Positions 1 through 64,000 of a DNA stretch of 64,000 bases are shown here, piece after piece. The notes beneath the pieces were generated by a model. That model searched no databases. It was not told the DNA's origin and worked only from the letters and a program-made list of their open reading frames with translations. The number at the start of each line of letters is the position of its first letter. Positions within the stretch are counted from its first letter, which is position 1. The stretch is taken from contig CAZHXQ010000001.1 of the NCBI GenBank assembly GCA_964536465.1, positions 6,913-70,912 on the forward strand, given 5' to 3'. The position numbers were made by a program, and so were the translations under genes. This DNA comes from an uncultured Anaerolineaceae bacterium (GTDB lineage: Bacteria > Chloroflexota > Anaerolineae > Anaerolineales > Anaerolineaceae).

Positions 1-810
1 AAAAGGATAATTGCGGTTTAAATCCGCGCCGCGACCATTCTCACCTGTTCCACCAGTACAGTAATTATTGTTCGTGTTTTTGCGCCACAACCAGTTTTGG
101 TTGGCTTCATCCTGGAGACGTCCATCCGGGTTGGTCACCAACAGCAGGTGAATGAAGTTGTAATCGAGCAGCCATTTGACGTCGGCGTCCGTCTCATAAT
201 TTTCGAGCAGATACTCTGCCAGGCGCAGGTTGAGTTCCACCGGGGCCCATTCGCGGGCATGAATGCCGCTCATGATGAACGCATTAAATTTCGGGATTGC
301 TGGCGTGGTCTTATCGCCCAGGACCAGCACTTGAATATCCCAACCCTGATTGGGGTTGATCGTCTTTTCCCAGGAATCACCTATATCGCGCAGTTCGGTC
401 AGATTCGGATAGGCAGCTGCCAGGTCGTCCACTGCGTCGTACACTTCGTCAACGCTACGGTAACAGGCATAGCCGGGTATGCCGCTGGTCTGCCAGGGTG
501 GTGCTTGAACTTTGGTGTTAATCAAAGTGGTGTAAGCACGGTCAACAGTCCAGGTAAAACCTTCTGACGCCAATGCGTCCCGCGTGATCTGGTTGCTAAA
601 AATCTTAACTGTTTGTGTTTGCGAATCAACCTCAACCACATCATAACGGTTTGCCAAATCAGCCAGTTGTTCCCGATCTTGGTAGGAAACCACCAGTACC
701 TTTAGGTCGTAGTCGGGTTCTACTGCCTGTACCGGAGCCGATTGGACCAACGTGAAAACAATGAAAATTGCCAGGACGATAGGGAGCAAACCGGTCAATC
801 TTTTAATCAT
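1..810 (-). CDS. Secreted M14-family zinc carboxypeptidase (N-terminal part; C-terminus runs off the left edge)
   Basis: Absent from the ORF track because it is open at the window edge. My minus-strand translation from ATG 810-808 gives MIKRLTGLLPIVLAIFIVFTLVQSAPVQA (signal peptide), then FIMSGIHAREWAPVEL (HxxE zinc motif) and GADLNRNYPF. A GGAG RBS lies just upstream. The + ORF 97..567 is its antisense shadow. Confidence 0.8.
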   Translation of the reverse strand, partial: MIKRLTGLLPIVLAIFIVFTLVQSAPVQAVEPDYDLKVLVVSYQDREQLADLANRYDVVEVDSQTQTVKIFSNQITRDALASEGFTWTVDRAYTTLINTKVQAPPWQTSGIPGYACYRSVDEVYDAVDDLAAAYPNLTELRDIGDSWEKTINPNQGWDIQVLVLGDKTTPAIPKFNAFIMSGIHAREWAPVELNLRLAEYLLENYETDADVKWLLDYNFIHLLLVTNPDGRLQDEANQNWLWRKNTNNNYCTGGTGENGRGADLNRNYPF

Positions 811-1027
811 AAAATCTCCGTTCGATTGGTTACCAACTTCTTTAACAAATGCGCAGCCTTCAACAGACCTGCATTAGTTTAACGCTTTTTGCTTAGCTTA
901 AGAGTATTTTCCACAAATTGCTGTGATCTCGAATAAATTTTTGCGGTTTCAAATCGCGTCCGCAGAGATGCGGTGTCCGCTTCAGGTTGTTGGTGAGATT
1001 ATCTGCTGACAGGCGATGGCGCTCAGA

Positions 1028-3358
1028 TCATTGATTTGTGAAGGTTATTACGGCTCCGTCGCTGATCATCTCTGACCACTCTGGTAGCATTCCTGCGCTC
1101 TCTGCCAGGTTTAGGTCATTATTGGTTAACAAGCGTTCTCGGCTGCAAGACAGGAGCAGCGAGCTGCTCTGAGATGGGGTGGTCAGGTTTTCACAGAGAG
1201 GTTTCCCGCTCCAGTTTTCAACACTGACACCGGGCATCAACAGACTGGCCGAAAGCTCGCCATACTCAAGCTGTAACGCTGAGATACCTTCCTTGCCTGC
1301 GTGGAAAGACAGGTTGAGCCGTCCATCGCTGAGCAATTCGTCCGAGGTCAGGGTATTTTGAAGAGCCCCTTCCCGTTCCAGCAAATCGTACAAATTTCGG
1401 CTGGTTTGATTGCTGGTTGGCTGGCAGCCCCACAGAACCTGCCTGATTTTCAACTTTGATGCCAGGACAAACAGTCCTGAAAGGTTCGATCGCTTGCAAT
1501 TAGGAACGATGAGACTGTCCAACCGATTAGAAAAAAGAGGAAGCTGTTTGGAAACCTGGTCTACCAGGCTGTAGGCGCCTGCGCTTCCAGCAACCAGGAT
1601 GGTTTGTCCGTCTCCGCCTTCCAGGAGGATGTAGGTTTGCTCGGGTTGATTGGGGATAAAGATATGCAGCCTGCCATCAGGTGCCGAGCTCACTCCCAAC
1701 CAGACGACCAGCGTCAGCCCGGCCAATGCCGGCAAAACATATTGTGGGCGAAAAATAGTCCTGGTAAATTTGCCAGGCTTTGGACGGAAAAGCGCCAGGA
1801 AAAAAATCAGATAATACAACAAAACCCAAAACAGGTTGAATTGCGGCAAAGTCCAATTTCCTGGCGCCAGACCCGCCAGCCAAACGACCATGCGGTTGCT
1901 GTATGCCACCCAGGGCCAGGCTATCCAGGCCACAATTTTCCCGAGAGGCAGCCAAAGTAAACCCGCGCTCATGGCTACCAATCCCAGCACCATTACTGCC
2001 GGCTGAACCGGCAATATCAGCGGGTTAGCGATCAGAAACAGCCAGGATATTTCTCTGAAATGCCAGATACTGAGGGGTAATACCAGGGCCTGTGCAATCA
2101 TGGTCAGCAGGAAGGTTTCTGATAGCAGGCTACTGACCGTCAGGGCGGTTTTTTGCTCGAGGCGCCTGGCTAAAGCGGCTTCCAGTCGCGCTTGCAAGGG
2201 CCCGGCAAACAAAGATAGTCCCAGCGTGGCCATGACCGAAAACTGAAAACCGAGATCCCAGGGAAGATGGGGATTCAATACCACCATTGAAAGCGTGCTG
2301 ACACCCAGGTTGTTGAGTGTGTTTCCCCTGCGGGAGATGGAATTCCCCAGGACTGCATACGAGCCCATGAAGGCAGCCCTGATAACCGAAGCGCTGGCGC
2401 CGACCAACAGGCTGTAACTTCCCAAAAGCAGGATAGTTACCAGAGCCCCGCGTTTTCGTCCAAACTGACGGGTGAAAAACAAACTCACCAGACCCGCCAG
2501 GACAGACATATTAAACCCAGAAATCGCGATAATATGGCTGGTTCCTGTCAACCGATAAGCATCTGACAGACTTATTGAGATGGTGCTTTCATCTCCCAGC
2601 AGGATGCCCTTCAGCAGGCTGTCTTCCGGACTGGGAAAGATTGCGCTCAAAACCTGTCCGCCGCTCTCTCGCAACCGAAAGAGAGCTGCTTTCAAGGGAT
2701 TGCCACGGTCTCTTTGCATCAACCTGGCGCGTGGGTAGAGAATGGTGGAATAAATACCTTGATGCTTCAGATAATCCCGCCACGAGAAATTGACACCTTC
2801 CTCAGGCGGAAGCAGCTCGCCCCGAATTTCTATGAGGTCTCCATAGCGCAGTTCGGTTCCCAGAGGGAGGTAAAAGATCAGTTTGCCCTCCACCTCAGGT
2901 TCACGTACCGGCAGATTTTCCGCTCTGAGCGAAAAGGCTTCCACCACTACTTGCAGGCTGTTTTGTTTCGTTTCGGGGGGCGAGGATACCAGTGCGGTTA
3001 TTGTCACCGGTCCCCTCTTGTGGTAATACAACAGGTTATTCGGCTGGTTTGACGGCAGGCTCAGCTGGTAGAGCATGGCGGTCAAGCCAAAAACGGCTAA
3101 CGTAAGCGCTGCCGGTAAACGCCTGACAGTCTGCACAGCTTCATGCGGCCTTCTACGCAAAATGGTGAACAGAAGAGCCCCAACTACTAAACCTGCCCAC
3201 CAATGCCAGGGAAAATTTAACTCATCGCCAGCAAACGGCCCAAGTACTGCAGCCAGACCCAACCAAAAAAAAGGCATAAAAGCCGGCCAGCGGATCTGGC
3301 GTGCGCGAAGATTTTCTTCCTCTATCTCATTTTCGTCTTGCCAGGAAAAGCTGCCCAT
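1028..3358 (-). CDS. comEC: ComEC/Rec2-family DNA internalisation membrane protein
   Basis: 776 aa with many hydrophobic helices. It has a competence-domain core (YRLTGTSHIIAISGFNMSVLAG) and a C-terminal beta-lactamase-like extension. Confidence 0.85.
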   Translation of the reverse strand: MGSFSWQDENEIEEENLRARQIRWPAFMPFFWLGLAAVLGPFAGDELNFPWHWWAGLVVGALLFTILRRRPHEAVQTVRRLPAALTLAVFGLTAMLYQLSLPSNQPNNLLYYHKRGPVTITALVSSPPETKQNSLQVVVEAFSLRAENLPVREPEVEGKLIFYLPLGTELRYGDLIEIRGELLPPEEGVNFSWRDYLKHQGIYSTILYPRARLMQRDRGNPLKAALFRLRESGGQVLSAIFPSPEDSLLKGILLGDESTISISLSDAYRLTGTSHIIAISGFNMSVLAGLVSLFFTRQFGRKRGALVTILLLGSYSLLVGASASVIRAAFMGSYAVLGNSISRRGNTLNNLGVSTLSMVVLNPHLPWDLGFQFSVMATLGLSLFAGPLQARLEAALARRLEQKTALTVSSLLSETFLLTMIAQALVLPLSIWHFREISWLFLIANPLILPVQPAVMVLGLVAMSAGLLWLPLGKIVAWIAWPWVAYSNRMVVWLAGLAPGNWTLPQFNLFWVLLYYLIFFLALFRPKPGKFTRTIFRPQYVLPALAGLTLVVWLGVSSAPDGRLHIFIPNQPEQTYILLEGGDGQTILVAGSAGAYSLVDQVSKQLPLFSNRLDSLIVPNCKRSNLSGLFVLASKLKIRQVLWGCQPTSNQTSRNLYDLLEREGALQNTLTSDELLSDGRLNLSFHAGKEGISALQLEYGELSASLLMPGVSVENWSGKPLCENLTTPSQSSSLLLSCSRERLLTNNDLNLAESAGMLPEWSEMISDGAVITFTNQ

Positions 3359-3385
3359 GGATACGCGAGTTTGATCTTCAGCAGA

Positions 3386-4615
3386 TCATTTTTGCAGATA
3401 ATCGCCCAATTTTGCCAGGGCAAGATGAGCAAGCTGGGACTTTATCTCCTCGCGATTCCCTTCCAATTGAAAATGATAGGACCAGTCTCCATCCGGCGTC
3501 GAAAGACCGCACCAACTGGTTCCAACAGGCTTGTCCGTGGTAGCCCCACCCGGACCAGCAATGCAGGAAACTGAGAGACCAACATCTGTGTTGAATGCCC
3601 GCCGCGCGCCCTGAGCCATTTCTAACACGGTGGCGCTGCTTACCGCTCCGTTTTTTTGCAGTGTATCCCAGCTCACACCAAGCAGTTTCACCTTGGCCTG
3701 GTAGGCATAAGCAACAATACTGCCCATGAAATATTCTGAGGCACCAGGAACATTGGTAAGCAGGTGACCGATCAACCCACCCGTGCAGCTCTCAGCTAAC
3801 CCCAGAGAAAGCTTCTTTTCAAACAGACGCTTTCCAATGCGCGTTGGCGGATCATCGTTTTCCAAAATTTTATCCGTTATCACCTGAACAGGCTGCTTGG
3901 TGTCGATCTGCTTCCAGATGGTGACCAGGTCGTTATTGGCGATATACTCGGCGATCTCTGGATCGAGGATGCCTTCCGCCGCAAGAGTCGAAGGGTCGGT
4001 TCCGGTTTCAAGACGGGTTCTGATGATTCGGGACGATATATCGGAAACCTCGATCTCCTCCAGATAAATGACCCGCCCCCCACGTTCGGTGAGGCTTTCT
4101 ATAAAGCTTTGATTTGGTATAAAACCCTTACGCGGACTGATCACTAACATGGCGTCTTTAATCAATTCTTCCCAGCGGTGCCATTGAGCAAAACCGGGAC
4201 GTTCGCCGGTAAAACTGTCTGCCCCAATCAGGAAAGCCAGCTCGAGCTTTGGGTCAGTGCGCTTTCGCATGGCTTCCATGGTCTCAGCTGTGAAGTTGGG
4301 GCGATTGCTCTGCCAGACCAGTTCTCGTTCCAGGTCGCTCACACTCACTTTTTCTACCATACCATTCAGCTTCTGGCGGATTTCGTCCGCTGCAAGCTGA
4401 CAGATCGTATAGCGATGCTCGAAAGTGAGGGTCAGCGAGCGCTTGACACCTTCCTGGATATTGTGATGACGGAAAACCGGCATCAGGATAACCTCCGCTA
4501 CCTTCCAGCCGCGGGCAGTCAGGGCTCTGACCGCGTCTACCACCAACTCCACATGTCCCTGATGAAGCGGGTCCGCAGAGGTTCCAAAAACCAGTTTTAA
4601 TTCATTTCTCATCAA
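3386..4615 (-). CDS. nadD: Fusion of nicotinate-nucleotide adenylyltransferase (NadD) with a CinA-C/PncC-type NMN deamidase domain
   Basis: N-terminal FGTSADPLHQGH (the GxFxPxHxGH motif) and SDISSRIIR (the ISSTxIR motif). The C-terminal half has LGLAESCTGGLIGHLLTNVPGASEYFMGSIVAYAYQAK, typical of the CinA C-terminal domain. Overlaps nadE by 14 nt. Confidence 0.8.
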   Translation of the reverse strand: MMRNELKLVFGTSADPLHQGHVELVVDAVRALTARGWKVAEVILMPVFRHHNIQEGVKRSLTLTFEHRYTICQLAADEIRQKLNGMVEKVSVSDLERELVWQSNRPNFTAETMEAMRKRTDPKLELAFLIGADSFTGERPGFAQWHRWEELIKDAMLVISPRKGFIPNQSFIESLTERGGRVIYLEEIEVSDISSRIIRTRLETGTDPSTLAAEGILDPEIAEYIANNDLVTIWKQIDTKQPVQVITDKILENDDPPTRIGKRLFEKKLSLGLAESCTGGLIGHLLTNVPGASEYFMGSIVAYAYQAKVKLLGVSWDTLQKNGAVSSATVLEMAQGARRAFNTDVGLSVSCIAGPGGATTDKPVGTSWCGLSTPDGDWSYHFQLEGNREEIKSQLAHLALAKLGDYLQK

Positions 4616-6440
4616 TAACCTCTTCTTTTTTCAGGCCGTTACCGATTTGATCGAGCTGCTCCAGCCATAAATTCGCGCTGGCGTCGGCGGGCATTCGCCA
4701 GCCTGTACGGGCAGAAATCCCCAGGCTGAACAGGCGCGGGCCATCAGGTGCGGCTGTGCGCTTAAATTGATGCCTGAAAAAGCGTTGATAAAATGTGCGA
4801 AGCACCCGCAGGATGAAGGCGGGCTCATACTGATCGCCAAAAACCTGGCAGGCCTGCAGGAAAATGTCAGATGGTGTTTTATGCTCTTGAATCGCCTGCC
4901 AGAGAAAGAAGTCATGCAGCAAGTAAGGACCCAAGACATCTTCAGTCAGTTGGATAATGTCTCCATCCGGACCCAGCGGTTTCAACTCAGGAGAAACGGG
5001 TGCTTTCGCGATGGTGTTAGCCACCCTTCTGCCTTCAGACCCAAACAGGCTCTCCGCCGCCCAAATCAACAAAAGCCACAGAATCGTTTTCGGCAGGCCG
5101 GCATTGACGTTGTACATGCTCATTTGATCTCCATTGTAGGTGGACCAACCAAGCGCGTTTTCAGACATGTCGCCAGTGCCTACCACCAGCCCACCTTCCA
5201 TGTTTGCCAAATTCATCAAGATCTGCGTTCTCTCGCGCGCCTGGGCGTTTTCATAAGTCACATCAGCAGTCTGCCCGTCGTGACCGATTTCTGCAAGATG
5301 TTGCTTCACAGCGTCGTCGATTGGGATAACACGCGGTATAATTCCCGCCAGTTGAGTCAACTTAGCGGTATTATTATTTGACTTTTTAGAACTACCAGGA
5401 CCAGGCATTGAGATCGCTAAGAGGTTTGCACGCGGAAGAGCCATTTTATCCAGAACATGGCAGCACACTAAAAACGCCATGGATGAATCAGCCCCTCCAC
5501 TGACACCCAGGATCAGCTTTTCAGATTTAATGTGACGCAGGCGACCCATCAACCCAACTGTCTGGATCTCGAAGACTCGCTCAAGTTGAGCTGGTTGTCT
5601 TTGGGTAAGCAAAAACGGCAGGCGCCGGTCGCGCGCGTTTTCGGGCAAAGAGACGAAACCGGTAGATTGACTCTGAGGATCAAATGGATAGGCTCTGCTC
5701 TCAAACCTGAGTTCACTTTTATGCAGCAAAAGGGCGCCATCCCGCCAAACCTGGCATAGTCCCGAAAAAACCTCTTCACCAGTGGACTCAGCCGCTCCGG
5801 CTGAGCAAACCGCCAGGAGACCTTTGGTCTGACGTGAGCATTGCTGAAATGGTGCTTCATAGCCATTATCCGCGAGGGCAGGCAGCGCGGTCGGATTGAG
5901 GGTCAGCTCCGGCCCAGTCCCCCCCATTTGACCCGCAAGCGTCCCTACCACGATGCTGGCTTTTCTGATACCGAGAGTGGGAAGCTCAAAACTACCCAGC
6001 CTGAAAACCTCGGCTTTTTTTTCCTTCCAGATCAGACTTGTTGGCGTGTTCTGATGGGGGACCTGAAAATAACGCGGGTCGGGCTGCTTGTTAAGCACGA
6101 AACCGCGCAAACCTTGTGGGTCGATCACAGCCGCAGCGTCATAAAGCTGATCAGCAAGCCGCAGCGGCAGACCAAGAACCACGCTCAGTTTTGAATTGAC
6201 AACCGCGTTTTCAATTCTTTCCAGCTCGCTTAAACAAGCCTGGGCCAGCAGCGGCTGAAAAAATAGATCGCCGCAGGTGCTGCCGCTGAGAGCTAACTGT
6301 GGAAAGAGACAGAGTTGCTCACGCTCAGAACTATCACCCATTTCTGCCAGCAGGTGAAGGATTTGAGCCGTGTTGAAGGTGACGTCCGCTACGCGCAGCG
6401 TTGGTACGCAAAGGTTAAGAACCCAATCGGGTGCTTTCAT
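4602..6440 (-). CDS. nadE: NAD+ synthetase, long two-domain form
   Basis: 612 aa. The C-terminal synthetase domain has the PP-loop GVSGGADSS and the motifs GTGDMSENALGWSTYNGDQMSMYNVNAGLPKT. The N-terminal domain is CN-hydrolase-like. Confidence 0.85.
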   Translation of the reverse strand: MKAPDWVLNLCVPTLRVADVTFNTAQILHLLAEMGDSSEREQLCLFPQLALSGSTCGDLFFQPLLAQACLSELERIENAVVNSKLSVVLGLPLRLADQLYDAAAVIDPQGLRGFVLNKQPDPRYFQVPHQNTPTSLIWKEKKAEVFRLGSFELPTLGIRKASIVVGTLAGQMGGTGPELTLNPTALPALADNGYEAPFQQCSRQTKGLLAVCSAGAAESTGEEVFSGLCQVWRDGALLLHKSELRFESRAYPFDPQSQSTGFVSLPENARDRRLPFLLTQRQPAQLERVFEIQTVGLMGRLRHIKSEKLILGVSGGADSSMAFLVCCHVLDKMALPRANLLAISMPGPGSSKKSNNNTAKLTQLAGIIPRVIPIDDAVKQHLAEIGHDGQTADVTYENAQARERTQILMNLANMEGGLVVGTGDMSENALGWSTYNGDQMSMYNVNAGLPKTILWLLLIWAAESLFGSEGRRVANTIAKAPVSPELKPLGPDGDIIQLTEDVLGPYLLHDFFLWQAIQEHKTPSDIFLQACQVFGDQYEPAFILRVLRTFYQRFFRHQFKRTAAPDGPRLFSLGISARTGWRMPADASANLWLEQLDQIGNGLKKEEVIDEK

Positions 6441-6582
6441 CTTGCAGCCTCCTTTTCGTTGTTTTAATCATAACAATTTTTTCGCTTCCGTGTACAATTT
6501 ATTGGCCTTTAAATAATGCATCACATGTCCCTTCTGATGCATCTCATCCGCGCCAGACAATTTCTGGCAAAGAGAGGAATAT

Positions 6583-7992
6583 TTGACCAGGAATACTTTT
6601 CTGTTTCGATTAATTTTGTCTGTGGGGGCAACCGTCTTTTTATCCTTTTCATCCACTCAAGCCGGCAACCAGCCTGAGGACACCATCCCTGGGTTCAGCT
6701 GTTATCGCGATGCTGCTTCTGTTCTCGAAAGCCTCGAGACGATCGAAGAAAATTATCCCAGGTTGGCTCAGTTGACCAGCATCGGTTCTTCCTGGGAAGG
6801 TCGCCCGATCTATTTACTCAAACTCACCAATGCCGCCATTAATGCCTCCAAACCTAAATTAATTTTGCTGAGCGGACTGAGCGGAAATGCCTTCGCGCCC
6901 GTGGAGTTAAGCCTTCGTTTTGCTGAGAACCTGCTGAATGAGTATGGATCCGACCCTGACAGCAGCTGGATGCTCGATTATCTGGAATTGCACCTGATTT
7001 TGATCGCCAACCCGGATGGACGCGTAAGAGCCGAGCAGCAGGCGCAGGCTGGTGAGGAAATTACCTGGCAAAATAACGCCCATAATGCCTGCCCAAACCG
7101 GCAGGTTGGCGTTCGTCTGGACCACAATTTTGGCTTTGAATGGCGACTTTCTGATGGTGGAGCTTGTAATCCATCTTATGCTGGCCCTTCATCCGCCAGC
7201 GAGCCTGAAACGCAAGCAGTCATGGCTTATCTCGAGCAGCTCTCTGGACAGTCAAACCAGGTTTTAATGCTTCATCTGGACGGTCAGAAAAGTGTTACGC
7301 TCAGCCCATTCCTATACGACCCCATCGCAGCCAACCCTCACATCGATGAACTTTATACGCTGGCAGAAAAAATCGCATATGGAACAGCATCCACACCGGT
7401 CAGGCAGGGATCAAATTTGGCATTACAGCCGTCCTATGGAACGCTGGTCGATTATGCCTATGGACAATTGGGGATACCTTCGCTGGTTTTCGACATGGGT
7501 GACCTCAACTGGTGCTGGAACTTCGAAGAAAATCTGCTGGAACCGAATATGTACGCATTGAGGCGGGCGGCAAAAGCCAGTGCTGACCCATATCACCGTC
7601 CTTTCGGACCTGAAGTTGTGATTGAAAACATCGATTATGAAAGGAATAGTCTCACTCTTCAGGGATACGCCGACGACTACACCACCTGGTGGGAGTTCGG
7701 CGCGGATACTTACAGCCAGGTGAAACGTCTTGAGTTTTCTGTGGATCTGCCCCCCTGGCATCCGGATGCTATCATGTATCCAATCAATGGTTTGACCAGA
7801 GATGCTGAATTTGACTTTATCTCACGTTTTGAGGACAAAATCGCATATTGGCAGCTGCCTCCCGGTAAACATCGGCTGTTTATCCAGGCCTGGGATACAG
7901 AAGCAGGTAGTAACCCGAGCAATCCCGGACTGATCAGCGCGGTAGACATCTTGGTTCCGTATCGGTCTTTTTTCCCGCTAATTATCAGGTAA
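6583..7992 (+). CDS. Secreted M14 carboxypeptidase-like protein (paralog of 1..810, active-site residues degenerate)
   Basis: TTG start followed by a signal peptide (LILSVGATVFLSFSSTQA). The M14 scaffold is present (WEGRPIYLLKL, LILIANPDGR, GVRLDHNFGFEW), but the HxxE position reads SGNAF. Confidence 0.75.
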   Translation: MTRNTFLFRLILSVGATVFLSFSSTQAGNQPEDTIPGFSCYRDAASVLESLETIEENYPRLAQLTSIGSSWEGRPIYLLKLTNAAINASKPKLILLSGLSGNAFAPVELSLRFAENLLNEYGSDPDSSWMLDYLELHLILIANPDGRVRAEQQAQAGEEITWQNNAHNACPNRQVGVRLDHNFGFEWRLSDGGACNPSYAGPSSASEPETQAVMAYLEQLSGQSNQVLMLHLDGQKSVTLSPFLYDPIAANPHIDELYTLAEKIAYGTASTPVRQGSNLALQPSYGTLVDYAYGQLGIPSLVFDMGDLNWCWNFEENLLEPNMYALRRAAKASADPYHRPFGPEVVIENIDYERNSLTLQGYADDYTTWWEFGADTYSQVKRLEFSVDLPPWHPDAIMYPINGLTRDAEFDFISRFEDKIAYWQLPPGKHRLFIQAWDTEAGSNPSNPGLISAVDILVPYRSFFPLIIR

Positions 7993-8100
7993 TGGTTATT
8001 CGCCAGAATATCGGGCGGTTCCGTTTCTGTTAACGAACGTTACCGACACATTTCAATCTGACGACTGGCGCCAATAACAACCTCGTTGATCACCGCGGAA

Positions 8101-8180
8101 GTTTTTCTATTAATCGCTGTACTTCAAGATTAAGAATGTTATTCTTTCTTTCTCTATTAAGTAGTAAATAGTAATAGAGC
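8101..8180. other. AT-rich stretch with TAG/TAA trinucleotide repeats (candidate DNA-unwinding element)
   Basis: Hand count gives 21 G+C in 80 nt (26%). Positions 8162-8177 read TAG TAA a TAG TAA TAG, immediately before a DnaA-box-like site. Confidence 0.5.
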
Positions 8181-8181
8181 C

Positions 8182-8445
8182 TGTGGAAAGTGGGGAAGGT
8201 TGATCACTATCACGCATTTTATCGTTATTCAACGAGGCATTCTGGACTGTTGCTTAAAATCCCGGGTGGCTGTGGATAAAAGAGCGCTTATCCCCATTAT
8301 TCTTTTAATCTCAGACAGAAGCAACGCTCGGGCGGCTTTTATTCAGAAAGTATCCGCAGTCTTTCAACTGGTAATACCGAGATAGCCACAGGATTTATAC
8401 ACACCACAGGCAGGCTTATCCACAGAATATGGGGAGTTATCCACA
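8182..8445. promoter_or_regulatory. DnaA-box cluster (candidate oriC or DnaA-titration locus)
   Basis: Perfect TTATCCACA at 8416-8424 and 8437-8445, and perfect reverse TGTGGATAA at 8271-8279. One-mismatch TTATCCCCA at 8288-8296. Two-mismatch sites at 8182-8190, 8350-8358 and 8382-8390. The cluster lies between convergent genes. Confidence 0.6.
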
Positions 8446-8451
8446 GATTGA

Positions 8452-9456
8452 TCAGAGGTTGTATTCGTTCTTGTAACCTTCCAAAAGATGTTCTGCCTGA
8501 TCAATGAAGTGATCCAGACCTTGCAGGAGGCTTTCGTTCTGGTCGTGGGTGAAACCGAGTGCTGCCAGAAATTGCTGCCATTTTTGATGGTGTTCTCGAC
8601 CTTCAAGGCAGGAAAGCGCCTGCAGCCAGGTTTCAATCATGGGCCACAGCACGGCATGCAGCGCCCCGCTTTCTGCCATTGCCTCGACGCTCTGTAGAAA
8701 GTAAGCCTTCCTCACCCTGGAGATGTTTACCGGGCAATCGGCCTGTTTATTGGCTGCTTCCAGGGCTTCTTCCCAGACCGGACGCCACTGCTTGAAGAGA
8801 GTATCGTTCATGTTTTCATTACCCAGCAAGCGGGTCAGTTCACCAATCAGGGGCAGTCTTTCCAGCGTTTCCATTCGGCTGGTGAAGTCGAGCATAAATC
8901 TGCGTGTGGTCAAGGCTGGTCCGTTCAGACAGGCGGGTGCGTTTGCGGCAGTTCCAACGGTCTTAAAATAAAGCGCAATCCAATCTTCCCAGCGGACCTC
9001 CTGGCAGTCGTTCAGGTCGAACCACAGACTGCGGGCCTTTTCGGCGAACTGTTGGGCGCGCCCGTAGACGTTTTCCGGGCTGTCAAAGCGTGCGCTTACG
9101 CTGGCCTGGATAAATTCGAGCCAATGATCGTTATCAAGTAATATGTTTTGATGATTACACAGGGCATAGCCGATCCACGGGTTTTGACGTAAACGACGAT
9201 GATAAGTGTAGAAATATTGATGGTGGTGTTCAATATCCAGAGAAATTTCGTAAGTCACCCTTATGGCTTCCCGCTTGAGCGGAGGTTCTTCTTTATGCAC
9301 GAAAATCAGGTCGATGTCAGTACTGCCTCCCAATAACGGCTCACCCTCCGAAACCGAGCCGGTCAGGTAGACCGCAACCAGGTCTTTTTCCTTTCGAACT
9401 CTCCGGGCGATGTGGTCCCTGGCAATTTTCAGCAGCATTTCCTGATTTATTCTCAC
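8452..9456 (-). CDS. Nucleotidyltransferase-domain protein (Pol-beta superfamily), function unknown
   Basis: N-terminal VYLTGSVSEGEPLLGGSTDIDLIFV matches the GS...DxD minimal nucleotidyltransferase signature. The rest is a helical domain. Confidence 0.6.
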   Translation of the reverse strand: MRINQEMLLKIARDHIARRVRKEKDLVAVYLTGSVSEGEPLLGGSTDIDLIFVHKEEPPLKREAIRVTYEISLDIEHHHQYFYTYHRRLRQNPWIGYALCNHQNILLDNDHWLEFIQASVSARFDSPENVYGRAQQFAEKARSLWFDLNDCQEVRWEDWIALYFKTVGTAANAPACLNGPALTTRRFMLDFTSRMETLERLPLIGELTRLLGNENMNDTLFKQWRPVWEEALEAANKQADCPVNISRVRKAYFLQSVEAMAESGALHAVLWPMIETWLQALSCLEGREHHQKWQQFLAALGFTHDQNESLLQGLDHFIDQAEHLLEGYKNEYNL

Positions 9457-9466
9457 AAAAGCTCCT

Positions 9467-10105
9467 TCAGCTTTCCAGCGGCAGACTCTGTTGATAGGGA
9501 GCCAGCCGCAGGGCTTGTTTTATTTGGTTGATCACGAAATCCAGATCGGCAGGGTCGGAAATAACATTCAGATTGTCGGTTTCAATGTTCAGTACCCGTC
9601 CCTGCCACTTATCCTGTGCAAAGAAGTGATCATAAGCTTCCATTAGCTCGCCGATGTAAGCTGGGTCCATATTGCGCTCAAATGAACGATCGCGGTGGGC
9701 GATGCGATTCATCAGTGTCTCCAGACTGGCTTTCAAGTAAACCACCAAATCCGGGCTAGGGATTTTATCTGCCAGGGCGGCGTGGACGTTATGGTAAACC
9801 TCCAATTCATCACCCGCGAGGTTTATTCCGGCGAAAAGGGCGTCTTTGTCGAAGGTATAATCTGAAATTACCATCTTGCCACTCTTTAGAACCCCAGGAA
9901 TAAACTTGTTTTGCTGATGATAGCGACTCATCAAAAAAAATATCTGGGTCTGGAAAGCGTAACGACTGCGATCGCTGTAAAAATTGCTCAGAAAAGGATT
10001 TTCTTCAAATACTTCCAGAAGGACTTCGCCTTCAAAGGCAGGCTTGAGCAGGCGCGCCAGGGTCGTTTTACCAACCCCGATAACACCTTCAATAGCAAGA
10101 TACAT
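9467..10105 (-). CDS. Deoxynucleoside kinase
   Basis: P-loop IEGVIGVGKTTLARLL, then FEENPFL, RSRYAFQTQIFF and DRSFER, which are dNK/dCK/dGK family motifs. 212 aa. Confidence 0.85.
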   Translation of the reverse strand: MYLAIEGVIGVGKTTLARLLKPAFEGEVLLEVFEENPFLSNFYSDRSRYAFQTQIFFLMSRYHQQNKFIPGVLKSGKMVISDYTFDKDALFAGINLAGDELEVYHNVHAALADKIPSPDLVVYLKASLETLMNRIAHRDRSFERNMDPAYIGELMEAYDHFFAQDKWQGRVLNIETDNLNVISDPADLDFVINQIKQALRLAPYQQSLPLES

Positions 10106-10275
10106 AAAATCACTCCGCGATAAGATTTGGAGTTAAAACTATACCATAAAGGACTGCTATGAAGCTCGATCACGAGCATTGGGAGCTGGAAAAGATCGAG
10201 CTGGGAAGAAGAGATAGCCAGTGACCTGACTGACTGACCATGCCAACTCAGTTGGAGGTTGGAAAAAAGGCAATC

Positions 10276-11049
10276 TCAAATCTTCAAGTGCTCATGCAGG
10301 GTTGCAGCGGTCTGAACAAACTCAGGGGTAAAGCGCATCTGATTGCTACGGGGGCGCGGCAAGTTGACTGGCAGGTCCAGCACTATTCCCTGCGGATAGT
10401 CTGATAGCACCAAAACGCGATCGGCCAAAAAAACTGCCTCAGAGATAGAGTGGGTCACCATCAGGATCGTCTTGCGTTTCTCGGTCCAGATGCGCAGCAG
10501 TTCCTGGCTCATGCGTTCACGGGTCAGTTCATCCAGGGAAGCAAAGGGCTCATCGAGAAGCAAAATGTCAGGGTCTTGCACCAGCGACCGGGCGATTGCA
10601 ACCCTCTGCGCCATCCCGCCTGAGAGTTCGTGAGGCCAGGAGTTCTCAAAGCCCTGCAGACCGGTAAGCGCTACCATTTCCTGTACACGCGCGTCAGTTT
10701 CTGCTTTAAGGGTTCCTGCTAATTCAAGGGGCAGGGCAATGTTATCGCTAAGCGTTCGCCACGGCATCAGGTTAGCTTTCTGAAAGACCATTCCGGTTCG
10801 GGCCTGCCTGCCGTGGATATCCGGAAACTCAATCGTGCCAGCCTCATAGGGGATCAAACCCGCAAGTGCGCGCAGAAGCGTGCTTTTACCACTTCCCGAA
10901 GGTCCTACCAGACAGGCGAAAACATTTTTTTGCAGGCCGAAACTCACGTTCTCCAGAACCTGCAGGAGACCATCTTTCTCTTGAAAGCTGACCTTCAGAT
11001 TCAGGACGACCAGTGAGTTTTCAGGGAAGGAAGTCATTCGTATACACAT
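10276..11049 (-). CDS. ABC transporter ATP-binding protein (nitrate/sulfonate/taurine-type importer)
   Basis: Walker A GPSGSGKST, signature LSGGMAQRVAIAR and Walker B ILLLDEPF. An alternative start lies at 11037 (MTSFPE...). Confidence 0.85.
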   Translation of the reverse strand: MCIRMTSFPENSLVVLNLKVSFQEKDGLLQVLENVSFGLQKNVFACLVGPSGSGKSTLLRALAGLIPYEAGTIEFPDIHGRQARTGMVFQKANLMPWRTLSDNIALPLELAGTLKAETDARVQEMVALTGLQGFENSWPHELSGGMAQRVAIARSLVQDPDILLLDEPFASLDELTRERMSQELLRIWTEKRKTILMVTHSISEAVFLADRVLVLSDYPQGIVLDLPVNLPRPRSNQMRFTPEFVQTAATLHEHLKI

Positions 11050-11995
11050 CCTTGATATCGAGATTACTTTTAATCAGGCCGATCTCGAGCAGCACGTTCA
11101 TCATATTGGTCCAGCGCAGGTTCTGCTCCGCTTGAGTTTCGGGTATAAGCTGCCAATGGCTGATCGATTCTTTGAGCACTTCTTTCTGAATCGGCGCAAC
11201 TTCCTCAGTCAGATTCTCTACATATTTTTGGCTGATCGTCCAGGCTTCCTCTTGATTTGCTGCGGTATATTCAAGAGCTTTCCTGAAAGCCCTCACCACT
11301 TTTCCAACCAGGTCAGAGTTGTTTTCAATGCTGGTTTGATTGCTGACCAGACAATTCCCAACCAGCTGGATATAATCTTGAACGGCAATGAGCTCAATTT
11401 CATAGCCTTTTGCGCGTAGTTGTACCGGCTCGTTAGCCAGGTAGACTACCACGGCATCCACACGACCACTGATCAGGCTCTCCACCTGGGTAAAGCCGAT
11501 CGAGACCAACTTGTAGTCATCTCGCTTGAGGCCAGTCTGAGAAGCCAGCGCTTCCATCCCGATGTAATTGGCTCCGTAAAGCCCAGGCAGCCCAATCTCT
11601 TTTCCGGCCAAGTCAGCCGGCTCAGTGATACCAGCGTCTTTGAGCGCGGCCACCCCCACAGGGTAATCTTTGTACCAGGTGGCCACCGACACTACCGGCA
11701 GCCCCTGCTCACGGCTGAGCAAAACCTGTTCCCCTGAGGCGATCGTAAACTGCTGATGGTTTGAACCCACCAGCGCCACAAAATCAGCTTCGTTACCATA
11801 AGCAAGCTCGACTTCCAGCCCTTCCTCAGCGAAAAAACCCTTGTCGATGCCAACATACATTGGCGCGAACTGGATATTAGGTACATAGGTGAGATTGAGA
11901 GTGATTTTTTCAAACTCGCTGGTGTCTTCCGATTTACAGGCGGACAAAACGAGAACTAAGATCAGGATAAAAAGTACGGGAATATTTTTTTTCAA
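11021..11995 (-). CDS. ABC transporter substrate-binding lipoprotein, NMT1/THI5-like
   Basis: Lipobox LVLSAC after the signal peptide. A periplasmic-binding fold of NMT1/SsuA type is suggested by LNLTYVPNIQFAPMYVGIDKGFF. It lies in an operon with the permease and ATPase. Confidence 0.8.
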   Translation of the reverse strand: MKKNIPVLFILILVLVLSACKSEDTSEFEKITLNLTYVPNIQFAPMYVGIDKGFFAEEGLEVELAYGNEADFVALVGSNHQQFTIASGEQVLLSREQGLPVVSVATWYKDYPVGVAALKDAGITEPADLAGKEIGLPGLYGANYIGMEALASQTGLKRDDYKLVSIGFTQVESLISGRVDAVVVYLANEPVQLRAKGYEIELIAVQDYIQLVGNCLVSNQTSIENNSDLVGKVVRAFRKALEYTAANQEEAWTISQKYVENLTEEVAPIQKEVLKESISHWQLIPETQAEQNLRWTNMMNVLLEIGLIKSNLDIKDVYTNDFLP

Positions 11996-12007
11996 GATAC
12001 CTCCAGG

Positions 12008-12817
12008 TTAACTTTCTTGCCAGGTCTGCCATTTTAAGGCTCGCCGCTCGATGAATAATACTACGCTGTATAAGCTGGCGGCCAGGAAGATCAGGCTGAA
12101 TACGGCAACGAACACCAGCGCGGTGTCATATTGCCCGCGACCGAGATTGATCAGATAACCCAGCCCCCGGTCGGATCCCACCAGTTCACCTACAATTGCC
12201 CCGATGACCGAAAGTGTTGCCCCAACCCGTAGTCCGCCCAGCAATACGGGTAGAGACGCGGGCACCTCCAGATAGCGCAAAATCTGCCATTTACTGGCTT
12301 TGAAAGAAGCCATCAATTCGCGCAGATCCTGCGAAACCTGACGCATCCCTACCAGAACATTGACTAAAACCGGAAAGAAAACCGTCAGGGCACAGATGAG
12401 CACCTTAGAAAACAACCCCGGTCCAAACCAAATGATGATCAAGGGGGCGATTGCCACCACAGGCACCGACTGACTGCCTACTAAAAATGGCGAGAGCAGT
12501 TTCTCAAGCAGTGGTGTTTTTGACAGGATGTACCCGAGGATGGATGCAATCACACTACCAATCAACAAGCCCAGGGTAAGCTCAAGTAAGGTATAAGAAG
12601 TGTTGTGCCACCACATGCCGTTGCCGAACACTTGAATAAATTTTGCCCACACCATCGCCGGACTCGGCAATATAAAGGGGGGTAAGTTTAGAATCGCGTA
12701 AAGCAGTTGCCAAATCCCCAGGAACAAAACAAAGGAAGCCAACGGCAGAAGCCAGCGCTGCCGGGTAGCTCTGAGCCAGAAGGGGTTGGTCTGAGGGGTC
12801 TTCAATCGTATTGCCAT
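12008..12817 (-). CDS. ABC transporter permease (binding-protein-dependent inner-membrane component)
   Basis: 269 aa with about 6 TM segments and an EAA-like loop (ELMASFKASKWQILRYLEVPASLP). Confidence 0.85.
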   Translation of the reverse strand: MAIRLKTPQTNPFWLRATRQRWLLPLASFVLFLGIWQLLYAILNLPPFILPSPAMVWAKFIQVFGNGMWWHNTSYTLLELTLGLLIGSVIASILGYILSKTPLLEKLLSPFLVGSQSVPVVAIAPLIIIWFGPGLFSKVLICALTVFFPVLVNVLVGMRQVSQDLRELMASFKASKWQILRYLEVPASLPVLLGGLRVGATLSVIGAIVGELVGSDRGLGYLINLGRGQYDTALVFVAVFSLIFLAASLYSVVLFIERRALKWQTWQES

Positions 12818-13064
12818 AATCTAAGCCTAATTGTAAAGGCATTTGATTAACGAGGTAGAGTGAATCAAGTCATGTGCATGAAAGGTATGACAATAATAAT
12901 TTCTCACGGTTTCTTTCGCCGGTCAAATGACTTTGCGCCCGCTTCGACTTGAAAAATAAACCGAGTGATCTTGGCTGCCAAGCCTGCATTGGCAAATCAT
13001 CCACTCAGGCTTGTTCACCTTCTGATTGTCGACCAGCGAGAAAATCCGGCTATAATATATTCAT

Positions 13065-13943
13065 ATGCCGCTGAAACCTTTCCGCCCGTCTGATATCATG
13101 CTTATGCCCAATACCGCCGCCCCCAAGGCGAATGTGCTGGCGGAGCAGGTCAGAAGTTACTTAATCGATTCCGAGATCAGGGTTAAGACCTTTAATTACG
13201 ATTTTGAAAACCCCGGTCTAAGCCCAGACCTGCAGGACATCGATCTGTTGATTGTTTTAGGTGGCGACGGCAGTCTGTTGAGGGCGGGGCATTTTTGCGC
13301 GCCCTTGGGAATTCCCCTGCTGGGCATTCAGTCGGGGCGGCTTGGCTTTCTGGTTGAACTGGACGAGAAAAACCTGGAGAATAACCTGGAAAGATTGCTC
13401 AGAGCCGATTACCGCCTGGAGAGCCGCATGATGCTGAAAGCCCAATTGTTTTCAGGTGCTTCGCTCAGCCATACATGGGACGTAATCAACGAGGCTGTAA
13501 TTTGCCGGGGCTACGAGGTCCGGCCTATTGAAGTTCGTATTGACCTGAATGAAGGATATATGAACTCCTATGTGGCTGACGGAGTAATCGTCGCTACTGC
13601 CACTGGTTCGACCGCTTATGCTCTTGCTGCCGGTGGTCCGATCTTGCCTCCTGAGCTGCGTAATATGCTCATTATACCTATTGCCCCTCACCTCAGTTTC
13701 GATCGGGGCGTGGTTTTGGCTGAAGGCGCTGAGGTGAACCTCTATCCGACCATCACACACGATGTGGTCGTCAGCATCGATGGCATGCAGCCGGTTATGC
13801 TGGCTGAGGGCGACCGTGTCCATATCAGCGCTAACCAGCACTCCCTGCACATGGTGCGTTTTGGTGAACCGAACTACTTCTATCGGGACCTGGCGGCTGT
13901 GATCCAACAAAATCCGATCCTCGGAGCGGAAAAGCATGGCTGA
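13065..13943 (+). CDS. nadK: NAD kinase
   Basis: GGDGSLLRA motif, ATATGSTAYALAAGGPI and 292 aa length are all typical of PpnK/NadK. Confidence 0.9.
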   Translation: MPLKPFRPSDIMLMPNTAAPKANVLAEQVRSYLIDSEIRVKTFNYDFENPGLSPDLQDIDLLIVLGGDGSLLRAGHFCAPLGIPLLGIQSGRLGFLVELDEKNLENNLERLLRADYRLESRMMLKAQLFSGASLSHTWDVINEAVICRGYEVRPIEVRIDLNEGYMNSYVADGVIVATATGSTAYALAAGGPILPPELRNMLIIPIAPHLSFDRGVVLAEGAEVNLYPTITHDVVVSIDGMQPVMLAEGDRVHISANQHSLHMVRFGEPNYFYRDLAAVIQQNPILGAEKHG

Positions 13944-14475
13944 TAAGCACAAATACGAGCCTGAATTGGTCGGCGAGCAGCCGGATGGGAGTCCGGTTCT
14001 GCGCTGTAATCGCTGTGGCAAACCAATTACACCTGAAACAGCGGTCTTAACACCAACAGGCTACCGCTGTCAGGAATGCATCCGCGCGCAGCAGAAAGTG
14101 TTCGACACTGCCAGGAACCTCGATGTAGTGGTTGGGTTCCTGATTTCCGCTTTGATTTCTTTCGCCGGCAGTTTACTTGTGCCGCGCCTGGGATTCTTTA
14201 CCCTATTAATTGCGCCAGGCGTTGGAACCTTGATCTACAACGCGGTCCGGCTTGCCGTCAAGAAGCGGCGCAGCAAAGTGCTCAACAGCGCGATCCTTGC
14301 TGGCGCTCTCATTGGCAGCCTGCCGCTGCTGGTGCCCGAAATTTTGCGAGTGATCCGGCTGTCCTCAAATATGTTTTCTGCTATTAGTAATCTCATGCCT
14401 TTAATCTGGAAGGTCGTCTACGCGGTATTGGTGGCGACCACTGCTTACGCCCGAACGAAAGGGATACGCCTTTGA
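13936..14475 (+). CDS. Membrane protein with an N-terminal zinc-ribbon
   Basis: CNRCG...CQEC forms a four-Cys ribbon, followed by 3-4 hydrophobic helices. Its start overlaps the nadK stop by 8 nt. Confidence 0.55.
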   Translation: MADKHKYEPELVGEQPDGSPVLRCNRCGKPITPETAVLTPTGYRCQECIRAQQKVFDTARNLDVVVGFLISALISFAGSLLVPRLGFFTLLIAPGVGTLIYNAVRLAVKKRRSKVLNSAILAGALIGSLPLLVPEILRVIRLSSNMFSAISNLMPLIWKVVYAVLVATTAYARTKGIRL

Positions 14476-14481
14476 GGTGCT

Positions 14482-16215
14482 ATGCTTCGCGAACTGCACA
14501 TCCAGAATTTTGCGATTATCACGGACCTGACGCTCAAGTTTAAGCCCGGCCTGGTAGTTCTGACGGGGGAAACAGGCGCAGGCAAGTCAATTATCCTCGA
14601 TGCTCTCAGCGCGGTCCTGGGGGCCCGAGCCGACAGTCTCAGTGTGCGCGCAGGGAGCAACCAGGCAATTGTCGAAGCCTTGTTCGAACTGGACGAGCTA
14701 ACTTTGTTTTCCCTGAGACCGCTCTTGGAACAAGAGGGACTGCTCGATGAGGAGGAAAGTTACCTGACGCTCTCACGTGAAATTCGGGCTGAAGGTCGTT
14801 CGATAGCCCGGATAAACGGACGAAGTGTCAATCTGACCATCCAATCTGAAATTGGGCAAGCCCTGGTGGATGTCCATGGTCAGTCAGAGCATCTCTCTCT
14901 GCTGAGAGTAAAGCATCACCGCGAACTGTTGGATCGCTTTGCTCGCAATTTTCCTCTGCTGCAAGAATATCAACAGAACTATCGTATTTGGTCTCGCCTG
15001 GAGCAGGAGTTGGTTGAATTGAAGCAAATTCAAAGCAATGCTGACGAGCGCGCCGACATCCTGCGCTACCAGATTGGTCAGATCGAAGCCGCCAAACTGA
15101 AGCCGGGGGAAGAAGAGGCTCTTTTACAAGAACGATCCCGACTGGCGAACGCTGAAAACCTGAGCCGCTATACCCAGTCTGCTCTGGAGATGCTCGATGA
15201 AAGCTCACCTGAAACCAGCGCTGTGACCGATATACTTGGAGCTGTCTCGCAAGAATTAAACTCTTTGGCAAAAATCGATCCTCAAATGCAATCCCTGGCC
15301 GAGCAAACGGAAATGGCTTTGAATAGCCTTGCGGATATCGCCTACGAACTGCGGCAATATAACGAGAGCATTGAGTTCAATCCCTCTCGGTTGGACCAGA
15401 TCGAAGTACGGATTGACCTGATCAATTCTCTCAAGAAAAGGCACGGCGGGACGCTCGAGTCTGTTTTGGAGTACTACGCCAGAGCCCAAGAGGAGTTGGG
15501 GGAAATCGAAGGAGTGGAAGGTCAGATTGAAAAAGTGGATAAGAAAATCCGCGAGATTAAAGAAACTCTGGCTGAAAGCGCTCTAAAACTCAGCCAAAGC
15601 CGCCACGAGGCTGCCGTTGATTTGGGCGGTCAGATGGAAGAGCGGCTCTCAATGCTGGAAATGGAAAAAGCCCGTCTTTCGGTGCTGATCGAAGAGAGGA
15701 AGGATGCTCATGGTCTTCCTATCAAAGAAGGGCTTGCCTTTGATCTCAATGGCATCGATCGAGTGGAACTTTTGATAGAAACAAACCCGGGAGAAGGTTT
15801 TAAGCCCCTGGCAAAGATTGCCTCGGGAGGTGAGACATCACGCTTTATGCTTGCGTTAAAGGAGGTTTTAGCGGAAGCTGATCAAATCCCTACACTGGTC
15901 TTTGATGAGATCGATAGCGGAATTGGTGGACGTGTTGGAATGAGGGTGGGTTCCATGCTCTGGAGTCTGGGCAGGCACCATCAGGTAATGTGTGTGACCC
16001 ATCTGCCTCAGCTGGCAGCTTTTGGCGACCAACATTTGAAGGTTACCAAGCTGAGCGAGTCGGGGCGTACAACCACACAGGTTCTAGAGATAGGCGGTGA
16101 GGCACGTGAGCTGGAACTCGCAGAAATGCTGGGGTCCTCCGGAGAGCAAAGTTTACAAACCGCAAGGGAATTGCTCGCGACTGTCAACAGAATTACGGGT
16201 ACAATTCAGGAGTAA
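14482..16215 (+). CDS. recN: DNA repair protein RecN
   Basis: N-terminal Walker A GETGAGKSI, a long coiled-coil middle region, and the C-terminal ASGGETSRFMLALK signature with Walker B LVFDEIDSGIGG. Confidence 0.9.
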   Translation: MLRELHIQNFAIITDLTLKFKPGLVVLTGETGAGKSIILDALSAVLGARADSLSVRAGSNQAIVEALFELDELTLFSLRPLLEQEGLLDEEESYLTLSREIRAEGRSIARINGRSVNLTIQSEIGQALVDVHGQSEHLSLLRVKHHRELLDRFARNFPLLQEYQQNYRIWSRLEQELVELKQIQSNADERADILRYQIGQIEAAKLKPGEEEALLQERSRLANAENLSRYTQSALEMLDESSPETSAVTDILGAVSQELNSLAKIDPQMQSLAEQTEMALNSLADIAYELRQYNESIEFNPSRLDQIEVRIDLINSLKKRHGGTLESVLEYYARAQEELGEIEGVEGQIEKVDKKIREIKETLAESALKLSQSRHEAAVDLGGQMEERLSMLEMEKARLSVLIEERKDAHGLPIKEGLAFDLNGIDRVELLIETNPGEGFKPLAKIASGGETSRFMLALKEVLAEADQIPTLVFDEIDSGIGGRVGMRVGSMLWSLGRHHQVMCVTHLPQLAAFGDQHLKVTKLSESGRTTTQVLEIGGEARELELAEMLGSSGEQSLQTARELLATVNRITGTIQE

Positions 16216-16228
16216 TCTCAGAAACTGG

Positions 16229-16253
16229 CCAACTTTTGGGTTGGAGCTTTTTT
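16229..16253 (+). terminator. Weak intrinsic terminator after recN
   Basis: CCAAC-ttttgg-GTTGG hairpin followed by agcTTTTTT. The stem is only 5 bp. Confidence 0.35.
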
Positions 16254-16305
16254 ACTCAACTACTGATTTCATTAATCGCAGTTTAGGTACACAAAAGGAG
16301 AGACT

Positions 16306-17565
16306 ATGGCAATTTCTGATGACGTTCTCGCAGTAATTTTGGGGGGAGGGCAGGGCAAACGACTTTATCCATTGACCGCCGAACGGGCGAAACCAGCAGT
16401 TCCCATTGCTGGAAAATACCGCCTGATTGATATCCCAATCAGCAATTGTATAAATTCAGGCATTTTCAGGATTTCAGTGCTGACACAATTCTTGTCGGTT
16501 TCCTTGCACAAGCACATCAGCCGTACCTATGTTTTTGACAACTTCCATCCTGGTGGGGTTCAGGTCTGGGCGGCAGAACAGACGATGGAAAACACAGATT
16601 GGTATCAGGGAACAGCCGACGCGGTAAGAAAGCAGATGAATGAAATTTGCAGCACCAATGCCAAACACGTGCTCATACTTGCCGGCGACCACCTTTACCG
16701 CATGGATTATGCCAATATGGCAGAATTTCACGTAGATAATAGTGCTGAAGTGACTGTAGCCGTCCAACCTGTGCCTAAAAATGAAGCTTTTCGCTTCGGT
16801 ATCCTCAAGCGTGATGAGGACGGACGCATCACCCGCTTCGCTGAGAAGCCTAAAGACACGGCACTATTGGCGGAACTCGTCAGCAGAGATGACCCTGAAT
16901 CTCCTTATTTGGGCTCGATGGGGATCTATATGTTCCGAATGGAGACGTTGAAAGACGTTTTGAGAGATGGTTATGCTGAAAAGAAGCTGGATGATTTTGG
17001 TGGAGATATCATTCCCTCGTTGATTCAGCGGGGTAGAGCAGTATATGGCTTCAATTTTGAAGGCTACTGGCGTGATATTGGGACAATCCGCACCTTTTAC
17101 GAAACTAACCTCGAATTGGCCGAAGCAAACCCGGAATTCGATTTTTATGACCCGGACAATCCTATTTTTACTCATCCCCGTTTTTTACCAGGTAGCCGTG
17201 TGAACAGCTGTGCCCTGCGAAATGTATTGCTGGCAGAAGGGTCCGAAATCAGCGCTGCCTGCATTGAACACTCAGTCATCGGTTTGCGCTCGGTGATCGG
17301 TGAAGGCACCAGCATCAAAGACACGATTGTTATGGGCTGTGACTGGTATGGCACTCAGTCTAATGGAGCTCCTCTGGGAATCGGTCGAAATTGTGATATT
17401 CAATGCGCGATTATCGACAAAAACGCCAGCATTGGAGATAACGTTGTGATCAAACCGTTCCCCGACGGGCATGAAAGTGATCATGATCTGTATAAAGTTC
17501 GTGAAGGAATTGTGATCATACCTAAAAACACCACCATTCCAGCCGGGACCATAATTGAAATCTGA
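16306..17565 (+). CDS. glgC: Glucose-1-phosphate adenylyltransferase
   Basis: AVILGGGQGKRLYPLTAERAKPAVPIAGKYRLIDIPISNCINSG and a C-terminal left-handed beta-helix region. An AAGGAG RBS is present. Confidence 0.9.
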   Translation: MAISDDVLAVILGGGQGKRLYPLTAERAKPAVPIAGKYRLIDIPISNCINSGIFRISVLTQFLSVSLHKHISRTYVFDNFHPGGVQVWAAEQTMENTDWYQGTADAVRKQMNEICSTNAKHVLILAGDHLYRMDYANMAEFHVDNSAEVTVAVQPVPKNEAFRFGILKRDEDGRITRFAEKPKDTALLAELVSRDDPESPYLGSMGIYMFRMETLKDVLRDGYAEKKLDDFGGDIIPSLIQRGRAVYGFNFEGYWRDIGTIRTFYETNLELAEANPEFDFYDPDNPIFTHPRFLPGSRVNSCALRNVLLAEGSEISAACIEHSVIGLRSVIGEGTSIKDTIVMGCDWYGTQSNGAPLGIGRNCDIQCAIIDKNASIGDNVVIKPFPDGHESDHDLYKVREGIVIIPKNTTIPAGTIIEI

Positions 17566-17583
17566 AACAATGAATAATTAACG

Positions 17584-17613
17584 AAAACTCCAACTTTAGT
17601 TGGAGTTTTTTGT
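17584..17613 (+). terminator. Rho-independent terminator, probably bidirectional (glgC and the convergent trmH-like gene)
   Basis: AAAACTCCAAC-ttta-GTTGGAGTTTT, an 11-bp perfect stem flanked by an A-run and a T-run. Confidence 0.8.
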
Positions 17614-17690
17614 TATCGGCTGACTGCTCGCACCCATACCCGGGCGATGATTCTTTTGACGATAAACCTTATGGTAACAAGACCGGAAAC

Positions 17691-18326
17691 TTACGAGTGC
17701 AATAGCCGATAAACCGCAATCCCAAAAGCAACCGCGACGTTGATGGAGGATTTTTTACCTGCCATGGGAATAGATAATTTGCGATCGGACAGCGCCAGGA
17801 TTTCCGGGTCAATCCCAGCCGGTTCACTGCCCACTACCAGACCAAGCTTTTGAGGCAGAGGTTTATTTGCTTTGGGGGTAAAGATGTTTTCAGACTCGGG
17901 CAGGCACTCCAGAGCGAAAATCTGGCAGCCTTCAGTTTTCAAGCGAGTGGCTAAATGTACCCCGTTTTTATGCGAAGACCAGCCAACACGGGTTTCCGAC
18001 CCCAGGGCGGCCTTCGCCAACGCGCGATTCTCGCCTGGCGCAGGGGTTAACCCGCACAAATAGAGGTGACTGATGGAGGCGGCTTCCGCGGTCCTGAAAA
18101 TAGATCCGACGTTTTGCGCGGAACGGATGTTGTCCAAGATTCCAACCAGATTGACAGCTCCATTACCATCCCATTCAGGCGTCCACTGGTCGCTTTGGTG
18201 TGAGCCCAGCCGCAGGGCAGACCCACAGCGGGGACAAATTTCACCCTTAAATAAGGTTAGATCCAGGGGAAAGCGAAAGCTGCACGCCAGGTTCGTGCAT
18301 TCAAGAAAAGCGAATTTATTTGTCAT
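17691..18326 (-). CDS. SpoU/TrmH-family RNA 2'-O-methyltransferase with an N-terminal zinc-ribbon
   Basis: CTNLAC...CPRCG ribbon. SpoU motifs are present (LDNIRSAQNVGSIFRTAEA, LVVGSEPAGI, SIPMAGKKSSINVAVA). Confidence 0.8.
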   Translation of the reverse strand: MTNKFAFLECTNLACSFRFPLDLTLFKGEICPRCGSALRLGSHQSDQWTPEWDGNGAVNLVGILDNIRSAQNVGSIFRTAEAASISHLYLCGLTPAPGENRALAKAALGSETRVGWSSHKNGVHLATRLKTEGCQIFALECLPESENIFTPKANKPLPQKLGLVVGSEPAGIDPEILALSDRKLSIPMAGKKSSINVAVAFGIAVYRLLHS

Positions 18327-18358
18327 GGCGTTATTCTATATGATAACAGTATTAAAAG

Positions 18359-18397
18359 GTCAGTCACCAGGGTGAGGGGGGCACCCGAGTGACTGAC
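18359..18397. repeat. Hairpin repeat, copy 1 (GTCAGTCAC-ca-GGGTG-AGGGGGG-CACCC-ga-GTGACTGAC)
   Basis: 39-nt two-tier hairpin located 33 nt upstream of the trmH-like start. It shares a 17-nt identical core with copy 2. Confidence 0.7.
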
Positions 18398-18558
18398 AAT
18401 AAGATTATACACCTTCAAGATACTAATTCAAGGTTTTTTTATTAGAATTTTGAATATTACTTATTAGACAGATATCTCAACCTGTCTGGCGTGTGTAAAA
18501 ACCTGCGTAAAAATCGCGATACAGAAGACTAATTTGACAGGGAAGTAGGCTTAAAAAT

Positions 18559-18597
18559 GTTAGTCGCCTGGGTGAGGGGGGCACCCAAGCGACTAAC
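18559..18597. repeat. Hairpin repeat, copy 2 (GTTAGTCGC-ct-GGGTG-AGGGGGG-CACCC-aa-GCGACTAAC)
   Basis: Lies exactly 200 bp from copy 1. The outer stem differs at two base pairs, and both changes are compensatory. The flanks are also similar (TTAAAA upstream, GAnTATACA downstream). Confidence 0.7.
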
Positions 18598-18718
18598 ACT
18601 TTGAGTATACATTATTACTTCACAAAATCAAGGGTATTTCCCTGGAGAAAGCACGAATATATAGAAAATATACACAAAACACATAATTGTTAAAGTCCTG
18701 TTAATAACAATGCGACCA

Positions 18719-19528
18719 TCAAGGGCTTGTTATTGCCTGTCCGTTCTGCGTACAATACGGGAGGGCATTATACCCCTGCATCAGGAGCTCGTGCAGAATT
18801 AATTCCAGAGCCTCAACTGTATTCTCACGATCAAGACCGCCATCGTGCATCAAAACCACCTTATCGGGCTCGAGGACCTCTCGCAGGTGGCTCAAAATAA
18901 CTTCGGGCTCCAGACCCGTCCAGTCTTTGGTGTCAATATTCCACATGGAGACCTCATATCCCATGGCCTCAGCATTTGCGGTGAGCAAGGGGGACTTCCT
19001 GCCATAGGGAGGGCGCATACAGTGGCCGAGCTGTTTTGCCAGCTCCTGGTCGCCTTCCATTGCGGCGATGATTGCCATCTCGGTGTCGTGTACTTCAGCG
19101 TAAAAGTATGAGTAACCCGCCGCTGAAAGATCGTAGTGGTTGAAGCCATGAACCCCAATGGTTTGACCGCGGCGTGCAATCTCGCGGACAACTTCAGGAT
19201 GGCTGACCACATTGTAGCCAATCATGTAAAAAGTAGCATTGGCCTGGTATCGCTCCAATAGTGTCAGGATTTGAGTGGTCCAGATTGGATCGGGTCCATC
19301 GTCAAAAGTGAGGAAAACAACTTTCTCGGGCTCCTCCACTGGCTGGTTGTTCACGGGCAAATCCTCATCAGGCTGACTCAGCCATCCCTGAACCATTTCT
19401 GATAAGTCAGCGGAATCGACGTTGGTGTGTACTAATGACTTAGCGCTGACCGCTGGCAGCTGTTGTGAGATCAGCATAAAAGTTATGCTGAAGCAGAAAA
19501 AGAATGGCAGCCACCTGGTAATTCTCAT
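18719..19528 (-). CDS. Secreted polysaccharide deacetylase (NodB homology domain, CE4)
   Basis: Signal peptide, then VVFLTFDDGPDPIWT, a second His motif (IGVHGFNH), and RPPYG. Confidence 0.85.
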   Translation of the reverse strand: MRITRWLPFFFCFSITFMLISQQLPAVSAKSLVHTNVDSADLSEMVQGWLSQPDEDLPVNNQPVEEPEKVVFLTFDDGPDPIWTTQILTLLERYQANATFYMIGYNVVSHPEVVREIARRGQTIGVHGFNHYDLSAAGYSYFYAEVHDTEMAIIAAMEGDQELAKQLGHCMRPPYGRKSPLLTANAEAMGYEVSMWNIDTKDWTGLEPEVILSHLREVLEPDKVVLMHDGGLDRENTVEALELILHELLMQGYNALPYCTQNGQAITSP

Positions 19529-19561
19529 ACAATTTAATCCTTCGCCTGAGCAGATAATAAC

Positions 19562-20740
19562 CTAATTTGAGCCTGTTTCAAAAATGGTCCCGGGCATCGG
19601 CTGCCAGGAAAGTCCATTGTTGGCAGTCATAAAAACGCGATTTTCCAAAAGCGAGTCTGGTGTGATTGTGGTGGTCAGGAAGCCGATATCAGCGTTGATC
19701 ATATTCAACCAGATGGGAATCAGGCCAGAGGGAAGCCCTGACGAGACATCCTGCCAGGTCAAACCCCCGTCTGAAGTCTGCAGCATCTTACCGTTACCGT
19801 ATGCCAGTCCACTGGTCAGGCTGCCATAATCAACAAATTCGATGTTTTCAAGCGTGGACAGATAGCTAAAATTCTCTCCGGCGTTGGTTGAAACACAGAA
19901 ATGTGTGCCCATTTGTCCATTCTCAAGGTAAGCTCGAACCGGCACGATTAGATTCTGGGTGCCTATTTTGATGATATCCATAGGATCCAGCTCCGAACTA
20001 TCCGCATTGGGCAGCCCTTCACAGCTCAACTGGTTCCAGGAAGAGCCCCCGTTTACTGACCGAAATAAATAAAGTGAACCCGGCATAGGGCGGCTACCAC
20101 CAACCAGAGCAATATTCTCTCCCAGAAGAGCCAAGTAGCTTTTGATTCCGGAAGCGGGCAGACCATGGTTATCCGGGCTCGAGGGGTCGTGTTCGAAAGT
20201 TTTTGTCCAGGTTGCCCCGCCATCAGCAGTTATATAAATACTAACATAATGTGAACCGGCTCCAACTCCCAGGTCAGACACGATCATGCCCTCCTGGTAG
20301 CTGCTGAAGGCTATGTTGCCACAGGCAAACTCTAACACATTGCTTGACCAAGTGCGCCCGCCATCGCTTGTAGCATACAACATGCCGGGAGATTCAATCT
20401 GCGACTGACAGACCCAGCCCAGACTACCATTAGGAAAGGCAACAAAAATTGTGCCGCTTTGACCTGGGCTGTCCAAGCCCTCTGGCGTGACATCAAGCCA
20501 GTGTTCCCCAAAATTAACCGTGTTGTAAATTTTGGTTTGGTTTAAATTGGTCGCCCAGCCCTTACCTCCGACAAATATTTCGGTCCTGGTAATGGGCGAG
20601 AGATACATGGGCGTGCTTGTCGGCACCTGCACGGACGTGGGTGAGGCCAGCTCGGAGGAAGTTGGCGTTTGCGCGCTTTGAATGCATCCGGAGAGCACAA
20701 GCGCGAAGATAAGAGACATGGCCAATAAAGGTTTTTTCAT
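19562..20740 (-). CDS. BNR/Asp-box repeat lipoprotein (Ycf48/sialidase-like beta-propeller)
   Basis: I place the start at ATG 20740 (MKKPLLAMSLIFALVLSGC lipobox, GGAGGTG RBS), not at the ORF-track start 20974. Asp-box repeats are SDGGRTWS, TADGGATWT, SVNGGSSWN, TSDGGLTWQ and ANNGLSWQ. Confidence 0.75.
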   Translation of the reverse strand: MKKPLLAMSLIFALVLSGCIQSAQTPTSSELASPTSVQVPTSTPMYLSPITRTEIFVGGKGWATNLNQTKIYNTVNFGEHWLDVTPEGLDSPGQSGTIFVAFPNGSLGWVCQSQIESPGMLYATSDGGRTWSSNVLEFACGNIAFSSYQEGMIVSDLGVGAGSHYVSIYITADGGATWTKTFEHDPSSPDNHGLPASGIKSYLALLGENIALVGGSRPMPGSLYLFRSVNGGSSWNQLSCEGLPNADSSELDPMDIIKIGTQNLIVPVRAYLENGQMGTHFCVSTNAGENFSYLSTLENIEFVDYGSLTSGLAYGNGKMLQTSDGGLTWQDVSSGLPSGLIPIWLNMINADIGFLTTTITPDSLLENRVFMTANNGLSWQPMPGTIFETGSN

Positions 20741-20958
20741 AAAACACCTCCAGGGTGTAATTGTCAACTGCAAGGCTGCATTTTCCATGCCCGGATTATG
20801 GTTTCCTCCGGTAAAAAAAGCCTTGCTGCAAAACAGTCTGCTGACATCGATTCGGTAGTAACTAAATCTACTCGAAAGACCTACACCATTGTACTTGAGG
20901 ATAAGAGCACCACTCACCTTATCACAAAACCTTTCTAAATAGCAGGCGGCAGCAATAA

Positions 20959-20974
20959 GTTTCACGTGAAACAT
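20959..20974. promoter_or_regulatory. Palindromic site GTTTCACGTGAAAC(AT), copy 1 (candidate operator)
   Basis: Perfect 14-bp palindrome inside an 817-bp non-coding region. An identical 16-mer recurs 71 bp away. Confidence 0.4.
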
Positions 20975-21029
20975 GGAGTTGGAAACATACCGATTGCTTG
21001 TCTGAGGATAGTTATAAATATGCCAGCGT

Positions 21030-21045
21030 GTTTCACGTGAAACAT
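21030..21045. promoter_or_regulatory. Palindromic site (T)GTTTCACGTGAAACA(T), copy 2 (candidate operator)
   Basis: Same 16-mer as copy 1, and here the palindrome extends to 16 bp. Half-sites GAAACAT (20983-20989) and ATGTTT (21052-21057) lie nearby. Confidence 0.4.
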
Positions 21046-21557
21046 TTATTCATGTTTTAGTGTGAATTCTTGTTAAAGACGCCAGTAGAAAGACCCAGAT
21101 AAATAGGAGAGCTCGCGTTGAGTTGTAGACTGGGTAAATCATTCCACCGTAACAACAAAAGAGAAACCCAGATCCTTTTAAATTGATGGAGCAAAAATTT
21201 GATGATCTACGTTTCAAAGAAGGGCATCTTGATCTCGCGTCTTGAACCGAAATGGTTCCGATCAATAGGCAATATTGCTGGCTGGTTAATTTTCAATCGG
21301 CTTTTTTCCTGTTCACCTCTGTTCAGATTAATACGCCGAGCTGAACCCTTTACAGGGGGGACTGTCCGGTTTGACAAATCGAGCCGTAAAACACTTTGCT
21401 AAAACTCTTATTTTGGGTAAGACTGCTTAGTCCGACTGGCAAGACTGAGGGCTACGAGATTTCTCTACGGATTATTGTCGCCAATAGCGAGGAGCCCGAG
21501 GCTGTGAGTCGGCTAATCGTTGATACAATTAGGAAACGATCTTGAAAGGAGATTGCT

Positions 21558-21896
21558 ATGAAAAAAACCCTTTTCTACGCTATGAACGGTGAAAAAATGT
21601 GTTTCCAGCACGTGCTCCTTAACGCGCTTGACCTCAAAGATGATGGCGGCCAGGTTAAGATTATCTTTGAAGGTTCTTCGGTCAAGCTGCCAGCACAACT
21701 AGCCAGCGAAGGCAATAAACTCTACCAGAAAGCGCTCGAGGCGGACCTGATCGCCGGGATTTGCCTGGCATGCTCCCACGCCTTAGGCGTTTATGAAGCC
21801 AACGCAGCTCTGGGACTGCCAATGTTGGATGATATGAATGGGCATGCTGGTATGCGCGCCTATATCGCCGATGGCTGGGAAGTTGTCAGCATGTGA
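21558..21896 (+). CDS. DsrE/DsrF-like family protein
   Basis: 112 aa with an AAGGAG RBS. Sequence MKKTLFYAMNGEKMCFQHVLLNALDLKDDGGQVKIIFEGSSVKL...CLACSHAL resembles the small DsrE-fold proteins. Confidence 0.65.
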   Translation: MKKTLFYAMNGEKMCFQHVLLNALDLKDDGGQVKIIFEGSSVKLPAQLASEGNKLYQKALEADLIAGICLACSHALGVYEANAALGLPMLDDMNGHAGMRAYIADGWEVVSM

Positions 21897-22317
21897 TCCG
21901 TACTCCCGAGAAATCGGAATTCAGTCTGAATCTTTGATTTTGACTAAGGGCTCCATCGAGGTGATAATGGAATCGACCCTGATTTATTTGGGATTTCATG
22001 TCAGGGGATAGCTTTCAGGTCTGTTAACTGTTGCTGCGGTACAGGACGAGTTCACAAAGGCATAGTGCAATCCTACTGTGGTAAATAAAACATTTTCTCG
22101 TGAAAGTTAATTTATTTTTTGCTTCTATTGGTCTGACTTTCCCAGTAACCCTGGTGAGTTCACAAACGAGCCATCAGCTAAAGGTTACAAGTCCACCGCT
22201 GAAATTCGGCCATTTTTATCCAAAGAGGGTAGACAGGTTGTTATCGGATAGAGGTGCAGTCGTGATCCAGACGGATAATTTGGATTTCTATTTTGGAACT
22301 GCTGGTTAAAAGAAAAA

Positions 22318-22390
22318 GTGTCCTCGGCGCGAGTCGAACGCGCAACCGTCTGCTCCGCAAGCAGGTGCTCTATCCATTAAGCTACGAGGA
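22318..22390 (-). tRNA. tRNA-Arg, anticodon GCG
   Basis: Hand-folded cloverleaf from GTCCTCGTAGCTTAATGGATAGAGCACCTGCTTGCGGAGCAGACGGTTGCGCGTTCGACTCGCGCCGAGGACA. It has a 7-bp acceptor stem, a 4-bp D stem, anticodon loop TTGCGGA, and a 5-bp T stem with a TTCGACT loop. No CCA is encoded. Confidence 0.85.
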
Positions 22391-22409
22391 CTTTTTTTGT
22401 AAGGATGGT

Positions 22410-22438
22410 TATTCTAACCTCAATTCAAATTGTGGTCA
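22410..22438 (-). promoter_or_regulatory. Sigma70-type promoter for tRNA-Arg
   Basis: The minus strand reads TTGACC-17 nt-TAGAAT. The -10 element ends 19 nt before the mature tRNA 5' end. Confidence 0.45.
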
Positions 22439-22845
22439 AGGGAAAAATGAGCCTCAGGCCTTCGTCTCGCGTTGGTGGAATGGTACCTACCAAAGAAAAG
22501 TAAGCCACTAACAGTTGTAATTCAAGGCATTATGAGTGCGCATAGGTATAATTTAACTGTGAGACGCTACCTTTTTGTCGTGATTTAGCAAATATGAAGT
22601 TTTCGTTTCTTTCTTTATTCAACTGTCATACCCGGCGGAAATAATACGTTGAGCAAGCTGATTTAATCTAAGTAATTCTTCACGATTGCGCTGGGAGTCG
22701 CCCATGCTAAAAGATAGCGAAACTATACATTGACTCCAGCTCTTGCTATAACGAAAAACGATCTCAATCCGTTCTTTCTCGTTTATACTCTAAGGGTAAG
22801 CTTTGCCGTCGCTCCCCCAACTCAAAGACGGAAAAGGAGGAAGCT

Positions 22846-24627
22846 TTGAAACAACTCATCACAGGCGATGAAGCCATCGCCCGCGGTGCCTGGGAAGCTG
22901 GCGTTCGTTTCGCAGCTGCCTATCCAGGCACACCCAGCACTGAAATCCTCGAAACCATCGCAACTTACCCAGAAATCCACTCGGAGTGGGCGCCCAACGA
23001 GAAAACCGCCCTTGAATCGGTTATGGGCGCTTCCATCGCTGGTGCTCGCTCGCTGGCAGCCATGAAACACGTCGGTCTCAACGTCGCCGCTGACCCCTTT
23101 TTCACTTTCGCTTATATTGGTGTAAATGCCGGTTCGGTGGTGGTCACCGCGGATGAACCCGGGCAGTTTTCCTCTCAAAACGAGCAGGATAACCGTAACT
23201 ATGCTAAAGCAGCCATGACACCGATGTTTGAGCCTTCCGACAGCCAGGAATGCAAAGATATGCTCATCGAGGCTTTCGAAATCAGCGAAAAGCATGACAT
23301 TCCCGTGCTCATGCGCATGACCACGCGCGTCTGCCACTCCAAAAGCATGGTCGAACTGGGTGAGCGCCGCGAGGTGCCGCTGCAGCCCTATGTTAAAAAC
23401 ATTAAAAAGTATGTCGCTGTGCCTGCCAACGCCCGTCCGATGAAGGTTAAGATCCAGCAAAACCGGGAACTTTTAAAAGAATACAGCAACAACTGTCCCT
23501 GGAACCGTGTTGAGTACGGTGACACCAAAATGGGTGTTATTTGCTCGGGAGATTGCTACCTTTACGCCCGCGAGGTCTTTGGCGACGGTGCTTCCTACCT
23601 CAAGTTAGGCTTCACCAATCCCTTGCCTGACCAGATGATACAGAATTTCGCTTCTAAAGTTGATCAGGTTTATATTATTGAAGAAAACGATCCCTATATC
23701 GAACAGCATGTTCGTGCTCTGGGCATAGAGTGTTTCGGTAAAGACATTTTTCCGCTTAACGGCGAGATGACCCCCGAAGTCATCCGCAGAGTTATTTTTG
23801 GTCAAGACTACCCTGTTGATGAGCAATTACAGGCAGCGATCGTCGCCAGACCGCCCACTTTGTGTGCCGGATGTCCCCACCGCGGATTCTTTTATGAATT
23901 GGGTCGGCGTAAAAAAGTGATGGTCTCGGGTGATATCGGCTGTTATACCCTGGCATCTGGCGCGCCTTATAACGCCATGGAAACCACCGTCTGCATGGGC
24001 GCAAGTATCAGCCTCGGTCACGGCGCGCAACAAATTTTCGACACAATCGAAGGCGATAAGCCTCGCGTGGTCTCCGTGATTGGCGACTCTACCTTCTTCC
24101 ATTCGGGAATCAACTCGCTGCTGGACGCGGTTTACAACCGCAGCAATCTCATCACCGTCGTGCTCGATAACCGCATCACCGCCATGACCGGTCAGCAGGA
24201 AAACCCTGGTTCAGGCTACACCATTGCTCGCGAAATGACCGAAGCTGTCAACATTGAAACGCTTACCCGGGCCATGGGTATCAAAAATGTACGCACCATC
24301 AACCCAAACAAGCTCGACCAAGTCAAAGAGGCTCTCGATTGGGCGCTTGGCATGCAGGAGCCCACAGTAATCATCACCCGCTGGCCTTGCGCGCTCAAGA
24401 AACAATCCCCATGGGACCTGGAAGAATTCGAAAATGCCTTTACCGAAACCTATTTTGTGGACGAATTGGTCTGTATCGGCTGCCGAAAGTGCACCAAAAC
24501 AGGTTGTCCGGCGGTGGTCTTCCAGTTTGACAAGAAAAAGTCGTCCATCGACCCCGATAAATGTGTTGGCTGCAGCGTCTGTGCCCAGGTTTGTCCGGTG
24601 CAGGCTATCCAGAAAGTGGAGGCGTAG
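22846..24627 (+). CDS. iorA: Indolepyruvate:ferredoxin oxidoreductase, alpha subunit
   Basis: 593 aa with a TPP-binding region (GDIGCYTL, GDSTFFHSG) and two C-terminal 4Fe-4S motifs (CIGCRKCTKTGCP, CVGCSVCAQVCP). AAGGAGGAAG RBS and TTG start. Confidence 0.9.
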   Translation: MKQLITGDEAIARGAWEAGVRFAAAYPGTPSTEILETIATYPEIHSEWAPNEKTALESVMGASIAGARSLAAMKHVGLNVAADPFFTFAYIGVNAGSVVVTADEPGQFSSQNEQDNRNYAKAAMTPMFEPSDSQECKDMLIEAFEISEKHDIPVLMRMTTRVCHSKSMVELGERREVPLQPYVKNIKKYVAVPANARPMKVKIQQNRELLKEYSNNCPWNRVEYGDTKMGVICSGDCYLYAREVFGDGASYLKLGFTNPLPDQMIQNFASKVDQVYIIEENDPYIEQHVRALGIECFGKDIFPLNGEMTPEVIRRVIFGQDYPVDEQLQAAIVARPPTLCAGCPHRGFFYELGRRKKVMVSGDIGCYTLASGAPYNAMETTVCMGASISLGHGAQQIFDTIEGDKPRVVSVIGDSTFFHSGINSLLDAVYNRSNLITVVLDNRITAMTGQQENPGSGYTIAREMTEAVNIETLTRAMGIKNVRTINPNKLDQVKEALDWALGMQEPTVIITRWPCALKKQSPWDLEEFENAFTETYFVDELVCIGCRKCTKTGCPAVVFQFDKKKSSIDPDKCVGCSVCAQVCPVQAIQKVEA

Positions 24628-25209
24628 ATGAGCACAAAAAACATTTTGCTAACGGGTGTAGGTGGCCAGGGAACAATTTTAGCCAGCAAGCTGCTGACCA
24701 ATGGTCTGATCGAAGCCGGTTACGATGTAAAAATGAGCGAAGTTCACGGCATGTCGCAGCGCGAAGGACCCGTTCTGACCCATGTTCGTTATGGCGAAAG
24801 AGTCTACTCCCCCATTGTCGAGAAGCGCAAAGCGGATTTAATCGTTGGTTTTGAAGAGCTGGAAGTGCTGCGCAATCTCGATTACCTGCGTGGCGATGGA
24901 GAGGGCATTGTCATCTTCAACTGCGTACGCGTTAATCCCATTGGCGTACAGATGGGCAAGGATAAATACCCGACCAATGGTGAGGAGCTCATCCGTGCGA
25001 GAGCCGGGAAGTTGATCGCGCTGGATGGTCAGGCGAAAGCACGTGAACTGGGCAACCCGCGGGTGATCAACATCATCCTGTTGGGTGTGCTTATCCGCGA
25101 ATTGGGTTTGCAGGAGATCGACTGGAATCGCATCATTGCTGAGAATATCAAAGAAAAATATATTCCTCTCAACCAGCAAGCACTGCAGGCAGGTCTGAAT
25201 CTGGAATAA
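24628..25209 (+). CDS. iorB: Indolepyruvate:ferredoxin oxidoreductase, beta subunit
   Basis: 193 aa with ILLTGVGGQGTILASKLL, the pyruvate/ketoisovalerate oxidoreductase gamma-like domain. Its start directly abuts the iorA stop codon. Confidence 0.9.
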   Translation: MSTKNILLTGVGGQGTILASKLLTNGLIEAGYDVKMSEVHGMSQREGPVLTHVRYGERVYSPIVEKRKADLIVGFEELEVLRNLDYLRGDGEGIVIFNCVRVNPIGVQMGKDKYPTNGEELIRARAGKLIALDGQAKARELGNPRVINIILLGVLIRELGLQEIDWNRIIAENIKEKYIPLNQQALQAGLNLE

Positions 25210-25394
25210 TTAACAAAAAAGTGAATGGCGGGCTCGAACCCACTCTCAAATTTATTAAATTTTGGAAGAGGCTTAAGCATCATAAATTTCTTTTTGCTTT
25301 GCTGCATACGATTTTTGTCTGAATTGCACTTTTAAAAGGTCTTTCCGCTATAAATTATTTTATAATAGACAAACAATTACGGGAGATTTTCATT

Positions 25395-26693
25395 GTGGAG
25401 TACTTATGGATAATACTGATCGCAGTTTTGTTATTTTTCGTTCTAGGCATCCTTTTCATAGTAAGTAGAAGAAAAATGAGTAGCCCAACTAATGGGATCC
25501 AAATCACTCAGGAGACTGTGCCAAGCGTCCCAGAACCACTAGCGTTAATTAACAAAGAGGACTTTCAATCAATCATACATATCGAGCAATTACCTATAAC
25601 AACAGTCTTGGATGAAAAGAAACTCTTTAAAATATCAGACAAAACAGTAATTGCACGAATTTCCCAGACGTTGCCTGTGTCAGCAAATTTAGCAGCAAAT
25701 ACTACAATGCAAAACTTTACTCAGGCGTTGAATGAGCAAAATATTTACAAAGCCATAATCCCCTCAGGTGCACATTTAGTAAATCCAACAAAAAATGGTG
25801 TTCAATACGGTTTTTTTGATAGTTCCGCGAAGAGCGGGCATGTGGCATGGGAAAAAGTTGATGTGACAAAAATGCAGCGCGTACAATCCCTCCAACTTGG
25901 GATGGCTAATGTGATGACTGTGGCTTCCATGGTTGTTGGGCAATATTATATGTCGGTTATCAACTCCAAATTGGAAAATATGACGAAAAACATCGAGAAA
26001 ATAGGAGATTTTCAGGAAAAAGAATTTCAAAGCCGAATATTATCCTTAACAACTAGTGTTGAAGAGGTCTCACAATTCAGTGCGGAAATCCTGGAGGATA
26101 ACGACCAAGGAAGAGATAAACTAGACACACTCGAAAATTTGAAAAAAACAACTACTGAATTGCTTGGACAGGTAAATCTCACGATAAATGCCTTAAATAA
26201 CACGAATCCTAAACCAAAATACAAAGATTATTTGTCAATTATTGACGATTTCCAAAAGTTGTCTGTATACCAGGAAGTCTTGGTCAATGCACTTGCAGAA
26301 ATCAGCAAACTGATTTATTTGTTGGGAAAAGGTGTGATTTCAATAGAACATAGCCACTACTCCTACAAAAAATATCTTGGTATGTCCTCGGCAACACGAG
26401 TTAGTCTATGCGAATGGCATGACAATCAGAATAAAAAATTTGGTATTAATGTAGACCTGGAATGGAAAAAAAGAAGTGGTTTAAAAAAGATTGTAATGCA
26501 GCCTTGGATTTACTTTGACGATAAGAAAATGTTTGAAGATGTCCCAAAGAGTCTTGTTCATAAAATAAATCACCAAACAAAGGAACTACCTGTTTGGGAC
26601 TCAGAAGCAAAGGATTTCTATAACGAGCCTGTCGTTATTGTGATCAAAGATGGTCAATACTACTATCTGACTGAACCTGATAATTCTAATTAG
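25395..26693 (+). CDS. Hypothetical membrane-anchored protein (orphan, AT-rich gene)
   Basis: 432 aa with a GTG start and one N-terminal TM helix (WIILIAVLLFFVLGILFIV). It has a central hydrophobic segment plus a long coiled-coil-like region, and I recognise no motif. Sampled lines are 33-38% GC against about 45-47% in flanking genes. Confidence 0.6.
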   Translation: MEYLWIILIAVLLFFVLGILFIVSRRKMSSPTNGIQITQETVPSVPEPLALINKEDFQSIIHIEQLPITTVLDEKKLFKISDKTVIARISQTLPVSANLAANTTMQNFTQALNEQNIYKAIIPSGAHLVNPTKNGVQYGFFDSSAKSGHVAWEKVDVTKMQRVQSLQLGMANVMTVASMVVGQYYMSVINSKLENMTKNIEKIGDFQEKEFQSRILSLTTSVEEVSQFSAEILEDNDQGRDKLDTLENLKKTTTELLGQVNLTINALNNTNPKPKYKDYLSIIDDFQKLSVYQEVLVNALAEISKLIYLLGKGVISIEHSHYSYKKYLGMSSATRVSLCEWHDNQNKKFGINVDLEWKKRSGLKKIVMQPWIYFDDKKMFEDVPKSLVHKINHQTKELPVWDSEAKDFYNEPVVIVIKDGQYYYLTEPDNSN

Positions 26694-26724
26694 TAGGAAT
26701 ATAAATTCCCGACTTACTCCTAAT

Positions 26725-26752
26725 TTGACATCCGTACCATTTTGCTTATAAT
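26725..26752 (+). promoter_or_regulatory. Consensus sigma70 promoter heading the glycan locus
   Basis: TTGACA (26725-26730), a 16-nt spacer, then TATAAT (26747-26752). The ATG of the regulator lies only 17 nt downstream of the -10, so the leader is very short or absent. Confidence 0.55.
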
Positions 26753-26768
26753 TCAAAAACTGAATTAT

Positions 26769-29086
<2,318 letters not shown>

Positions 29087-29087
29087 C

Positions 29088-30362
29088 ATGGACAAAGACA
29101 CATCAATTGTCGTTCAAGGTATCGGTAAGCGCTATAACATTGGCGCATTCCAGGAGCGCCAGGATACACTGCGTGACCTGATTGTCAACCAGGTGCAAAA
29201 TTTGGGCGGTCTCTTTCGTAAAGGCAAAGGTGGAAGCAAAAAAGATTACATCTGGGCCCTGCGAGATGTCAGCTTTGAAGTCAAACAGGGTCAGGCTTTG
29301 GGGATCATCGGTCGTAACGGCGCAGGAAAGAGCACCTTGCTCAAAGTGCTTTCCCGTGTGACCAACCCGACCGAAGGCTATGGCGAATTACGGGGCAGGG
29401 TTGGTTCTCTCCTGGAGGTTGGCACCGGTTTTCATCCTGAATTGACCGGCAGGGAGAATATTTTCCTTAACGGTGCCATTCTGGGAATGCACAAAAAAGA
29501 AATTGAAGCCCGTTTCGATGAGATTGTCGCTTTTTCTGAAGTCGAAAAATTTATTGACACGCCAGTCAAGCGCTATTCATCGGGTATGTACCTGAGGCTT
29601 GCTTTCGCGGTGGCAGCGCATCTGGAACCAGAAATTCTGGTTGTAGATGAAGTCTTGGCGGTGGGGGACGCGGATTTTCAACGAAAGAGCCTGGGCAAGA
29701 TGGGCGATGTCGCCAGTTCTGGCCGAACGGTTTTGTTCGTGAGTCATAACATGTCAGCCATTTTGCGCCTGACCCAGGAATCCATCGTGCTGGATAAGGG
29801 CCGGGTGTTGATGCGCGCCCCCTCGGCTGAAGCAGTCGATTTTTACCTCAACCGCGGCCTCTCCAAGTTGGGCGAGCGTTATTGGGAAGAGGATGAAATC
29901 CCAGCCTCAAGCAGTCCGTTCAAACCTCTGGCAATCAGAATTGTCGATAAAGATGGCAACGTCTCTGATTCAGTACGCTCGGTCGACCCCATCACGATTG
30001 AAATTGACTATGAACTCAGCGATGATATCACAGGTCTGCGCGTAGGTTACTATCTGTTGACGCCCAGGGGGGAGCCGGTTTTTACCAGCTTCGACACTGA
30101 CTCCGAAGAATTGTTCCGTGAGTATGCCGGCAGGGCCAAGGGTGTTTATGCAAGCCGTTGTGTTATCCCTGCCAATACATTAAACGAAGGTCGTTTTGTG
30201 CTGGGTATGAACGCCAGCTCTTACCGCATTAAACGTTATTTCCAGGACGATCAGGCGCTCAGCTTCACGGTTGATGCCAGTGGTGCCCCAGGTACCCAAT
30301 GGCCAGAGCCGAGACCTGGCGCAGTCAGGCCTGCTTTAGACTGGACAATTAACGAACGGTGA
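29088..30362 (+). CDS. wzt: Polysaccharide export ABC ATPase with a C-terminal extra (carbohydrate-binding-type) domain
   Basis: Walker A GRNGAGKST, signature YSSGMYLRLAFA and Walker B ILVVDEVL. About 170 further residues follow the NBD, as in the Wzt proteins that recognise capped O-polysaccharides. Confidence 0.85.
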   Translation: MDKDTSIVVQGIGKRYNIGAFQERQDTLRDLIVNQVQNLGGLFRKGKGGSKKDYIWALRDVSFEVKQGQALGIIGRNGAGKSTLLKVLSRVTNPTEGYGELRGRVGSLLEVGTGFHPELTGRENIFLNGAILGMHKKEIEARFDEIVAFSEVEKFIDTPVKRYSSGMYLRLAFAVAAHLEPEILVVDEVLAVGDADFQRKSLGKMGDVASSGRTVLFVSHNMSAILRLTQESIVLDKGRVLMRAPSAEAVDFYLNRGLSKLGERYWEEDEIPASSSPFKPLAIRIVDKDGNVSDSVRSVDPITIEIDYELSDDITGLRVGYYLLTPRGEPVFTSFDTDSEELFREYAGRAKGVYASRCVIPANTLNEGRFVLGMNASSYRIKRYFQDDQALSFTVDASGAPGTQWPEPRPGAVRPALDWTINER

Positions 30363-32014
30363 GTCCTATGAGCGCGAAAATTAAAAATTTTCTTGGTGAA
30401 CTGCCCCTGACTGTTGAAGCCTATTGGGCGATGCACGGCAGGAACAAACCTTTGCTGGCACACTATCAGCTTGATAGTTTGAAGGAAGTGCTGCCAGAAG
30501 CCGTCAGAGATGTTCAGCGGTACCAGCGAAAAGCGCAAAAATCGCGCAAAATTTGCATTTTTGCCACGCTGCATTACTGGATCGAGCAGTCGATGTTGGT
30601 TGCGCTTGCCCTGGCAGGGCAAGGTCACCGGGTGACCTTCTCCTGGTTGCCCTACGCCGACTGGGATAAAGAAATCAGCCGCTTCGATCTGCGCCGGCAA
30701 GATTTATATACTTTGGATGCACTCAAGCCAGCTGCTCAAGTAATGCGCATAGATAGCCTTCTGGCGCACAGCCTGTCTGCCGGCAAGCGACCCCAGCTGA
30801 CAACCGAGCTACGTGAAATCGTTGATCAGGTTTCTGACTACGATACGCAATATACGCTGCAAATCGAAGAAACCGATCTTTCCAGCCCACTCTACCAATT
30901 GCGTCAACAACGCAACGGTCAGGCCGCGCTGGCAATTTTCGATTGGCTGCAAAAAGAAAAGCCAGATTTGTTGATTATCCCGAACGGAACCATCCTCGAA
31001 ATGGGCGTTGCTTACCAAATCGCCCGCTCACAGGGAATTGAGACAATAACCTTCGAATTTGCCGACCAGCAGGAACGCATCTGGCTGGCGCAAGATGACG
31101 AAATTATGCAGCATAACACCTCAGATCTGTGGAATCAGCTTGGCGAACAACCTTTGCCGCAAAAAGCCAGGTATGCATTGATGAGTTTATTTGGCGCTCG
31201 CAAAAATGCCCGCCTATGGGGTAACTTTGCCCGCCAATGGCAGCAAAAAGAGAGCCAAGGCGGCGCCAGCGTCCGCGACAGACTCAATTTGGATTCGCGA
31301 CCGCTCGCGCTGTTGGCCACCAACGTTTTAGGTGACAGCCTCACCCTCGGCAGGCAGCGCATTACCGCTACCATGGCAGAAATGATCGTCAAGACCATCG
31401 GCTACTTTGCTCGCCACCCGCAGTTGCAGCTGGTGGTGCGCGTTCATCCTGGCGAGCTAAAAACCCACGGCACTTCAATGGTCGAGGTGATCGAACAGGC
31501 ATACCCCGCCCTGCCAGACAACATTCGCATCATCCGACCGGAAGATAAAACTAACACTTACGATCTGATGGAAATCGCTGACTTTGGGTTGGTTTACACA
31601 ACCACCGTTGGAATGGAGATGACTATGAACGGTCTGCCAGTGATCGTCACAGGTAAGACCCATTATGCCGGCAAAGGCTTCACCCTTGATCCGCAGAGCT
31701 GGCAGGAATATGAGCAGATGCTCGACCGTGTCAGCGAGAATCCCAAATCTGCCAGACTGACCCCAGAGCAAATTGAAAAGGCCTGGATGTATGCTTATTT
31801 GTTCTTTTTTGAATTTTCTTTGCCTTTTCCCTGGCATATCCTTTGGCTAGAAGAAGACTTCAAAAAACGACCCATAGGTTACGTCTTGTCCGATGAAGGT
31901 CAGCAGAGGTATGGTCAGACCTTTGATTATCTGGTTGGTAAGCCGCTTGACTGGGAGGCTCGGGGTCTTGCCAGGCTGGAAACATTGCCAATTGACGAGG
32001 AGATCTCCCTATGA
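30359..32014 (+). CDS. KpsC/KpsS-like (Capsule_synth-type, GT-B) putative ulosonic-acid transferase
   Basis: 551 aa. VRVHPGE ... GLVYTTTVGMEMTMNGLPVIV resembles the HP and S/T-x-G-x-E-A motifs of capsule beta-Kdo transferases. Paralog of 46421..48043. Confidence 0.55.
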   Translation: MSPMSAKIKNFLGELPLTVEAYWAMHGRNKPLLAHYQLDSLKEVLPEAVRDVQRYQRKAQKSRKICIFATLHYWIEQSMLVALALAGQGHRVTFSWLPYADWDKEISRFDLRRQDLYTLDALKPAAQVMRIDSLLAHSLSAGKRPQLTTELREIVDQVSDYDTQYTLQIEETDLSSPLYQLRQQRNGQAALAIFDWLQKEKPDLLIIPNGTILEMGVAYQIARSQGIETITFEFADQQERIWLAQDDEIMQHNTSDLWNQLGEQPLPQKARYALMSLFGARKNARLWGNFARQWQQKESQGGASVRDRLNLDSRPLALLATNVLGDSLTLGRQRITATMAEMIVKTIGYFARHPQLQLVVRVHPGELKTHGTSMVEVIEQAYPALPDNIRIIRPEDKTNTYDLMEIADFGLVYTTTVGMEMTMNGLPVIVTGKTHYAGKGFTLDPQSWQEYEQMLDRVSENPKSARLTPEQIEKAWMYAYLFFFEFSLPFPWHILWLEEDFKKRPIGYVLSDEGQQRYGQTFDYLVGKPLDWEARGLARLETLPIDEEISL

Positions 32015-32904
32015 ACCAGGATTCGGTCAAGCACGAAATCGGTCAGTTCTATGACGAAATCGGCTGGCAACTAGAGGCAGAAGGCGTATACCAAAACGCT
32101 CGTTATGAAGACCTGCGTCCGGTATCCGCAGAATATATTCACAAATGCCACATGCGTGTCAAACGCTATCTGGCTCCCAGCGGCAAGTACCTGCTGGACG
32201 GCGGATCCGGGCCGGTGCAATATGACGAATACCTGACCTATTCTGAAGGGTACCAGTACAGAGTATGTATGGACCTGTCGCTGGTAGCTTTAGTGGAGGC
32301 TCGCAAACGTCTGGGTGAGAAGGGCATCTATATCAATGCTGATATCGCCAACTTGCCCTTCCGTTCGGATGTTTTCGATGGCATCGTCTCCTTGCACACC
32401 ATCCACCACGTTCCGATCGAAGAAAAAGTTGGTGTCTACCAAGGGCTGCACCGTTGCCTGAAACCTGGCCGTACAATGGTTACAGTGGATGGTTGGTCAG
32501 AAGTGCCATTAGCCAAACCGATGCAGTTCCTAATGCGCGTAGCTAACAGATTGCGCCGCTGGACAGGCAAGGAAGCTGCCGCTATGCCAGACGGATTTTC
32601 CGCCAGCCAGGCGAATATGCAAGAAAAAAAGCCTGATCAGGAACCGGTTGGGACTTTCGTGCTGAAAACCTCAGCCCGGTGGTTTCACAGCGTGATGAAA
32701 GGCATCTTGCCTTATGAAATTCGCGTCTGGCGCAGTGTTTCGGTAAGATTCCTGCGCTCAGTTATCCAGCCAGAATGGGCTGGGCGCTTCTGGTTAAAAC
32801 TTTTGTATCGCCTGGAAGAATGGTTTCCGCATTATTTTGGTGAAAACGGGCAATACCCGCTCATAATCATTTCAAAAGAGAACGCAGGTAGCGCTAAGGA
32901 GTAA
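32011..32904 (+). CDS. Class I SAM-dependent methyltransferase
   Basis: Motif I LLDGGSGPVQY, then post-I and motif II (DGIVSLHTIHHV, LKPGR). Confidence 0.8.
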   Translation: MNQDSVKHEIGQFYDEIGWQLEAEGVYQNARYEDLRPVSAEYIHKCHMRVKRYLAPSGKYLLDGGSGPVQYDEYLTYSEGYQYRVCMDLSLVALVEARKRLGEKGIYINADIANLPFRSDVFDGIVSLHTIHHVPIEEKVGVYQGLHRCLKPGRTMVTVDGWSEVPLAKPMQFLMRVANRLRRWTGKEAAAMPDGFSASQANMQEKKPDQEPVGTFVLKTSARWFHSVMKGILPYEIRVWRSVSVRFLRSVIQPEWAGRFWLKLLYRLEEWFPHYFGENGQYPLIIISKENAGSAKE

Positions 32905-32906
32905 GT

Positions 32907-33917
32907 ATGGACTGGCAAGATAAGGTCGTTTTGGTAACGGGGGGAACAGGATCCTTCGGTAAGAAATTTATTCGCATTTTGCTGGATGAATATAACCCGG
33001 CTAAAGTGATTGTTTATAGCCGCGATGAGCTCAAACAACACGATATGCAGACGACGGGCGGTTTCAACGACCCCCGAATACGTTATTTTATCGGCGATGT
33101 ACGCGACAAAGAGCGTCTGATCAGGGCCATGTATGGTGTCAACATTGTGGTGCATTCCGCAGCGCTTAAACAGGTTCCGGCCTGTGAATACAACCCAATG
33201 GAAGCGATTAAGACGAACATCCTCGGCTCCGCCAACGTTATTGACGCTGCTATTGAGAACGGGGTCGAAAAAGTGCTGGCGCTGTCGACTGATAAAGCTG
33301 TCAACCCCATCAATCTTTACGGTGCCACCAAGCTGGCGGCTGAGAAACTGATGGTGCAGAGCAATGCCTATGCCGGCGGGCGCAAAACCCGCATTTCGTG
33401 CACTCGTTACGGCAATGTGGTTGGCTCGCGCGGATCGGTCGTTCCGCTTTTCATCAGTCAGCGCCCTACTGGCGTCCTGACCATCACGGATGAACGAATG
33501 ACCCGTTTCTGGATGTCGCTTGAACAAGGCGTGCGCTTCGTGATCAGCTGCATTGAGCAAATGCAAGGAGGCGAAGTCTTTATCCCTAAGATTCCCAGCA
33601 TGAAAATGACGGACCTGGCCAAAGCAATGGCACCTGAGGCCGAAATCCGAATTATCGGCATTCGCCCCGGCGAGAAATTGCACGAAAGTCTGATCTCAGA
33701 AGACGAAGCCCGCACTACTATTGAGCTCCCTGATATGTATGTTGTTCAGCCCGCCGGCGCGGATCTTTGGTTTGGCCGAGCCTGGCAAGAAAAGGGCCAA
33801 CCTGTCCCTGATGGCTTCGTCTACAATAGTGGCACCAATTCTGATTGGCTGGATGTAGAAGGCATTATGGCAATCATCAAACCGATCGAAGAAGAACTGG
33901 CGGAGGCCAGAAAATAA
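32907..33917 (+). CDS. pseB: UDP-N-acetylglucosamine 4,6-dehydratase (inverting), PseB/FlaA1-type
   Basis: VLVTGGTGSFGKKF, YSRDELKQHDM, RYFIGDVRD, STDKAVNPINLYGATKLAAEKL, RYGNVVGSRGSVVP and IPSMKMTDLAKAM are near-identical in pattern to recalled PseB. The Tyr in YGATK distinguishes it from CapE/FnlA, which have MGxSK. Confidence 0.85.
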   Translation: MDWQDKVVLVTGGTGSFGKKFIRILLDEYNPAKVIVYSRDELKQHDMQTTGGFNDPRIRYFIGDVRDKERLIRAMYGVNIVVHSAALKQVPACEYNPMEAIKTNILGSANVIDAAIENGVEKVLALSTDKAVNPINLYGATKLAAEKLMVQSNAYAGGRKTRISCTRYGNVVGSRGSVVPLFISQRPTGVLTITDERMTRFWMSLEQGVRFVISCIEQMQGGEVFIPKIPSMKMTDLAKAMAPEAEIRIIGIRPGEKLHESLISEDEARTTIELPDMYVVQPAGADLWFGRAWQEKGQPVPDGFVYNSGTNSDWLDVEGIMAIIKPIEEELAEARK

Positions 33918-33918
33918 A

Positions 33919-34839
33919 ATGACCCGCTTGCTGATCACCGGCGTGAGTGGATTGCTGGGTATCAACCTGGCGCTTGAGGCTGTCGGGGCGGGCCACGAAG
34001 TAGTTGGTTGGACTCACAGCCGTTCTTTGAAGGGTGTGCCTTTCGAGCAGGAGACCGTCTGCTTGGAAGACCTTGAGGTTCTGCCTGTGGCACTTCAGAG
34101 AGCCCGCCCGGAGGCGCTCATCCATTGCGCCGCGATTGCCAACCTGGATGAAGCGGAACAAAATCCCCAGCACACTTTTTTGGTTAACGCCCAGGCACCT
34201 GGCGTGTTAGCGCGTGCCTCAAAGGAAGCAGGTATCCCTTTTGTCCAAATTTCCACCGACGCGGTCTTTGACGGCAGTAAGGGTAACTACAACGAAGAAG
34301 ACCCGCCGAACCCACAAAACACCTACGCGCAATCAAAACTGGCTGGAGAACAGGCTGTTCGGAATGAATATCCGGAGGCGCTGGTGGCCAGGGTCGTTTT
34401 TTATGGTTGGTCGCTCAGCGGCAAGCGCAGCCTGGCGGAGTTCTTTTTTAATAATCTCAGCCAGGGCAAGCAGGTCAAGGGCTTCACTGACTCGATCTTC
34501 AGCCCCCTCTACGCGCGAGATTTGGCCGAACTGCTCCTGGAAGCCCTCTCGAAAAATCTGCGGGGAACCTACCATTTCTTTTCCAGAGAGAGTTTGAGCA
34601 AATATGATTTTGGCATGGCCATGGCGGATCGCTTCGGTTTAGATCAAAACCTGATCACAGCAGTAAAAACCGCCCAGGGCAACTTGAATATCCCCCGTTC
34701 GCTCAATCTCAGTGCAAGCAGCGCTAAACTCTGTACAGCGCTTGGCCATGAAATTCCGGGTGTGGTCGAGGGACTGGAGCGAATGTTTGCAGACTGTCAG
34801 CACGGTCTGCGCAAACGCCTGGCAGCTTTTTTGGCATAA
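33919..34839 (+). CDS. RmlD-like NAD(P)-dependent sugar 4-ketoreductase
   Basis: LITGVSGLLG, CAAIANLDEAE, STDAVFDG and YAQSKLAGEQ match the RmlD substrate-binding-domain family. No rmlA, rmlB or rmlC lies nearby. Confidence 0.75.
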   Translation: MTRLLITGVSGLLGINLALEAVGAGHEVVGWTHSRSLKGVPFEQETVCLEDLEVLPVALQRARPEALIHCAAIANLDEAEQNPQHTFLVNAQAPGVLARASKEAGIPFVQISTDAVFDGSKGNYNEEDPPNPQNTYAQSKLAGEQAVRNEYPEALVARVVFYGWSLSGKRSLAEFFFNNLSQGKQVKGFTDSIFSPLYARDLAELLLEALSKNLRGTYHFFSRESLSKYDFGMAMADRFGLDQNLITAVKTAQGNLNIPRSLNLSASSAKLCTALGHEIPGVVEGLERMFADCQHGLRKRLAAFLA

Positions 34840-34850
34840 TAGGAGAAAAT

Positions 34851-35918
34851 ATGGAACTCAAAATTGGCAAGCACCTGATCGGTGACAAACATCCTACATA
34901 CTTTATCGCGGATATCGCCGCCAATCATGACGGCAGCCTGGAACGCGCACTGCATCTTATCCACCTGGCCGCTCAAGCAGGAGCCAATGCCGCTAAGTTC
35001 CAAAACTTCCGCGGGGCAGAGATTGTTTCCGATTACGGCTTCAATCACATGAATGCCCAGGTCTCTCACCAGGCTAATTGGAAAAAGAGCGTGACCCAAG
35101 TCTATGATGACGCCTCTATACCCTTTAACTGGACGCCGATCCTCAAGCGGGAGTGCGACCAGGCTGGGATTGACTATTTCTCTTCCCCCTATGACTTTGA
35201 AGCCACAGATATGCTCGACTCCTACGTGCCCGCTTATAAAATCGGCTCAGGCGATATCACCTGGATGGAAAATTGCCTGCGCATGGCCGAAAAAGGCAAA
35301 CCGGTACTGCTGGCAACAGGCGCTTCCCATATTGGCGAAGTCCAGCGAGCAGTAGAAGCCATCCTGGCGGTTAACCCAAAATTGATTTTAATGCAGTGCA
35401 ATACCAATTACACAGCTGCTGATGGTAACTTCGACAACATCCATCTGAATGTGCTCAAAACCTACCATCAGATCTGGCCGGAGCTGATTTTAGGCCTCAG
35501 CGACCATACTCACGGTCATGCTACCGTGCTGGGTGCGGTCGCCCTGGGTGCCCGTGTAATAGAAAAACATTTCACTGACGATAACGATCGCGAGGGGCCG
35601 GACCATGCCTTTGCCATGAACCCGCAAAGCTGGGCAGAAATGGTGCGTAACACCCGCCAACTGGAACGCGCACTTGGTTCTGGCAATAAATTTGTAACTG
35701 ACAATGAAAAAGAAACTGTGGTTGTGCAACGCCGCTGCCTGAGGGCTGGACGGGACATACAAACCGGTGAGAGGCTGACCCGTGAGATGATTGCTGTGCT
35801 GCGCCCGGCCACCCCCGGTGCGATTGAGCCCCACGAAGTCGACAGGGTGGTTGGTCTTAAAGCGCTCAGAGATATCACGCGTGGGCAGGAACTGCGCTGG
35901 ACGCAGTTAGGCGATTAA
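34851..35918 (+). CDS. Nonulosonic acid synthase (NeuB/PseI/LegI family) with a C-terminal SAF domain
   Basis: PTYFIADIAANHDGSLERALHLIHLAAQAGANAAKFQNF, SSPYD, YKIGSGD, SDHT, IEKHFT, and a C-terminal SAF-like segment (RRCLRAGRDIQTGERLTREMIAVLRP). Confidence 0.85.
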   Translation: MELKIGKHLIGDKHPTYFIADIAANHDGSLERALHLIHLAAQAGANAAKFQNFRGAEIVSDYGFNHMNAQVSHQANWKKSVTQVYDDASIPFNWTPILKRECDQAGIDYFSSPYDFEATDMLDSYVPAYKIGSGDITWMENCLRMAEKGKPVLLATGASHIGEVQRAVEAILAVNPKLILMQCNTNYTAADGNFDNIHLNVLKTYHQIWPELILGLSDHTHGHATVLGAVALGARVIEKHFTDDNDREGPDHAFAMNPQSWAEMVRNTRQLERALGSGNKFVTDNEKETVVVQRRCLRAGRDIQTGERLTREMIAVLRPATPGAIEPHEVDRVVGLKALRDITRGQELRWTQLGD

Positions 35919-35921
35919 CCT

Positions 35922-37022
35922 ATGCGAATAATGTACTTGACCCGTTCAGATTCTGTTCATGATCAGCGTTTCATGCAGACGCTGGCTGAAAGTGAGTTTG
36001 AGGCTTTTGTCTGGCGCTTACTTTCGGGTGATTACCCTACCCCTGAAGGAGTGACAACTTTAGATTGGCAGGGGATTGGCGGAGGTTTGCAAGCCTGGAA
36101 TTTGCCTTTCGCCCAGAGAAAGTTAGAGCAGGCCATTCGAGAGGTCCAACCCGATCTGATTCACGCCGGCCCGTTGCACGACCTGGCCTTTTTGGCTGCT
36201 AAGACAGGCTTTGCCAATCTTCTCTCGATGAGTTGGGGGTTCGATTTGATGAAAGATGTGCGGGTCGATAAGCTGACCGAACACCGCACCCGATTTGCCC
36301 TGCAGCGTTCCAAAGGTTTGATAACCGACGCCTACTGCTCTGCAGAGGCAGCCGCCGGTCTTGGTTTTCCCCGTGAAGATATCTGCATATTCCCCTGGGG
36401 TGTCAACTTGCAGCACTTCTCTCCTGCCAACGCGCGCAAGAGCGGTCTCGCCTGGCGGCAAAAAATGGGTTGGGAGGATAATTTGGTCCTGTTGTGCCTG
36501 CGCAGTTGGGAACCCAACTACGGGGTCGGCACGCTCCTGGCTGCTTTTGAAAAAGCGGCAGCTGAAAAGCAGAACTTGCGTCTGATATTACTGGGCGATG
36601 GCAGCCTGCATGACGAATACTTGCGAGTGTTAGAGGATGAGAGTTTCAAAGACAAAGTTTTTATCGGCGGTCGGGTTCCAAACCAGGAACTGGTCAAGTT
36701 TTATGGCGCTGCCGATGTGTATGTCACTCCCAGTCATGTGGACGGTTCTTCCGTCTCGCTGATGGAAGCCCTGGCTTGCGGGTTACCCACAATCGCCTCG
36801 GACATACCGGCTAACCTCGAATGGGTGTACCATAATGAAAACGGCTGGATTTTCCCTGACAATAATATTAACGCTCTCAGGGAGACCATTCTGAACTGCC
36901 ATCCAAACTTAGAAATGGCAGAACGCGCCAGGGCAACTGCTGAAAGCAAAGCCGACTGGCAAAAAAACCGGCAAATTTTGTTGGACTGTTACCGACAATT
37001 GCTGCCCAATGAAGGAAAATAA
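35922..37022 (+). CDS. Glycosyltransferase family 4 (GT-B)
   Basis: C-terminal ADVYVTPSHVDGSSVSLMEALACGLPTIASDIPANLEWV is the E-x7-E GT4 signature. Confidence 0.8.
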   Translation: MRIMYLTRSDSVHDQRFMQTLAESEFEAFVWRLLSGDYPTPEGVTTLDWQGIGGGLQAWNLPFAQRKLEQAIREVQPDLIHAGPLHDLAFLAAKTGFANLLSMSWGFDLMKDVRVDKLTEHRTRFALQRSKGLITDAYCSAEAAAGLGFPREDICIFPWGVNLQHFSPANARKSGLAWRQKMGWEDNLVLLCLRSWEPNYGVGTLLAAFEKAAAEKQNLRLILLGDGSLHDEYLRVLEDESFKDKVFIGGRVPNQELVKFYGAADVYVTPSHVDGSSVSLMEALACGLPTIASDIPANLEWVYHNENGWIFPDNNINALRETILNCHPNLEMAERARATAESKADWQKNRQILLDCYRQLLPNEGK

Positions 37023-37023
37023 A

Positions 37024-37656
37024 ATGAACAAAAAATTAATTTTGATTTTTGGTGTGCTGTTACTGGTTGTGACAGCCTGTAATTTCCCGGTTGGCAAAAA
37101 GACCGCCACCCCTATGCCCACCCCGACTCCGGATACGAGCATGCAGCTCTACTATGGCCAAGGTATGCAGATCATGCTGCCACCCAGTTACATTGCAGAA
37201 GACATCAAAACACAGCTCCCTAATATCATTGAAACGCTCACCAATCTGGTTGGCGACAGTGAAGGTTTTGCGCGTGACCTGATAAGGGAAATTGAAGGGA
37301 ATGTCGCCTGGTATGGTTTCGATGGTGATACGCCAGCGGTCTATCCGACCCGTTTGATCGTCATTAAGAATAAATCACTGGCGGCACTTCCGGTGGGTAT
37401 CATTACGCTGGGGCTGGAGCAGGTGCTGGGACGGAATCAGACCGAAGTGGACCGGGATTCACTGACCCTAAACGGACGCGATGTGACCCGCTTCACCTAT
37501 TCCAAAGACAGCAATGCCTTTGCCGCCTACCTCTTTAAAGAGCAGCACCGCCTGTGGATCAGTGTCTTCATAACTACCCCCGCGAATATGGCTGTTTCTT
37601 TGACCGACTACAACACCAGCATCGGCTCTATGCAAATTGACCCGATAGCGGAGTAA
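37024..37656 (+). CDS. Small lipoprotein with a Pro/Thr-rich linker, function unknown
   Basis: Start at ATG 37024. Lipobox LVVTAC, then the TATPMPTPTPDTS linker and a globular domain of about 170 aa. Confidence 0.6.
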   Translation: MNKKLILIFGVLLLVVTACNFPVGKKTATPMPTPTPDTSMQLYYGQGMQIMLPPSYIAEDIKTQLPNIIETLTNLVGDSEGFARDLIREIEGNVAWYGFDGDTPAVYPTRLIVIKNKSLAALPVGIITLGLEQVLGRNQTEVDRDSLTLNGRDVTRFTYSKDSNAFAAYLFKEQHRLWISVFITTPANMAVSLTDYNTSIGSMQIDPIAE

Positions 37657-37670
37657 TGATAAGGTAAAGC

Positions 37671-39374
37671 TTGAAAAAAGTTGCAATCATCCAAGCCAGG
37701 TTAGGGTCGAGCCGCCTGCCAGGGAAGGTTCTCTTGGAGGTGGCAGGCGAGCCGATGCTCGCGCGAGTGTTCGCGCGGGTGCGCCAGGCCAGGCTAATTG
37801 ATGAAATCATGGTTGCCACGACTAGCGATTTAACTGACGATCCACTTGTGCAGTATTGCCAAGACGCCGACATTCCTTGCTATCGAGGAGATCAATTTGA
37901 CGTACTGGACCGCTTTTATCAGGCAGCCCGGCAAGCGCAGGCAGATGTGATTGTGCGCATCACAGCCGACTGCCCTATGATCGCGCCCGAAGAGATCGAT
38001 CGGGTTGTGCAGGCTTATCTTTCCAGCGGAGCTGATTTCGCTGCTAACCGCCTCCCTCCGCCATTTGAACGCACCACACCGATTGGTATGGATACAGAGG
38101 TCTGCTCAATGAAAGCCTTGGAAACAGCCTGGCGAGAGGCAGAGCAGCCCTACCAGCGCGAACACGTTATGCCCTATCTTTATGATACTGAGGGGCGTTT
38201 CAAAGTACAGGTTGTTGACCTGGAGCCCGCCCACGGGAACCTGCGTTTCACAGTAGACACCGCAGAAGATCTGCACCTGGCAAATCTGATTTATGCTGCT
38301 TTTGAAGGTCGGAACGATTTTAGCCTGGAAGAACTGCTGGCAGAAAACGAACGCCATCCCGAGTGGCAGCAGCAAGTTGCCCTGGTCCACCATAAAGACC
38401 TCTATGAAACCGACCAGAGGGCTAAACCAGCCAGCAAACAAAAGGACGAGGATCCACTTCAAGCAACACAGAATCAACCTATGCGCAACGAAGCGCCTGT
38501 TATCTCTTGCCCGTTATGCGGCAGCGATAGAATCAAAGACTTTGAGCGGGTCGAATCGTTTGGCTACTCTCTTGAGTATCTCATCTGTCAGGATTGCGGT
38601 TTCGTTTTCCAAAACCCACAAACCAGCCAGGTGGCCAGTCCCGATTTCTATCAGCAGACCTACCGAAGGATCTATCAGGCCAGCGAACAGCCAACTAAAA
38701 AAGATCTTTTCCAGCAAACCCAGCGCGCCAACAACCAGGTCGAATGGCTGAAAAGTCTCAGTGTGGAAAAATTCGAGAATGTTCTCGACATTGGCGCCTC
38801 CTCCGGTTTACTTCTGGAAACTTTCGCGAGGCGATTTGATGCAAATGTTGTCGGCGTGGAACCTGGCGATGCTTACCGCGCAATGGCAGAAACCAAAGGG
38901 CTCTGCATGTATAACTCCATCGACACGTTGATTGCTTCCCACCCAAAGCGCTTTGAACTGGTCACGCTCATGCACGTTCTGGAACATCTTGAAAATCCCC
39001 GGCAGGTATTGGAGCAGATTCGGAAAGAGCTGCTCAACCAAGAGGGACTGCTTTTATTAGAAGTGCCCAATTTCTATGGGCATGATTGTTACGAGCTGGC
39101 GCATCTCTCCTGCTTTACTGAGCACACGCTGCTCGAAATGCTCCGGCAGGCGGGTTTCGAACCGGTCGCTTTCCGCAAGCACGGCATGCCGCGCTCGGAA
39201 ATTTTGCCGCTTTATCTGACCCTTCTTGCCAGACCCGCTGCGGAAATCGACAGAAGATCACCCAGGCCGGAAAAGGGCGTCAGGTTGAAAAGACGCCTGG
39301 CTATGCTCAAACGAAAAATTCTGACCCGGCTCAATCCGGGCAGCGCATGGCTGCCTGTGGAGGGTAAATTGTGA
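37671..39374 (+). CDS. Fusion of an SpsF/PseF-like cytidylyltransferase with a zinc-ribbon and a class I SAM methyltransferase
   Basis: N-terminal AIIQARLGSSRLPGKVL and RITADCPMI (CTP_transf_3 type). The middle has CPLCGS...CQDCG. The C-terminal part has VLDIGASSGLL, LVTLMHVLEHLENP and LLLEVPN. TTG start. Confidence 0.75.
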   Translation: MKKVAIIQARLGSSRLPGKVLLEVAGEPMLARVFARVRQARLIDEIMVATTSDLTDDPLVQYCQDADIPCYRGDQFDVLDRFYQAARQAQADVIVRITADCPMIAPEEIDRVVQAYLSSGADFAANRLPPPFERTTPIGMDTEVCSMKALETAWREAEQPYQREHVMPYLYDTEGRFKVQVVDLEPAHGNLRFTVDTAEDLHLANLIYAAFEGRNDFSLEELLAENERHPEWQQQVALVHHKDLYETDQRAKPASKQKDEDPLQATQNQPMRNEAPVISCPLCGSDRIKDFERVESFGYSLEYLICQDCGFVFQNPQTSQVASPDFYQQTYRRIYQASEQPTKKDLFQQTQRANNQVEWLKSLSVEKFENVLDIGASSGLLLETFARRFDANVVGVEPGDAYRAMAETKGLCMYNSIDTLIASHPKRFELVTLMHVLEHLENPRQVLEQIRKELLNQEGLLLLEVPNFYGHDCYELAHLSCFTEHTLLEMLRQAGFEPVAFRKHGMPRSEILPLYLTLLARPAAEIDRRSPRPEKGVRLKRRLAMLKRKILTRLNPGSAWLPVEGKL

Positions 39375-40321
39375 CCCCCTCTCTGACACTTTTCACTGCT
39401 CCCAAGGCTTTCACTGACCCTCATATCAGCCTGATTCAACACAATGCTTTTGGTTCCTGGCAGGCTTTGGGAGACTCGGTCAGCGTGGTTGTGGTTGGCA
39501 ATGAAGAAGGAATTGGTGAGGCCGCCAAAGAATATGGTTTCTCTCATCAACCCGATGTTCGCTTGAACCAACTTGGCACGCCTCTGATCAGTTCTATTTT
39601 CGAGTTCGGACGGGAGGAAAACGAAAGCCCCTTCTTGGCTTATGTCAACGCTGACATTATTCTATTCCCCGAAATTCTTGATGTGATCCGAGCTGCGGGC
39701 AGTCAGGCTGACCAATTTCTCCTAATCGGTCAGCGCTGGGATTTGGAGGTGCTTGAAGCGCTTACTTTCAAAGGTGATTGGATTCCTTCGCTCAAGCAGC
39801 GCATGCGCAATGAGGGGCAGCTTCACAAGCGCACTGGCAGTGATTATTTTATATATCCCCGCTCTTGTTTCCGGCAGGTCCCGAATTTCAGCGTGGGCCG
39901 GGCTGGTTGGGATAACTGGATGATCTATCAGGCACGGAGGCAGGGTTGGTTGGCAATTGATTGCAGCGCGGACCTGGATATCCTCCATCAGGAGCACGAC
40001 TACAGGCATCTACCAGACGGAAAGCCTCACTACCGGCTGCCTGAAACCGGCGAAAACATCCGGCTCGCCGGTGGAAGAAGAACAACTTTTCTGTTAGACG
40101 ATTCTTCGCATCGTCTGGTCGATGGAAAACTCGAGAGGATACCACTGACCTGGACTCGCTTTTGGCGTGAATTTCAAAACGCTCCCTTGCTAAAATTTGG
40201 TAATTACGCACTGACCCAGACACTCTTCAGTCTCCTGCACCCCCGCAAGGCGAAAATTGAAAAGGTAAAACAAGCCGAGATGGACAGCAAACTGGCAGAA
40301 TCTGGATTGAGAGGGAGCTGA
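39371..40321 (+). CDS. Hypothetical protein, possibly a GT-A-like glycosyltransferase
   Basis: 316 aa with a GTG start overlapping the upstream stop. FLAYVNADIILFPE and GRAGWDNWM suggest a nucleotide-sugar enzyme, but the call is weak. Confidence 0.4.
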   Translation: MTPSLTLFTAPKAFTDPHISLIQHNAFGSWQALGDSVSVVVVGNEEGIGEAAKEYGFSHQPDVRLNQLGTPLISSIFEFGREENESPFLAYVNADIILFPEILDVIRAAGSQADQFLLIGQRWDLEVLEALTFKGDWIPSLKQRMRNEGQLHKRTGSDYFIYPRSCFRQVPNFSVGRAGWDNWMIYQARRQGWLAIDCSADLDILHQEHDYRHLPDGKPHYRLPETGENIRLAGGRRTTFLLDDSSHRLVDGKLERIPLTWTRFWREFQNAPLLKFGNYALTQTLFSLLHPRKAKIEKVKQAEMDSKLAESGLRGS

Positions 40322-41343
40322 TGGCCCGTTTAGGTACCAACCCTTCCCGAGGACAACAACTTGAGTTCACCCCGCCGCGTGTGACTGTAGCTGTTTTAGT
40401 CTACGAGCCCCACCGTTCTGGTTACTTTCAACATCGACTGGATGTCACCAAGCTGACGATTGACAGCATCCTTAAAAACACCCCCGAACCTTTTGAATTA
40501 TTGGTTTTTGACAATGGTTCCTGCGATGCCATGACCGATTACCTACGTGATCTGAATCAGGCAGGCAGCATCGACACGCTGGTCCTATCTGGTCAAAATA
40601 TTGGCAAGTTGAACGCGCTCTGGCGCATTACCAATCTCGCCCAGGGTGAGCTGATCGCCTACAGTGACGATGACGTTTATCACATGTCAGGCTGGCTGCC
40701 GAAGCACTTGGAAATTCTCGACACCTATCCTGGTGTCGGGGCAATCACTGGCTTTTATATCAAACAGCGTGTTGTGATGAGCTCTGAAAGTACGCTCGCA
40801 TGGGTTGCAAAATATGAAAAAGAACACCCCGGCCTGGTCCAGAGAGGCAATTTGATTCCGCGAAAGTGGGAGGAAGAATACATGAACAATTCCGGCCGCA
40901 CCCAGGAGCGCTATCAGGGAGAAGTGCAGGGTGTGGACGATATCATTGTCGATTACCAGGGTGTTAAAGCCTGGGTGTCCGCTCATCATTTTCAGGTTCT
41001 GACACCCAAGAAGATCTTGCTGGAGGTTCTCCCCGAGATGTTGGATGAGGGATGGAGCAACCAGATGATGGGCCGAATGGTGGAGATGGACGATCGCATA
41101 GACGCCAAAGGTTACCTGCGCCTGACCACGTATGAACAGACCATGCGCCTGCTGGGCAACGCGATTGACGATGAAGTAAAAGCCCTGGCTGCCGGCGATG
41201 GCATCAGCACCCATGCTGCTCTGGCTGAAAATGCACCTGAAAAATCAGCTGGTCTTTGGAATAACGAACTGATCCAAAAAGTGGCCCAACGTTTGCTGAA
41301 CTGGCTCTATCGTGGTTTGCACCAAAACAGGAGGAGTGAATGA
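40321..41343 (+). CDS. Glycosyltransferase family 2
   Basis: VTVAVLVYE..., LLVFDNGSCDAMTDYL and AYSDDDVY (the DxD motif). TGATG start/stop overlap. Confidence 0.75.
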   Translation: MARLGTNPSRGQQLEFTPPRVTVAVLVYEPHRSGYFQHRLDVTKLTIDSILKNTPEPFELLVFDNGSCDAMTDYLRDLNQAGSIDTLVLSGQNIGKLNALWRITNLAQGELIAYSDDDVYHMSGWLPKHLEILDTYPGVGAITGFYIKQRVVMSSESTLAWVAKYEKEHPGLVQRGNLIPRKWEEEYMNNSGRTQERYQGEVQGVDDIIVDYQGVKAWVSAHHFQVLTPKKILLEVLPEMLDEGWSNQMMGRMVEMDDRIDAKGYLRLTTYEQTMRLLGNAIDDEVKALAAGDGISTHAALAENAPEKSAGLWNNELIQKVAQRLLNWLYRGLHQNRRSE

Positions 41344-42341
41344 AATTTCTGATCGCTGGTTTAGGTTCGATTGGGCGCAGACACCTGCGCAATCTGAAAG
41401 CGCTTGGGCAGACTGACCTGCTGCTCTACCGCACCCATCAGGCTACTCTTCCAGACACGGATCTGGTGGGTTACCCCACATACACGGATTTGGATGAGGC
41501 TCTGGCAGAAAAACCAGATGGAGTGATCGTCTCGAATCCTACCGCTTTGCATTTGGAAGTTGCGACTGCCGCGGCTAAAGCAGGCGCGGCTCTGCTGATT
41601 GAAAAGCCCGTCTCAGACAGCCTGCTCGGTATTCGCGAATTGCAGGAGGCTCTTGACGAAGCAGGCAAGCCCGCTTTAATCGGCTTTCATTTGCGCTATC
41701 ATCCAGTTTTACGACAGATAAAAGCGTTAATCGAGTCTGACCAGCTGGGCAAGCCGTTTAAGGCGCATGCTCATTGGGGAGAATACTTACCCGGCTGGCA
41801 CCCCTGGGAAGACTACCGCCATTCCTACGCGGCCAGAGCCGACCTGGGTGGCGGCGCTCTCAATACGCTTTCCCATCCAATTGATTATCTGCGCTGGATG
41901 ATGGGAGAGGTGCGCGCGCTGTCTGCCAGCCTGGATAACCTCAGTCAACTGGAACTCGATGTTGAAGATAACGTGGAATTGCTCCTTAAATTCCACTCGG
42001 GCTCAATGGCCACCGTCCATCTGGATTATTACCAGCGCCCTCCTTCCCATACACTGGAGATCATATTTGAGCGAGGTCGCATCCGTTGGGACAATGGTTC
42101 GGGCTGTGTGGTGATTGAAAATGTGGAAATAGGCGAGAAAGTCGTTGATACACTTTGTCCCCCCGAGGGTTTCAAACGCAACGATATGTTCCTGGCTGAG
42201 ATGGAAGATTTCGTCCAGCTTTGCCGGGGAGAGCGCATTGACCACTGTACGTTAGCTGATGGTAAGCGCGTGCAGAAGATCGTTGAAGTGGCGCGCCAAA
42301 GTTCTTCGCAGAGCAGCTGCTCAGTAAGGCTGCCCTCTTAA
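41340..42341 (+). CDS. Gfo/Idh/MocA-family NAD(P)-dependent oxidoreductase
   Basis: MKFLIAGLGSIGRRHLRNL Rossmann N-terminus, the EKP motif (LLIEKPV), and a C-terminal alpha/beta domain. Confidence 0.85.
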   Translation: MKFLIAGLGSIGRRHLRNLKALGQTDLLLYRTHQATLPDTDLVGYPTYTDLDEALAEKPDGVIVSNPTALHLEVATAAAKAGAALLIEKPVSDSLLGIRELQEALDEAGKPALIGFHLRYHPVLRQIKALIESDQLGKPFKAHAHWGEYLPGWHPWEDYRHSYAARADLGGGALNTLSHPIDYLRWMMGEVRALSASLDNLSQLELDVEDNVELLLKFHSGSMATVHLDYYQRPPSHTLEIIFERGRIRWDNGSGCVVIENVEIGEKVVDTLCPPEGFKRNDMFLAEMEDFVQLCRGERIDHCTLADGKRVQKIVEVARQSSSQSSCSVRLPS

Positions 42342-42389
42342 AAACCGCCTGATGGTAAAATCCAATCCATCAACAGGCAGAAAAAGAAA

Positions 42390-43217
42390 ATGACAGAATC
42401 GATATTTAAGAAGTTTGACCTGACCGGAAAAACCGCTCTCGTGACGGGTGCGGCTGGTCTGCTGGGCAGGCAATTCAGCCTGGCGCTGGCACAAGCCGGA
42501 GCAAACGTGGTGTTGGCAGACCTCAATGAGGATATTGCCGCGCAAAATTCCGTTGAATTAAAGCATCTGGGTCTCAGCTCAGTGGCAGTTAAGGTTGACG
42601 TGACCGACCCATTCTCAACCAAAGCCATGGTTCAACATGCGCTGACCACTTATGGCCGCTTGGATGTGTTGGTCAACAGTGCCGCGTTGGATCCAAAATT
42701 TGATCCTGCCAATCTTAGCGACCAGGAAGCAAACGCTTTTGAGACCTACTCGTTAGAATCCTGGCGTAAGGCACTGAATGTAAATCTGACCGGCATGTTT
42801 CTGGCTTCCCAGGCAGCGGTCATTCCCATGCTCGTACAAGGACAGGGTGTGATTGTGAACATTTCTTCGATTTATGGCCTGGTGGGCCCGGACCAACGTC
42901 TCTATGAGCAAGCTGATAATTCCAGACAATTTAAGCCAGTGTTTTATTCGGTCACCAAAGCTGGCGTACTCGGCTTCACCCGTTATCTGGCGGCTTACTA
43001 TGCCGGAAAAAACATCCGTGTCAACGCTCTCACTCCTGGTGGTGTATACAACAATCACGACCAGGTTTTTACTGACCAATACAGTGCCCGTACCGTGCTG
43101 GGACGCATGGCCGATCTGGATGAAATGAACGCCGCAATGCTGTTTTTATGCAGTGAGGCCAGTTCCTACATGACTGGCAGTAACCTGGTAGTTGATGGAG
43201 GATGGACGGCATGGTAG
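42390..43217 (+). CDS. Short-chain dehydrogenase/reductase (SDR)
   Basis: TALVTGAAGLLG, NSAA, SSIYG and YSVTKAG (YxxxK). Confidence 0.85.
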   Translation: MTESIFKKFDLTGKTALVTGAAGLLGRQFSLALAQAGANVVLADLNEDIAAQNSVELKHLGLSSVAVKVDVTDPFSTKAMVQHALTTYGRLDVLVNSAALDPKFDPANLSDQEANAFETYSLESWRKALNVNLTGMFLASQAAVIPMLVQGQGVIVNISSIYGLVGPDQRLYEQADNSRQFKPVFYSVTKAGVLGFTRYLAAYYAGKNIRVNALTPGGVYNNHDQVFTDQYSARTVLGRMADLDEMNAAMLFLCSEASSYMTGSNLVVDGGWTAW

Positions 43218-44449
43218 ATCGCCCGGAAGTGTTAGCCCTGATACCCGCCCGCGGTGGTTCCAAGGGCATCCCGCGCAAAAACCTGCGAGATTTTGCCGGG
43301 GCACCGCTGATCGTCTACAGCATCGCCGCGGCTTTGCAGTCCGAACTGGTCACCCGCGTTATTGTTTCGACCGACGACCACGAGATCGCCAAAGTGGCGC
43401 GTGCCTGGGGCGCGGAAGTGCCTTTTATGCGACCGGACCAATTTGCTCAGGATGACACCACGGACCTACCTGTCTTTGAGCATGCCCTGCAATGGCTGCA
43501 AAAGAACCAGGGTTATTTGCCCGAAATCGTAATCCAATTACGACCCACTTCACCTATTAGACCGGTAGGGCTACTGGATGAAGCTATCATAAAACTCATT
43601 GCTCACCCTGAAGCGGACTGCGTACGCGGGGTGGTCCCCTCGGGTCAAAACCCCTTCAAGATGTGGCGGATTAATCGCGAGGGCCAGCTGGAGCCCCTGT
43701 TAGAGGTTGCCGGGCTTCGTGAGCCCTACAACGCGCCCAGGCAAGCGCTCCCGCAGACCTATTGGCAAACCGGGCACATTGACGCGATCCGTTCAACTAC
43801 CATATTAACCAAGCACAGTCTGACGGGTGATTTGATATTGCCTTTGATGATCGACCCTTTGTATACCGTGGATATTGACACGCCAGATGATTTTTTGACC
43901 TCAGCAAGGTTAATCAGCGACCCGCGCATCAAGGCGGTCGACCCACTCAAAAGTCGCCGTCAATTTCCCAGCGAAGTAAGCCACCTGATTATGGATTTTG
44001 ACGGTGTGCTCAGCGATGATTTGGTATACGTAGACCAGGACGGACGTGAAAGCGTTTGCTGCAGTCGTTCTGATGGGTTTGGCATCGATTTGCTTAAAGA
44101 ATCAACCGCTACCCACCCACTGATCCTCTCAAGGGAAGTTAACCCAGTGGTGAGTGCCCGCGCGCGCAAGCTTGATATAGAGGTTTTTCAATCGGTTAAT
44201 AATAAAGACCTGGCGCTGCAAGCCTTGATAAAAGAAAGAAATCTGGACCCTGCTAAAATCATCTATATCGGCAACGACTTGAATGATCTGGCAGTTTTAC
44301 CTTTTGTGGGATACTTTGCCTGTCCGGCTGATGCCCACCCTCAGGTGATCAGGCAGGCAGATATCGTCCTGAAACACCCTGGAGGTAGAGGGGCGATTCG
44401 TGAACTGGTTGAAAAAATCTTGGAAGAACAAAGAAAAGTCATTAAATAA
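43202..44449 (+). CDS. Fusion of an acylneuraminate cytidylyltransferase (NeuA-type CMP-nonulosonate synthetase) with a KdsC-like HAD-IIIA phosphatase
   Basis: N-terminal ALIPARGGSKGIPRKNL and QLRPTSPIR. The C-terminal part has IMDFDGVLSDD (HAD motif I), DGFGIDLLK and YIGNDLNDL (motif III/IV). Confidence 0.8.
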   Translation: MDGMVDRPEVLALIPARGGSKGIPRKNLRDFAGAPLIVYSIAAALQSELVTRVIVSTDDHEIAKVARAWGAEVPFMRPDQFAQDDTTDLPVFEHALQWLQKNQGYLPEIVIQLRPTSPIRPVGLLDEAIIKLIAHPEADCVRGVVPSGQNPFKMWRINREGQLEPLLEVAGLREPYNAPRQALPQTYWQTGHIDAIRSTTILTKHSLTGDLILPLMIDPLYTVDIDTPDDFLTSARLISDPRIKAVDPLKSRRQFPSEVSHLIMDFDGVLSDDLVYVDQDGRESVCCSRSDGFGIDLLKESTATHPLILSREVNPVVSARARKLDIEVFQSVNNKDLALQALIKERNLDPAKIIYIGNDLNDLAVLPFVGYFACPADAHPQVIRQADIVLKHPGGRGAIRELVEKILEEQRKVIK

Positions 44450-44473
44450 ATGCACAAAGGAAACTAAACAAAG

Positions 44474-45535
44474 ATGATCGATATCGAATTTTATAAAAAA
44501 GTAGGCGATCTAAAAAAACGACTCAGTGCAGGTGAAAACTTCTCACGGTTAGAACTTGAAGGGTTGATTGAAAGTTATCGCAGCCCTTATCCTGTGGTTT
44601 ACAACATAGAAACTACCAATGCCTGTAATATGCGCTGTGAGATGTGCCCCCGTACTACCATGATGACCAGGCCCGTTGAAACCATGGCGCCAGAGCTTTT
44701 CAAAAGCGTCATTGATCAGCTTTCTCCCTTCAGCCCGGAACAATTGGCTCGCTGGGAGGATTTTGCTGAAGGCTATTACGGTGTGCCCAGGAATGGTATG
44801 AGCGAAAACCATTTCTTCCTTTACATCATCCCCAGAGTGATTGTGCTCCATGGTTATGGCGACCCGCTTTTGGATAAGAATATCCCTACCTATGTCAGGT
44901 GGATGACTGAACGCGGTCTTGAGTCTTACTTCTCATGTAATCCTGCTAACATCAATATGGCCCGCACGATTGAAACCTTTGAAAATGGCCTGGGATATGT
45001 AAAGTATTCCATCGAAAGCGTGGATGACCTTCGTCACAAAAGTGTGCGTGGTGAAGCCTCTAATTTTACTGAAGCCTACCGCAACATCTTGAGTCTGCTC
45101 GAACTGAAAGCCCAAAGAAATTACAAAACCACGATCGTGATCACTATGATCAACCTCAATAAGCCCTGGCAGCAGGAAGAATATCAGAAGTTGGTTGAAG
45201 CCTTTGAGGGGCTTGACGTCTATGTTTACCTCAAGAGTCAGGACCAAACCTGGTACGAAGACAACCGGCAGACCACAGAATCCATTCACTGGCAGGAATT
45301 TTGCCAGTTCCCATGGTCTTCCATGACCGTCAAATCGAATGGGGAATGTGCTGAATGCGTCGAAGATTTCAACAATGAAATTATCCTGGGTGATACCCGG
45401 ACGCAAAGCCTTTATGATATTTGGAATGGAAAAGCCTACCAAAACTTCCGCAATGACCATTTCAACCTAAAACCTGGAATCAAGTGCACAGAGCAATGCG
45501 ACATGCACCTGATTGGCAGCTACTTAGCTCAGTAG
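44474..45535 (+). CDS. Radical SAM enzyme with a C-terminal SPASM/twitch-like Cys cluster
   Basis: NIETTNACNMRCEMCPR is the CxxxCxxC motif. VLHGYGDPLL is the GGE-like motif. C-terminal cysteines are CQFPW...SNGECAECVEDF...CTEQC. Confidence 0.85.
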   Translation: MIDIEFYKKVGDLKKRLSAGENFSRLELEGLIESYRSPYPVVYNIETTNACNMRCEMCPRTTMMTRPVETMAPELFKSVIDQLSPFSPEQLARWEDFAEGYYGVPRNGMSENHFFLYIIPRVIVLHGYGDPLLDKNIPTYVRWMTERGLESYFSCNPANINMARTIETFENGLGYVKYSIESVDDLRHKSVRGEASNFTEAYRNILSLLELKAQRNYKTTIVITMINLNKPWQQEEYQKLVEAFEGLDVYVYLKSQDQTWYEDNRQTTESIHWQEFCQFPWSSMTVKSNGECAECVEDFNNEIILGDTRTQSLYDIWNGKAYQNFRNDHFNLKPGIKCTEQCDMHLIGSYLAQ

Positions 45536-45543
45536 AGGAATTT

Positions 45544-46419
45544 ATGAGAAATACTATCAAAATTGGCGAACGAGTCATAGGCAACGGCTATCCGATTTAT
45601 ATCGTTGGAGAGATTGGCATCAACCATAATGGCGAACTTGAAGTGGCGAAAAGCCTGATGCTGGCCGCAAAGAAGGCTGGCATCGATGCGGTCAAATTCC
45701 AAAAACGGACGCCTGAAATCTGCGTCCCCCCGGAACAACAGTCACAGATGCGTGATACCCCCTGGGGTTATATCAGTTACCTTGACTACCGCTATAAGGT
45801 TGAATTTGACGAGGCTGACTATACCGAGATTAATCGTTATGCCAAAGAGTTGGATCTCGATTGGTTTGCCTCTTCATGGGATATTCCCTCACTTGAGTTT
45901 ATGGAAAAATTCAACCCACCTGTTCACAAAATCCCTTCGGCGCTGTTGACTGACCGAGAATTACTGCGAGCTCACCGCGACACGGGAAAACCCCTGATTG
46001 TTTCAACTGGCATGTCCACCATGGAGCAGATCAAAGAAGCGGTGGGCATCCTGGGGGAAGACAACATAGTTTTATGCCATACTACCAGTTCCTATCCCTG
46101 CCCCCCTGAAGAATTGAATCTGCGCATGATTCAAACCCTGTGTGACACGTTCAACTGTCCCATAGGTTATTCCGGGCATGAGGTTGGGTTGGTTCCAACC
46201 GTAATTGCCTCAGCGTTGGGAGCCTGCCTGGTAGAGCGTCATATCACTCTCGACAGGGCTATGTGGGGGTCCGATCAAAGCGCGTCAGTGGAACCACAAG
46301 GTATTTCCACGCTGGTCAAATACATACGTGTGACTGAAAAGTCACTTGGTGATGGAATAAAGAAGGTCTACGACAGCGAAAAATCTTCTCTCAAAAAGCT
46401 ACGACGGATCAGCCAGTAA
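45544..46419 (+). CDS. NeuB-family nonulosonate (or nonulosonate-9-phosphate) synthase lacking the SAF domain
   Basis: Start at ATG 45544. PIYIVGEIGINHNGELEVAKSLMLAAKKAGIDAVKFQKR, FASSWD, HKIPSA, YSGHE and VERHITLDR. The 291-aa protein ends before the usual C-terminal SAF/antifreeze-like domain. Confidence 0.8.
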   Translation: MRNTIKIGERVIGNGYPIYIVGEIGINHNGELEVAKSLMLAAKKAGIDAVKFQKRTPEICVPPEQQSQMRDTPWGYISYLDYRYKVEFDEADYTEINRYAKELDLDWFASSWDIPSLEFMEKFNPPVHKIPSALLTDRELLRAHRDTGKPLIVSTGMSTMEQIKEAVGILGEDNIVLCHTTSSYPCPPEELNLRMIQTLCDTFNCPIGYSGHEVGLVPTVIASALGACLVERHITLDRAMWGSDQSASVEPQGISTLVKYIRVTEKSLGDGIKKVYDSEKSSLKKLRRISQ

Positions 46420-46420
46420 G

Positions 46421-48043
46421 ATGAATCCAACCAGTTTGCTTCGGCGCGCAGCTAACCGGCTAATGCGGAAAGCAGTTCAGCGAAAAAATGACGCGGTCCT
46501 GCGAACCATGGCGCGCCAGGTGCTCGAGAATACACCGGCAAGCGATCAGAAGCCCATTATTTTTTTTGATGCCTCAACGCGACTTAGTGGGTTGAGCCTG
46601 AACGCCGGCTTTGCCATCCTGAGCGCATGGTCATTGAGCCTGCAGGGTGTACCCATTATTCATTTCGTTTGTAGGGCTGGTTTGAGACCTTGTGTCCTGG
46701 GCACAAACCGGACAGACCCTGATGCTGCCCCGCCTTGTGCTGAATGCCTGAGGCAGTCAGAAGCAATCTTTTCGGACAGCCAGGTCAGATATTTTGATTT
46801 CCGAGAGGATCATGACCTGGCGGCGAAACTTGCGGGTCTGTCTCTGGATGAGTTGATGTCATTTGACTATCAGGGGCTGCCCCTGGGGAAATTGGTTTTG
46901 CCATCGATTCGTTGGATCTTGCGACGGCACCACTTGACGGAAGAACCGTACACCTTAAAGTTGTATAAAAACTACCTGAAGTCGGCCTGGTCGCTGGCAG
47001 GTCAATTTGAACTGCTGCTTAACCAGAGCCAGCCACAGGCTGTGGTGGTCTTCAATGGGATGCAGTATCCGGAAGCCACTGCCAGGTGGATCGCCCTCCA
47101 ACGGGGTATTCGCGTCGTCAGCCACGAGGTTGGCATGCAGCCGCTGAGCGCTTACTTCACAGATGGAGACGCCACTGCCTATGACCTGGACATTCCGGGG
47201 GGATTTCAACTCAACCAAAGCCAAAATCGAAAACTGGACGCTTACCTGAGCGCACGGTTTAAAGGTGACTTTCATATGGCGGGTGTGCAGTTCTGGCCTG
47301 AAATGAGCCAGCTCAGCCCAGAATTCCTCGAGTTTGCCGGGCGCTTCAAACAGATGGTTCCGCTTTTTACAAACGTAATTTTTGATACCAGCCAACCCCA
47401 TGCCAATGTCATTTTTGATGATATGTTTAGCTGGTTGGATGAGGTATTAGAGATTGTTAAAAAACATCCGGATACACTTTTTGTTATCCGCGCCCACCCC
47501 GATGAAGCTCGAGCCGGAAAGGCCAGCGAAGAGTCTGTAGCGCAATGGGCTAAGGACCGTCAAATCGGCATGATTGCGAACCTGCGCTTTGTACCTCCCC
47601 AGGAGTTTATCAACTCCTATGATCTGATTCGGATGGCGAAATTTGTTCTGATCTACAATTCCACCATCGGTATGGAGGCATCCATCCTGGGGGCAGGTGT
47701 GCTCTCTGCTGGTAAAGCCCGCTACAGCTCCTCAGGGGTGGTCTGGTTTCCTCAAGACAAGCCAGCCTACTTTGCAAAGCTGGAAGAATTGCTCCACACC
47801 GGTGTAGTGGAAGTCCCTGCGCACTTTAAATTGAATGCACGGCGCTTCCTCTATTGGCAGCTCTATCACTCCTCATTAGGTTTTGAGGATTACCTTGAGC
47901 CAGATGGCGTGTGGGCGGGGTATGTGAAGCTGAAAAATTTTGATTGGCGAAGCCTCTTGCCAGCGCACTCTGCCACCATGGCGACCATCAGCGATGGCCT
48001 TTTGCGCCATGGAGACTTTATGCTCAAGGAGGGTCGAGAATGA
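46421..48043 (+). CDS. KpsC/KpsS-like (Capsule_synth-type) putative ulosonic-acid transferase, paralog 2
   Basis: 540 aa. VIRAHPDE ... VLIYNSTIGMEASILGAGV is the same motif pair as in 30359..32014. A Cys-rich insert is present (CRAGLRPC...CAEC). Confidence 0.55.
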   Translation: MNPTSLLRRAANRLMRKAVQRKNDAVLRTMARQVLENTPASDQKPIIFFDASTRLSGLSLNAGFAILSAWSLSLQGVPIIHFVCRAGLRPCVLGTNRTDPDAAPPCAECLRQSEAIFSDSQVRYFDFREDHDLAAKLAGLSLDELMSFDYQGLPLGKLVLPSIRWILRRHHLTEEPYTLKLYKNYLKSAWSLAGQFELLLNQSQPQAVVVFNGMQYPEATARWIALQRGIRVVSHEVGMQPLSAYFTDGDATAYDLDIPGGFQLNQSQNRKLDAYLSARFKGDFHMAGVQFWPEMSQLSPEFLEFAGRFKQMVPLFTNVIFDTSQPHANVIFDDMFSWLDEVLEIVKKHPDTLFVIRAHPDEARAGKASEESVAQWAKDRQIGMIANLRFVPPQEFINSYDLIRMAKFVLIYNSTIGMEASILGAGVLSAGKARYSSSGVVWFPQDKPAYFAKLEELLHTGVVEVPAHFKLNARRFLYWQLYHSSLGFEDYLEPDGVWAGYVKLKNFDWRSLLPAHSATMATISDGLLRHGDFMLKEGRE

Positions 48044-48720
48044 AACTGGAGAGAATTGTAGCGCTGGTACCGATGCGTCATGATTCCAAGCGCGTGCCCG
48101 GAAAGAACTATCGGTCGATGTGTGGAAAGCCACTTTATGCTCATATCATCAAGACGCTGCTCAACTGCCCCGAGATCGCTGAGGTGGTGGTCGATACCGA
48201 TTCGCCCACGATCATCGACGGCTTAGCCAGGGATTACCCCCAGGTAAAGGTATTGCTGCGGCCGGAAGAATTACGCCCTGATACTACCCCCACAAACGAG
48301 ATTCTGCTATACGATACCGCCAAGGTGCCAGCCGACCTCTATCTGCAGACCCATTCAACCAATCCGCTGCTGAAGGCTGAAACGGTTTCCAGAGCTATTA
48401 TTCAACTTCGAAATCTATACCCTGAATATGACAGCCTATTCAGCGTTACACGCCTGCAGACACGCCTCTGGGATCAACTTGGCAGAGCCATCAATCACAA
48501 TCCGGCCGTCCTGCTGCGTACGCAAGATCTACCACCAATCTATGAAGAGAACTCTTGTTTGTATCTTTTCACAAGAGAGACGCTGCTTACTCATCGTAAC
48601 CGCATCGGCGAACGCCCATTTATGTTCGAGATGGATGCTCATGAGTCTACAGATATCGATGAAGAACTCGATTTTGTTATCGCTGAAATTTTGATGGAAA
48701 GACAAAAATCTACGAGGTAA
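48040..48720 (+). CDS. Acylneuraminate cytidylyltransferase-family protein (third CTP_transf_3 member)
   Basis: Start at ATG 48040 (ATGA overlap). VALVPMRHDSKRVPGKNYR, VVVDTDS and LQTHSTNPL. 226 aa. Confidence 0.75.
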   Translation: MKLERIVALVPMRHDSKRVPGKNYRSMCGKPLYAHIIKTLLNCPEIAEVVVDTDSPTIIDGLARDYPQVKVLLRPEELRPDTTPTNEILLYDTAKVPADLYLQTHSTNPLLKAETVSRAIIQLRNLYPEYDSLFSVTRLQTRLWDQLGRAINHNPAVLLRTQDLPPIYEENSCLYLFTRETLLTHRNRIGERPFMFEMDAHESTDIDEELDFVIAEILMERQKSTR

Positions 48721-48721
48721 T

Positions 48722-49702
48722 ATGAAAACCGTATTAATCACTGCCCCTTACATCCAACCCTCTATGCACCGCTTCACCCCCATTCTTGAGGCTTTTGGTC
48801 TGAACGTGATCATTCCAGAAGTAAATGAGAGGCTGGAAGTTGAGGAAATCATGCGATACGCAGGTCAGTTTGAAGGAACTATTTGTGGCGATGACCGCTA
48901 TACGGCGGAAGTTATCGCCGCCTGCTCGCCCCAACTCAAAGTTTTGTCTAAATGGGGCACCGGCATTGATGCGATGGACCAGGAAGCCGCCGAAAAGTAT
49001 GCCGTCAAAATTTTCCGCACACCAAACGCCTTCACGGTGCCTGTTTCTGAAAGCGTTATCGGAAGTATGCTCTGCTTTGCTCGCAACATACCTTGGATGG
49101 ACACGGCAATGAAGGCAGGTGAATGGAAAAAGATCTCAGGTCATACTTTGCTGGAATCGACCCTGGGTGTGATCGGCGTTGGCAATATTGGCAAGGCTGT
49201 CATTCGCCGGGCCCGCTCGTTTGGCATGAACATTTTGGGTAACGACATTGTTGAAATTGAACCAGATTTCATCATTGAACAAAAAATAGAGATGACCGAC
49301 CTGCAAGATCTGCTTGAACGTTCAGATTACATCAGCCTGAATACCTCCTTGAATCCCAGCTCTTATCATCTGATAAACGAAGAGACGCTCAAACACGTGA
49401 AACCCTCGGCTGTGCTGATTAACACCTGTCGCGGTCCGGTTGTCCACCAGGAGGCCTTGGTGCAGGCCCTCCAGGAAGGGCGTCTGCGGGGTGCCGCGCT
49501 GGATGTCTTTGAAAAAGAGCCTCTTCCTGCTGACAGCCCATTGAAAGAGATGAGCAATGTGCTGCTGTCACCTCACAATACCAACAGCAGCCCTTTCTTT
49601 TGGGAGCGGATTCATTGGAATTCAATCCGCAACCTGCTGATTGGCCTGGACATCCCTGTAGGAGATGTCAATAGTTTAAAGGCAATGGAAAAAACCTCTT
49701 AG
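48722..49702 (+). CDS. D-isomer-specific 2-hydroxyacid dehydrogenase (phosphoglycerate/glycerate dehydrogenase-like)
   Basis: LGVIGVGNIGKAV (GxGxxG), INTCRGPVV, ALDVFEKEP and SPHN. Confidence 0.85.
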   Translation: MKTVLITAPYIQPSMHRFTPILEAFGLNVIIPEVNERLEVEEIMRYAGQFEGTICGDDRYTAEVIAACSPQLKVLSKWGTGIDAMDQEAAEKYAVKIFRTPNAFTVPVSESVIGSMLCFARNIPWMDTAMKAGEWKKISGHTLLESTLGVIGVGNIGKAVIRRARSFGMNILGNDIVEIEPDFIIEQKIEMTDLQDLLERSDYISLNTSLNPSSYHLINEETLKHVKPSAVLINTCRGPVVHQEALVQALQEGRLRGAALDVFEKEPLPADSPLKEMSNVLLSPHNTNSSPFFWERIHWNSIRNLLIGLDIPVGDVNSLKAMEKTS

Positions 49703-49754
49703 ATGTCTTAACTGATATCTGTGTAAGCGGTAGAACTACGAAGTGAGGAATATT

Positions 49755-50519
49755 ATGCCTGAGAAAATGAGAACGGTTCTAATTACTGGCGCAGCAGGTG
49801 GTGTTGGGCAGGCAACGACCGCCTGTTTTGCCCAACTTGGTTTCAGGGTGATAGGGGTCGATCGTCAGCCCTGCTTCGGCGCATTCCCTGAAGACGGTCT
49901 CTACATCCAGGCTGACATTGCCTCGCCCGAAAACCTTGAAAAAGTCTATGAGAAAGCCAGAGGTTTCTCTGAGACCCTGCGAGTGCTGGTTAACAATGCC
50001 GCTTACCAGGTCACAAAGCCGCTCCTTGAGACCAGCCTGGAGGAATGGGACGCGGTCATGGACTCGAATTTGCGTTCGGTCTTCCTGGGTGTCAAGTTGG
50101 CTTACCCCATGCTCAAAGCCGATGGCGGGGGCGCTATCGTTAATGTTTCTTCAGTTCACGCGGTAGCTACGTCAGCCAACATTGCCGCTTACGCTGCCAG
50201 CAAAGGTGGTCTGCTGGCTCTGACCCGAGCCATGGCAATCGAATTTGCACCGGATAACATTCGCGTCAACGCTGTCTTGCCTGGCGCAGTGGACACTCCG
50301 ATGCTGCGGGCGGGTTTTCACCGCGGTCGCCAAAATGAATCGACTGAGGAAGAACAGCTGGCGGCCCTGGCTGCCAAAACCGTCAACGGTCGCGTCGCGC
50401 AACCCAGGGAAATTGCCTCGGTGATCTGCTTCCTGGCCGACAATTCTCGGTCCAGTTTTATCACCGGGCAGGGCTTGCTTGTGGACGGCGGAGCCACCTG
50501 CAGGTTGAGCACGGAGTGA
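49755..50519 (+). CDS. Short-chain dehydrogenase/reductase (SDR)
   Basis: Start at ATG 49755 after a GAGGAA RBS. VLITGAAGGVG, NNAA, SSVHA and YAASKGG. Confidence 0.85.
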   Translation: MPEKMRTVLITGAAGGVGQATTACFAQLGFRVIGVDRQPCFGAFPEDGLYIQADIASPENLEKVYEKARGFSETLRVLVNNAAYQVTKPLLETSLEEWDAVMDSNLRSVFLGVKLAYPMLKADGGGAIVNVSSVHAVATSANIAAYAASKGGLLALTRAMAIEFAPDNIRVNAVLPGAVDTPMLRAGFHRGRQNESTEEEQLAALAAKTVNGRVAQPREIASVICFLADNSRSSFITGQGLLVDGGATCRLSTE

Positions 50520-50528
50520 GTTTTTTAA

Positions 50529-51323
50529 ATGGATAGGTCTCTACAGGATCGTTTCATGAATCTGGCCCGACGTGGCTATGACGGCTTACGCCGTCTGCCC
50601 GAGCTGCCTGCAGCATATCTGCACCCTTGGCGAAGAGAATCAAAACGCCGCCTGACAGCTCTTAAAGATAGCCACGAGGGTGAACGCTGCTTTGTGGTTG
50701 GTAATGGGCCTTCACTAAAAAATACGGATTTATCCAGGCTTGAGGATGAGTTTTGTATCGGCATGAACCGCATCTTTTTAGCCGCGGATGAGTTAGGTTT
50801 TTGTCCGGATATCCTGGTCTGTGTCAATGACCTGGTAGTTGAACAGTCGGTGGCGGAATTCAACAATCTGCAAATGCCAAAATTTTTCTCCTGGCGCGCG
50901 CGTAAGTGGTTGACAATGGACCACTGGACACACTTTATTTACACCACCTACACCTCTCCAAAATTTTCAACAGATGTAACCGGCAGAGTCTGGGAAGGCG
51001 CAACGGTGACCAATGTTTGCCTGCAGCTGGCCTATCACATGGGCTTTAATGAAGTCATCTTGATCGGCGTGGATCACAGTTTCGCCACCAAGGGTCAACC
51101 CAACACCACCATACAGTCTCAGGGGGATGACCCAAACCACTTCTCAACCTCTTATTTCGGCAAAGGCTTCCGCTGGCAATTACCAGACCTTGAGACCTCA
51201 GAGTTGGGCTACCGCATGGCTCGTCGAGCCTATGAAAACGCCGGCCGAAAAATCGTCGATGCTACTATCGGCGGAAAACTGGATATCTTCGAAAAAGTTG
51301 ATTACGACAGCTTGTTTACTTAA
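50529..51323 (+). CDS. DUF115/MptE-like protein related to GT42 sialyltransferases and Maf flagellin nonulosonate transferases
   Basis: CFVVGNGPSLKNTDLSRLEDEFCIGMNRIF parallels the recalled CstII N-terminus (IAGNGPSLKEIDYSRLPNDFDVFRCNQFYF). ILIGVDHSF parallels YLSGIDFY. Confidence 0.6.
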   Translation: MDRSLQDRFMNLARRGYDGLRRLPELPAAYLHPWRRESKRRLTALKDSHEGERCFVVGNGPSLKNTDLSRLEDEFCIGMNRIFLAADELGFCPDILVCVNDLVVEQSVAEFNNLQMPKFFSWRARKWLTMDHWTHFIYTTYTSPKFSTDVTGRVWEGATVTNVCLQLAYHMGFNEVILIGVDHSFATKGQPNTTIQSQGDDPNHFSTSYFGKGFRWQLPDLETSELGYRMARRAYENAGRKIVDATIGGKLDIFEKVDYDSLFT

Positions 51324-51414
51324 AAACCCTCTCAGCGCTGCTGGGGCGTTGGGTTACCCGCCAGATTCCCGAAAGAACAGAAACCCCATTTCAAAGTTCA
51401 TATATAATTTGATC

Positions 51415-52365
51415 ATGACCTCACAACCCTTGGTTTCAATCATCACGCCTTCCTATAACCAGGCAGCCTTCCTTGAGCAGACGATGCTTTCTGTGTTGGA
51501 ACAGGATTATCCCAACATCGAGTACTGGGTGATTGATGGCGGTTCAACCGATGGTAGTGTTGAAATCATCGGGAAATATGCCCATGGGCTGGCGGGCTGG
51601 GTTTCTGAAAAAGATCGCGGTCAGGCGGATGGTGTCAACAAGGGCTTTGCTAAAGCCACGGGCGAAATTGTCGGCTGGTTGAACTCGGACGACCTCTACT
51701 ATTCTGGCGCGGTTTCTGATGCTGTGGAAGCTTTCCGTCAGCACCCCGATGCCAGTTTTGTTTTCAGCGATGTTGAGTCCATCGACGAACTAGGAGAGGG
51801 CTTCAACCTGATACGTTATGGCAATTGGAAGTTGAAAGACCTGATGAGCTTCAAAATCATTGGTCAGCCGGGTGTTTTCATGCGTCGTGAAATTCTCGAA
51901 CAAGCCGGCTACCTTGACCTCAGTTACAACTACCTGCTGGATGTGCAGCTATGGCTCAAGATGGCCGCCATAGCCGAACCACAATATATTCCTGGCAAGG
52001 TTTGGTCGGCAGCCCGCCTGCATTCGCAGGCTAAGAACGCCGCCCAGGCGGTCAATTTCGGGCCAGAAGCCTTCCGTCTGGCCAAATGGCTATGTGAAGA
52101 CGAACGCTTTTACCCCTTGAATTCCCAACTCTTTAATAAAATCTGGGCCGGCGCCCACCGACTAAACGGCTTCTATCTGGTTGAAGCGGGAGATTTCAAG
52201 GCAGCACTCAAAGCCTACCGTCAAATGCTGCGTTATGAGCCGCTCCCAGATGGCAAAACTCTCAGACGCATGGCCTATGCGGGGTTTGCCGCGCTTGGGC
52301 TGCTGCGTTCACGTGCCTGGTACGACCAAAGTCGCAAAGACCGATATACAGGCGGACGCAGATGA
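51415..52365 (+). CDS. Glycosyltransferase family 2
   Basis: Start at ATG 51415. VSIITPSYNQAAFLEQTMLSVLEQDYPNIEYWVIDGGSTDGS and WLNSDD. Confidence 0.8.
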   Translation: MTSQPLVSIITPSYNQAAFLEQTMLSVLEQDYPNIEYWVIDGGSTDGSVEIIGKYAHGLAGWVSEKDRGQADGVNKGFAKATGEIVGWLNSDDLYYSGAVSDAVEAFRQHPDASFVFSDVESIDELGEGFNLIRYGNWKLKDLMSFKIIGQPGVFMRREILEQAGYLDLSYNYLLDVQLWLKMAAIAEPQYIPGKVWSAARLHSQAKNAAQAVNFGPEAFRLAKWLCEDERFYPLNSQLFNKIWAGAHRLNGFYLVEAGDFKAALKAYRQMLRYEPLPDGKTLRRMAYAGFAALGLLRSRAWYDQSRKDRYTGGRR

Positions 52366-53144
52366 ACCCCAAGCCGTTGCCCAAAGTCAGTGTAATCACC
52401 CCGTCTTTTAATCAGGCGCGGTTCCTGGAAGAGACCATGCTCTCCGTGCTGGAACAGGACTACCCAAACATCGAATATATCGTGATCGATGGTGCTTCCA
52501 GTGATGGCAGTCTGGAAATTATTCAGAAATACGCTGACCGCCTGGCATATTGGCAAAGCAGGAAGGACCAGGGGCAGACTGACGCGATCAACCAGGGTTT
52601 CTCCCACGCCACCGGTGAGATTTTCGCCTGGTTGAACTCGGACGATGTGCTCTATCCCGGCGCGGTTAGCGCTGCTGTGCAGCAGCTTGAAGAGCATCCT
52701 GAGATTGGTATGGTCTATGCCGATTGCCATTGGATCAACGCGGAAGGCAAGGTCATCGGCAATTTCCCGGCCGCTCAAACTGATTTGAGAAAACTTCGTC
52801 GTGGCTATGTTCATATTCCTCAACAAACGGCCTTTTTCCGGGCGGAACTATGGAAAAAAGTTGGTCCACTTGATGACAGTTTTTACTTTGCCATGGATTA
52901 TGACCTGTGGACACGCCTGGCAGCCCAGGCGCCTCTTCTGTATGTGCCACAGTTATGGGCTGCTTTTCGCCTGCACCAGGGCGCGAAATCGATTGCCGAG
53001 GATGATCGCTGTTGGCCTGAAATGCTGCGCGTGCACTATCGAGACGGTGGCAAGAAAATCTCGCTTCTGACTGCCAAGTATTGGCTCCGCAGGCTGGTAC
53101 AACCGCTCTGGATCTGGCTGCGCAGACAGCGCATCAGAAATTGA
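52362..53144 (+). CDS. Glycosyltransferase family 2 (tandem paralog)
   Basis: VSVITPSFNQARFLEETMLSVLEQDYPNIEYIVIDGASSDGS and WLNSDD. It overlaps the previous gene by 4 nt and is the last gene of the locus. Confidence 0.8.
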   Translation: MNPKPLPKVSVITPSFNQARFLEETMLSVLEQDYPNIEYIVIDGASSDGSLEIIQKYADRLAYWQSRKDQGQTDAINQGFSHATGEIFAWLNSDDVLYPGAVSAAVQQLEEHPEIGMVYADCHWINAEGKVIGNFPAAQTDLRKLRRGYVHIPQQTAFFRAELWKKVGPLDDSFYFAMDYDLWTRLAAQAPLLYVPQLWAAFRLHQGAKSIAEDDRCWPEMLRVHYRDGGKKISLLTAKYWLRRLVQPLWIWLRRQRIRN

Positions 53145-53161
53145 TTTATCCTAAGAGGCAA

Positions 53162-54058
53162 TTACTTTATGGCGGGTTTAAGGTTGACCAGGACTGTGCC
53201 GATACTGGCAATGACCAGCCCGATCACGCCTGTCCATGTTAATCGCTCTCCCAGGAAAAGCCAGGCAAGGATGCTGATCTGAATCAACATCGTGTTGTTG
53301 ATCATACTGGATTCCATCGCTGTCAGAAACTGAAGGCTTTTGTTCCAGAGCCAAAAGGCAAAAGCGGTGTTGAAGGCTGCCAGTATTATCAGGAGCAACC
53401 ACGACTTAGCGCTTAAAGGTGGTAAGCCCTGGATGCTGATTCCACTGCTCAGTAACAAGATCGCCCCGAAGCCCATGCTTATGCCGGTTACGACGATAGG
53501 GTCCAGGCTTCGCTCTCGGTTGATTCCACGCCCCAACACTGAGGCAAGGGCGTTGGAGAGCACCGTAAAAGTTGCCAGAGCCAGCCCGAACATGCTTTTG
53601 GGCACACTGGTTTGAGGATAGAAATAGATCAACACACCGAACAAAAAGAGTCCCAGCCCGCCCCACTGCAACCTGGTGATGGGCTCCTGCAAAACCACCA
53701 GACCGATGATCGCCACTAACGGAGCAGTAAAATTGAGCATGAGGCTGAGGGTGATTGCATCCAGGTATTTTAATGATAGGAACTGCCCGCCTTGGGTGAA
53801 GGTGTAATAGACTAGGCCAAGCAGCAACAACTGCCCCCACTCTTTTTTAGTCAGCTTTCGGATCGATTGCCGCTTTAGTAATACCCCCGGCAAGAGAAAG
53901 AGGAATGCTATTGAGTAGCGCAAGCCCGCAAATGTCAGCGGTGGGATTTCATTGATAGTCAATTTAATTAACACCCACGAAACTGACCAAAGCAGGGTTA
54001 CGAAAAGCGCTTGAATTATGGCTTTGTTTCGTTGTGACACAGACATAATGATGCCCAT
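53162..54058 (-). CDS. EamA/DMT-family transporter
   Basis: 298 aa with 10 predicted hydrophobic helices arranged as two EamA-like halves. Confidence 0.8.
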   Translation of the reverse strand: MGIIMSVSQRNKAIIQALFVTLLWSVSWVLIKLTINEIPPLTFAGLRYSIAFLFLLPGVLLKRQSIRKLTKKEWGQLLLLGLVYYTFTQGGQFLSLKYLDAITLSLMLNFTAPLVAIIGLVVLQEPITRLQWGGLGLFLFGVLIYFYPQTSVPKSMFGLALATFTVLSNALASVLGRGINRERSLDPIVVTGISMGFGAILLLSSGISIQGLPPLSAKSWLLLIILAAFNTAFAFWLWNKSLQFLTAMESSMINNTMLIQISILAWLFLGERLTWTGVIGLVIASIGTVLVNLKPAIK

Positions 54059-54206
54059 TCCTCCACATAAAAAAAGGCCGAGGTTAACCCCTCCGGCTGG
54101 TATTCAGCGTCAAGATCTCATAGTTGCAACAGCTGGTCTTGCCATGCAGCATACGCCAGATGTTTTGAATTGCCTATGGATTGTATCACTCAGGAAATTT
54201 CCGGGC

Positions 54207-54234
54207 TTGACATGCGGACAATTAGTATTACAAT
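54207..54234 (+). promoter_or_regulatory. Sigma70-type promoter of the arsR-like operon
   Basis: TTGACA (54207-54212), a 16-nt spacer, then TACAAT (54229-54234). Confidence 0.55.
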
Positions 54235-54257
54235 CATATTCAGAATATTGAATATGA
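54234..54257. promoter_or_regulatory. Inverted repeat TCATATTCA-gaatat-TGAATATGA, candidate ArsR/SmtB operator
   Basis: Perfect 9-bp arms starting at the last base of the -10 and covering the arsR-like ATG (54254). It is AT-rich with a TATTCA/TGAATA core, as in ArsR/SmtB 12-2-12 type sites. Confidence 0.5.
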
Positions 54258-54631
54258 ATAACATAACAATTACCACCACTGAAAAAACTGATCCGCGAGT
54301 GCAACTGTTCAAACTCTTCAGTCATCCTGCCCGTCTCGCCATTTTGGAGCTGCTGCGAGATGGGGAGCATTGCGTTTGCCACATCGAAGCCCACTTGGGT
54401 TTACGTCAATCCGCTATCTCTCAACAGTTGGCGCTGCTGCGGGAGGCTGGTCTTGTCTTGGACCGTCGGGACGGTTGGAATGTCTTTTATAGGCTCAACG
54501 ATCCTGATCTCACAAATCTACTTGATGAGGCGGCAGCCCTTACTGGCGCAGGCAGCCCAGAAAAAAAGAATCAGAAAGTAAATTGCGGCTGTCCTCATTG
54601 CGCCTCCAAATTAATCCATAATTCCAATTAA
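54254..54631 (+). CDS. ArsR/SmtB-family metalloregulatory transcription repressor
   Basis: Start at ATG 54254. LFKLFSHPARLAILELLRDGEHCVCHIEAHLGLRQSAISQQLALLREAGLV includes a CVC metal-sensing motif, and a C-terminal CGCPHC is present. Confidence 0.85.
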   Translation: MNNITITTTEKTDPRVQLFKLFSHPARLAILELLRDGEHCVCHIEAHLGLRQSAISQQLALLREAGLVLDRRDGWNVFYRLNDPDLTNLLDEAAALTGAGSPEKKNQKVNCGCPHCASKLIHNSN

Positions 54632-54643
54632 AGGAGCTATCTT

Positions 54644-54880
54644 ATGCTGACTATCAAAATTCTTGGTTCCGGCTGCGCTAATTGCAAAAGGCTTGAACAA
54701 ATTGTCCGGAAGGTAATTGAAAACAATTCCCTTGAAGCGGAAATCGAAAAAGTGACCGACTTCCAGGAAATCACCAAATGGCCGATTCTCTCCACCCCCG
54801 GATTGGTTGTGGATGGTAAGGTGTTATCTTCAGGTCGCATCCCTTCAGAAGCTGAGATCACCGATTGGCTGAGTAGATAG
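54644..54880 (+). CDS. Small thioredoxin-fold redox-active disulfide protein
   Basis: 78 aa. MLTIKILGSGCANCKRL carries the CxxC motif. The gene sits in the usual context between arsR and a permease. Confidence 0.75.
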   Translation: MLTIKILGSGCANCKRLEQIVRKVIENNSLEAEIEKVTDFQEITKWPILSTPGLVVDGKVLSSGRIPSEAEITDWLSR

Positions 54881-54891
54881 AGAGATGATTA

Positions 54892-56226
54892 ATGGCTGAA
54901 GCGATCTCTTATATCAGCAATTTACTCTTATCCGGCTGGTCGAGTTTGTTGGATTATTTGGCCGCGCATGTTTTGCTCTGCCTTGTGCCCGCCTTCGTAA
55001 TCGCCGGTTTTATGAGCTCGATGATACCTAAAGAGACGATCACGCGTTATCTTGGGCCAAAGGCATCGAAATGGATCAGTTATCCAGCTTCCGCGCTTGG
55101 TGGATTTATCCTGGCGGTTTGTTCCTGTACGATATTGCCTCTCTTTGCGGGTATCTGGAAGCGGGGCGCGGGGCTTGGGCCGGCAATTACTTTTCTGTTT
55201 GTCGGTCCGGCAGTCAACATCTTGGCGATAACCTACACGGGTGCTACCATCGGCATGGATATTGCCATCGCTCGGTTAGTGCTCTCGATTTTGTTTGGCA
55301 TTGTGATCGGTCTGATCATGGCCTGGGTCTTTCGTAAGGAAGAGAGCGTTCGCGAGACCGAGATGGAAGCGAACGGTCTCTTTAACGAAACCGTAAGAGT
55401 TAAACCTGCTGTGTGGGTACTTTTCCTTCTGTTGGTTTCTGTGCTGATTGTGGGCACATTACAGGTCGACATTTTTACAAACGTGTACGCCCACATCAAG
55501 GCACCTTCAGGTTGGTCGGGCGGGGTAGGCTCCTTTTTGTCGGGCATGGATCTGACACTTCAAGGCGCTGTCCTGATTCTGATGCTTGTGGTTATTGGCA
55601 TTACTTCGTGGAAGGGATTCGAAAAGATCTTTGATGGTTTTACCGGATGGACTTACGCTGCTTTGGCTTTTATTGCGCTCACCATCCTGATTGCCGCCCC
55701 ATCGGAAGAAGCGGGCTCTTTGGTTATCGGGATTAATGGTCGTCTCATTGGCGAGCTTGTCCTTCTCACAGCAATCGCCATTATCGCCAGCCGTTCTTTC
55801 AGCAAGGACGAACTCAGCGGCTGGATTTGGGAGACCTGGAAATTTGTCAAACAGATCTTCCCACTGCTGATAGTTGGCGTTTTTGCTGCTGGCATCGTTA
55901 AGGTAATCATCCCCGAAACCTGGGTTCGCACTATAGCAGGGCAAAACACCATTTGGGCAAACCTGGTGGGTGTTTTGTTTGGCGTGTTTATGTACTTCCC
56001 CACCCTTGTCGAGGTGCCCATCGCAAAAATGTTCCTGGACCTCGGTATGGCACGGGGACCGCTGTTGGCCTACCTGCTGGCAGACCCGGAGCTTTCGTTG
56101 CAGTCCATTCTGGTACTTAACGGTGTGATGGGGAAGAAAAAAACAGCCGTGTATGTCTCTTTGGTTGCCGTTTTCAGCACCTTGGCAGGTTACCTCTTTG
56201 GACTTTTTCTGACATTGTTTGCTTAA
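54892..56226 (+). CDS. Permease (UPF0718/ArsP-like family)
   Basis: 444 aa and polytopic. The CSCTILPLF motif is typical of this permease family. Confidence 0.75.
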   Translation: MAEAISYISNLLLSGWSSLLDYLAAHVLLCLVPAFVIAGFMSSMIPKETITRYLGPKASKWISYPASALGGFILAVCSCTILPLFAGIWKRGAGLGPAITFLFVGPAVNILAITYTGATIGMDIAIARLVLSILFGIVIGLIMAWVFRKEESVRETEMEANGLFNETVRVKPAVWVLFLLLVSVLIVGTLQVDIFTNVYAHIKAPSGWSGGVGSFLSGMDLTLQGAVLILMLVVIGITSWKGFEKIFDGFTGWTYAALAFIALTILIAAPSEEAGSLVIGINGRLIGELVLLTAIAIIASRSFSKDELSGWIWETWKFVKQIFPLLIVGVFAAGIVKVIIPETWVRTIAGQNTIWANLVGVLFGVFMYFPTLVEVPIAKMFLDLGMARGPLLAYLLADPELSLQSILVLNGVMGKKKTAVYVSLVAVFSTLAGYLFGLFLTLFA

Positions 56227-56248
56227 CTTTCAGATCCATTTAAACTCG

Positions 56249-56291
56249 AACCCCTCTTCCACGCAGTACAGGCAGAGGGGTTTTGGTTTTT
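56249..56291 (+). terminator. Rho-independent terminator after the permease (may also serve the convergent kbl)
   Basis: AACCCCTCT ... AGAGGGGTT stem followed by TTGGTTTTT. Confidence 0.65.
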
Positions 56292-56315
56292 CTCTAAAAT
56301 CAACAAACTGGTATA

Positions 56316-57500
56316 TTAGTCGCCCTTACCCAATTTTTTGCCAACCCGTTCGAACGCTTCCAGTGCTTGCTCCAGCTGGTTTTGACTGTGGGCAGCAGAA
56401 ACCATCACACGTATGCGCGCCTTACCCAGAGGTACGGTTGGAAAACCCAGCGCACCCGCGAATATGCCCTCATCAAACAACTTGCGGCTAAATTCCCGCG
56501 CCAACTGTACGTCGCCCAACATCACAGGTGTGATTGGCGTCTGGGTCAGCCCGGTGTCAAAACCCATTTTCCGCATCTCTTCCTGGAAAAATCGCGCGTT
56601 TGCCCAAAGACGGTCTACCAGTTCGGTAGATTCCTCCAGCAGATCCACCGAAGCCAGACACGCGGCAACGTCGGGGACGGTCACCGCGGAAGAGAACAAA
56701 AAGGGGCGTCCCCGCTGACGCAGCCACTCAATAATTCTGGCGTTGCCAGCCACCACACCACCAACCACTCCGAACGCCTTACTGAAGGTGCCAACTTCTA
56801 CATCTACCTGCCCGTGAAGGTTGAAGTGATCCACAATACCGCGACCGCCCTCCCCCAAGACACCCTCGCCATGGGCGTCATCGACCATGGTCATCAGATC
56901 GTATTTTTTTGAGACCTCAATCAGTTTGTCCAGCGGTGCATAATCGCCATCCATTGAGAAAACGCCATCAGTGATCATCAGTCCACGCCGATAACTTCCT
57001 TGGGCTTCTTTAACCACCCGCTCGAAATCTTCTACATTTGCGTGCTTGAATCGGAAGATCTTTGCGCTCGATAGACGGGAGCCGTCAATTATGGAGGCAT
57101 GGTTGAGCTCATCTGAGAAAATTGCGTCTTCCCTGCTTACCAGGGCAGGGATGGTAGCGCCATTGGCGCTAAACCCGGACTGAAATGTAATTGCCGCTTC
57201 CACTCGTTTGAAGGCTGCCATGCGCTTTTCCAACTCGACATGCAGGCTCAAAGTCCCAGCGATTGAACGTACGGCGGCTGGCCCGACACCAAATTTCTGC
57301 ATTGCCTCGGTGGCTGCTTTTATCAATCGGGGATGGTTTGCCAGACCGAGATAGTTATTGGAACAAAAATTAAGTACTTCTCTTCCATTGATGATCACAG
57401 ACGGACCCTGGGGTGAGTCCATAGTGGGTATGCTGTTGTAAAAACCGGTATCTTTCAGGTTTTTAAGTTCGTCATCGATCCAGGCTAATTTATCAGTCAT
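56316..57500 (-). CDS. kbl: Glycine C-acetyltransferase / 2-amino-3-ketobutyrate CoA ligase (alpha-oxoamine synthase family)
   Basis: 394 aa. [24 protein letters not shown] and FSKAFG (PLP lysine). The N-terminus is Kbl-like. Confidence 0.8.
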
Positions 57501-57739
57501 AATCTCCTCTTTATCTAATCTGATGGCATTTGCCTGAATTATACCCTTCGGTTATTCAAATTCTTTGTAGTAAACTTAGTCCGGGCTGAACTTAATGTGT
57601 CAAAACCATAAAGTCAAGACACAAGAACCCGGCAATGAGATGATTGAGCCTTGGGTGGCTAAAAAATGCTACCTGCTTCACCAGTGATTCTTGTTGCAGC
57701 AGGATATTTTTGGTAAGTTGCCCGTAGAAGGAGACAGCA

Positions 57740-58486
57740 ATGATAATTGTCAAGGCACAAAATTACGACGAAATCAGTAAGAAAGCGGCCAGTTACATTG
57801 CCGCCCAGGTGCAGCTTAAGCCAGCTTGTGTTCTTGGTCTGGCGACGGGTTCTACACCCTGTGGAACTTACCAGGAACTGATCAGGTACCACCGCGAAGA
57901 GGGCCTGAGCTTCCAAAAGGTACGCACGATCAACCTGGATGAATATTACGGGCTGCCGGCGACTCATGAGCAGAGCTATAGCCACTTTATGCGCAAAAAC
58001 CTGTTTGATCACATCGATATCCTCGCCGAAAATACCCATGTCCCTGATGGTCTGGCCACCAACCCAAACGCTTTCGGCAGAGAATACGATGAGTTGATTG
58101 CGTCTCTGGGTGGGATTGACATGCAGCTGCTTGGCATTGGCAGCAACGGGCACATTGCCTTTAACGAGCCGGGAAACTGCTTTGTTGCCCAAACACGTTT
58201 GGTGGACCTCAATCAAAATACCATTGAAGACAATGCCCGCTTTTTTGAATCAGCGGAGGAAGTCCCACGCCAGGCAATCAGCATGGGCATGAAATCAATT
58301 CTGGGAGCGAAACGAATCTTGATCCTTGCCAGCGGCAAAGGCAAGGCTGACGCGGTCAAGGGGATGTTGGAGGGCTCGGTTGACCCCCTGCTTCCTGCCT
58401 CCATTCTGCAGTTACACCAAAACGTTACACTGATCGCAGACCTGGCTGCCCTCTCGCAGACCGCTGAAAGCGTACTGCAATCATGA
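57740..58486 (+). CDS. nagB: Glucosamine-6-phosphate deaminase
   Basis: VLGLATGSTP, NLDEYYGL and LLGIGSNGHIAFNEPG are NagB signatures. Confidence 0.9.
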   Translation: MIIVKAQNYDEISKKAASYIAAQVQLKPACVLGLATGSTPCGTYQELIRYHREEGLSFQKVRTINLDEYYGLPATHEQSYSHFMRKNLFDHIDILAENTHVPDGLATNPNAFGREYDELIASLGGIDMQLLGIGSNGHIAFNEPGNCFVAQTRLVDLNQNTIEDNARFFESAEEVPRQAISMGMKSILGAKRILILASGKGKADAVKGMLEGSVDPLLPASILQLHQNVTLIADLAALSQTAESVLQS

Positions 58487-58517
58487 CGCTTTAAGAAAAG
58501 CTAACAAGTTTTATCGC

Positions 58518-58551
58518 AAAAAAAGGCTGAAAAACAACTTCCAGCCTTTTG
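58518..58551. terminator. Weak bidirectional terminator between nagB and degV
   Basis: A-run, then GGCTG-12 nt-CAGCC, then a T-run. The stem is only 5 bp. Confidence 0.35.
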
Positions 58552-58573
58552 TGAATTAATGAAAGCGTAATTA

Positions 58574-59425
58574 TTACTCCTCGTAATAGCCGCTGATGCC
58601 AATCGTACCTGGGCCGGTATGAGCGCCGAGCACAGGCCCTGTGCTGGTAACGAATAGTTCCAGCGGGTCCAGTTCCTGCCGGATACGCTCCATCAAAAGG
58701 TTTGCTTCTATGGCTGCGGCACCATGCAAAACCACGACGTGCAGCTTCAGGCCGTCACCAATTTTCTGTTTGAAATAGCTGTAAACCTTCTCAATCATCG
58801 CTTTTTGAGTTCGTACCACCCCAGTTGGTTCAATTTTCCCGCTTTCGGCGTTGACTGCTACCAAAGGTCTTACCGAAAGACTAATACTGCCTATCCATTT
58901 AAAAGCTTGCCCGAGCCTGCCGCTGCGGGCGAGGTAAGAGAGGGAAGGTAAACCTACGGAGAGCACCACCTTCTGGCGCACGCGCTCGATACTCTCCAAA
59001 ATTTGATGAACCGATGAGCCAATACGGGCGGCACGGGCAGCTGCCAACACCTGCCAGCCCTGCTGCATGCTGACCGCGCGTGTGTCTACCACCTGCACCG
59101 GTATGCCAAAAACCTGAGCCGCGTTGCTGGCGGCTTGAAAAGTGCCGCTGAGTGCGCTGCTGACCGTCAGACAGATGATTTCTTGCGCGCCCTGCGCCAT
59201 TGCCCGTTCAAAGGCATTTCTGAATTCTCCCGCACTGGGTTGGGAAGAAGTGGGTATGGCGTCGGTCTCGGTGAGGTGCTTGTAAAAATCCCTGGCTGTC
59301 ATCGTGACACTATCCAGATAATCTTTCCCCTCCCAGATGATATGTGTGGGCACCTTGATGATGCCATATTCCTGGGTAAGGTCTTCAGGGATGTCGCAGG
59401 CGCTGTCGGTTACGATTTTTATCAT
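58574..59425 (-). CDS. DegV-family fatty-acid-binding protein
   Basis: MIKIVTDSACDIP, TSSQPSAGEF and LSGTFQ. 283 aa. Confidence 0.85.
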   Translation of the reverse strand: MIKIVTDSACDIPEDLTQEYGIIKVPTHIIWEGKDYLDSVTMTARDFYKHLTETDAIPTSSQPSAGEFRNAFERAMAQGAQEIICLTVSSALSGTFQAASNAAQVFGIPVQVVDTRAVSMQQGWQVLAAARAARIGSSVHQILESIERVRQKVVLSVGLPSLSYLARSGRLGQAFKWIGSISLSVRPLVAVNAESGKIEPTGVVRTQKAMIEKVYSYFKQKIGDGLKLHVVVLHGAAAIEANLLMERIRQELDPLELFVTSTGPVLGAHTGPGTIGISGYYEE

Positions 59426-59619
59426 AGTAGGCTCCGAGAATGATTTGGACTTTGAGGTTCAATGTTAAAATCTTAACTCCAAAATGATAGAAAAGTTACC
59501 TGTATAACCGGGTGAGGGGGCTGGAGGGGTTTTGGACTTCTGTCGTTTCCATGAGGGTGTATTCTGGCATCGAGTTGCTCACTTTGATCTCCAAGCATTC
59601 TACTACCCCTTTGCATCTT

Positions 59620-60471
59620 TCAGTCTTCAATATGTGCGCACAGGCCGAGCGCTTTCGGTCCGGTGTTTAGCCCGACCACTGGTCCCGTGCTGGAGACGTA
59701 TAATTCAAGTGGCTGGGCGACATTCAGGATGCGTTCTTTCATTTCCAGGGCAGCTTCAAAAGCATCCCCGTGTAAAATTATCAGGCGGCATCTGCTAAGA
59801 TCGGGCACCTTATTAAAAAGAGCGTTCAGTAACCCCTCCTTCATCCCTTTTGAGGTACGTTTGATGGCGATAGCCTCAAATTTTCCCTTCTCAGAAGTCA
59901 GCAGCAGAACCGGTTTGATTGGCAGATTGCTGCCAAGCCAGCGGAACGCGTTTCTCATCCGGCCGCCACGCGAAATCCACGAAATAGAGTCAAGACCGAA
60001 CAGTACGAAGACGGAGTTTCTGGTTTCCTCGATTCGTTCCAATACCTCCTCAATCGACCCACCCTGAGCGGCGAGCCGCGCGCCCGCCAACACTTGCCAG
60101 CCTGTCAGCATGGTGGTTCCTAAAGAATCGAGTACGTAAATGGGCGTTTTGTAACCCTCAGCGGCATGACGCGCGAGGTTGATGGTAGAACTGAGGCCTG
60201 ATCCTAATGGAAGACAGACAATTTCGCTTGCGCCATCTGCGATCGCAGCCTCGTATGCCTCCTGAAACTCAATCAATGTCGGCGTGGACGTGGCGGGATA
60301 GGGGGGAGTCTCTGTAGTGATCCGGCGATAAAACTCTTCTGGTTGGATATCAACCCTATCCAGATAATCCCGATCTCCCCAAATTAGGTGAGTAGGTACA
60401 ACCCTGATATCCAACTCATCGATTAATACCTGGGGGATGTCAGCAGTACTGTCACAGATGAATTTGATCAT
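59620..60471 (-). CDS. DegV-family fatty-acid-binding protein (tandem paralog)
   Basis: MIKFICDSTADIP, ATSTPTLIEF and LSSTIN. It is 283 aa, the same length as its neighbour. Confidence 0.85.
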   Translation of the reverse strand: MIKFICDSTADIPQVLIDELDIRVVPTHLIWGDRDYLDRVDIQPEEFYRRITTETPPYPATSTPTLIEFQEAYEAAIADGASEIVCLPLGSGLSSTINLARHAAEGYKTPIYVLDSLGTTMLTGWQVLAGARLAAQGGSIEEVLERIEETRNSVFVLFGLDSISWISRGGRMRNAFRWLGSNLPIKPVLLLTSEKGKFEAIAIKRTSKGMKEGLLNALFNKVPDLSRCRLIILHGDAFEAALEMKERILNVAQPLELYVSSTGPVVGLNTGPKALGLCAHIED

Positions 60472-60670
60472 ACGGGGTTCCTGGCATAATTATAAGTCAC
60501 AACCTGCTATTCGGGTTGCAAACGAAAGACCCGAGGCATCTTCGCTGCTTAAAATCCCGCTCAAGCCATCGGGCTGCGCGTCTGAGCGATAGAGTCAGAC
60601 GAGACAACTTCAAGCAATGGTAAACCGCTGCAGAAGAACCACCCCCCAAGCTGCGATGGATTTTTAGCAA

Positions 60671-61606
60671 CTACGGCAGGTCGCGTCCCTCGGTCATATA
60701 AACCTTGTACCAATCCTCACGGCTGATGGGCATGTCCATCCCTGTGGCGATCTCTATCAGGCGCTGGCTATTCATCGTGCCGGCGATCAACTGCATCCTG
60801 GCGGGATGCCTGGCGACCCAGGCCGCCACTACACCGTTTTTCGTCAAACTGTATTTGGTGCCCACTTCTTCCAAGGCCGAATTTAATTGCGGGAATAGAG
60901 GGTTATTGATATAGGTTCCTTTAACCCGCCGGTGTTGGAAAGGCGACCAGGCCTGGATAACGATCTCTTTGAGACGGCAATAGTCCAACGTGCCTGAATC
61001 GTGATCTTTCGAATATTTTCGACGAGTGTTCATGCGGATGCTGTGATCGATCATCAGGGTGTGAGCAGGGCCAAACTGCAGTTGGTTTACGATGAGTTTG
61101 TGCCTCATGCCCGCCTGCAATAATTCAATCTGCCCTGCAGTCATGTTGCTCACCCCAAAGGCGCGGACCTTGCCGCTGTTGTAAAGCTTGTCAAAAGCGG
61201 CGGCAACCTCTTCAGGTTCAAACAGCGCATCAGGACGATGCAGCAGCAAGATGTCCAATTGCTCCACTCCCAGGCGTTGCAGCGAACCCTCAACTGATTT
61301 CAGGATGTAATCGTACGAAAAATCGAAGGCTATGTTTTTGCCGCTCTCGTTCTGGACGATTCCGCACTTCGATTGAAGCAAAATTTGATCCCGCAGAGAT
61401 GGGTTAGCTCGCAGCCAATCGCCAAAAATCTGCTCGCATGCGCCCCTGCCGCCATAAATATCGGCATGGTCGAAGAGGTTGATTCCCAGTTCCAGAGCGG
61501 TCTTCAGGTGCGCGTCCAATTCGCTGGAGGAAAGGCTCTTGATACGCATACAGCCCAGTACCAGCGCGCTGGCTTGAATGTCAGGAGTTAATGAGAGGGT
61601 GTACAT
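60671..61606 (-). CDS. Aldo/keto reductase
   Basis: LFDHADIYG, LQSKCG, LLLHRPD and FGVSN are AKR catalytic-tetrad contexts. Confidence 0.85.
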   Translation of the reverse strand: MYTLSLTPDIQASALVLGCMRIKSLSSSELDAHLKTALELGINLFDHADIYGGRGACEQIFGDWLRANPSLRDQILLQSKCGIVQNESGKNIAFDFSYDYILKSVEGSLQRLGVEQLDILLLHRPDALFEPEEVAAAFDKLYNSGKVRAFGVSNMTAGQIELLQAGMRHKLIVNQLQFGPAHTLMIDHSIRMNTRRKYSKDHDSGTLDYCRLKEIVIQAWSPFQHRRVKGTYINNPLFPQLNSALEEVGTKYSLTKNGVVAAWVARHPARMQLIAGTMNSQRLIEIATGMDMPISREDWYKVYMTEGRDLP

Positions 61607-61818
61607 GGCAGTCCTTTCGCTGATCAGTTATAAGTATTACTTAAGTTATACCCTGAGTTGCTCGGGGAACGCTAAGAGCATTGAACAAGCTTGCTCGCAG
61701 CTTGCAATGTCAGCTGCCCAAATTTGGGCGAAAGCTGCTGTCTGGTGAGCTGTGCCAGACGCTTGTGCGGGTAGATCTGGGTATTGTGGCGATGGCCAGA
61801 CCCGCGGCTGAAGTCTGC

Positions 61819-62997
61819 CTACTTTTTCTTCAGCGCCCACCTGCTCCCAGGTAGAGGTTGCAAGCGGCCGAAACCGGCGCGGGCAAAAAAGCTGGCGAAA
61901 CCGATCTCGCCCAGGTCGTAGCGGGGCGGGATGGCTGGCCGCGGTTGACATATGTCGTCCAGCGGCAGCGCTTCAACGCAGCCTGCCCCAGCCCGCCAGG
62001 CTTCCCTGACCGACTCGCGCAGCAATGCCATGAACAGTGAAGAATACTCTGAGCGCGCAGCCAGAGAGATTTGGCGGATATGCCACCTCGGGCGGCCCGA
62101 GGTTTCCGATTCGTCAGGCAGGCAAACAAGCTCACTGGCCCCAATGGGTCGCTGCCCCTCGAATAAAAGTACACCCGCCCGCAAACCTGCTGTCCGCATG
62201 CTTTCCAGGGTGACATCTTCGGGGCTTTCACAACGGTCCATCATCTTCATTAAGCTTTCTTGTTTCTCTGAGGGTAAGCTTTGCTGCTCACTTTTCTCCA
62301 GAATGTTGATGAAACGCAGATAATCCTCCGGGCTGTGTGCCAAATGCAGGTGGAAGCGTGCCGGCAATTGCCACTTTGCAGGCGTTTTGTTCTCGTACAG
62401 GTTGTTGGCATACTCCTGGTATTCGGGCGGCAAACTGAGTTTGTAGAGGTTGCAAATATAGACCAAATCCTGGTAATCCTGATGGTCAAAGTCATAACCC
62501 AGGTGAAAGTCAACCAGCCATTCCGGATGGATACAGCAGACGTCCATTCCTGAGATGCGCCCTTGCCCGGTCAAGGAATCTCCGGGGTACTCCACGCCGG
62601 CGATGATCTGCCCCTTACTGTTGCGCACAAAACTATGCAGGTCGATTTGGTGACCAGCGCCGTTCTCGAGCACAAAGTTGTGCGCCCATTCATCTTCCCT
62701 TTGCAGATATTGATAGTCAAGCCGACGCAGGATATTAAGCAGGCGCGGCAAATACTGCTGGTTGATGGCCAGGTCGAGGTCGGAATGCTCCCTTGTCTGC
62801 CAACCCAACAGCGCGTCAACCGCCCAACCGCCATCCACTATCACCGGTATGCCGGCGATTTCAGCCAACTGCAATACCCGTGCAACCTCCTCCTCGTCCA
62901 TGAGCGGGTTTTCACAGGGGTGGATGCGGGTCGAAAAATCGGTGAGCAGGTCTGCAAGTTGGGGGTCAGAGGGGCGCATGTGCTTGAGCTGGTTCAT
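61819..62997 (-). CDS. Fusion of an ANT(2'')-like nucleotidyltransferase domain with a C-terminal GNAT-like region
   Basis: The N-terminal half has VIVDGGWAVDALLGWQTREHSDLDLAI, which parallels the recalled ANT(2'')-Ia WIGGGWAIDARLGRVTRKHDDIDLTF. The C-terminal 150 aa resemble an acetyltransferase fold only loosely. Confidence 0.6.
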   Translation of the reverse strand: MNQLKHMRPSDPQLADLLTDFSTRIHPCENPLMDEEEVARVLQLAEIAGIPVIVDGGWAVDALLGWQTREHSDLDLAINQQYLPRLLNILRRLDYQYLQREDEWAHNFVLENGAGHQIDLHSFVRNSKGQIIAGVEYPGDSLTGQGRISGMDVCCIHPEWLVDFHLGYDFDHQDYQDLVYICNLYKLSLPPEYQEYANNLYENKTPAKWQLPARFHLHLAHSPEDYLRFINILEKSEQQSLPSEKQESLMKMMDRCESPEDVTLESMRTAGLRAGVLLFEGQRPIGASELVCLPDESETSGRPRWHIRQISLAARSEYSSLFMALLRESVREAWRAGAGCVEALPLDDICQPRPAIPPRYDLGEIGFASFFARAGFGRLQPLPGSRWALKKK

Positions 62998-63004
62998 GCG
63001 GCCT

Positions 63005-64000
63005 TCAGGCTAATTTTGTGGTGTCAATCGGTTCAAACTTTGGTTCCAGCCTGCCAGCGCTCAAGCCCAACAAAAGCGAGACCGCGCAAAGCCCGGCGCC
63101 CACCAGGTATACCTCGCGGTTTCCAAAGCGATCGTAAACAAAACCGCTCAGGGCGTTGCTGACGATGTAGCCCATCCCAAACATGGTCACCCCAATGAAG
63201 GCGTTGGCTGTGCTGGTCACCTGTTTGGGAAGCGAAAGGTTGACCAGGGTGATTGTGCACACCAGCCGAAAGGTGAAACTGGCCGAGGTGATCACGCTGG
63301 TGGCAAAAACCATGCTGGCTGAGGGGAAGAACCAGACCAGCAAGCGCCGGCTCAGATCGAACACGAAGACCGCCAGTATGATCCGCCGAATACCGATTTT
63401 ACGGATGATGCGGTCGGCGTTCATCATGAAGGGCACTTCGGTCAACGCGCTGAGGGAATTGGCGAGCCCAATCAGCCCGGCTTCCAGCCCGAGGGTGTGC
63501 ATATAAATCGGCTCAAACGCGCGGATACCGTCCTGGGTGGTGTCAGAAATCGCCAGCGCCATTGCCATCATCCACAGGAAGCGGTTCGAAACCACCAGCT
63601 TCAAAACCGCGGGCAGGCTGAGGCTCTTCTGGTCCTTTTCTTCAGCCATCTCAAAAATTGAATCTGGCATGAACATTAATACCGCGATGCTCAAGCCCAC
63701 CAGGAGCAGGAATAAAAGCATGTTGTACGCTATCCCGTACTTTTGATAAATCCAACCAGCGAGCAGTGTGATTACAGCGTAACCAATCGACCCCCATAAT
63801 CTGATCGAACCGAAATTGGAGGTCTGCCGGTCCGTCGATTTCGAAGCGACCGAGAAGGAGAGATTCTCTGAAGTGGAATAAAAGGGACCCTGCAGGGTGC
63901 GGTAAATGACCCAGAGCAGCAGCACCGGTACAAAAGCCTTGATCCAGACGATTGAGCTAAGCGAGAGGGCCATGATCAGCAGCGAGGCGATCAGGACTCT
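63005..64000 (-). CDS. MFS transporter (N-terminus beyond the right edge)
   Basis: The reading frame stays open to position 64000, upstream of the ORF-track Met at 63973. It has multiple TM helices and MFS-like loops (DRIIRKIGIRR). Confidence 0.75.
   Translation of the reverse strand, partial: RVLIASLLIMALSLSSIVWIKAFVPVLLLWVIYRTLQGPFYSTSENLSFSVASKSTDRQTSNFGSIRLWGSIGYAVITLLAGWIYQKYGIAYNMLLFLLLVGLSIAVLMFMPDSIFEMAEEKDQKSLSLPAVLKLVVSNRFLWMMAMALAISDTTQDGIRAFEPIYMHTLGLEAGLIGLANSLSALTEVPFMMNADRIIRKIGIRRIILAVFVFDLSRRLLVWFFPSASMVFATSVITSASFTFRLVCTITLVNLSLPKQVTSTANAFIGVTMFGMGYIVSNALSGFVYDRFGNREVYLVGAGLCAVSLLLGLSAGRLEPKFEPIDTTKLA

Follow-up and report, generated by a model that had tools for sequence, protein, structure and literature searches.

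Bacterial chromosome origins are often found close to dnaA or dnaN, a proximity that is common without being a defining property. The oriC of Escherichia coli, for example, has gidA/mnmG and mioC as its neighbours and is separated from dnaA by about 42 kb. Among the cyanobacteria, Synechococcus lividus PCC 6715 has an oriC that lies far from both dnaA and dnaN (PMC6323995).

The closest described counterpart of the locus discussed here is the basal unwinding system (BUS), a module that was described for Bacillus subtilis and has been surveyed across bacteria (PMC8287927). In the B. subtilis oriC (incC) it consists of DnaA-boxes 6 and 7, a GC-rich gap and the DnaA-trios (PMC6669920, PMC8287927, PMC10721633). 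The criteria of the survey call for three or more NAN trios, the proximal one being 3'-GAT-5', and for at least one DnaA box no more than 16 bp away from them. The boxes form a tandem pair, in which the upstream box is nearer to the consensus and lies about 10-13 bp from the first trio, and the published thresholds admit boxes with 2 and with 4 mismatches (PMC8287927). Table S1 of this 2021 survey also contains one entry from the family considered here, DoriC ORI94030346, an oriC predicted for Anaerolinea thermophila UNI-1 (NC_014960).

In this work we examine a 459-bp intergenic region at positions 7993-8451 of a 64-kb stretch of DNA from an uncultured Anaerolineaceae bacterium; this whole stretch is referred to as the window. 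We regard the region, with a probability of roughly 0.87, as the DnaA-dependent chromosomal oriC of this organism. This reading is based on the anatomy of the region, its conservation throughout the family, its specificity, a local switch of GC skew in the relatives, and homology to the oriC predicted in DoriC. An earlier note on the same DNA had proposed an oriC-like module away from dnaA and dnaN, with a datA/DARS-like titration site as its fallback. The origin proposal is supported by the published BUS criteria, by synteny in 72 of 75 genomes, by the skew of the relatives and by the DoriC homology.

Anatomy of the intergenic region

The region and its neighbours contain the following features, given in window coordinates:

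6583-7992, plus strand: M14 carboxypeptidase gene (Pfam PF00246), the variable left flank, outside the conserved unit
8099-8161, no strand: AT-rich stretch and candidate DNA unwinding element (DUE), assigned from its GC content; the same position is AT-rich in almost all related loci
8162-8177, plus strand: DnaA-trio array 5'-TAG TAA a TAG TAA TAG-3', the only match of our strict BUS scan on both strands of the window
8178-8181, no strand: 4-nt spacer AGCC between trios and boxes; most relatives have GGGC here, B. subtilis has GGCC
8182-8190, minus strand: DUE-proximal DnaA box TGTGGAAAG (CTTTCCACA on the minus strand), 2 mismatches
8191-8199, minus strand: second box of the tandem pair, TGGGGAAGG, 4 mismatches, degenerate in the lineage of the window
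8271-8279, minus strand: perfect DnaA box, oriented like the DUE-proximal boxes; the equivalent box is kept in relatives at an offset of about 170
8288-8296, plus strand: DnaA box with 1 mismatch, TTATCCCCA, kept at an offset of about 156 in close relatives
8395-8403, plus strand: DnaA box with 1 mismatch, TTATACACA, at offset 49, the first of three same-strand boxes at 21-bp spacing
8416-8424, plus strand: perfect DnaA box, the second of this 21-bp-spaced array
8437-8445, plus strand: perfect DnaA box at offset 7, the last of the array, 6 nt short of the stop codon of NT334 (8452-8454); found in nearly every relative
8452-9456, minus strand: NT334, an uncharacterised nucleotidyltransferase-fold protein of 334 aa; its 3' end abuts the box cluster in all related loci
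9467-10105, minus strand: deoxynucleoside kinase gene (dNK; Pfam PF01712, E = 8.7e-38), upstream of NT334 in nearly all relatives

The three perfect TTATCCACA boxes are the only ones in the 64 kb, and all of them fall inside 175 bp. The chance level was estimated from 100 shuffles of the 64 kb that preserve dinucleotides: perfect boxes occurred at a mean of 0.28 per shuffled sequence and a maximum of 2, and none of the 100 shuffles contained three. When boxes with up to 2 mismatches are included, the 459 bp hold ten, that is, three perfect boxes, two with 1 mismatch and five with 2 mismatches. This corresponds to 21.8 per kb in the intergenic region, compared with 3.5 per kb window-wide.

Beside the boxes lies the putative unwinding module. 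Read outward from the spacer, the trios are in frame as TAG, TAA, TAG and AAA, or 3'-GAT AAT GAT AAA-5' in the published notation. The adjoining DNA is poor in GC: positions 8100-8179 have 23-25% GC, and 8099-8178 is the 80-mer with the second-lowest GC content of the window. Its boxes with 2 and 4 mismatches, the gap of 4 nt and the four trios in frame beside DNA of 24% GC bring the region within the published BUS thresholds. We also scanned 2.9 Mb, comprising the window and the related loci introduced below, with criteria of our own that are stricter than the published ones. This strict scan returned a single match on the two strands of the window, at 8178. Over the entire 2.9 Mb it returned 32 matches, 30 of which are situated in the homologous intergenic regions and 2 outside them.

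Much of this anatomy had already been recognized in the earlier note. Its three perfect boxes within 175 bp were confirmed in coordinates and strand, and its reading of TAG TAA a TAG TAA TAG, then AGCC, then a box-like sequence was reproduced at 8162-8190. The low-GC stretch that it placed upstream is real, and the resemblance it saw to a DnaA-trio / GC spacer / DnaA-box arrangement is borne out by the published BUS criteria. The re-check of the sequence altered only the numbers of imperfect boxes: there are two boxes with 1 mismatch (8288-8296 and 8395-8403) where one had been counted, and five boxes with 2 mismatches in the 459 bp where three had been counted.

The two neighbouring genes converge, as the earlier note had described, with the M14 carboxypeptidase gene on the plus strand and NT334 on the minus strand both ending at the region. 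Since both neighbours end there, no promoter is needed in the region. In line with the earlier view that the boxes are not due to promoter control, promoter and terminator scans of the region stayed at background level.

Several other kinds of element were considered for this stretch. An explanation by promoters or terminators was rejected on the scans just mentioned. An RNA element was likewise rejected, as Rfam returned nothing in the region; its only match in the window is a tRNA-Arg at 22.3 kb. A plasmid origin was also rejected, a distant blastn search of 7900-8600 against a plasmid collection giving no match.

Conservation across the Anaerolineaceae

Wherever the source gives a name, homologues of NT334 belong to Anaerolineaceae or Anaerolineae (Chloroflexota), and metagenome contigs of several samples carry identical copies. 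Scanning one genome per species yielded a comparative set of 80 Anaerolineaceae loci with NT334 proteins that are 37-89% identical. The set includes Levilinea saccharolytica as well as genomes of Bellilinea, Anaerolinea, Brevefilum and Mesolinea.

In nearly all 80 loci, perfect DnaA boxes crowd directly after the stop codon of NT334. Boxes were counted in those 75 loci whose sequence continues for 400 bp or more beyond NT334. Within 500 bp after the gene, at least one perfect box is present in 72 of the 75, at least two in 64 and at least three in 44, counts that overstate the number of independent observations because the loci are phylogenetically related. Perfect boxes reach a density of 5.3 per kb in these 500 bp versus 0.010 per kb over the remaining sequence of the loci, a difference of about 500-fold. 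A same-strand pair of boxes 20-22 bp apart was found in 48 of the 75 genomes. The clustering persists when protein identity drops to 37% (Levilinea, Bellilinea, Anaerolinea and Brevefilum) and also when the far flank has other genes.

The module occupies the same syntenic spot in 72 of 75 genomes, and the remaining intergenic sequence and one flank vary. What is conserved is a unit in the order dNK, NT334 and box cluster, and the gene on the far side can be an M14 peptidase gene, nadE, cinA, comEC, a TetR gene, SpoVS or others. In one locus (L018) the small dNK-NT334-cluster unit is inverted relative to both flanks.

The internal order of the cluster is conserved as well. In the orientation of the window it starts with AT-rich DNA, followed by (TTAATTAAG)TAGTAAnnAGTAATAG, then GGGC, then TGTGGAWA and directly thereafter TGTGGATAA. 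Another box of the same orientation follows about 90 bp beyond TGTGGATAA. The cluster ends in an opposed set of TTATCCACA boxes, the last three of which are 20-21 bp apart and abut the NT334 stop. The equivalent of the box at 8182-8190 is TGTGGATA or TGTGGAAA in nearly all relatives, and the equivalent of the box at 8191-8199 is a perfect TGTGGATAA in many of them, 12-13 bp from the first trio. This distance is the commonest spacer in the published survey (PMC8287927).

When the window and related loci are aligned (74 sequences), the best-conserved columns are the spacer-proximal TAG at about 99% and the TGTGGA cores at 80-95%; between the elements the sequences have diverged too far to be aligned. 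At the other end of the scale, conspecific contigs from six samples have the trios, the spacer, the AT-rich element and the three perfect boxes intact and nearly identical.

Deep-branching relatives show a variation on this theme, in that alternate trios read TCG, with a central C in place of A. Trios that deviate in lacking the central adenine were only conjectured in the published survey (PMC8287927). The alternating TAG/TCG trios of the deep-branching members could conceivably be a natural case of such deviant trios.

Separation from dnaA and linkage to NT334

The window had been described in the earlier note as devoid of dnaA, dnaN and gid/par genes, and this was upheld by our searches. 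Pfam scans detected no dnaA, dnaN, gid or par gene in 54 large ORFs of the window, which comprise most of those of at least 150 aa and one intergenic ORF of 61 aa. The PROSITE pattern for the DnaA signature had no match in six-frame translations. Because such a regular expression is insensitive, tblastn was run afterwards with B. subtilis DnaA, a query validated against PDB 8btg (E = 4.5e-298). It found nothing in the window or in any related locus, with flanks of up to 10 kb. A contig that reaches 8.5 kb past the left end of the window carries no dnaA either, and in this organism the stretch free of dnaA covers 17 kb on the left side of the origin and 56 kb on its right side. As for dnaN, it is located 3.5-9 kb from the cluster in four deep-branching relatives only (L083, L085, L081 and L080).

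With the searches of the window, of its left extension and of all related loci negative, separation from dnaA is a property of the family within the flanks available. The origin is unlinked to dnaA across the family over these flanks, and it is locked to the 3' end of the dNK-NT334 pair.

The protein that marks this position has no match in Pfam or NCBIfam. NT334 contains invariant GS...DxD motifs, and its AlphaFold model (pLDDT 88) weakly matches ANT(4')/KNTase structures. This weak ANT(4')/KNTase-like fold match was all that the search for a function of NT334 returned, with no hint of a role in replication. It is conceivable that the linkage of dNK, NT334 and origin is functional and not historical, with NT334 and the kinase coupling initiation to the deoxynucleotide supply or modifying an initiation factor, but we consider this unlikely.

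GC skew and gene direction

Over the 64 kb of the window the cumulative GC skew is V-shaped, with a minimum at about 12-13 kb, roughly 4.6 kb to the right of the cluster. This minimum coincides with a change in gene orientation. The earlier note had placed such a flip at the cluster itself. This is correct only approximately: the five genes just to the right of the cluster, at 8452-12817, are on the minus strand, and plus-strand genes prevail only from 13 kb onwards. The raw skew minimum of the window, like that of its close clade, is found 4-6 kb from the cluster, at the nadK/permease boundary.

The relatives provide a broader picture. Skew was compared in 41 related loci with at least 6 kb on each side, using local sequence only (loci ±10 kb). 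GC skew is higher to the right than to the left in 38 of these; left of the cluster it is below zero in 33, and right of the cluster it is above zero in 32. In 16 of the 41 the cumulative minimum falls within 1.5 kb of the cluster, where uniform placement would put about 6, a rough estimate and not a computed value. Minima this close to the cluster occur notably in the deep-branching clade, where the genes on the flanks are not related to those in the window. Two further loci, from 5.4-Mb contigs with arbitrary coordinate origins, also have their minimum at the cluster. The negative-to-positive polarity in the relatives is that of an origin and not of a terminus, and we take it as support for an origin in these relatives.

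Skew at third codon positions was analyzed by regression on gene orientation and side, which contrasts genes that run with replication from the cluster and genes that run against it. The GC3-skew contrast peaks at the cluster, with 0.064 overall and 0.18 in the deepest clade. In the window and in its clade the regression is flat or noisy and gives no replication-related signal, so GC3 skew is not counted as evidence for the window.

Gene direction runs counter to the usual picture. Genes adjacent to the origin point towards the cluster, in one clade about 75% of those within 10 kb (233/309), which is the opposite of the usual co-orientation. Local co-orientation thus lends no support to an origin, with more genes directed towards the cluster than away from it; we discount this result because the loci share synteny and represent few independent observations.

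Comparison with known origins

The likeness to the B. subtilis module extends to individual bases. Its BUS is given in Table S1 of the survey as TTATCCACA-AATCCACA-GGCC-CTA... (PMC8287927), and the consensus of the Anaerolineaceae family is TTATCCACA-TATCCACA-GCCC-CTA... on the same reading. In both, a consensus box is overlapped by an 8-mer box, after which come a G/C gap of 4 nt, 3'-GAT/AAT-5' trios and AT-rich DNA, in the same order and at the same spacing. They differ in their surroundings, as the B. subtilis origin flanks dnaA and is bipartite, whereas the Anaerolineaceae origin lies away from dnaA. Further differences are the degenerate tandem boxes in the lineage of the window (2 and 4 mismatches) and the TCG trios in the deep-branching relatives, and the Anaerolineaceae module is known from sequence.

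With the origins of E. coli and S. lividus the locus shares a chromosomal position physically apart from dnaA, and with E. coli oriC also the oppositely oriented sets of DnaA boxes beside a DUE. Unlike both, it has dNK-NT334 as neighbour genes. The boxes set it apart from the cyanobacteria, which use TTTTCCACA, whereas the Anaerolineaceae use the perfect E. coli-type TTATCCACA.

Within the family itself, the predicted oriC of A. thermophila allows a direct comparison. The published BUS call for ORI94030346 lies at genome positions 420-460 and has a 2-mismatch box, a 16-nt spacer and a score of 7 (PMC8287927). The top strand of this 40-nt excerpt reads TACGATTACGACGATTCC-TGATTCATTTC-TGTGGGGAA. 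It agrees with the trio element of locus L078, TACGAATACGACGATTCC, in 17 of 18 bases, and 12 nt on follows TGAGGATAA, with the box at the same distance. The next-best matches, in L076 and L070, are on the trio elements of these loci too. Because the 40-mer matches the trio elements of related loci, the origin chosen by Ori-Finder for the complete genome of A. thermophila is the same locus, here compared over 40 nt only; it is a homologous locus from another genus and itself a computational prediction. From the comparison across the family, the published BUS call seems to be out of register, as it uses a box beyond the unwinding region and the opposite strand instead of the conserved tandem-box/GGGC/TAG arrangement. 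An NT334 orthologue of A. thermophila was not among the 120 matches listed in our protein searches.

How the origin may work

By analogy with experimental work on B. subtilis and H. pylori, on which the binding and unwinding steps are modelled, we infer that DnaA binds, unwinds the DNA and fires the origin at 7993-8451. DnaA would bind the high-affinity boxes, which form two oppositely oriented sets. The three boxes at 8395-8445, with their 21-bp spacing, make up one set; the second consists of the box at 8271 and the tandem low-affinity pair at 8182-8199. Starting from this pair, ATP-DnaA would oligomerise past the 4-nt spacer and along one strand of the TAG/TAA trios (8162-8177). The oligomer would then stretch and open the AT-rich DNA (about 8099-8161), where the helicase would be loaded and from where replication would proceed in both directions.

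Titration site, second origin or operator?

Several observations speak against an origin: the displaced skew minimum of the window and its close clade, where GC3 skew gives no replication signal, the inward-pointing flanking genes and the degenerate boxes beside the trios (2 and 4 mismatches). Could the cluster instead titrate or recycle DnaA, like datA, DARS1 and DARS2 of E. coli or the DnaA-box clusters of B. subtilis, with the true oriC elsewhere, for instance beside dnaA? Like those sites it has consensus boxes away from dnaA, and a cluster that does not adjoin dnaA, lies some 4.6 kb from the skew minimum of the window and has flanking genes converging on it would fit such a role. We judge this to be very unlikely, as the locus includes an unwinding module that is the most conserved part of the region. 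To our knowledge, titration and recycling sites do not carry a trio/spacer/tandem-box module beside an AT-rich element; nor do we know of a trio/spacer/AT-rich unwinding module, or a position at a skew switch, for datA, DARS or the B. subtilis box clusters. In many relatives of the window the skew changes sign exactly at the cluster, and Ori-Finder/DoriC picked the homologous region as the oriC of A. thermophila.

The degenerate boxes raise another question, namely whether the chromosome has a second, active origin elsewhere, the locus being either its partner or a former origin in decay. The tandem DUE-proximal boxes, with their 2 and 4 mismatches here, are perfect in many relatives, and the skew signal is weak in the clade of the window. 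We know of no dual DnaA-dependent origins in Chloroflexota. Moreover, low-affinity boxes beside the trios are normal in proven origins, 2 and 4 mismatches being allowed (PMC8287927). The intact trios, spacer, AT-rich element and three perfect boxes of the conspecific contigs from six samples also argue against decay, and taken together this makes a second or former origin highly improbable.

Transcriptional DnaA operators of a neighbouring gene, or an integrated plasmid or phage replicon, are extremely unlikely: DnaA does regulate nucleotide-metabolism genes in other bacteria, a deoxynucleoside kinase gene is nearby, and L089 and L090 have a SpoVS gene whose start is about 600-700 bp past the cluster, but both neighbouring genes end at the region in the window, the plasmid collection gave no match, promoter and terminator scans of the region are at background level, the ORFs scanned include no replication-initiator, integrase or mobile-element gene, and the chromosomal synteny is stable across the whole family.

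Implications for the family

Read as the chromosomal oriC, the locus extends the B. subtilis-type unwinding module to the Chloroflexota almost base for base. The presence of a near-identical module in this phylum supports the view that the unwinding module is ancestral. The general picture of bacterial origins is unchanged by this, and origins away from dnaA have already been documented.

The Anaerolineaceae are abundant and mostly uncultured inhabitants of anaerobic digesters and sediments. The locus gives them a well-supported origin position, which helps to orient and check their metagenome-assembled genomes and aids growth-rate estimates from peak-to-trough coverage as well as analyses of strand bias.

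Genes and rearrangements around the putative origin

Genes related to nucleotides and DNA flank the putative origin (intergenic 7993-8451), in the window at 8452-10105 and elsewhere at L089:8846-12559 and L092:14840-15472. In nearly all related loci a deoxynucleoside kinase gene (dNK) lies upstream of NT334, the gene for a 334-aa protein that borders the origin in the window. The product of NT334 is an uncharacterised protein with a nucleotidyltransferase fold, for which a resemblance to ANT(4')/KNTase-like enzymes is suggested by a weak match. Two of the loci, L089 and L090, carry a divergent SSB gene upstream of dNK as well as a second dNK paralogue across the origin, on its other side; in the organism of the window a second paralogue is located about 5 kb to the left of the window.

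The 2-kb unit formed by dNK, NT334 and the origin is inverted in the related locus L018 relative to both conserved flanks, when compared with the window. An ABC transporter block is now found there on the origin side, and an M14 gene upstream of dNK. Likewise, the nadE-cinA-comEC block beside the origin is inverted in clade D (loci L043-L068). The breakpoints of rearrangement seem to cluster around the putative origin. Within 10 kb on either side of the DnaA-box cluster, 233 of the 309 long ORFs of clade D (~75%, a count inflated by shared synteny) are directed towards the putative origin, the reverse of the usual co-orientation with replication.

Other features of the window

A long plus-strand cluster for polysaccharide or nonulosonic-acid biosynthesis occupies 27169-53144. 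It comprises two NeuB-family genes, four genes with a PF02348 cytidylyltransferase domain, an ABC-2/Wzt exporter, a radical-SAM/SPASM gene and several glycosyltransferases. Patches of low GC (39-46%) are seen at 25-27 kb and 44-46 kb. The 80-mer with the lowest GC of the window (21%) is intergenic, lying between a SpoU methylase gene and a polysaccharide deacetylase gene, and contains no DnaA boxes. An identical product of the 392-residue ORF listed below was not found in the assembly collection.

Individual features of the window
18398-18477, lowest-GC 80-mer
34851-35918, plus strand, NeuB-family gene
45484-46419, plus strand, NeuB-family gene
61819-62997, minus strand, 392-aa ORF, aminoglycoside-2''-adenylyltransferase family match (PF10706, E = 1e-22)

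DnaA-trios in deep-branching relatives

When the B. subtilis register is applied, the trios of the deep-branching Anaerolineaceae (L069-L088, with L073 and L088 as examples) are TAG/TCG in alternation or in a run (e.g. TAG TCG TAG TCG); therefore, a central C replaces the conserved A in many of them. The NAN period is retained on the complementary strand. The AT-rich element of this clade also contains an additional box (TTATCCACA, TTATTCACA or similar); it lies ~25-35 nt past the trios, on their far side, in L070, L073, L083, L080, L069 and L072. Anaerolinea thermophila has TGTGGGGAA at the equivalent position, and the window lacks a counterpart of this box.

For A. thermophila, a basal unwinding system with a 2-mismatch box, a 16-nt spacer and a score of 7 has been called (PMC8287927, Table S1, row NC_014960 / ORI94030346). 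Judged from sequence comparison, the register of this call seems wrong, because the family alignment (region compared, L078:11318-11390) places the canonical tandem-box/GGGC/TAG module on the opposite side of the same trio-like element.

dnaN in the vicinity of the putative origin

Genomes of Brevefilum, Bellilinea and their relatives carry dnaN, unaccompanied by dnaA, at a distance of 3.5-9 kb from the origin.

dnaN genes in the compared loci
L083:14686-15876, minus strand
L085:15920-17113, plus strand
L081:2-1063, minus strand
L080:20229-21002, minus strand

The nearby dnaN could be a vestige of a linkage that an ancestor had between the origin and this gene.

Follow-up and report, generated by a model that had tools for sequence, protein, structure and literature searches.

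To address which sugar is made when a PseB-type dehydratase gene is followed by a reductase gene and a NeuB-family synthase gene with no aminotransferase gene, we analyzed a 64-kb stretch of Anaerolineaceae DNA (the window) that carries such a trio. Nonulosonic acids (sialic, legionaminic, and pseudaminic acid) cap bacterial surfaces and shape phage, immune, and lectin recognition. Three biosynthetic routes to them are textbook knowledge, and genome surveys sort NeuB homologues into those three.

The PseB-reductase-NeuB trio and its module

The first-pass annotation had described a PseB-type dehydratase, an RmlD-like reductase, and a SAF-containing NeuB homologue separated by gaps of 1 and 11 nt, and this observation was confirmed. 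The three open reading frames occupy positions 32907 to 33917, 33919 to 34839, and 34851 to 35918 of the + strand. Direct reading of the junctions revealed that the TAA stop codon of the upstream methyltransferase gene is followed after 2 nt by the PseB ATG, the PseB TAA after 1 nt by the reductase ATG, the reductase TAA by 11 nt containing AGGAG and then the NeuB ATG, and the NeuB TAA after 3 nt by the ATG of a GT4 gene.

The dehydratase scored 497.7 bits against the model for PseB, the inverting UDP-GlcNAc 4,6-dehydratase (TIGR03589, cut-off 407.75), and contains the motifs GGTGSFG, STDK, and YGATK. An FnlA/CapE/WbvB-type assignment was rejected, as the protein reached 282 bits against the FnlA model TIGR04130 (cut-off 730), carries YGATK, and is not accompanied by a 2-epimerase in the module; FnlA-type dehydratases have MxxxK in place of YxxxK. 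On these grounds, the WbvB/WbvR-type alternative that had been offered for the locus is disfavored. The second protein belongs to the RmlD family (PF04321, 197.9 bits), falls under the cut-off of TIGR01214 (190.8 versus 224 bits), and retains an intact catalytic T/Y/K triad (STD, YAQSK) as well as a GVSGLLG motif; its best PDB relatives are dTDP-4-dehydrorhamnose reductases, and we annotated it as a putative NAD(P)H-dependent 4-ketoreductase. The third protein combines NeuB (PF03102, 230.8 bits) and SAF (PF08666, 33.9 bits) domains and failed the cut-offs of both PseI (TIGR03586, 240.4 versus 340.25 bits) and NeuB_NnaB, the NeuB/LegI model (TIGR03569, 267.6 versus 399.65 bits). Identification as PseI was rejected since the synthase is under this cut-off and lies outside the clade with the annotated Bacillus and Azospirillum PseI, and a Neu5Ac/legionaminic acid pathway was rejected since the synthase is under the TIGR03569 cut-off and the window holds no NeuC/LegG-type 2-epimerase.

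We scanned all open reading frames of at least 150 aa in the window with Pfam and searched the 64 kb by six-frame tblastn using PseC, a second Azospirillum DegT-family aminotransferase, PseG, and PseH as references. Neither search revealed a sugar aminotransferase, PseH-type acetyltransferase, PseG, or NeuC in the 64 kb, even at E<1, which bears out the reported absence of aminotransferase, N-acetyltransferase, and PseG and supplies, for the window, the proposed search for pseC, pseH, and pseG homologues. No window reading frame of this size matched PF01041 or PseC, no GNAT or hexapeptide transferase was present in the cluster, PseH gave no tblastn match in the 64 kb, and neither TIGR03590 nor PF04101 (PseG) matched in the window, where the GT4 gene occupies that position. 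By Pfam, there was no Epimerase_2 protein among the window reading frames and no NeuC, AGE, or phosphatase in the module.

The trio had been noted in isolation; it stands as described, but a larger conserved module is built around it, with a regulator, Wzm/Wzt, a KpsC-like transferase, two methyltransferases, and a CMP-transferase, all on the + strand. At its head, in a position shared with loci L001, L007, and L009, is a winged-helix (HTH_24/MarR-like) regulator (26742 to 27302; HTH_24, 44.8 bits). A GalE-like NAD-dependent sugar epimerase/dehydratase family protein follows (27253 to 28254, with the start set after the L001 gene call; PF01370, 188.6 bits), which is 70 to 83% identical to its counterparts at the same position in L007 and L009. 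Next are a Wzm-type ABC-2 permease (28196 to 29086; PF01061, 82.2 bits) and a Wzt-type ABC ATPase with a C-terminal glycan-binding Wzt_C domain (29088 to 30362; PF00005, 76.4 bits; PF14524, 37.7 bits), the latter 61 to 83% identical among Chloroflexota loci. The KpsC-like (Capsule_synth) protein (30368 to 32014; PF05159, 24.1 bits, GA 20) is a candidate CMP-ulosonic-acid transferase: a profile of 20 homologues matched solely KpsC chains in the PDB (6mgd, E=0.001), over a region with the invariant residues R361-x-H363-P364-x-E366. The class I SAM methyltransferase gene upstream of PseB (32011 to 32904; PF08241, 50.7 bits) is translationally coupled to PseB and kept in most Chloroflexota loci.

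Downstream of the synthase lies the GT4 (GT-B) protein (35922 to 37022; PF00534, 101.8 bits), a candidate UDP-6-deoxy-HexNAc hydrolase or an ordinary glycosyltransferase. It is followed by a lipoprotein of unassigned function (37024 to 37656) that has a signal peptide with the lipobox LVVTAC, matched no Pfam family, and is 32 to 54% identical in L007, L009, and L016. The CMP-transferase is encoded next, at 37755 to 39374, where a single reading frame joins a CMP-sugar synthetase (CTP_transf_3; PF02348, 126.4 bits) to a SAM methyltransferase (PF13489, 60.9 bits); the two parts are separate genes in L007 and L009, and the CTP_transf_3 domain scored 31.3 bits against PseF (TIGR03584, cut-off 205.7). 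A conserved 316-aa protein (39371 to 40321) with 54 invariant columns over 14 homologues has no match in Pfam, NCBIfam, or the PDB and was seen solely in the Chloroflexota version of the module, whose last conserved gene encodes a GT2 glycosyltransferase (40321 to 41343; PF00535, 51.1 bits; 60 to 68% identity in L007 and L009). Because the identical gene order recurs on independent metagenome contigs, in relatives with a reductase just 54 to 55% identical, and in 26 Chloroflexota species representatives among the matches listed, the arrangement of the trio is not due to chance.

The NeuB1 clade and its gene neighborhoods

The phylogenetic placement of the NeuB homologue, which the first-pass annotation had proposed, revealed that the synthase falls together with 60 further sequences (identity 41% or higher) in a separate clade, termed NeuB1 (neighbor-joining bootstrap 98/100), and the bit scores show a gap between this clade and the plateau of general NeuB-family matches. 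The clade extends over at least 12 phyla and one archaeon. Since canonical PseI depends on the C4-NHAc group of its substrate (PMC9245050), it is plausible that a 4-OH substrate is served by a synthase clade of its own.

Inspection of ±10 kb around each of 80 loci among the matches listed showed that clade members are associated with PseB and with an RmlD-like gene upstream of the synthase. In this listed set, the gene immediately preceding the synthase is RmlD-like at 20/25 loci from Chloroflexota and at 23/30 from elsewhere in the clade, compared with 0/21 outgroup NeuB/PseI loci; where the other Chloroflexota loci extend far enough upstream, reductase and synthase are separated by an accessory gene. 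PseB is found within 6 kb of the synthase in 20/20 Chloroflexota, 21/25 other clade, and 2/17 outgroup loci among the matches listed, and the pattern of upstream RmlD-like gene, PseB, and nearby CTP_transf_3, into which the window fits, in 43/55 clade and 0/21 outgroup loci of the same set. A DegT aminotransferase was present within ±10 kb in none of the 26 Chloroflexota species representatives among the matches listed. As the RmlD-like genes of distant loci are only 24 to 31% identical to the window's reductase and were not separated from true RmlD in a crude tree, their orthology rests on position.

Outside Chloroflexota, the gene content varies. In the acidobacterial locus L042, PseB, the reductase, and NeuB1 are joined by genes for a CMP-transferase and for a PseG equivalog that scores 223.3 bits (cut-off 153.55); DegT, PseH, and GT4 are all absent within ±10 kb. 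The Methylophilaceae locus L053 carries PseB, CMP-transferase, reductase, and NeuB1 followed by WbuX, HisH, WbuZ, and WbuX, with no DegT within ±10 kb, and in Poseidonibacter (L096), WbuX is found immediately after NeuB1; from these amidotransferase genes, an N-acetimidoyl trideoxy sugar is predicted. The order PseB-reductase-NeuB1-GT4 is kept in the archaeon (L040) and in a Wzx/Wzy-type Acidobacteria locus (Bryobacterales, L048). A DegT gene occurs in 16/31 non-Chloroflexi clade loci among the matches listed, so strict absence of an amine at C7 does not hold for the entire clade. These DegT proteins are 31 to 35% identical to PseC, score below the PseC and LegC cut-offs (222 versus 423 bits for PseC), and are not PseC orthologues. 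Loci free of DegT were also found in Acidobacteriota, Methylophilaceae, Psychrobacter, Parvibaculum, Caulobacterales, and on a Maritalea plasmid.

Separately, the window has a GFO/IDH/MocA oxidoreductase gene downstream of the cassette. A gene 37 to 50% identical to it is found inside the L040 and L048 cassettes, and the same type stands beside PseC in the canonical Pse loci L073 and L094.

Proposed pathway and competing explanations

We regard the cassette as a genuine and probably undescribed variant of nonulosonic acid biosynthesis, and we consider it reasonably likely that the trio is central to a non-aminating branch of pseudaminic-acid-type synthesis. The product, its C4 and C7 configuration, and the hydrolase step are what we infer from the genes. 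PseB, assigned here by family, would carry out its established reaction, from UDP-GlcNAc to UDP-2-acetamido-2,6-dideoxy-beta-L-arabino-hex-4-ulose. The RmlD-type enzyme would then use NAD(P)H to reduce the keto group at C4, replacing transamination, and the predicted product is a UDP-2-acetamido-2,6-dideoxy-L-hexose, either 6-deoxy-L-AltNAc or its C4 epimer. Judging from gene context, the likeliest enzyme for UDP removal is the neighboring GT4, which would use water as acceptor and stand in for PseG, and the NeuB1-clade synthase would join the free 6-deoxy-HexNAc with PEP, yielding a 5-acetamido-3,5,9-trideoxy-non-2-ulosonic acid with a hydroxyl at C7. Going by protein family, the CTP_transf_3 domain would form the CMP-sugar, the two methyltransferases probably methylate it, and the KpsC-like transferase probably attaches the sugar to a glycan that would also need the GT2 and the 316-aa protein and would be exported by Wzm/Wzt.

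The gene content of L042 is the exact enzyme set needed by this route. Together with the clade context, L042, with its PseG and no aminotransferase, strengthens the route to the 7-hydroxy, 9-deoxy product that had been predicted, although the 16 loci with a non-PseC DegT restrict its reach: the lineages concerned may make the 7-hydroxy sugar just as an intermediate, or may end with a different product. It had also been suggested that the GT4 takes the PseG role. Since a full-length orthologue (35% identity) directly follows NeuB1 in the archaeon and the Bryobacterales locus, and the gene thus stays with the cassette across domains as predicted, the GT4 is the best candidate for a PseG substitute. 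However, its sequence has no feature marking a hydrolase and resembles an ordinary retaining GT4 (closest PDB entries PimB', BshA, and PglA-type). Most non-Chloroflexi clade loci have neither GT4 nor PseG (±10 kb, among the matches listed).

This resemblance bears on an explanation that we regard as unlikely, in which the role of the dehydratase and reductase ends with a UDP-6-deoxy-HexNAc (L-AltNAc, QuiNAc, or RhaNAc-type), the GT4 adds this sugar directly to a polymer, as in WbvB/WbvR, Pdeg/Preq, or WreV/WreQ, and NeuB uses another aldose. Dehydratase and 4-reductase pairs that make UDP-QuiNAc are established (PMC4514872), the GT4 profile matches retaining GT4s that use UDP-HexNAc, and Fusobacterium nucleatum 25586 is reported to have both 6-deoxy-L-AltNAc and a nonulosonic acid (PMID 28135570); the UDP-sugar could therefore serve both purposes, which would be compatible with the non-aminating route. 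Against direct use, the dehydratase is a PseB equivalog rather than FnlA/WbvB-type with no 2-epimerase, nothing else in the module could supply NeuB1 with a free aldose, the pairing of reductase and synthase genes is particular to the NeuB1 clade, and the PseG hydrolase of L042 is needed only if the free sugar is condensed.

More doubtful still is the idea that the reductase acts at another step, for example on a keto intermediate that the GFO/IDH/MocA enzyme forms from the nonulosonic acid or its CMP form, giving a net epimerization while the C4 keto group of the PseB product is handled otherwise. The related oxidoreductase genes in L040, L048, and the window, and the poor conservation of the RmlD-like genes across the clade, would fit such a role, but the module is complete in L007 and many further Chloroflexota loci that have no GFO gene, the occurrence of this type beside PseC means that it is not tied to the reductase, and PseB is the sole keto-sugar generator beside the reductase, to which it is translationally coupled. 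Least likely, and very improbable, is an ordinary 5,7-diamino (pseudaminic-type) pathway with aminotransferase and acetyltransferase encoded elsewhere in the genome and an accessory reductase: about half of the non-Chloroflexi relatives have a DegT, often with a GNAT, a few kb away within the ±10 kb inspected, but these are not PseC orthologues, the listed Chloroflexota loci lack DegT over the same ±10 kb despite otherwise tight conservation, DegT-less loci also occur outside that phylum, and the synthase is not a PseI.

We also put forward, as a tentative extension with less than even chances, that NeuB1 and its RmlD partner constitute a fourth general nonulosonic acid route (dehydrate, reduce, hydrolyze, condense) in Bacteria and Archaea, that the Anaerolineae product is a methylated 7-hydroxy-9-deoxy sugar in a lineage-wide envelope glycan, that a GT4 fold was recruited as hydrolase in place of PseG, and that elsewhere the 7-hydroxy sugar is a branch point to acetimidoyl or late-aminated derivatives, including the Fusobacterium sugars.

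Relation to known systems

The pseudaminic acid pathway (PseB/C/H/G/I/F in Campylobacter and Helicobacter, with a Pen/Pal variant in Bacillus) shares the first enzyme and the logic from UDP-GlcNAc through a 6-deoxy-L-hexosamine and free sugar to PEP condensation by a NeuB-family enzyme and a CMP-sugar, and L042 even has a true PseG. In contrast to that pathway, the window has an RmlD-type reductase in place of PseC and PseH, a synthase outside the PseI equivalog and clade, and a GT4 where PseG is expected, and the predicted product bears OH instead of NHAc at C7.

For F. nucleatum 25586, a 5-acetimidoyl-3,5,9-trideoxy sugar was reported together with 6-deoxy-L-AltNAc (PMID 28135570, 2017). This fusaminic-type class is the sole reported match to the predicted 5-N-acyl, 7-hydroxy, 9-deoxy product, with which the gene content is consistent, and the companion sugar is the predicted pathway intermediate. 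WbuX-type amidotransferases, as encoded by relatives of the cassette, would make the 5-acetimidoyl group, whereas the window has methyltransferases. The class is known as a chemical structure; the literature searched contained no genes assigned to it, and F. nucleatum was not represented among the 80 loci of the matches listed or among homologues of a 'Fusobacteriaceae' sequence. If correct, the proposed pathway would be a fourth, amine-free branch in at least 12 phyla, occurring in abundant digester and sludge Anaerolineae, Campylobacterota flagellin-glycosylation islands, and one archaeon, and would allow genes to be assigned for the first time to the 3,5,9-trideoxy class, so far known only from F. 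nucleatum LPS. The pathway, which would involve four or five soluble enzymes, would provide enzymes for 7-hydroxy pseudaminic acid analogues and improve the prediction of surface sugars from genomes.

Systems for UDP-L-RhaNAc/L-QuiNAc (WbvB/WbvR/WbvD) and UDP-L-FucNAc (FnlA/B/C, CapE/F/G) likewise use a PseB-like 4,6-dehydratase and then a 4-keto reductase, but the dehydratase is FnlA-type, a 2-epimerase follows, and there is no link to NeuB or a CMP-transferase. Those for UDP-D-QuiNAc (Pdeg/Preq in B. cereus, WreV/WreQ in R. etli, WbpM/WbpV) perform the same 4,6-dehydration and C4 reduction of UDP-GlcNAc; they differ in that C5 keeps its configuration during dehydration, the reductases are from other SDR subfamilies (PMC4514872), and glycosyltransferases use the product directly. 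Finally, the ABC-transporter-dependent glycan systems with Wzm/Wzt(Wzt_C) and beta-Kdo transferases of the KpsC/KpsS type share with the module the export pair with a Wzt carbohydrate-binding domain, KpsC-like transferases with the HP motif, and methyltransferases that could make a terminal cap. The KpsC similarity is weak by both the Pfam and PDB scores given above, the host is a member of the Chloroflexota, and a CMP-nonulosonic acid would take the place of CMP-Kdo as donor.

The coupled PseB-reductase-synthase trio and the amination genes

Direct reading of the window revealed three plus-strand ORFs at 32907-33917, 33919-34839 and 34851-35918, as reported in the first-pass annotation, together with its gaps of 1 and 11 nt. 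The stop codon of the upstream methyltransferase precedes the ATG of the first ORF by 2 nt, and the stop of the first ORF precedes the ATG of the second by 1 nt; 11 nt that include an AGGAG separate the second stop from the third ATG, and 3 nt separate the third stop from the ATG of a GT4 glycosyltransferase gene (35922-37022). The three ORFs are translationally coupled. The first protein, previously called PseB-type, scored 497.7 bits against the NCBI PseB equivalog (cut-off 407.75) and 282 bits on the FnlA model, far under its cut-off of 730, and contains the motifs GGTGSFG, STDK and YGATK. The second is RmlD-like, as had been proposed: it matched RmlD_sub_bind over its full length (PF04321, 197.9 bits), fell narrowly below the RmlD equivalog cut-off (190.8 versus 224 bits), and carries a glycine-rich loop and the T/Y/K triad, and its structurally solved relatives are dTDP-4-dehydrorhamnose reductases. 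The third protein, which we call NeuB1, matched both the NeuB and SAF domains, in agreement with its description as a SAF-containing NeuB homologue. It failed the NeuB/LegI model (267.6 bits, cut-off 399.65) and the PseI model (240.4 bits, cut-off 340.25), and is about equidistant from Neisseria meningitidis NeuB, Bacillus subtilis SpsE and a solved PseI.

To look for amination genes, we compared all ORFs of at least 150 aa in the 64 kb with Pfam and performed six-frame tblastn searches using the annotated PseC, PseG and PseH of a Bacillus cereus Pse cluster and, from Azospirillum, one more aminotransferase of the DegT family. Neither approach gave a match to PseC/DegT, PseG or PseH at E<1 in the window, bearing out the earlier statement that the trio lacks an aminotransferase; the sole aminotransferase of the window, a class I/II enzyme at 56316-57500, lies outside the cluster. 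An analogy with Bacillus Pen/Pal, where a second SDR completes the PseB reaction, was excluded because the dehydratase is a full PseB equivalog; in addition, the reductase is not significantly similar to Pal.

The NeuB1 clade and its gene linkage

An exhaustive HMMER search recovered a small set of close representatives of NeuB1 (461 to about 250 bits, 58-42% identity), below which lay a broad plateau of general NeuB-family proteins with 35-39% identity. Scanning one genome per GTDB species yielded at least 57 NeuB1-group loci and at least 23 outgroup loci. In a neighbor-joining tree with 61 group sequences, including the window, a Maritalea plasmid and two Campylobacterota, the NeuB1 group was monophyletic in 98 of 100 bootstraps and included neither the annotated PseI of Bacillus and Azospirillum nor a NeuC-linked NeuB. 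The phylogenetic placement proposed in the first-pass annotation thus puts the synthase in a clade of its own. Beyond Chloroflexota, the matches listed include one Methanomicrobiales archaeon, many Pseudomonadota, and members of Acidobacteriota, Verrucomicrobiota, Myxococcota, Bdellovibrionota, Bacteroidota, Bacillota, Campylobacterota, Patescibacteria and Omnitrophota.

Among the matches listed, the gene immediately upstream of the synthase is RmlD-like in 20 of 25 Chloroflexota and 23 of 30 other clade loci, and in none of 21 outgroup loci. Similarly, a PseB gene (at least 45% identity) was found within 6 kb in 20/20 Chloroflexota and 21/25 other clade loci, compared with 2/17 in the outgroup, again among the matches listed. 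These counts reveal that the reductase-synthase pair is a signature of the clade and no local accident. A tree of the RmlD-like proteins was dropped as orthology evidence, as it was unresolved and placed references for true RmlD within the set.

Where the remaining Chloroflexota loci extend far enough upstream, an accessory gene stands between the RmlD-like gene and the synthase. The genes inserted there in L026, L030, L037, L038 and L039 encode GT-C-like membrane, small membrane, sulfotransferase-, methyltransferase- or GDPD-like proteins, which points to decoration of the sugar or glycan that differs between lineages. The Maritalea myrionectae plasmid NZ_CP021332.1 (L011/L012) carries an O-antigen-type cluster in which no aminotransferase is annotated. 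It combines PseB (58% identity) and a NeuB1-clade synthase (51% identity) with an AGE epimerase, a sialyltransferase, a second NeuB that lacks SAF, an FkbH-like HAD-IIIC protein, DUF4910 and a fusion of CMP-transferase and aldo-keto reductase. Cultured carriers of the locus include Poseidonibacter lekithochrous (CP054052), Psychrobacter sp. Arc29, Neptuniibacter caesariensis MED92, M. myrionectae HL2708#5 and Sulfurimonas sp. (CP093397), and OY969938.1 is one complete Chloroflexota genome with the module.

A candidate amine-free route and its alternatives

The protein families and their linkage are observed; from them we infer the chemistry of a route. PseB would make a 4-keto-6-deoxy-L sugar, the RmlD-type enzyme would reduce it, GT4 (or PseG in the Acidobacteriota locus L042) would release the free sugar, and NeuB1 would condense this with PEP to a 5-acetamido-3,5,9-trideoxy-non-2-ulosonic acid, which a CTP_transf_3 domain could then activate. 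Two methyltransferases, one coupled to PseB and one fused to the CMP-transferase, probably methylate the sugar; the transferase is probably the KpsC-like protein, and Wzm/Wzt would export the product. This scheme is the most economical reading of the PseB, reductase, GT4 and NeuB1 genes.

One informative relative is L042, which combines PseB, the reductase and NeuB1 with a CMP-transferase and a PseG equivalog (223.3 bits, cut-off 153.55), and in which DegT and PseH are absent within ±10 kb. These are exactly the five enzymes that the route first proposed, to a 7-hydroxy, 9-deoxy product, calls for. A hydrolase has a purpose here only where the reduced UDP-sugar is to be released for condensation.

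For the window itself, it had been suggested that GT4 could replace PseG. By sequence, GT4 looks like an ordinary retaining GT4, and a profile search of the PDB returned ordinary GT4 transferases only, with no PseG-like signal. Full-length GT4 orthologues (35% identity) nevertheless follow NeuB1 in the archaeal locus L040, ordered PseB-reductase-NeuB1-GT4-GFO-CMP-transferase-DegT, and in the Bryobacterales locus L048, which has Wza/Wzc-type rather than Wzm/Wzt export. Since GT4 is kept with the sugar genes across domains and export systems, a role in sugar synthesis is more likely than one in polymer assembly. This conservation, and the presence of PseG without GT4 in L042, favor the replacement while falling short of proof; most other clade loci among the matches listed have neither gene.

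Two further loci point to the structure of the product. In L053, on a complete Methylophilaceae chromosome, PseB, CMP-transferase, reductase and NeuB1 are followed by WbuX, HisH, WbuZ and WbuX, with no DegT within ±10 kb. In Poseidonibacter lekithochrous (L096), WbuX lies directly after NeuB1 in a Maf-containing flagellin-glycosylation island, where a Pse-associated methylase adjoins a CMP-transferase. WbuX-type amidotransferases convert N-acetyl to N-acetimidoyl groups, and their position after NeuB1 therefore predicts a 5-acetimidoyl-3,5,9-trideoxy nonulosonic acid. Such a sugar is described in the O-chain of Fusobacterium nucleatum 25586 together with 6-deoxy-L-AltNAc (PMID 28135570), the latter being the predicted intermediate of our pathway. 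No F. nucleatum locus occurred among the genome-scan matches listed or among homologues of the L041 synthase, and our literature search found no gene assignment for the F. nucleatum sugar. L041 is a 3-kb MAG contig titled 'Fusobacteriaceae bacterium'. NCBI lists an identical synthase under Acetoanaerobium sp., and the nearest relatives are Campylobacterota; the taxonomic label of the contig is doubtful. A full-text search of incomplete coverage returned no paper assigning genes to a 3,5,9-trideoxy nonulosonic acid and no description of a PseB-reductase-NeuB route. The proposed PseB-reductase-NeuB1 route is widespread and easily tested, and would link a known sugar to its as yet unassigned genes.

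It is possible that GT4 uses the UDP-6-deoxy-HexNAc directly and that NeuB1 is fed from elsewhere, and both uses of this nucleotide sugar coexist in F. nucleatum. However, direct use leaves NeuB1 without a source of substrate and gives no account of PseG in L042. A pseC/pseH pair elsewhere in the genome is conceivable but hard to square with the non-PseI synthase and with the 26 Chloroflexota loci among the matches listed, all DegT-free within ±10 kb.

Outside Chloroflexota, DegT is carried by 16 of the 31 NeuB1-clade loci among the matches listed and is missing from L042, L053, L054, L055, L063, L072 and the Maritalea plasmid. One type shares about 66% identity between L040 and L048, and a second is 44-64% identical among Campylobacterota-like loci; identity to PseC is only 31-35% for both, and the single one tested falls under the PseC and LegC cut-offs. 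These enzymes could aminate late in the pathway, belong to a second sugar or divert the 4-keto intermediate to another fate. The clade DegT frequently has a GFO/IDH/MocA gene as its neighbor, which is not diagnostic because the same GFO type stands next to PseC in canonical Pse loci (L073, L094). Late amination by GFO and DegT is weakened by this finding and is retained as a possibility.

The surrounding operon and neighboring modules

The source organism, an Anaerolineaceae bacterium (Chloroflexota), inhabits digesters, sludge and landfills. The trio is embedded in a long plus-strand operon, module 1 (26742-41343), which encodes in order a winged-helix regulator, an epimerase, Wzm, Wzt with a Wzt_C domain, a KpsC-like protein, a methyltransferase, PseB, the reductase, NeuB1, GT4, a lipoprotein, a CMP-transferase/methyltransferase fusion, a 316-aa protein and GT2. 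Every gene of module 1 is retained in relatives in which identity of the reductase has dropped to 54-55%. The KpsC-like protein scored 24.1 bits on Pfam Capsule_synth, and its family profile matched KpsC only in the PDB, across a stretch with an invariant R-x-H-P-x-E. The CMP-transferase and methyltransferase share one ORF at 37671-39374, whereas L007, L009 and L016 have them as two neighboring genes, indicating a lineage-specific gene fusion.

The 210-aa protein after GT4 was rejected as an enzyme; it is a lipoprotein (37024-37656, lipobox LVVTAC), conserved in close relatives only. Alignment of 14 Chloroflexota homologues shows 54 invariant columns in the 316-aa protein (39371-40321), with the motif GRAGWDNW and a conserved stretch H-Q-x-H-x-Y-x-H-L-P among its features. 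The protein had no relative in Pfam (E<=1), NCBIfam or a PDB profile search, and its single-sequence AlphaFold (AF2) model was unusable (pLDDT 34). Run X13, labelled metagenomic RNA-Seq, was discarded as transcription evidence: with a depth that stays level at about 65 across 19.5 kb (27000-46500), and with a 72-kb contig, it has the behavior of DNA and is silent on transcription.

A second ulosonic-acid module follows at 41340-46419. It is present in L009 and absent from L007, and is therefore separable. It encodes a GFO/IDH/MocA oxidoreductase, an SDR, a radical SAM/SPASM protein, a NeuB homologue without a SAF domain, and a CMP-transferase fused to a KdsC/KDN-9-P-phosphatase-like HAD (PseF 161 bits, KdsC 113 bits), and resembles a pathway that runs via a phosphorylated, Kdn- or Neu-9-P-like intermediate. 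Further downstream, 46421-53144 encodes another KpsC-like protein and holds a third CTP_transf_3 gene (47944-48720). Two GT2 genes also lie there, along with genes for a D-2-hydroxyacid dehydrogenase, an SDR and a short protein of MptE-like (Maf) type (50529-51323). The three CMP-transferases of the cluster suggest up to three CMP-activated acids. On the minus strand, 6-8 kb upstream of the cluster (18719-20974), a BNR/Asp-box repeat protein with faint sialidase-like and sortilin-like matches and a polysaccharide deacetylase may turn over or modify the glycan.

Follow-up and report, generated by a model that had tools for sequence, protein, structure and literature searches.

Described systems related to the locus

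Among the described systems closest to the locus considered here is the Kdn-9-phosphate route of Bacteroides thetaiotaomicron and Prymnesium parvum, which comprises the synthase BT1714, the phosphatase BT1713 and a CMP-Kdn synthetase and provides a precedent for the combination of a Kdn-9-P synthase and a phosphatase (PMC6200933). The window analysed in this study, a 64,000-nucleotide stretch of DNA from an uncultured Anaerolineaceae bacterium, encodes a similar set, namely a NeuB-family synthase, a KdsC-type C0 HAD phosphatase and a CMP-transferase without NeuC or an aminotransferase, and its HAD domain matches the BT1713 structures (3e81, E 1e-17). The known pathway, however, contains none of the radical SAM, Gfo and SDR steps, while in the window NeuA and the phosphatase form one protein and the synthase has no SAF domain. 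Legionaminic-acid clusters of Campylobacter, Vibrio and Plesiomonas group the genes for PtmF, PtmA and LegF (PtmB) (PMC4481668). They share with the window the combination of an oxidoreductase, an SDR and a NeuA-type cytidylyltransferase, the window Gfo, SDR and NeuA proteins corresponding to PtmF, PtmA and LegF by domain family with scores that all fall below the equivalog cut-offs, but they also contain LegB/C/G/H/I and PtmE and have neither a radical SAM gene nor a phosphatase. The fusion protein has the architecture of vertebrate CMAS, in which a synthetase domain is followed by a KdsC-like one, and its PDB matches include both halves of the mouse enzyme (1qwj, N-terminal; 3ewi, C-terminal). 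The C-terminal domain of mouse CMAS has been reported to be catalytically inactive, whereas motif I (DFDG) of the window HAD domain is intact and this domain takes the place of the stand-alone phosphatase found in other phyla. The best PDB match of the window synthase is 6NCS (E 1.2e-34), a 290-residue 'sialic acid synthetase' that also lacks SAF, although its similarity to the window protein is only moderate.

In butirosin biosynthesis the radical SAM enzyme BtrN, a 2-deoxy-scyllo-inosamine dehydrogenase, works together with the DegT-family aminotransferase BtrS. The radical SAM enzyme of the window resembles BtrN in its CX3CX2C core and in a C-terminal twitch domain with four cysteines for one auxiliary [4Fe-4S] cluster, and in many phyla a DegT gene lies directly beside that of the radical SAM enzyme, as in an oxidise-then-transaminate pairing. 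The window enzyme, however, exceeds BtrN in length by about 100 residues and has both a helical extension of 40 residues at its N-terminus and, following the SAM-cluster loop, an insertion of some 35; its context is ulosonic-acid rather than aminocyclitol synthesis, and its partner in the window is a reductase and not an aminotransferase. In the Kdo8N pathway of Shewanella, the oxidase KdnB and the aminotransferase KdnA act on free Kdo, and their product is then activated with CMP. Late oxidation of a hydroxyl on a finished 3-deoxy-ulosonic acid, with PLP-dependent transamination, is also the logic that we propose for those relatives of the window locus that contain DegT. KdnB, however, is not a radical SAM enzyme but has a metal/NAD alcohol-dehydrogenase fold, and its substrate is an eight-carbon sugar produced by KdsA.

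Gene content of the proposed module

The initial annotation had described, in order, a Gfo/Idh/MocA oxidoreductase, an SDR, a NeuA–HAD fusion, a radical SAM enzyme and a 291-residue NeuB lacking SAF, and this order is confirmed by domain searches and by an ORF check of the window, in which the five ORFs are intact, share the plus strand and have matching coordinates (Table 1). They belong to a tightly packed operon of the surface-glycan type with about 25 genes, which also encodes a Wzm/Wzt transporter. Our reading, to which we assign a probability of about one half, is that the six genes of Table 1 form a module in which a 3-deoxy-ulosonic acid is made along a phosphorylated Kdn-type route, activated with CMP and transferred, with tailoring by the radical SAM enzyme.

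Table 1. Genes of the proposed ulosonic-acid module, in window coordinates
Product	Position	Strand	Domain or model evidence
Gfo/Idh/MocA NAD(P) oxidoreductase, PtmF family	41340..42341	+	Pfam GFO_IDH_MocA N- and C-terminal domains
PtmA-like short-chain dehydrogenase/reductase (SDR)	42390..43217	+	adh_short_C2, 171 bits; top NCBIfam PRK09186
NeuA/PseF-like CMP-ulosonate synthetase (residues ~9-237) fused to KdsC-type HAD phosphatase (~257-413)	43202..44449	+	CTP_transf_3, HAD
Radical SAM enzyme with BtrN-like twitch auxiliary-cluster domain, proposed sugar carbinol dehydrogenase	44474..45535	+	Motif, BtrN match
SAF-less NeuB-family PEP-condensing ulosonate(-phosphate) synthase, 291 aa	45544..46419	+	Pfam NeuB
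Probable CMP-sugar-acid transferase, Capsule_synth-like, 540 aa	46421..48043	+	PF05159, 26.7 bits; NF046086, 33 bits

In the fusion protein, CTP_transf_3 matches residues 12-146 (PseF model, 161 bits), the KdsC-like HAD domain occupies residues 257-413, and the PARGGSKGIPRKN motif is intact. The PDB matches divide accordingly: NeuA structures (6ifd, 9ftb) align with the N-terminal half, and the C-terminal half finds KdsC, the B. thetaiotaomicron Kdn-9-P phosphatase (3e81) and 3mmz. Scores with the HAD models (89-113 bits) lie below the NCBIfam cut-offs for both KdsC and Kdn-9-P phosphatase, and these models fail to discriminate eight-carbon from nine-carbon substrates.

The synthase aligns with positions 3-241 of the 241-position Pfam NeuB model, and Pfam gives no match for a SAF domain in its 291 residues. 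The longest ORF begins with a GTG at 45484 (311 aa); the ATG at 45544 was chosen as the start because the resulting length agrees with that of orthologues (289-291 aa). Alignment to the PDB matches makes the metal-ligand histidine motifs GYSGHE and ERHIT visible. All 30 Anaerolineae loci with full flanks, plus an archaeal one (L049), contain both the fusion protein (408-439 aa) and a short NeuB, and thus neither is an artefact of assembly.

Linkage to nonulosonate genes across phyla

Genes for this radical SAM family were found in 80 related loci of anaerobic bacteria and archaea from more than 12 phyla, the hosts including Anaerolineae, Negativicutes, Omnitrophota, Nitrospirae, Planctomycetia, Bacteroidales, Elusimicrobia, Desulfobulbia, Coriobacteriia, Methanolinea and Nanoarchaeota. 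The loci show four distinct gene orders. In 77 of the 80, NeuB is encoded no more than 6 kb from the radical SAM gene; where at least 4 kb of flank is available on both sides (56 loci), NeuB is present in every case and an HAD phosphatase and a CMP-transferase in 51 each. This co-occurrence supports the earlier view of the radical SAM gene as a genuine part of a nonulosonate pathway, and of its product as a member of an uncharacterised family. The further claim that no characterised nonulosonate pathway contains a radical SAM enzyme has also held, no paper to the contrary having been found among those screened in full-text literature searches. The family points to an undescribed, oxygen-independent step in the synthesis of sialic-acid-like cell-surface sugars.

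That the synthase makes a phosphorylated product had been deduced from the phosphatase fusion and gains comparative support. NeuB orthologues of 280-312 residues adjoin the radical SAM gene across phyla, and SAF-less NeuB occurs together with an HAD phosphatase in 50 of 54 loci, whereas loci with only a long, SAF-containing NeuB have no HAD phosphatase. This pattern supports a phosphorylated product of NeuB, and with it a Kdn-type route. The reported lack of an aminotransferase and of NeuC likewise stands, as no DegT-family gene lies closer than 6 kb to the radical SAM gene in any of the 45 Anaerolineae-type loci and no NeuC is found among the annotated genes of the window's own operon.

Outside Anaerolineae, the radical SAM gene has as a neighbour, in all 35 loci, a DegT aminotransferase (17 loci), a Gfo orthologue or an SDR of the PtmA-like type, identified with Pfam and NCBIfam models, at a distance of about 100 bp or less in 29 and up to about 640 bp in the rest; some have a TPP enzyme together with Gfo. 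Two loci (L067 and L073) contain, between Wzt and the gene for a B12 radical SAM enzyme, only CTP-transferase, HAD, DegT, radical SAM and NeuB genes, and this interval holds no NAD-dependent oxidoreductase that could supply DegT with its ketone. More distant relatives follow the same pattern and are found with SAF-containing NeuB, NeuC, NeuA and DegT (37% identity), with short NeuB, Aminotran_4 and two CTP-transferases (47%), or adjoining Aminotran_3 in a locus without NeuB (27%).

Orthologues of the window Gfo (185-343 bits) are direct neighbours of the radical SAM gene in Methanolinea and type III loci, and all 30 full-flank Anaerolineae loci contain one. The window SDR scores 191 bits against PRK09186, below its 255-bit NCBIfam cut-off; we take this to be the old 'flagellin modification protein A' model. 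A related SDR (L061) reaches 120 bits with the NCBIfam PtmA model NF050062, against a cut-off of 350. SDR homologues adjoin the radical SAM gene in eight loci (L046-L048, L051, L054, L055, L061 and L065) and are missing from Pelolinea-type loci, and we propose from these comparisons that the PtmA-like SDR is an optional second redox partner. Two observations count against our reading of the module: in the window the radical SAM gene lies between NeuA-HAD and NeuB and not directly beside Gfo or SDR, and NAD-dependent oxidoreductases are already encoded, which leaves no evident reason for using a radical enzyme. PtmF and PtmA of Campylobacter are assigned to supply of the precursor, GlcN-6-P, and as their counterparts by domain family the window Gfo and SDR may act upstream, independently of the radical SAM enzyme.

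The radical SAM enzyme

The enzyme carries the CX3CX2C motif as CNMRCEMC (residues 51-58) and matches Pfam SPASM at residues 277-339 (49 bits). Its initial description as a SPASM enzyme holds for the motif and for a C-terminal cysteine cluster but not for a full SPASM domain: only C277, C295, C338 and C342 are invariant in this region across the family, which indicates a single auxiliary cluster of the twitch type rather than the seven-cysteine SPASM motif. Exactly four such cysteines imply that the cluster has all its ligands from the protein, like those of the dehydrogenases BtrN and anSME. BtrN is the only sequence match in the PDB (E 2.8e-10, 18% identity), and in the alignment to its PDB chain C277 and C295 coincide residue by residue with auxiliary-cluster ligands, presumably Cys169 and Cys187 in native numbering. 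It is also the best Foldseek match (E 4e-12; TM 0.62 target-normalised, TMq 0.45) of an AF2 model with a pLDDT of 92.9, ahead of DesII (E 8e-11), with BlsE, anSME and SuiB also among the matches; the substrates of BtrN, DesII and BlsE are sugars or cyclitols. The similarity to BtrN is remote on both measures, and twitch/SPASM enzymes span many chemistries.

Identity among the radical SAM enzymes is 59-65% between domains of life, irrespective of the partner gene, and in 81 sequences 120 of the 353 positions reach 97% identity or more, which suggests one common reaction. Our best reading is oxidation of a sugar hydroxyl to a ketone by this enzyme. Among the chemistries offered in the initial annotation, BtrN-like dehydrogenation is the best supported, epimerisation or deoxygenation would be a net result of the pathway, and C-methylation is unlikely because the enzyme has no B12 domain.

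A lyase or dehydratase resembling DesII or AprD4 would abstract a hydrogen and then eliminate a neighbouring hydroxyl or amino group to give a deoxy-keto sugar, later reduced by Gfo/SDR or aminated by DegT; the net outcome would be deoxygenation in the first case and an amino-deoxy sugar in the second. DesII is the second-best fold match, the adjacency of DegT and radical SAM genes resembles the DesI/DesII pair of DegT-family and radical SAM enzymes, and AprD4/AprD3-type deoxygenation uses a reductase partner, for which Gfo or SDR could serve. We nevertheless regard this reading as rather unlikely, since DesII lacks an auxiliary cluster whereas four invariant auxiliary cysteines stand here in BtrN register, the NCBIfam AprD4 model matches the B12-type radical SAM enzyme of related loci and not the window enzyme, and deamination of the DesII type requires an earlier amine, for which the window encodes no aminotransferase.

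More doubtful still is a self-contained epimerase like NeoN, in which a hydrogen is taken from one face of a sugar carbon, a protein cysteine donates one to the opposite face, and Gfo, SDR and DegT serve unrelated steps. Nonulosonic acids owe their diversity mainly to epimers, and the barrel residue C155, a possible hydrogen donor, is at least 97% conserved in 81 close homologues; remoter members of the family, however, have R, T, Y, M, V or A at this position, and the ketone-using enzyme (of an aminotransferase or ketoreductase family) beside the radical SAM gene in all 35 non-Anaerolineae loci would be left unexplained.

Modification of a protein, either the SAF-less NeuB or another enzyme of the cluster, by an anSME-like or cofactor-maturase-like enzyme appears very improbable. 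The radical SAM and short NeuB genes are at most about 40 bp apart in some 12 loci, anSME and SuiB are among the fold matches, and the top NCBIfam match, though weak (60 bits, cut-off 380), is to a tungsten-cofactor oxidoreductase maturase. Against this, NeuB is 3.3-3.5 kb away in type III loci, where Gfo is the neighbour, the radical SAM gene occurs with a SAF-containing NeuB in one locus (L083) and without any NeuB in another (L082), and the top sequence and fold matches are small-molecule sugar enzymes.

A RiPP peptide maturase in a glycan operon by chance, as the SPASM match might suggest, is effectively refuted by the presence of only four of the seven SPASM cysteines, by flanking gaps (24 and 8 bp) too short for a precursor ORF and by the retained NeuB neighbourhood, and neither a conserved small ORF nor an RRE domain was seen. 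The absence of a nearby precursor-peptide ORF, already remarked on for the window, extends to the family loci, in which none adjoins the radical SAM gene, and the family is linked instead to NeuB, CMP-transferase and KdsC-type phosphatase genes.

Proposed pathway

Under the preferred dehydrogenase reading, the SAF-less NeuB would join PEP to a sugar 6-phosphate, most simply Man-6-P or an isomer, and the KdsC-type HAD domain would take off the phosphate. The radical SAM enzyme would then remove the carbinol hydrogen at one hydroxyl-bearing carbon to give a keto-sugar, passing the second electron to its fully cysteine-ligated auxiliary [4Fe-4S] cluster as in BtrN. In this organism the ketone would be reduced by the Gfo/Idh/MocA protein, with the PtmA-like SDR helping or following, to an epimeric (or deoxy) Kdn-like acid, from which the NeuA domain would form the CMP-sugar. 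In other phyla, the ketone and DegT would yield an amino sugar acid, and a TPP enzyme with Gfo a C-branched sugar acid. The analysis shows which genes are present, that their domains are intact, that the linkage extends across phyla and that the cluster ligands and the fold resemble those of BtrN; the chemistry, the substrate and the placing of the radical step before or after the NeuB condensation are what we infer.

Transfer of the sugar to a glycan, for export by Wzm/Wzt, would fall to the 540-residue protein, which has weak similarity to KpsC/KpsS 'Capsule_synth' (PF05159) and to BFO_1060-like proteins (NF046086). Its gene comes after the short NeuB in all 30 full-flank Anaerolineae loci, and a paralogue is found at 30359-32014, alongside the first module of the window.

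Architecture of the gene module

The five open reading frames described in the initial annotation were all recovered on the plus strand at exactly the coordinates that it had assigned, and they are tightly packed, with gaps ranging from -16 to +48 bp. They belong to a series of about 25 glycan genes that all point the same way (27169-53144), which also includes Wzm/Wzt, several glycosyltransferases, a first module containing a NeuB with a SAF domain, and a third cytidylyltransferase accompanied by a 2-hydroxyacid dehydrogenase, a short-chain dehydrogenase/reductase (SDR) and an MptE-like protein. The fusion of NeuA to a KdsC-type phosphatase (HAD) and the SAF-less synthase are seen again in every full-length relative and are therefore not assembly artefacts. 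A dip in GC content at 44-46 kb (0.46) was considered as a signal of horizontal transfer and rejected, as it vanishes at third codon positions; GC3 is 0.53 in this interval against 0.54-0.58 in its neighbours, so the low overall value reflects amino-acid composition.

Locations of the module genes and of associated features (positions are those of the window unless a locus, that is a genome region carrying a relative of the radical SAM gene, is named)
Feature	Location	Strand	Basis or remark
Gfo/Idh/MocA oxidoreductase (Gfo)	41340-42341	+	Pfam, NCBIfam
SDR	42390-43217	+	Best NCBIfam model PRK09186 (191 bits), formerly named for 'flagellin modification protein A'
CTP_transf_3 (NeuA/PseF-like) fused to KdsC-type HAD (residues 257-413)	43202-44449	+	Pfam, NCBIfam
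Radical SAM protein	44474-45535	+	CNMRCEMC at residues 51-58; Pfam SPASM match 277-339
NeuB without SAF	45544-46419	+	Model positions 3-241 of 241 covered
First module, NeuB with SAF	30359-39374		
Four-gene set with third cytidylyltransferase	48040-51323		
TPP enzyme, locus L076	7179-8981		600 aa
B12-binding radical SAM protein, locus L067	12752-14140		462 aa
CBS-NeuB-SAF-AP_endonuc_2 fusion, locus L051	4505-6781		
CBS-NeuB-SAF-AP_endonuc_2 fusion, locus L061	11931-14270		
Sugar-acid cluster, locus L084	1-14377		Metagenomic

Linkage to nonulosonic acid genes across phyla

One genome per GTDB species was scanned for relatives of the radical SAM gene, yielding 142, of which 80 loci were kept, and the ORFs of these loci were searched with the window's proteins over 6 kb around the gene. 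Anaerolineae account for 45 loci, with radical SAM proteins 70-97% identical to that of the window, and the other 35 (59-67% identical) come from Negativicutes, Sedimentisphaerales, Desulfobulbia, Omnitrophota, Nitrospirae, Planctomycetia, Bacteroidales, Elusimicrobia, Syntrophobacterales, Coriobacteriia, Margulisiibacteriota and Geobacteraceae, and from the archaea Methanolinea and Nanoarchaeota. A NeuB homologue, almost always of 280-312 aa, was found within 6 kb in 77 of the 80 loci and in all 56 of those flanked on each side by 4 kb or more; among these 56, a KdsC-type HAD and a CTP_transf_3 cytidylyltransferase were each present in 51. Four gene orders can be distinguished, which we refer to as type I (Gfo-(SDR)-NeuA/HAD-radical SAM-NeuB-transferase; the window and Methanolinea, and rearranged in one Sedimentisphaerales genome), type II (HAD-CTP-transferase-DegT-radical SAM-NeuB, DegT being an aminotransferase), type III (NeuB-HAD-TPP enzyme-Gfo-radical SAM) and type IV (CTP-transferase-radical SAM-SDR followed by a CBS-NeuB-SAF-AP_endonuc_2 fusion). 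Since these orders differ by lineage, the association with NeuB is not merely inherited synteny.

The association extends to more distant relatives. That of 47% identity lies with a short NeuB, a B12 radical SAM enzyme, an Aminotran_4 aminotransferase, two cytidylyltransferases and a GT29 sialyltransferase-family gene, and that of 37% identity (locus L083) with a SAF-containing NeuB, NeuC, NeuA and DegT. A relative of 31% identity adjoins a cytidylyltransferase, and one of 27% identity (locus L082), with no NeuB, adjoins an Aminotran_3 aminotransferase.

Archaeal versions of the protein (L049 from Methanolinea, L064 from Nanoarchaeota, and L066) share 59-63% identity with those of Anaerolineae, and the Methanolinea locus has a complete Gfo-radical SAM-NeuA/HAD-NeuB cassette in common with Anaerolineae. 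Such sharing implies horizontal transfer of the cassette between domains.

A proposed phosphorylated route to the sugar acid

The window synthase has a complete NeuB domain (PF03102, 249 bits), with the metal-binding histidine motifs GYSGHE and ERHIT visible in its alignment. It has no SAF match and stays below the equivalog cut-off for sialic acid synthases (TIGR03569, TIGR03586), ending at model position 274 of 329 with 239.6 bits against a cut-off of 399.65 bits, and this short end is conserved in orthologues. The cytidylyltransferase domain has the features of a CMP-sugar-acid synthetase, namely the nucleotide-binding motif PARGGSKG..KN at its N-terminus and a CTP_transf_3 (PF02348) match of 78.8 bits; its score against the PseF model, 161 bits, is under the 205.7-bit cut-off, and its PDB matches are NeuA proteins (E 5e-30 and 2e-29). 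The fused domain is a dedicated KdsC-type C0 HAD phosphatase with an intact DFDG motif, matching in the PDB KdsC, the Kdn-9-P phosphatase of B. thetaiotaomicron and 3mmz, and its model scores, all below cut-off, do not separate Kdo-8-P from Kdn-9-P, that is eight-carbon from nine-carbon substrates.

Among the 54 informative loci, 50 encode short NeuB together with HAD. The phosphatase is missing from the two loci whose only NeuB is long and SAF-containing, and also from the NeuC-containing L083. A pathway of Kdn-9-P synthase, phosphatase and CMP-Kdn synthetase, starting from Man-6-P and PEP, has been described (PMC6200933). DegT is absent within 6 kb from all 45 Anaerolineae-type loci, and no NeuC is found among the annotated operon genes of the window. 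The module likewise contains none of the legionaminic/pseudaminic set (4,6-dehydratase, aminotransferase, N-acetyltransferase, hydrolysing 2-epimerase), a PseB-like dehydratase belonging to the separate upstream module. Given the co-occurrence of short NeuB with HAD, the Kdn-9-P precedent and the lack of DegT and NeuC, a Kdn-like acid made through a 9-phosphate, as already proposed in the initial annotation, is the most economical prediction for the window. On such a route the synthase would take a sugar 6-phosphate (Man-6-P or ManNAc-6-P) in place of the free sugar.

The radical SAM protein has a BtrN-like architecture

The three cysteines of the SAM cluster (C51, C55 and C58; CX3CX2C) are conserved without exception in 21 diverse and 81 close homologues, the window protein scores 36.6 bits against Pfam Radical_SAM, above the cut-off of 29.5 bits, and its AF2 model (pLDDT 92.9, pTM 0.91) is an alternating beta/alpha barrel, so that both the cysteine motif and the partial TIM barrel typical of the superfamily are present. 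In an alignment of the 21 diverse sequences, which reaches down to 26% identity, exactly four C-terminal cysteines are invariant (C277, C295, C338 and C342). The cysteine pattern is that of three ligands for the SAM cluster and four predicted ligands for one auxiliary cluster, the twitch arrangement of BtrN, with a single auxiliary [4Fe-4S] cluster, four cysteines and an abridged SPASM domain. BtrN is the sole PDB sequence match (E 2.8e-10), and C277 and C295 align with two residues that ligate its auxiliary cluster, which we take to be Cys169 and Cys187 in native numbering; the auxiliary cysteines are spaced by X17 and X42, compared with X17 and X44 in BtrN. A fold search with the AF2 model also placed BtrN first (E 4e-12; TM 0.62 normalised to the target), followed by DesII and then SuiB, SkfB, anSME and BlsE; the substrates of BtrN, DesII and BlsE are sugars or cyclitols.

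The seven-cysteine SPASM motif (CX9-15GX4C...CX2CX5CX3C...C) is absent: the C-terminus has four conserved cysteines only, with a terminal CX3C and no CX2CX5CX3C, and the Pfam SPASM match spans only the shared twitch part. The gaps of 24 and 8 bp flanking the gene leave no room for a precursor-peptide ORF, in agreement with the initial annotation, and neither an adjacent precursor gene nor an RRE domain was found. A general link to peptide maturation, which that annotation had regarded as fatal to its sugar-pathway reading, did not emerge, as the neighbours in the 80 loci are sugar-pathway genes. With four cysteines, no space for a precursor and sugar-gene neighbours, a RiPP role was excluded, and a protein maturase is unlikely in view of the type III gene order and of loci L082 and L083.

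Neither NCBIfam nor Pfam has a model specific for this family, and existing NCBIfam models remain far from their cut-offs (the best equivalog gives 60 bits against 380). The protein has approximately 1,500 close homologues, and clustering at 50% gives only about 20 full-length representative clusters. Across 81 sequences, identity reaches at least 97% at 120 of 353 positions, a level of sequence conservation that argues for one conserved reaction. Clustering by partner type gives loose groups only, so that deep subfamilies are not set by the partner.

Partner genes and the proposed reaction

In all 35 loci outside Anaerolineae the radical SAM gene is adjoined by a DegT, a Gfo orthologue or a PtmA-like SDR, at a distance of about 100 bp or less in 29 and of no more than about 640 bp in the remaining six. 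The DegT partners are PseC/LegC-like, and the Gfo partners are orthologues of the window Gfo (185-343 bits). Within Anaerolineae the constant partner is Gfo, in 30 of 30 full-flank loci, the SDR being missing in the Pelolinea branch. Between Wzt and the B12 radical SAM gene of L067 and L073, only a cytidylyltransferase, HAD, DegT, radical SAM protein and NeuB were called, a stretch with no NAD-dependent enzyme to supply the aminotransferase's ketone.

The DegT-radical SAM pairing is the same as that of BtrN and BtrS, in which a carbinol is oxidised by radical chemistry and then transaminated. In BtrN and anSME, a fully cysteine-ligated auxiliary cluster accepts an electron, and by analogy the four-cysteine cluster predicted here fits such a role. 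Because of the partner pattern, the BtrN/BtrS logic and this ligation, we read the enzyme as a putative sugar carbinol dehydrogenase; the constant aminotransferase or ketoreductase neighbours lend indirect support to a predicted two-electron oxidation of carbinol to ketone in which one SAM is consumed. The DegT of type II loci would transaminate this ketone, and the reductases of types I and IV would reduce it, the net outcome being epimerisation, or deoxygenation should elimination occur; in type III loci it might be extended by the TPP enzyme, by analogy with YerE. YerE is a TPP-enzyme precedent for adding a branch to a keto-sugar. In L076 (also L057, L069, L077-L079 and L081), an acetolactate-synthase-like TPP enzyme is encoded between HAD and Gfo-radical SAM, which suggests, again by analogy with YerE, that it may add a two-carbon branch to a keto-sugar.

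The main alternative is a lyase or dehydratase like DesII or AprD4 that brings about deoxygenation. The fold similarity to DesII and the presence of reductase partners speak for it; set against it are the conserved auxiliary cluster and the lack of any source of amine in the window. Another possibility is an enzyme that epimerises on its own. C155, in a YFSCNP motif of the barrel, is at least 97% conserved in the 81 close homologues and could be the hydrogen-atom donor if the enzyme epimerises, but it varies in distant members, and an epimerase would leave the constant ketone-using neighbours without explanation.

For the preferred carbinol oxidation, L083, which combines the classical NeuC/NeuB non-phosphorylated route with DegT and radical SAM, hints at a target in the part common to Kdn and Neu5Ac, and therefore at a radical step after condensation, although its homologue is just 37% identical. 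PtmF and PtmA are assigned to precursor supply, and for this reason the coupling of Gfo and SDR to the radical SAM enzyme may be absent in some lineages. By domain family the window Gfo and SDR match PtmF and PtmA of legionaminic-acid clusters (PMC4481668).

In 15 of the 35 non-Anaerolineae loci the cassette is joined by the B12-binding radical SAM protein, so that these 15 clusters each have two different radical SAM enzymes; the best NCBIfam matches of the B12-binding protein, themselves weak, are to methyltransferase and cyclase families, with 75 bits for the AprD4 family. C-methylation by the window enzyme itself was rejected, as it has no B12-binding domain. The deltaproteobacterial loci L051, L055 and L061 encode a fusion of 758-779 aa (CBS-NeuB-SAF-xylose-isomerase-like AP_endonuc_2) that follows radical SAM and a PtmA-like SDR, with no HAD phosphatase.

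A predicted tailoring step in nonulosonic acid biosynthesis

Nonulosonic acids (among them sialic, legionaminic and pseudaminic acids and Kdn) cap cell surfaces and govern phage, immune and cell-cell recognition and, to our knowledge, all characterised routes to them use NAD-, PLP- and acetyl-CoA-dependent steps. Our most far-reaching reading, to which we give a probability of about 0.4, is that one near-invariant radical SAM family provides a new O2-independent tailoring step, generating a keto intermediate from a Kdn/Neu-type acid or its hexose-phosphate precursor, that the step is horizontally shared among anaerobic bacteria and archaea, and that the lineage-specific partners would decide which nine-carbon acid results, an amino acid sugar with DegT, an epimeric or deoxy one with Gfo or SDR, and a C-branched one with the TPP enzyme. 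NeuB, the KdsC-type phosphatase, NeuA with a CMAS-like fusion, PtmF/PtmA-type oxidoreductases and twitch radical SAM dehydrogenases are all precedented; the new part is an uncharacterised radical SAM family as a conserved component of a known kind of pathway. No radical SAM enzyme is described in a nonulosonic-acid pathway among the full-text literature matches listed or in curated family libraries.

If this reading is true, the pathway gains a class of enzyme new to it, a third twitch or SPASM radical SAM enzyme that oxidises carbohydrates takes its place next to BtrN, and new sugar structures are predicted for anaerobes that have received little study (Anaerolineae, Omnitrophota, Elusimicrobia and methanogens), the nine-carbon products of these cassettes being so far chemically undescribed. 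The family is unusually conserved and small (353 aa), and should therefore be tractable. A syntenic cluster is carried by the cultured Pelolinea submarina MO-CFX1, which makes the prediction directly testable.

Neighbouring sugar-acid gene sets

The first module of the window, the synteny of which is kept across Anaerolineae, encodes a Capsule_synth-like protein of 551 aa, a methyltransferase, a PseB/CapD-like dehydratase, an RmlD-like reductase, NeuB with SAF, a GT1, a lipoprotein-like ORF and a 567-aa CTP_transf_3-methyltransferase fusion. It is without aminotransferase, acetyltransferase or NeuC, a precursor set unusual for a SAF-containing NeuB, and its product may be a 9-deoxy, non-diamino sugar acid. 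The four-gene set consists of the third cytidylyltransferase (226 aa), a D-2-hydroxyacid dehydrogenase, an SDR and an MptE-like (Maf-type) protein, in an order identical in Pelolinea (L001) and the archaeon Methanolinea (L049), and may serve acyl or glycerate decoration or make a third CMP-activated acid. Locus L084 is an unusually rich sugar-acid cluster, in which the 47%-identical radical SAM protein lies beside a short NeuB, a KdsA-like DAHP_synth_1 protein, a transaldolase/FSA-family aldolase, the GT29 sialyltransferase-family gene, an MptE-like gene, Aminotran_4, two cytidylyltransferases and four methyltransferases.
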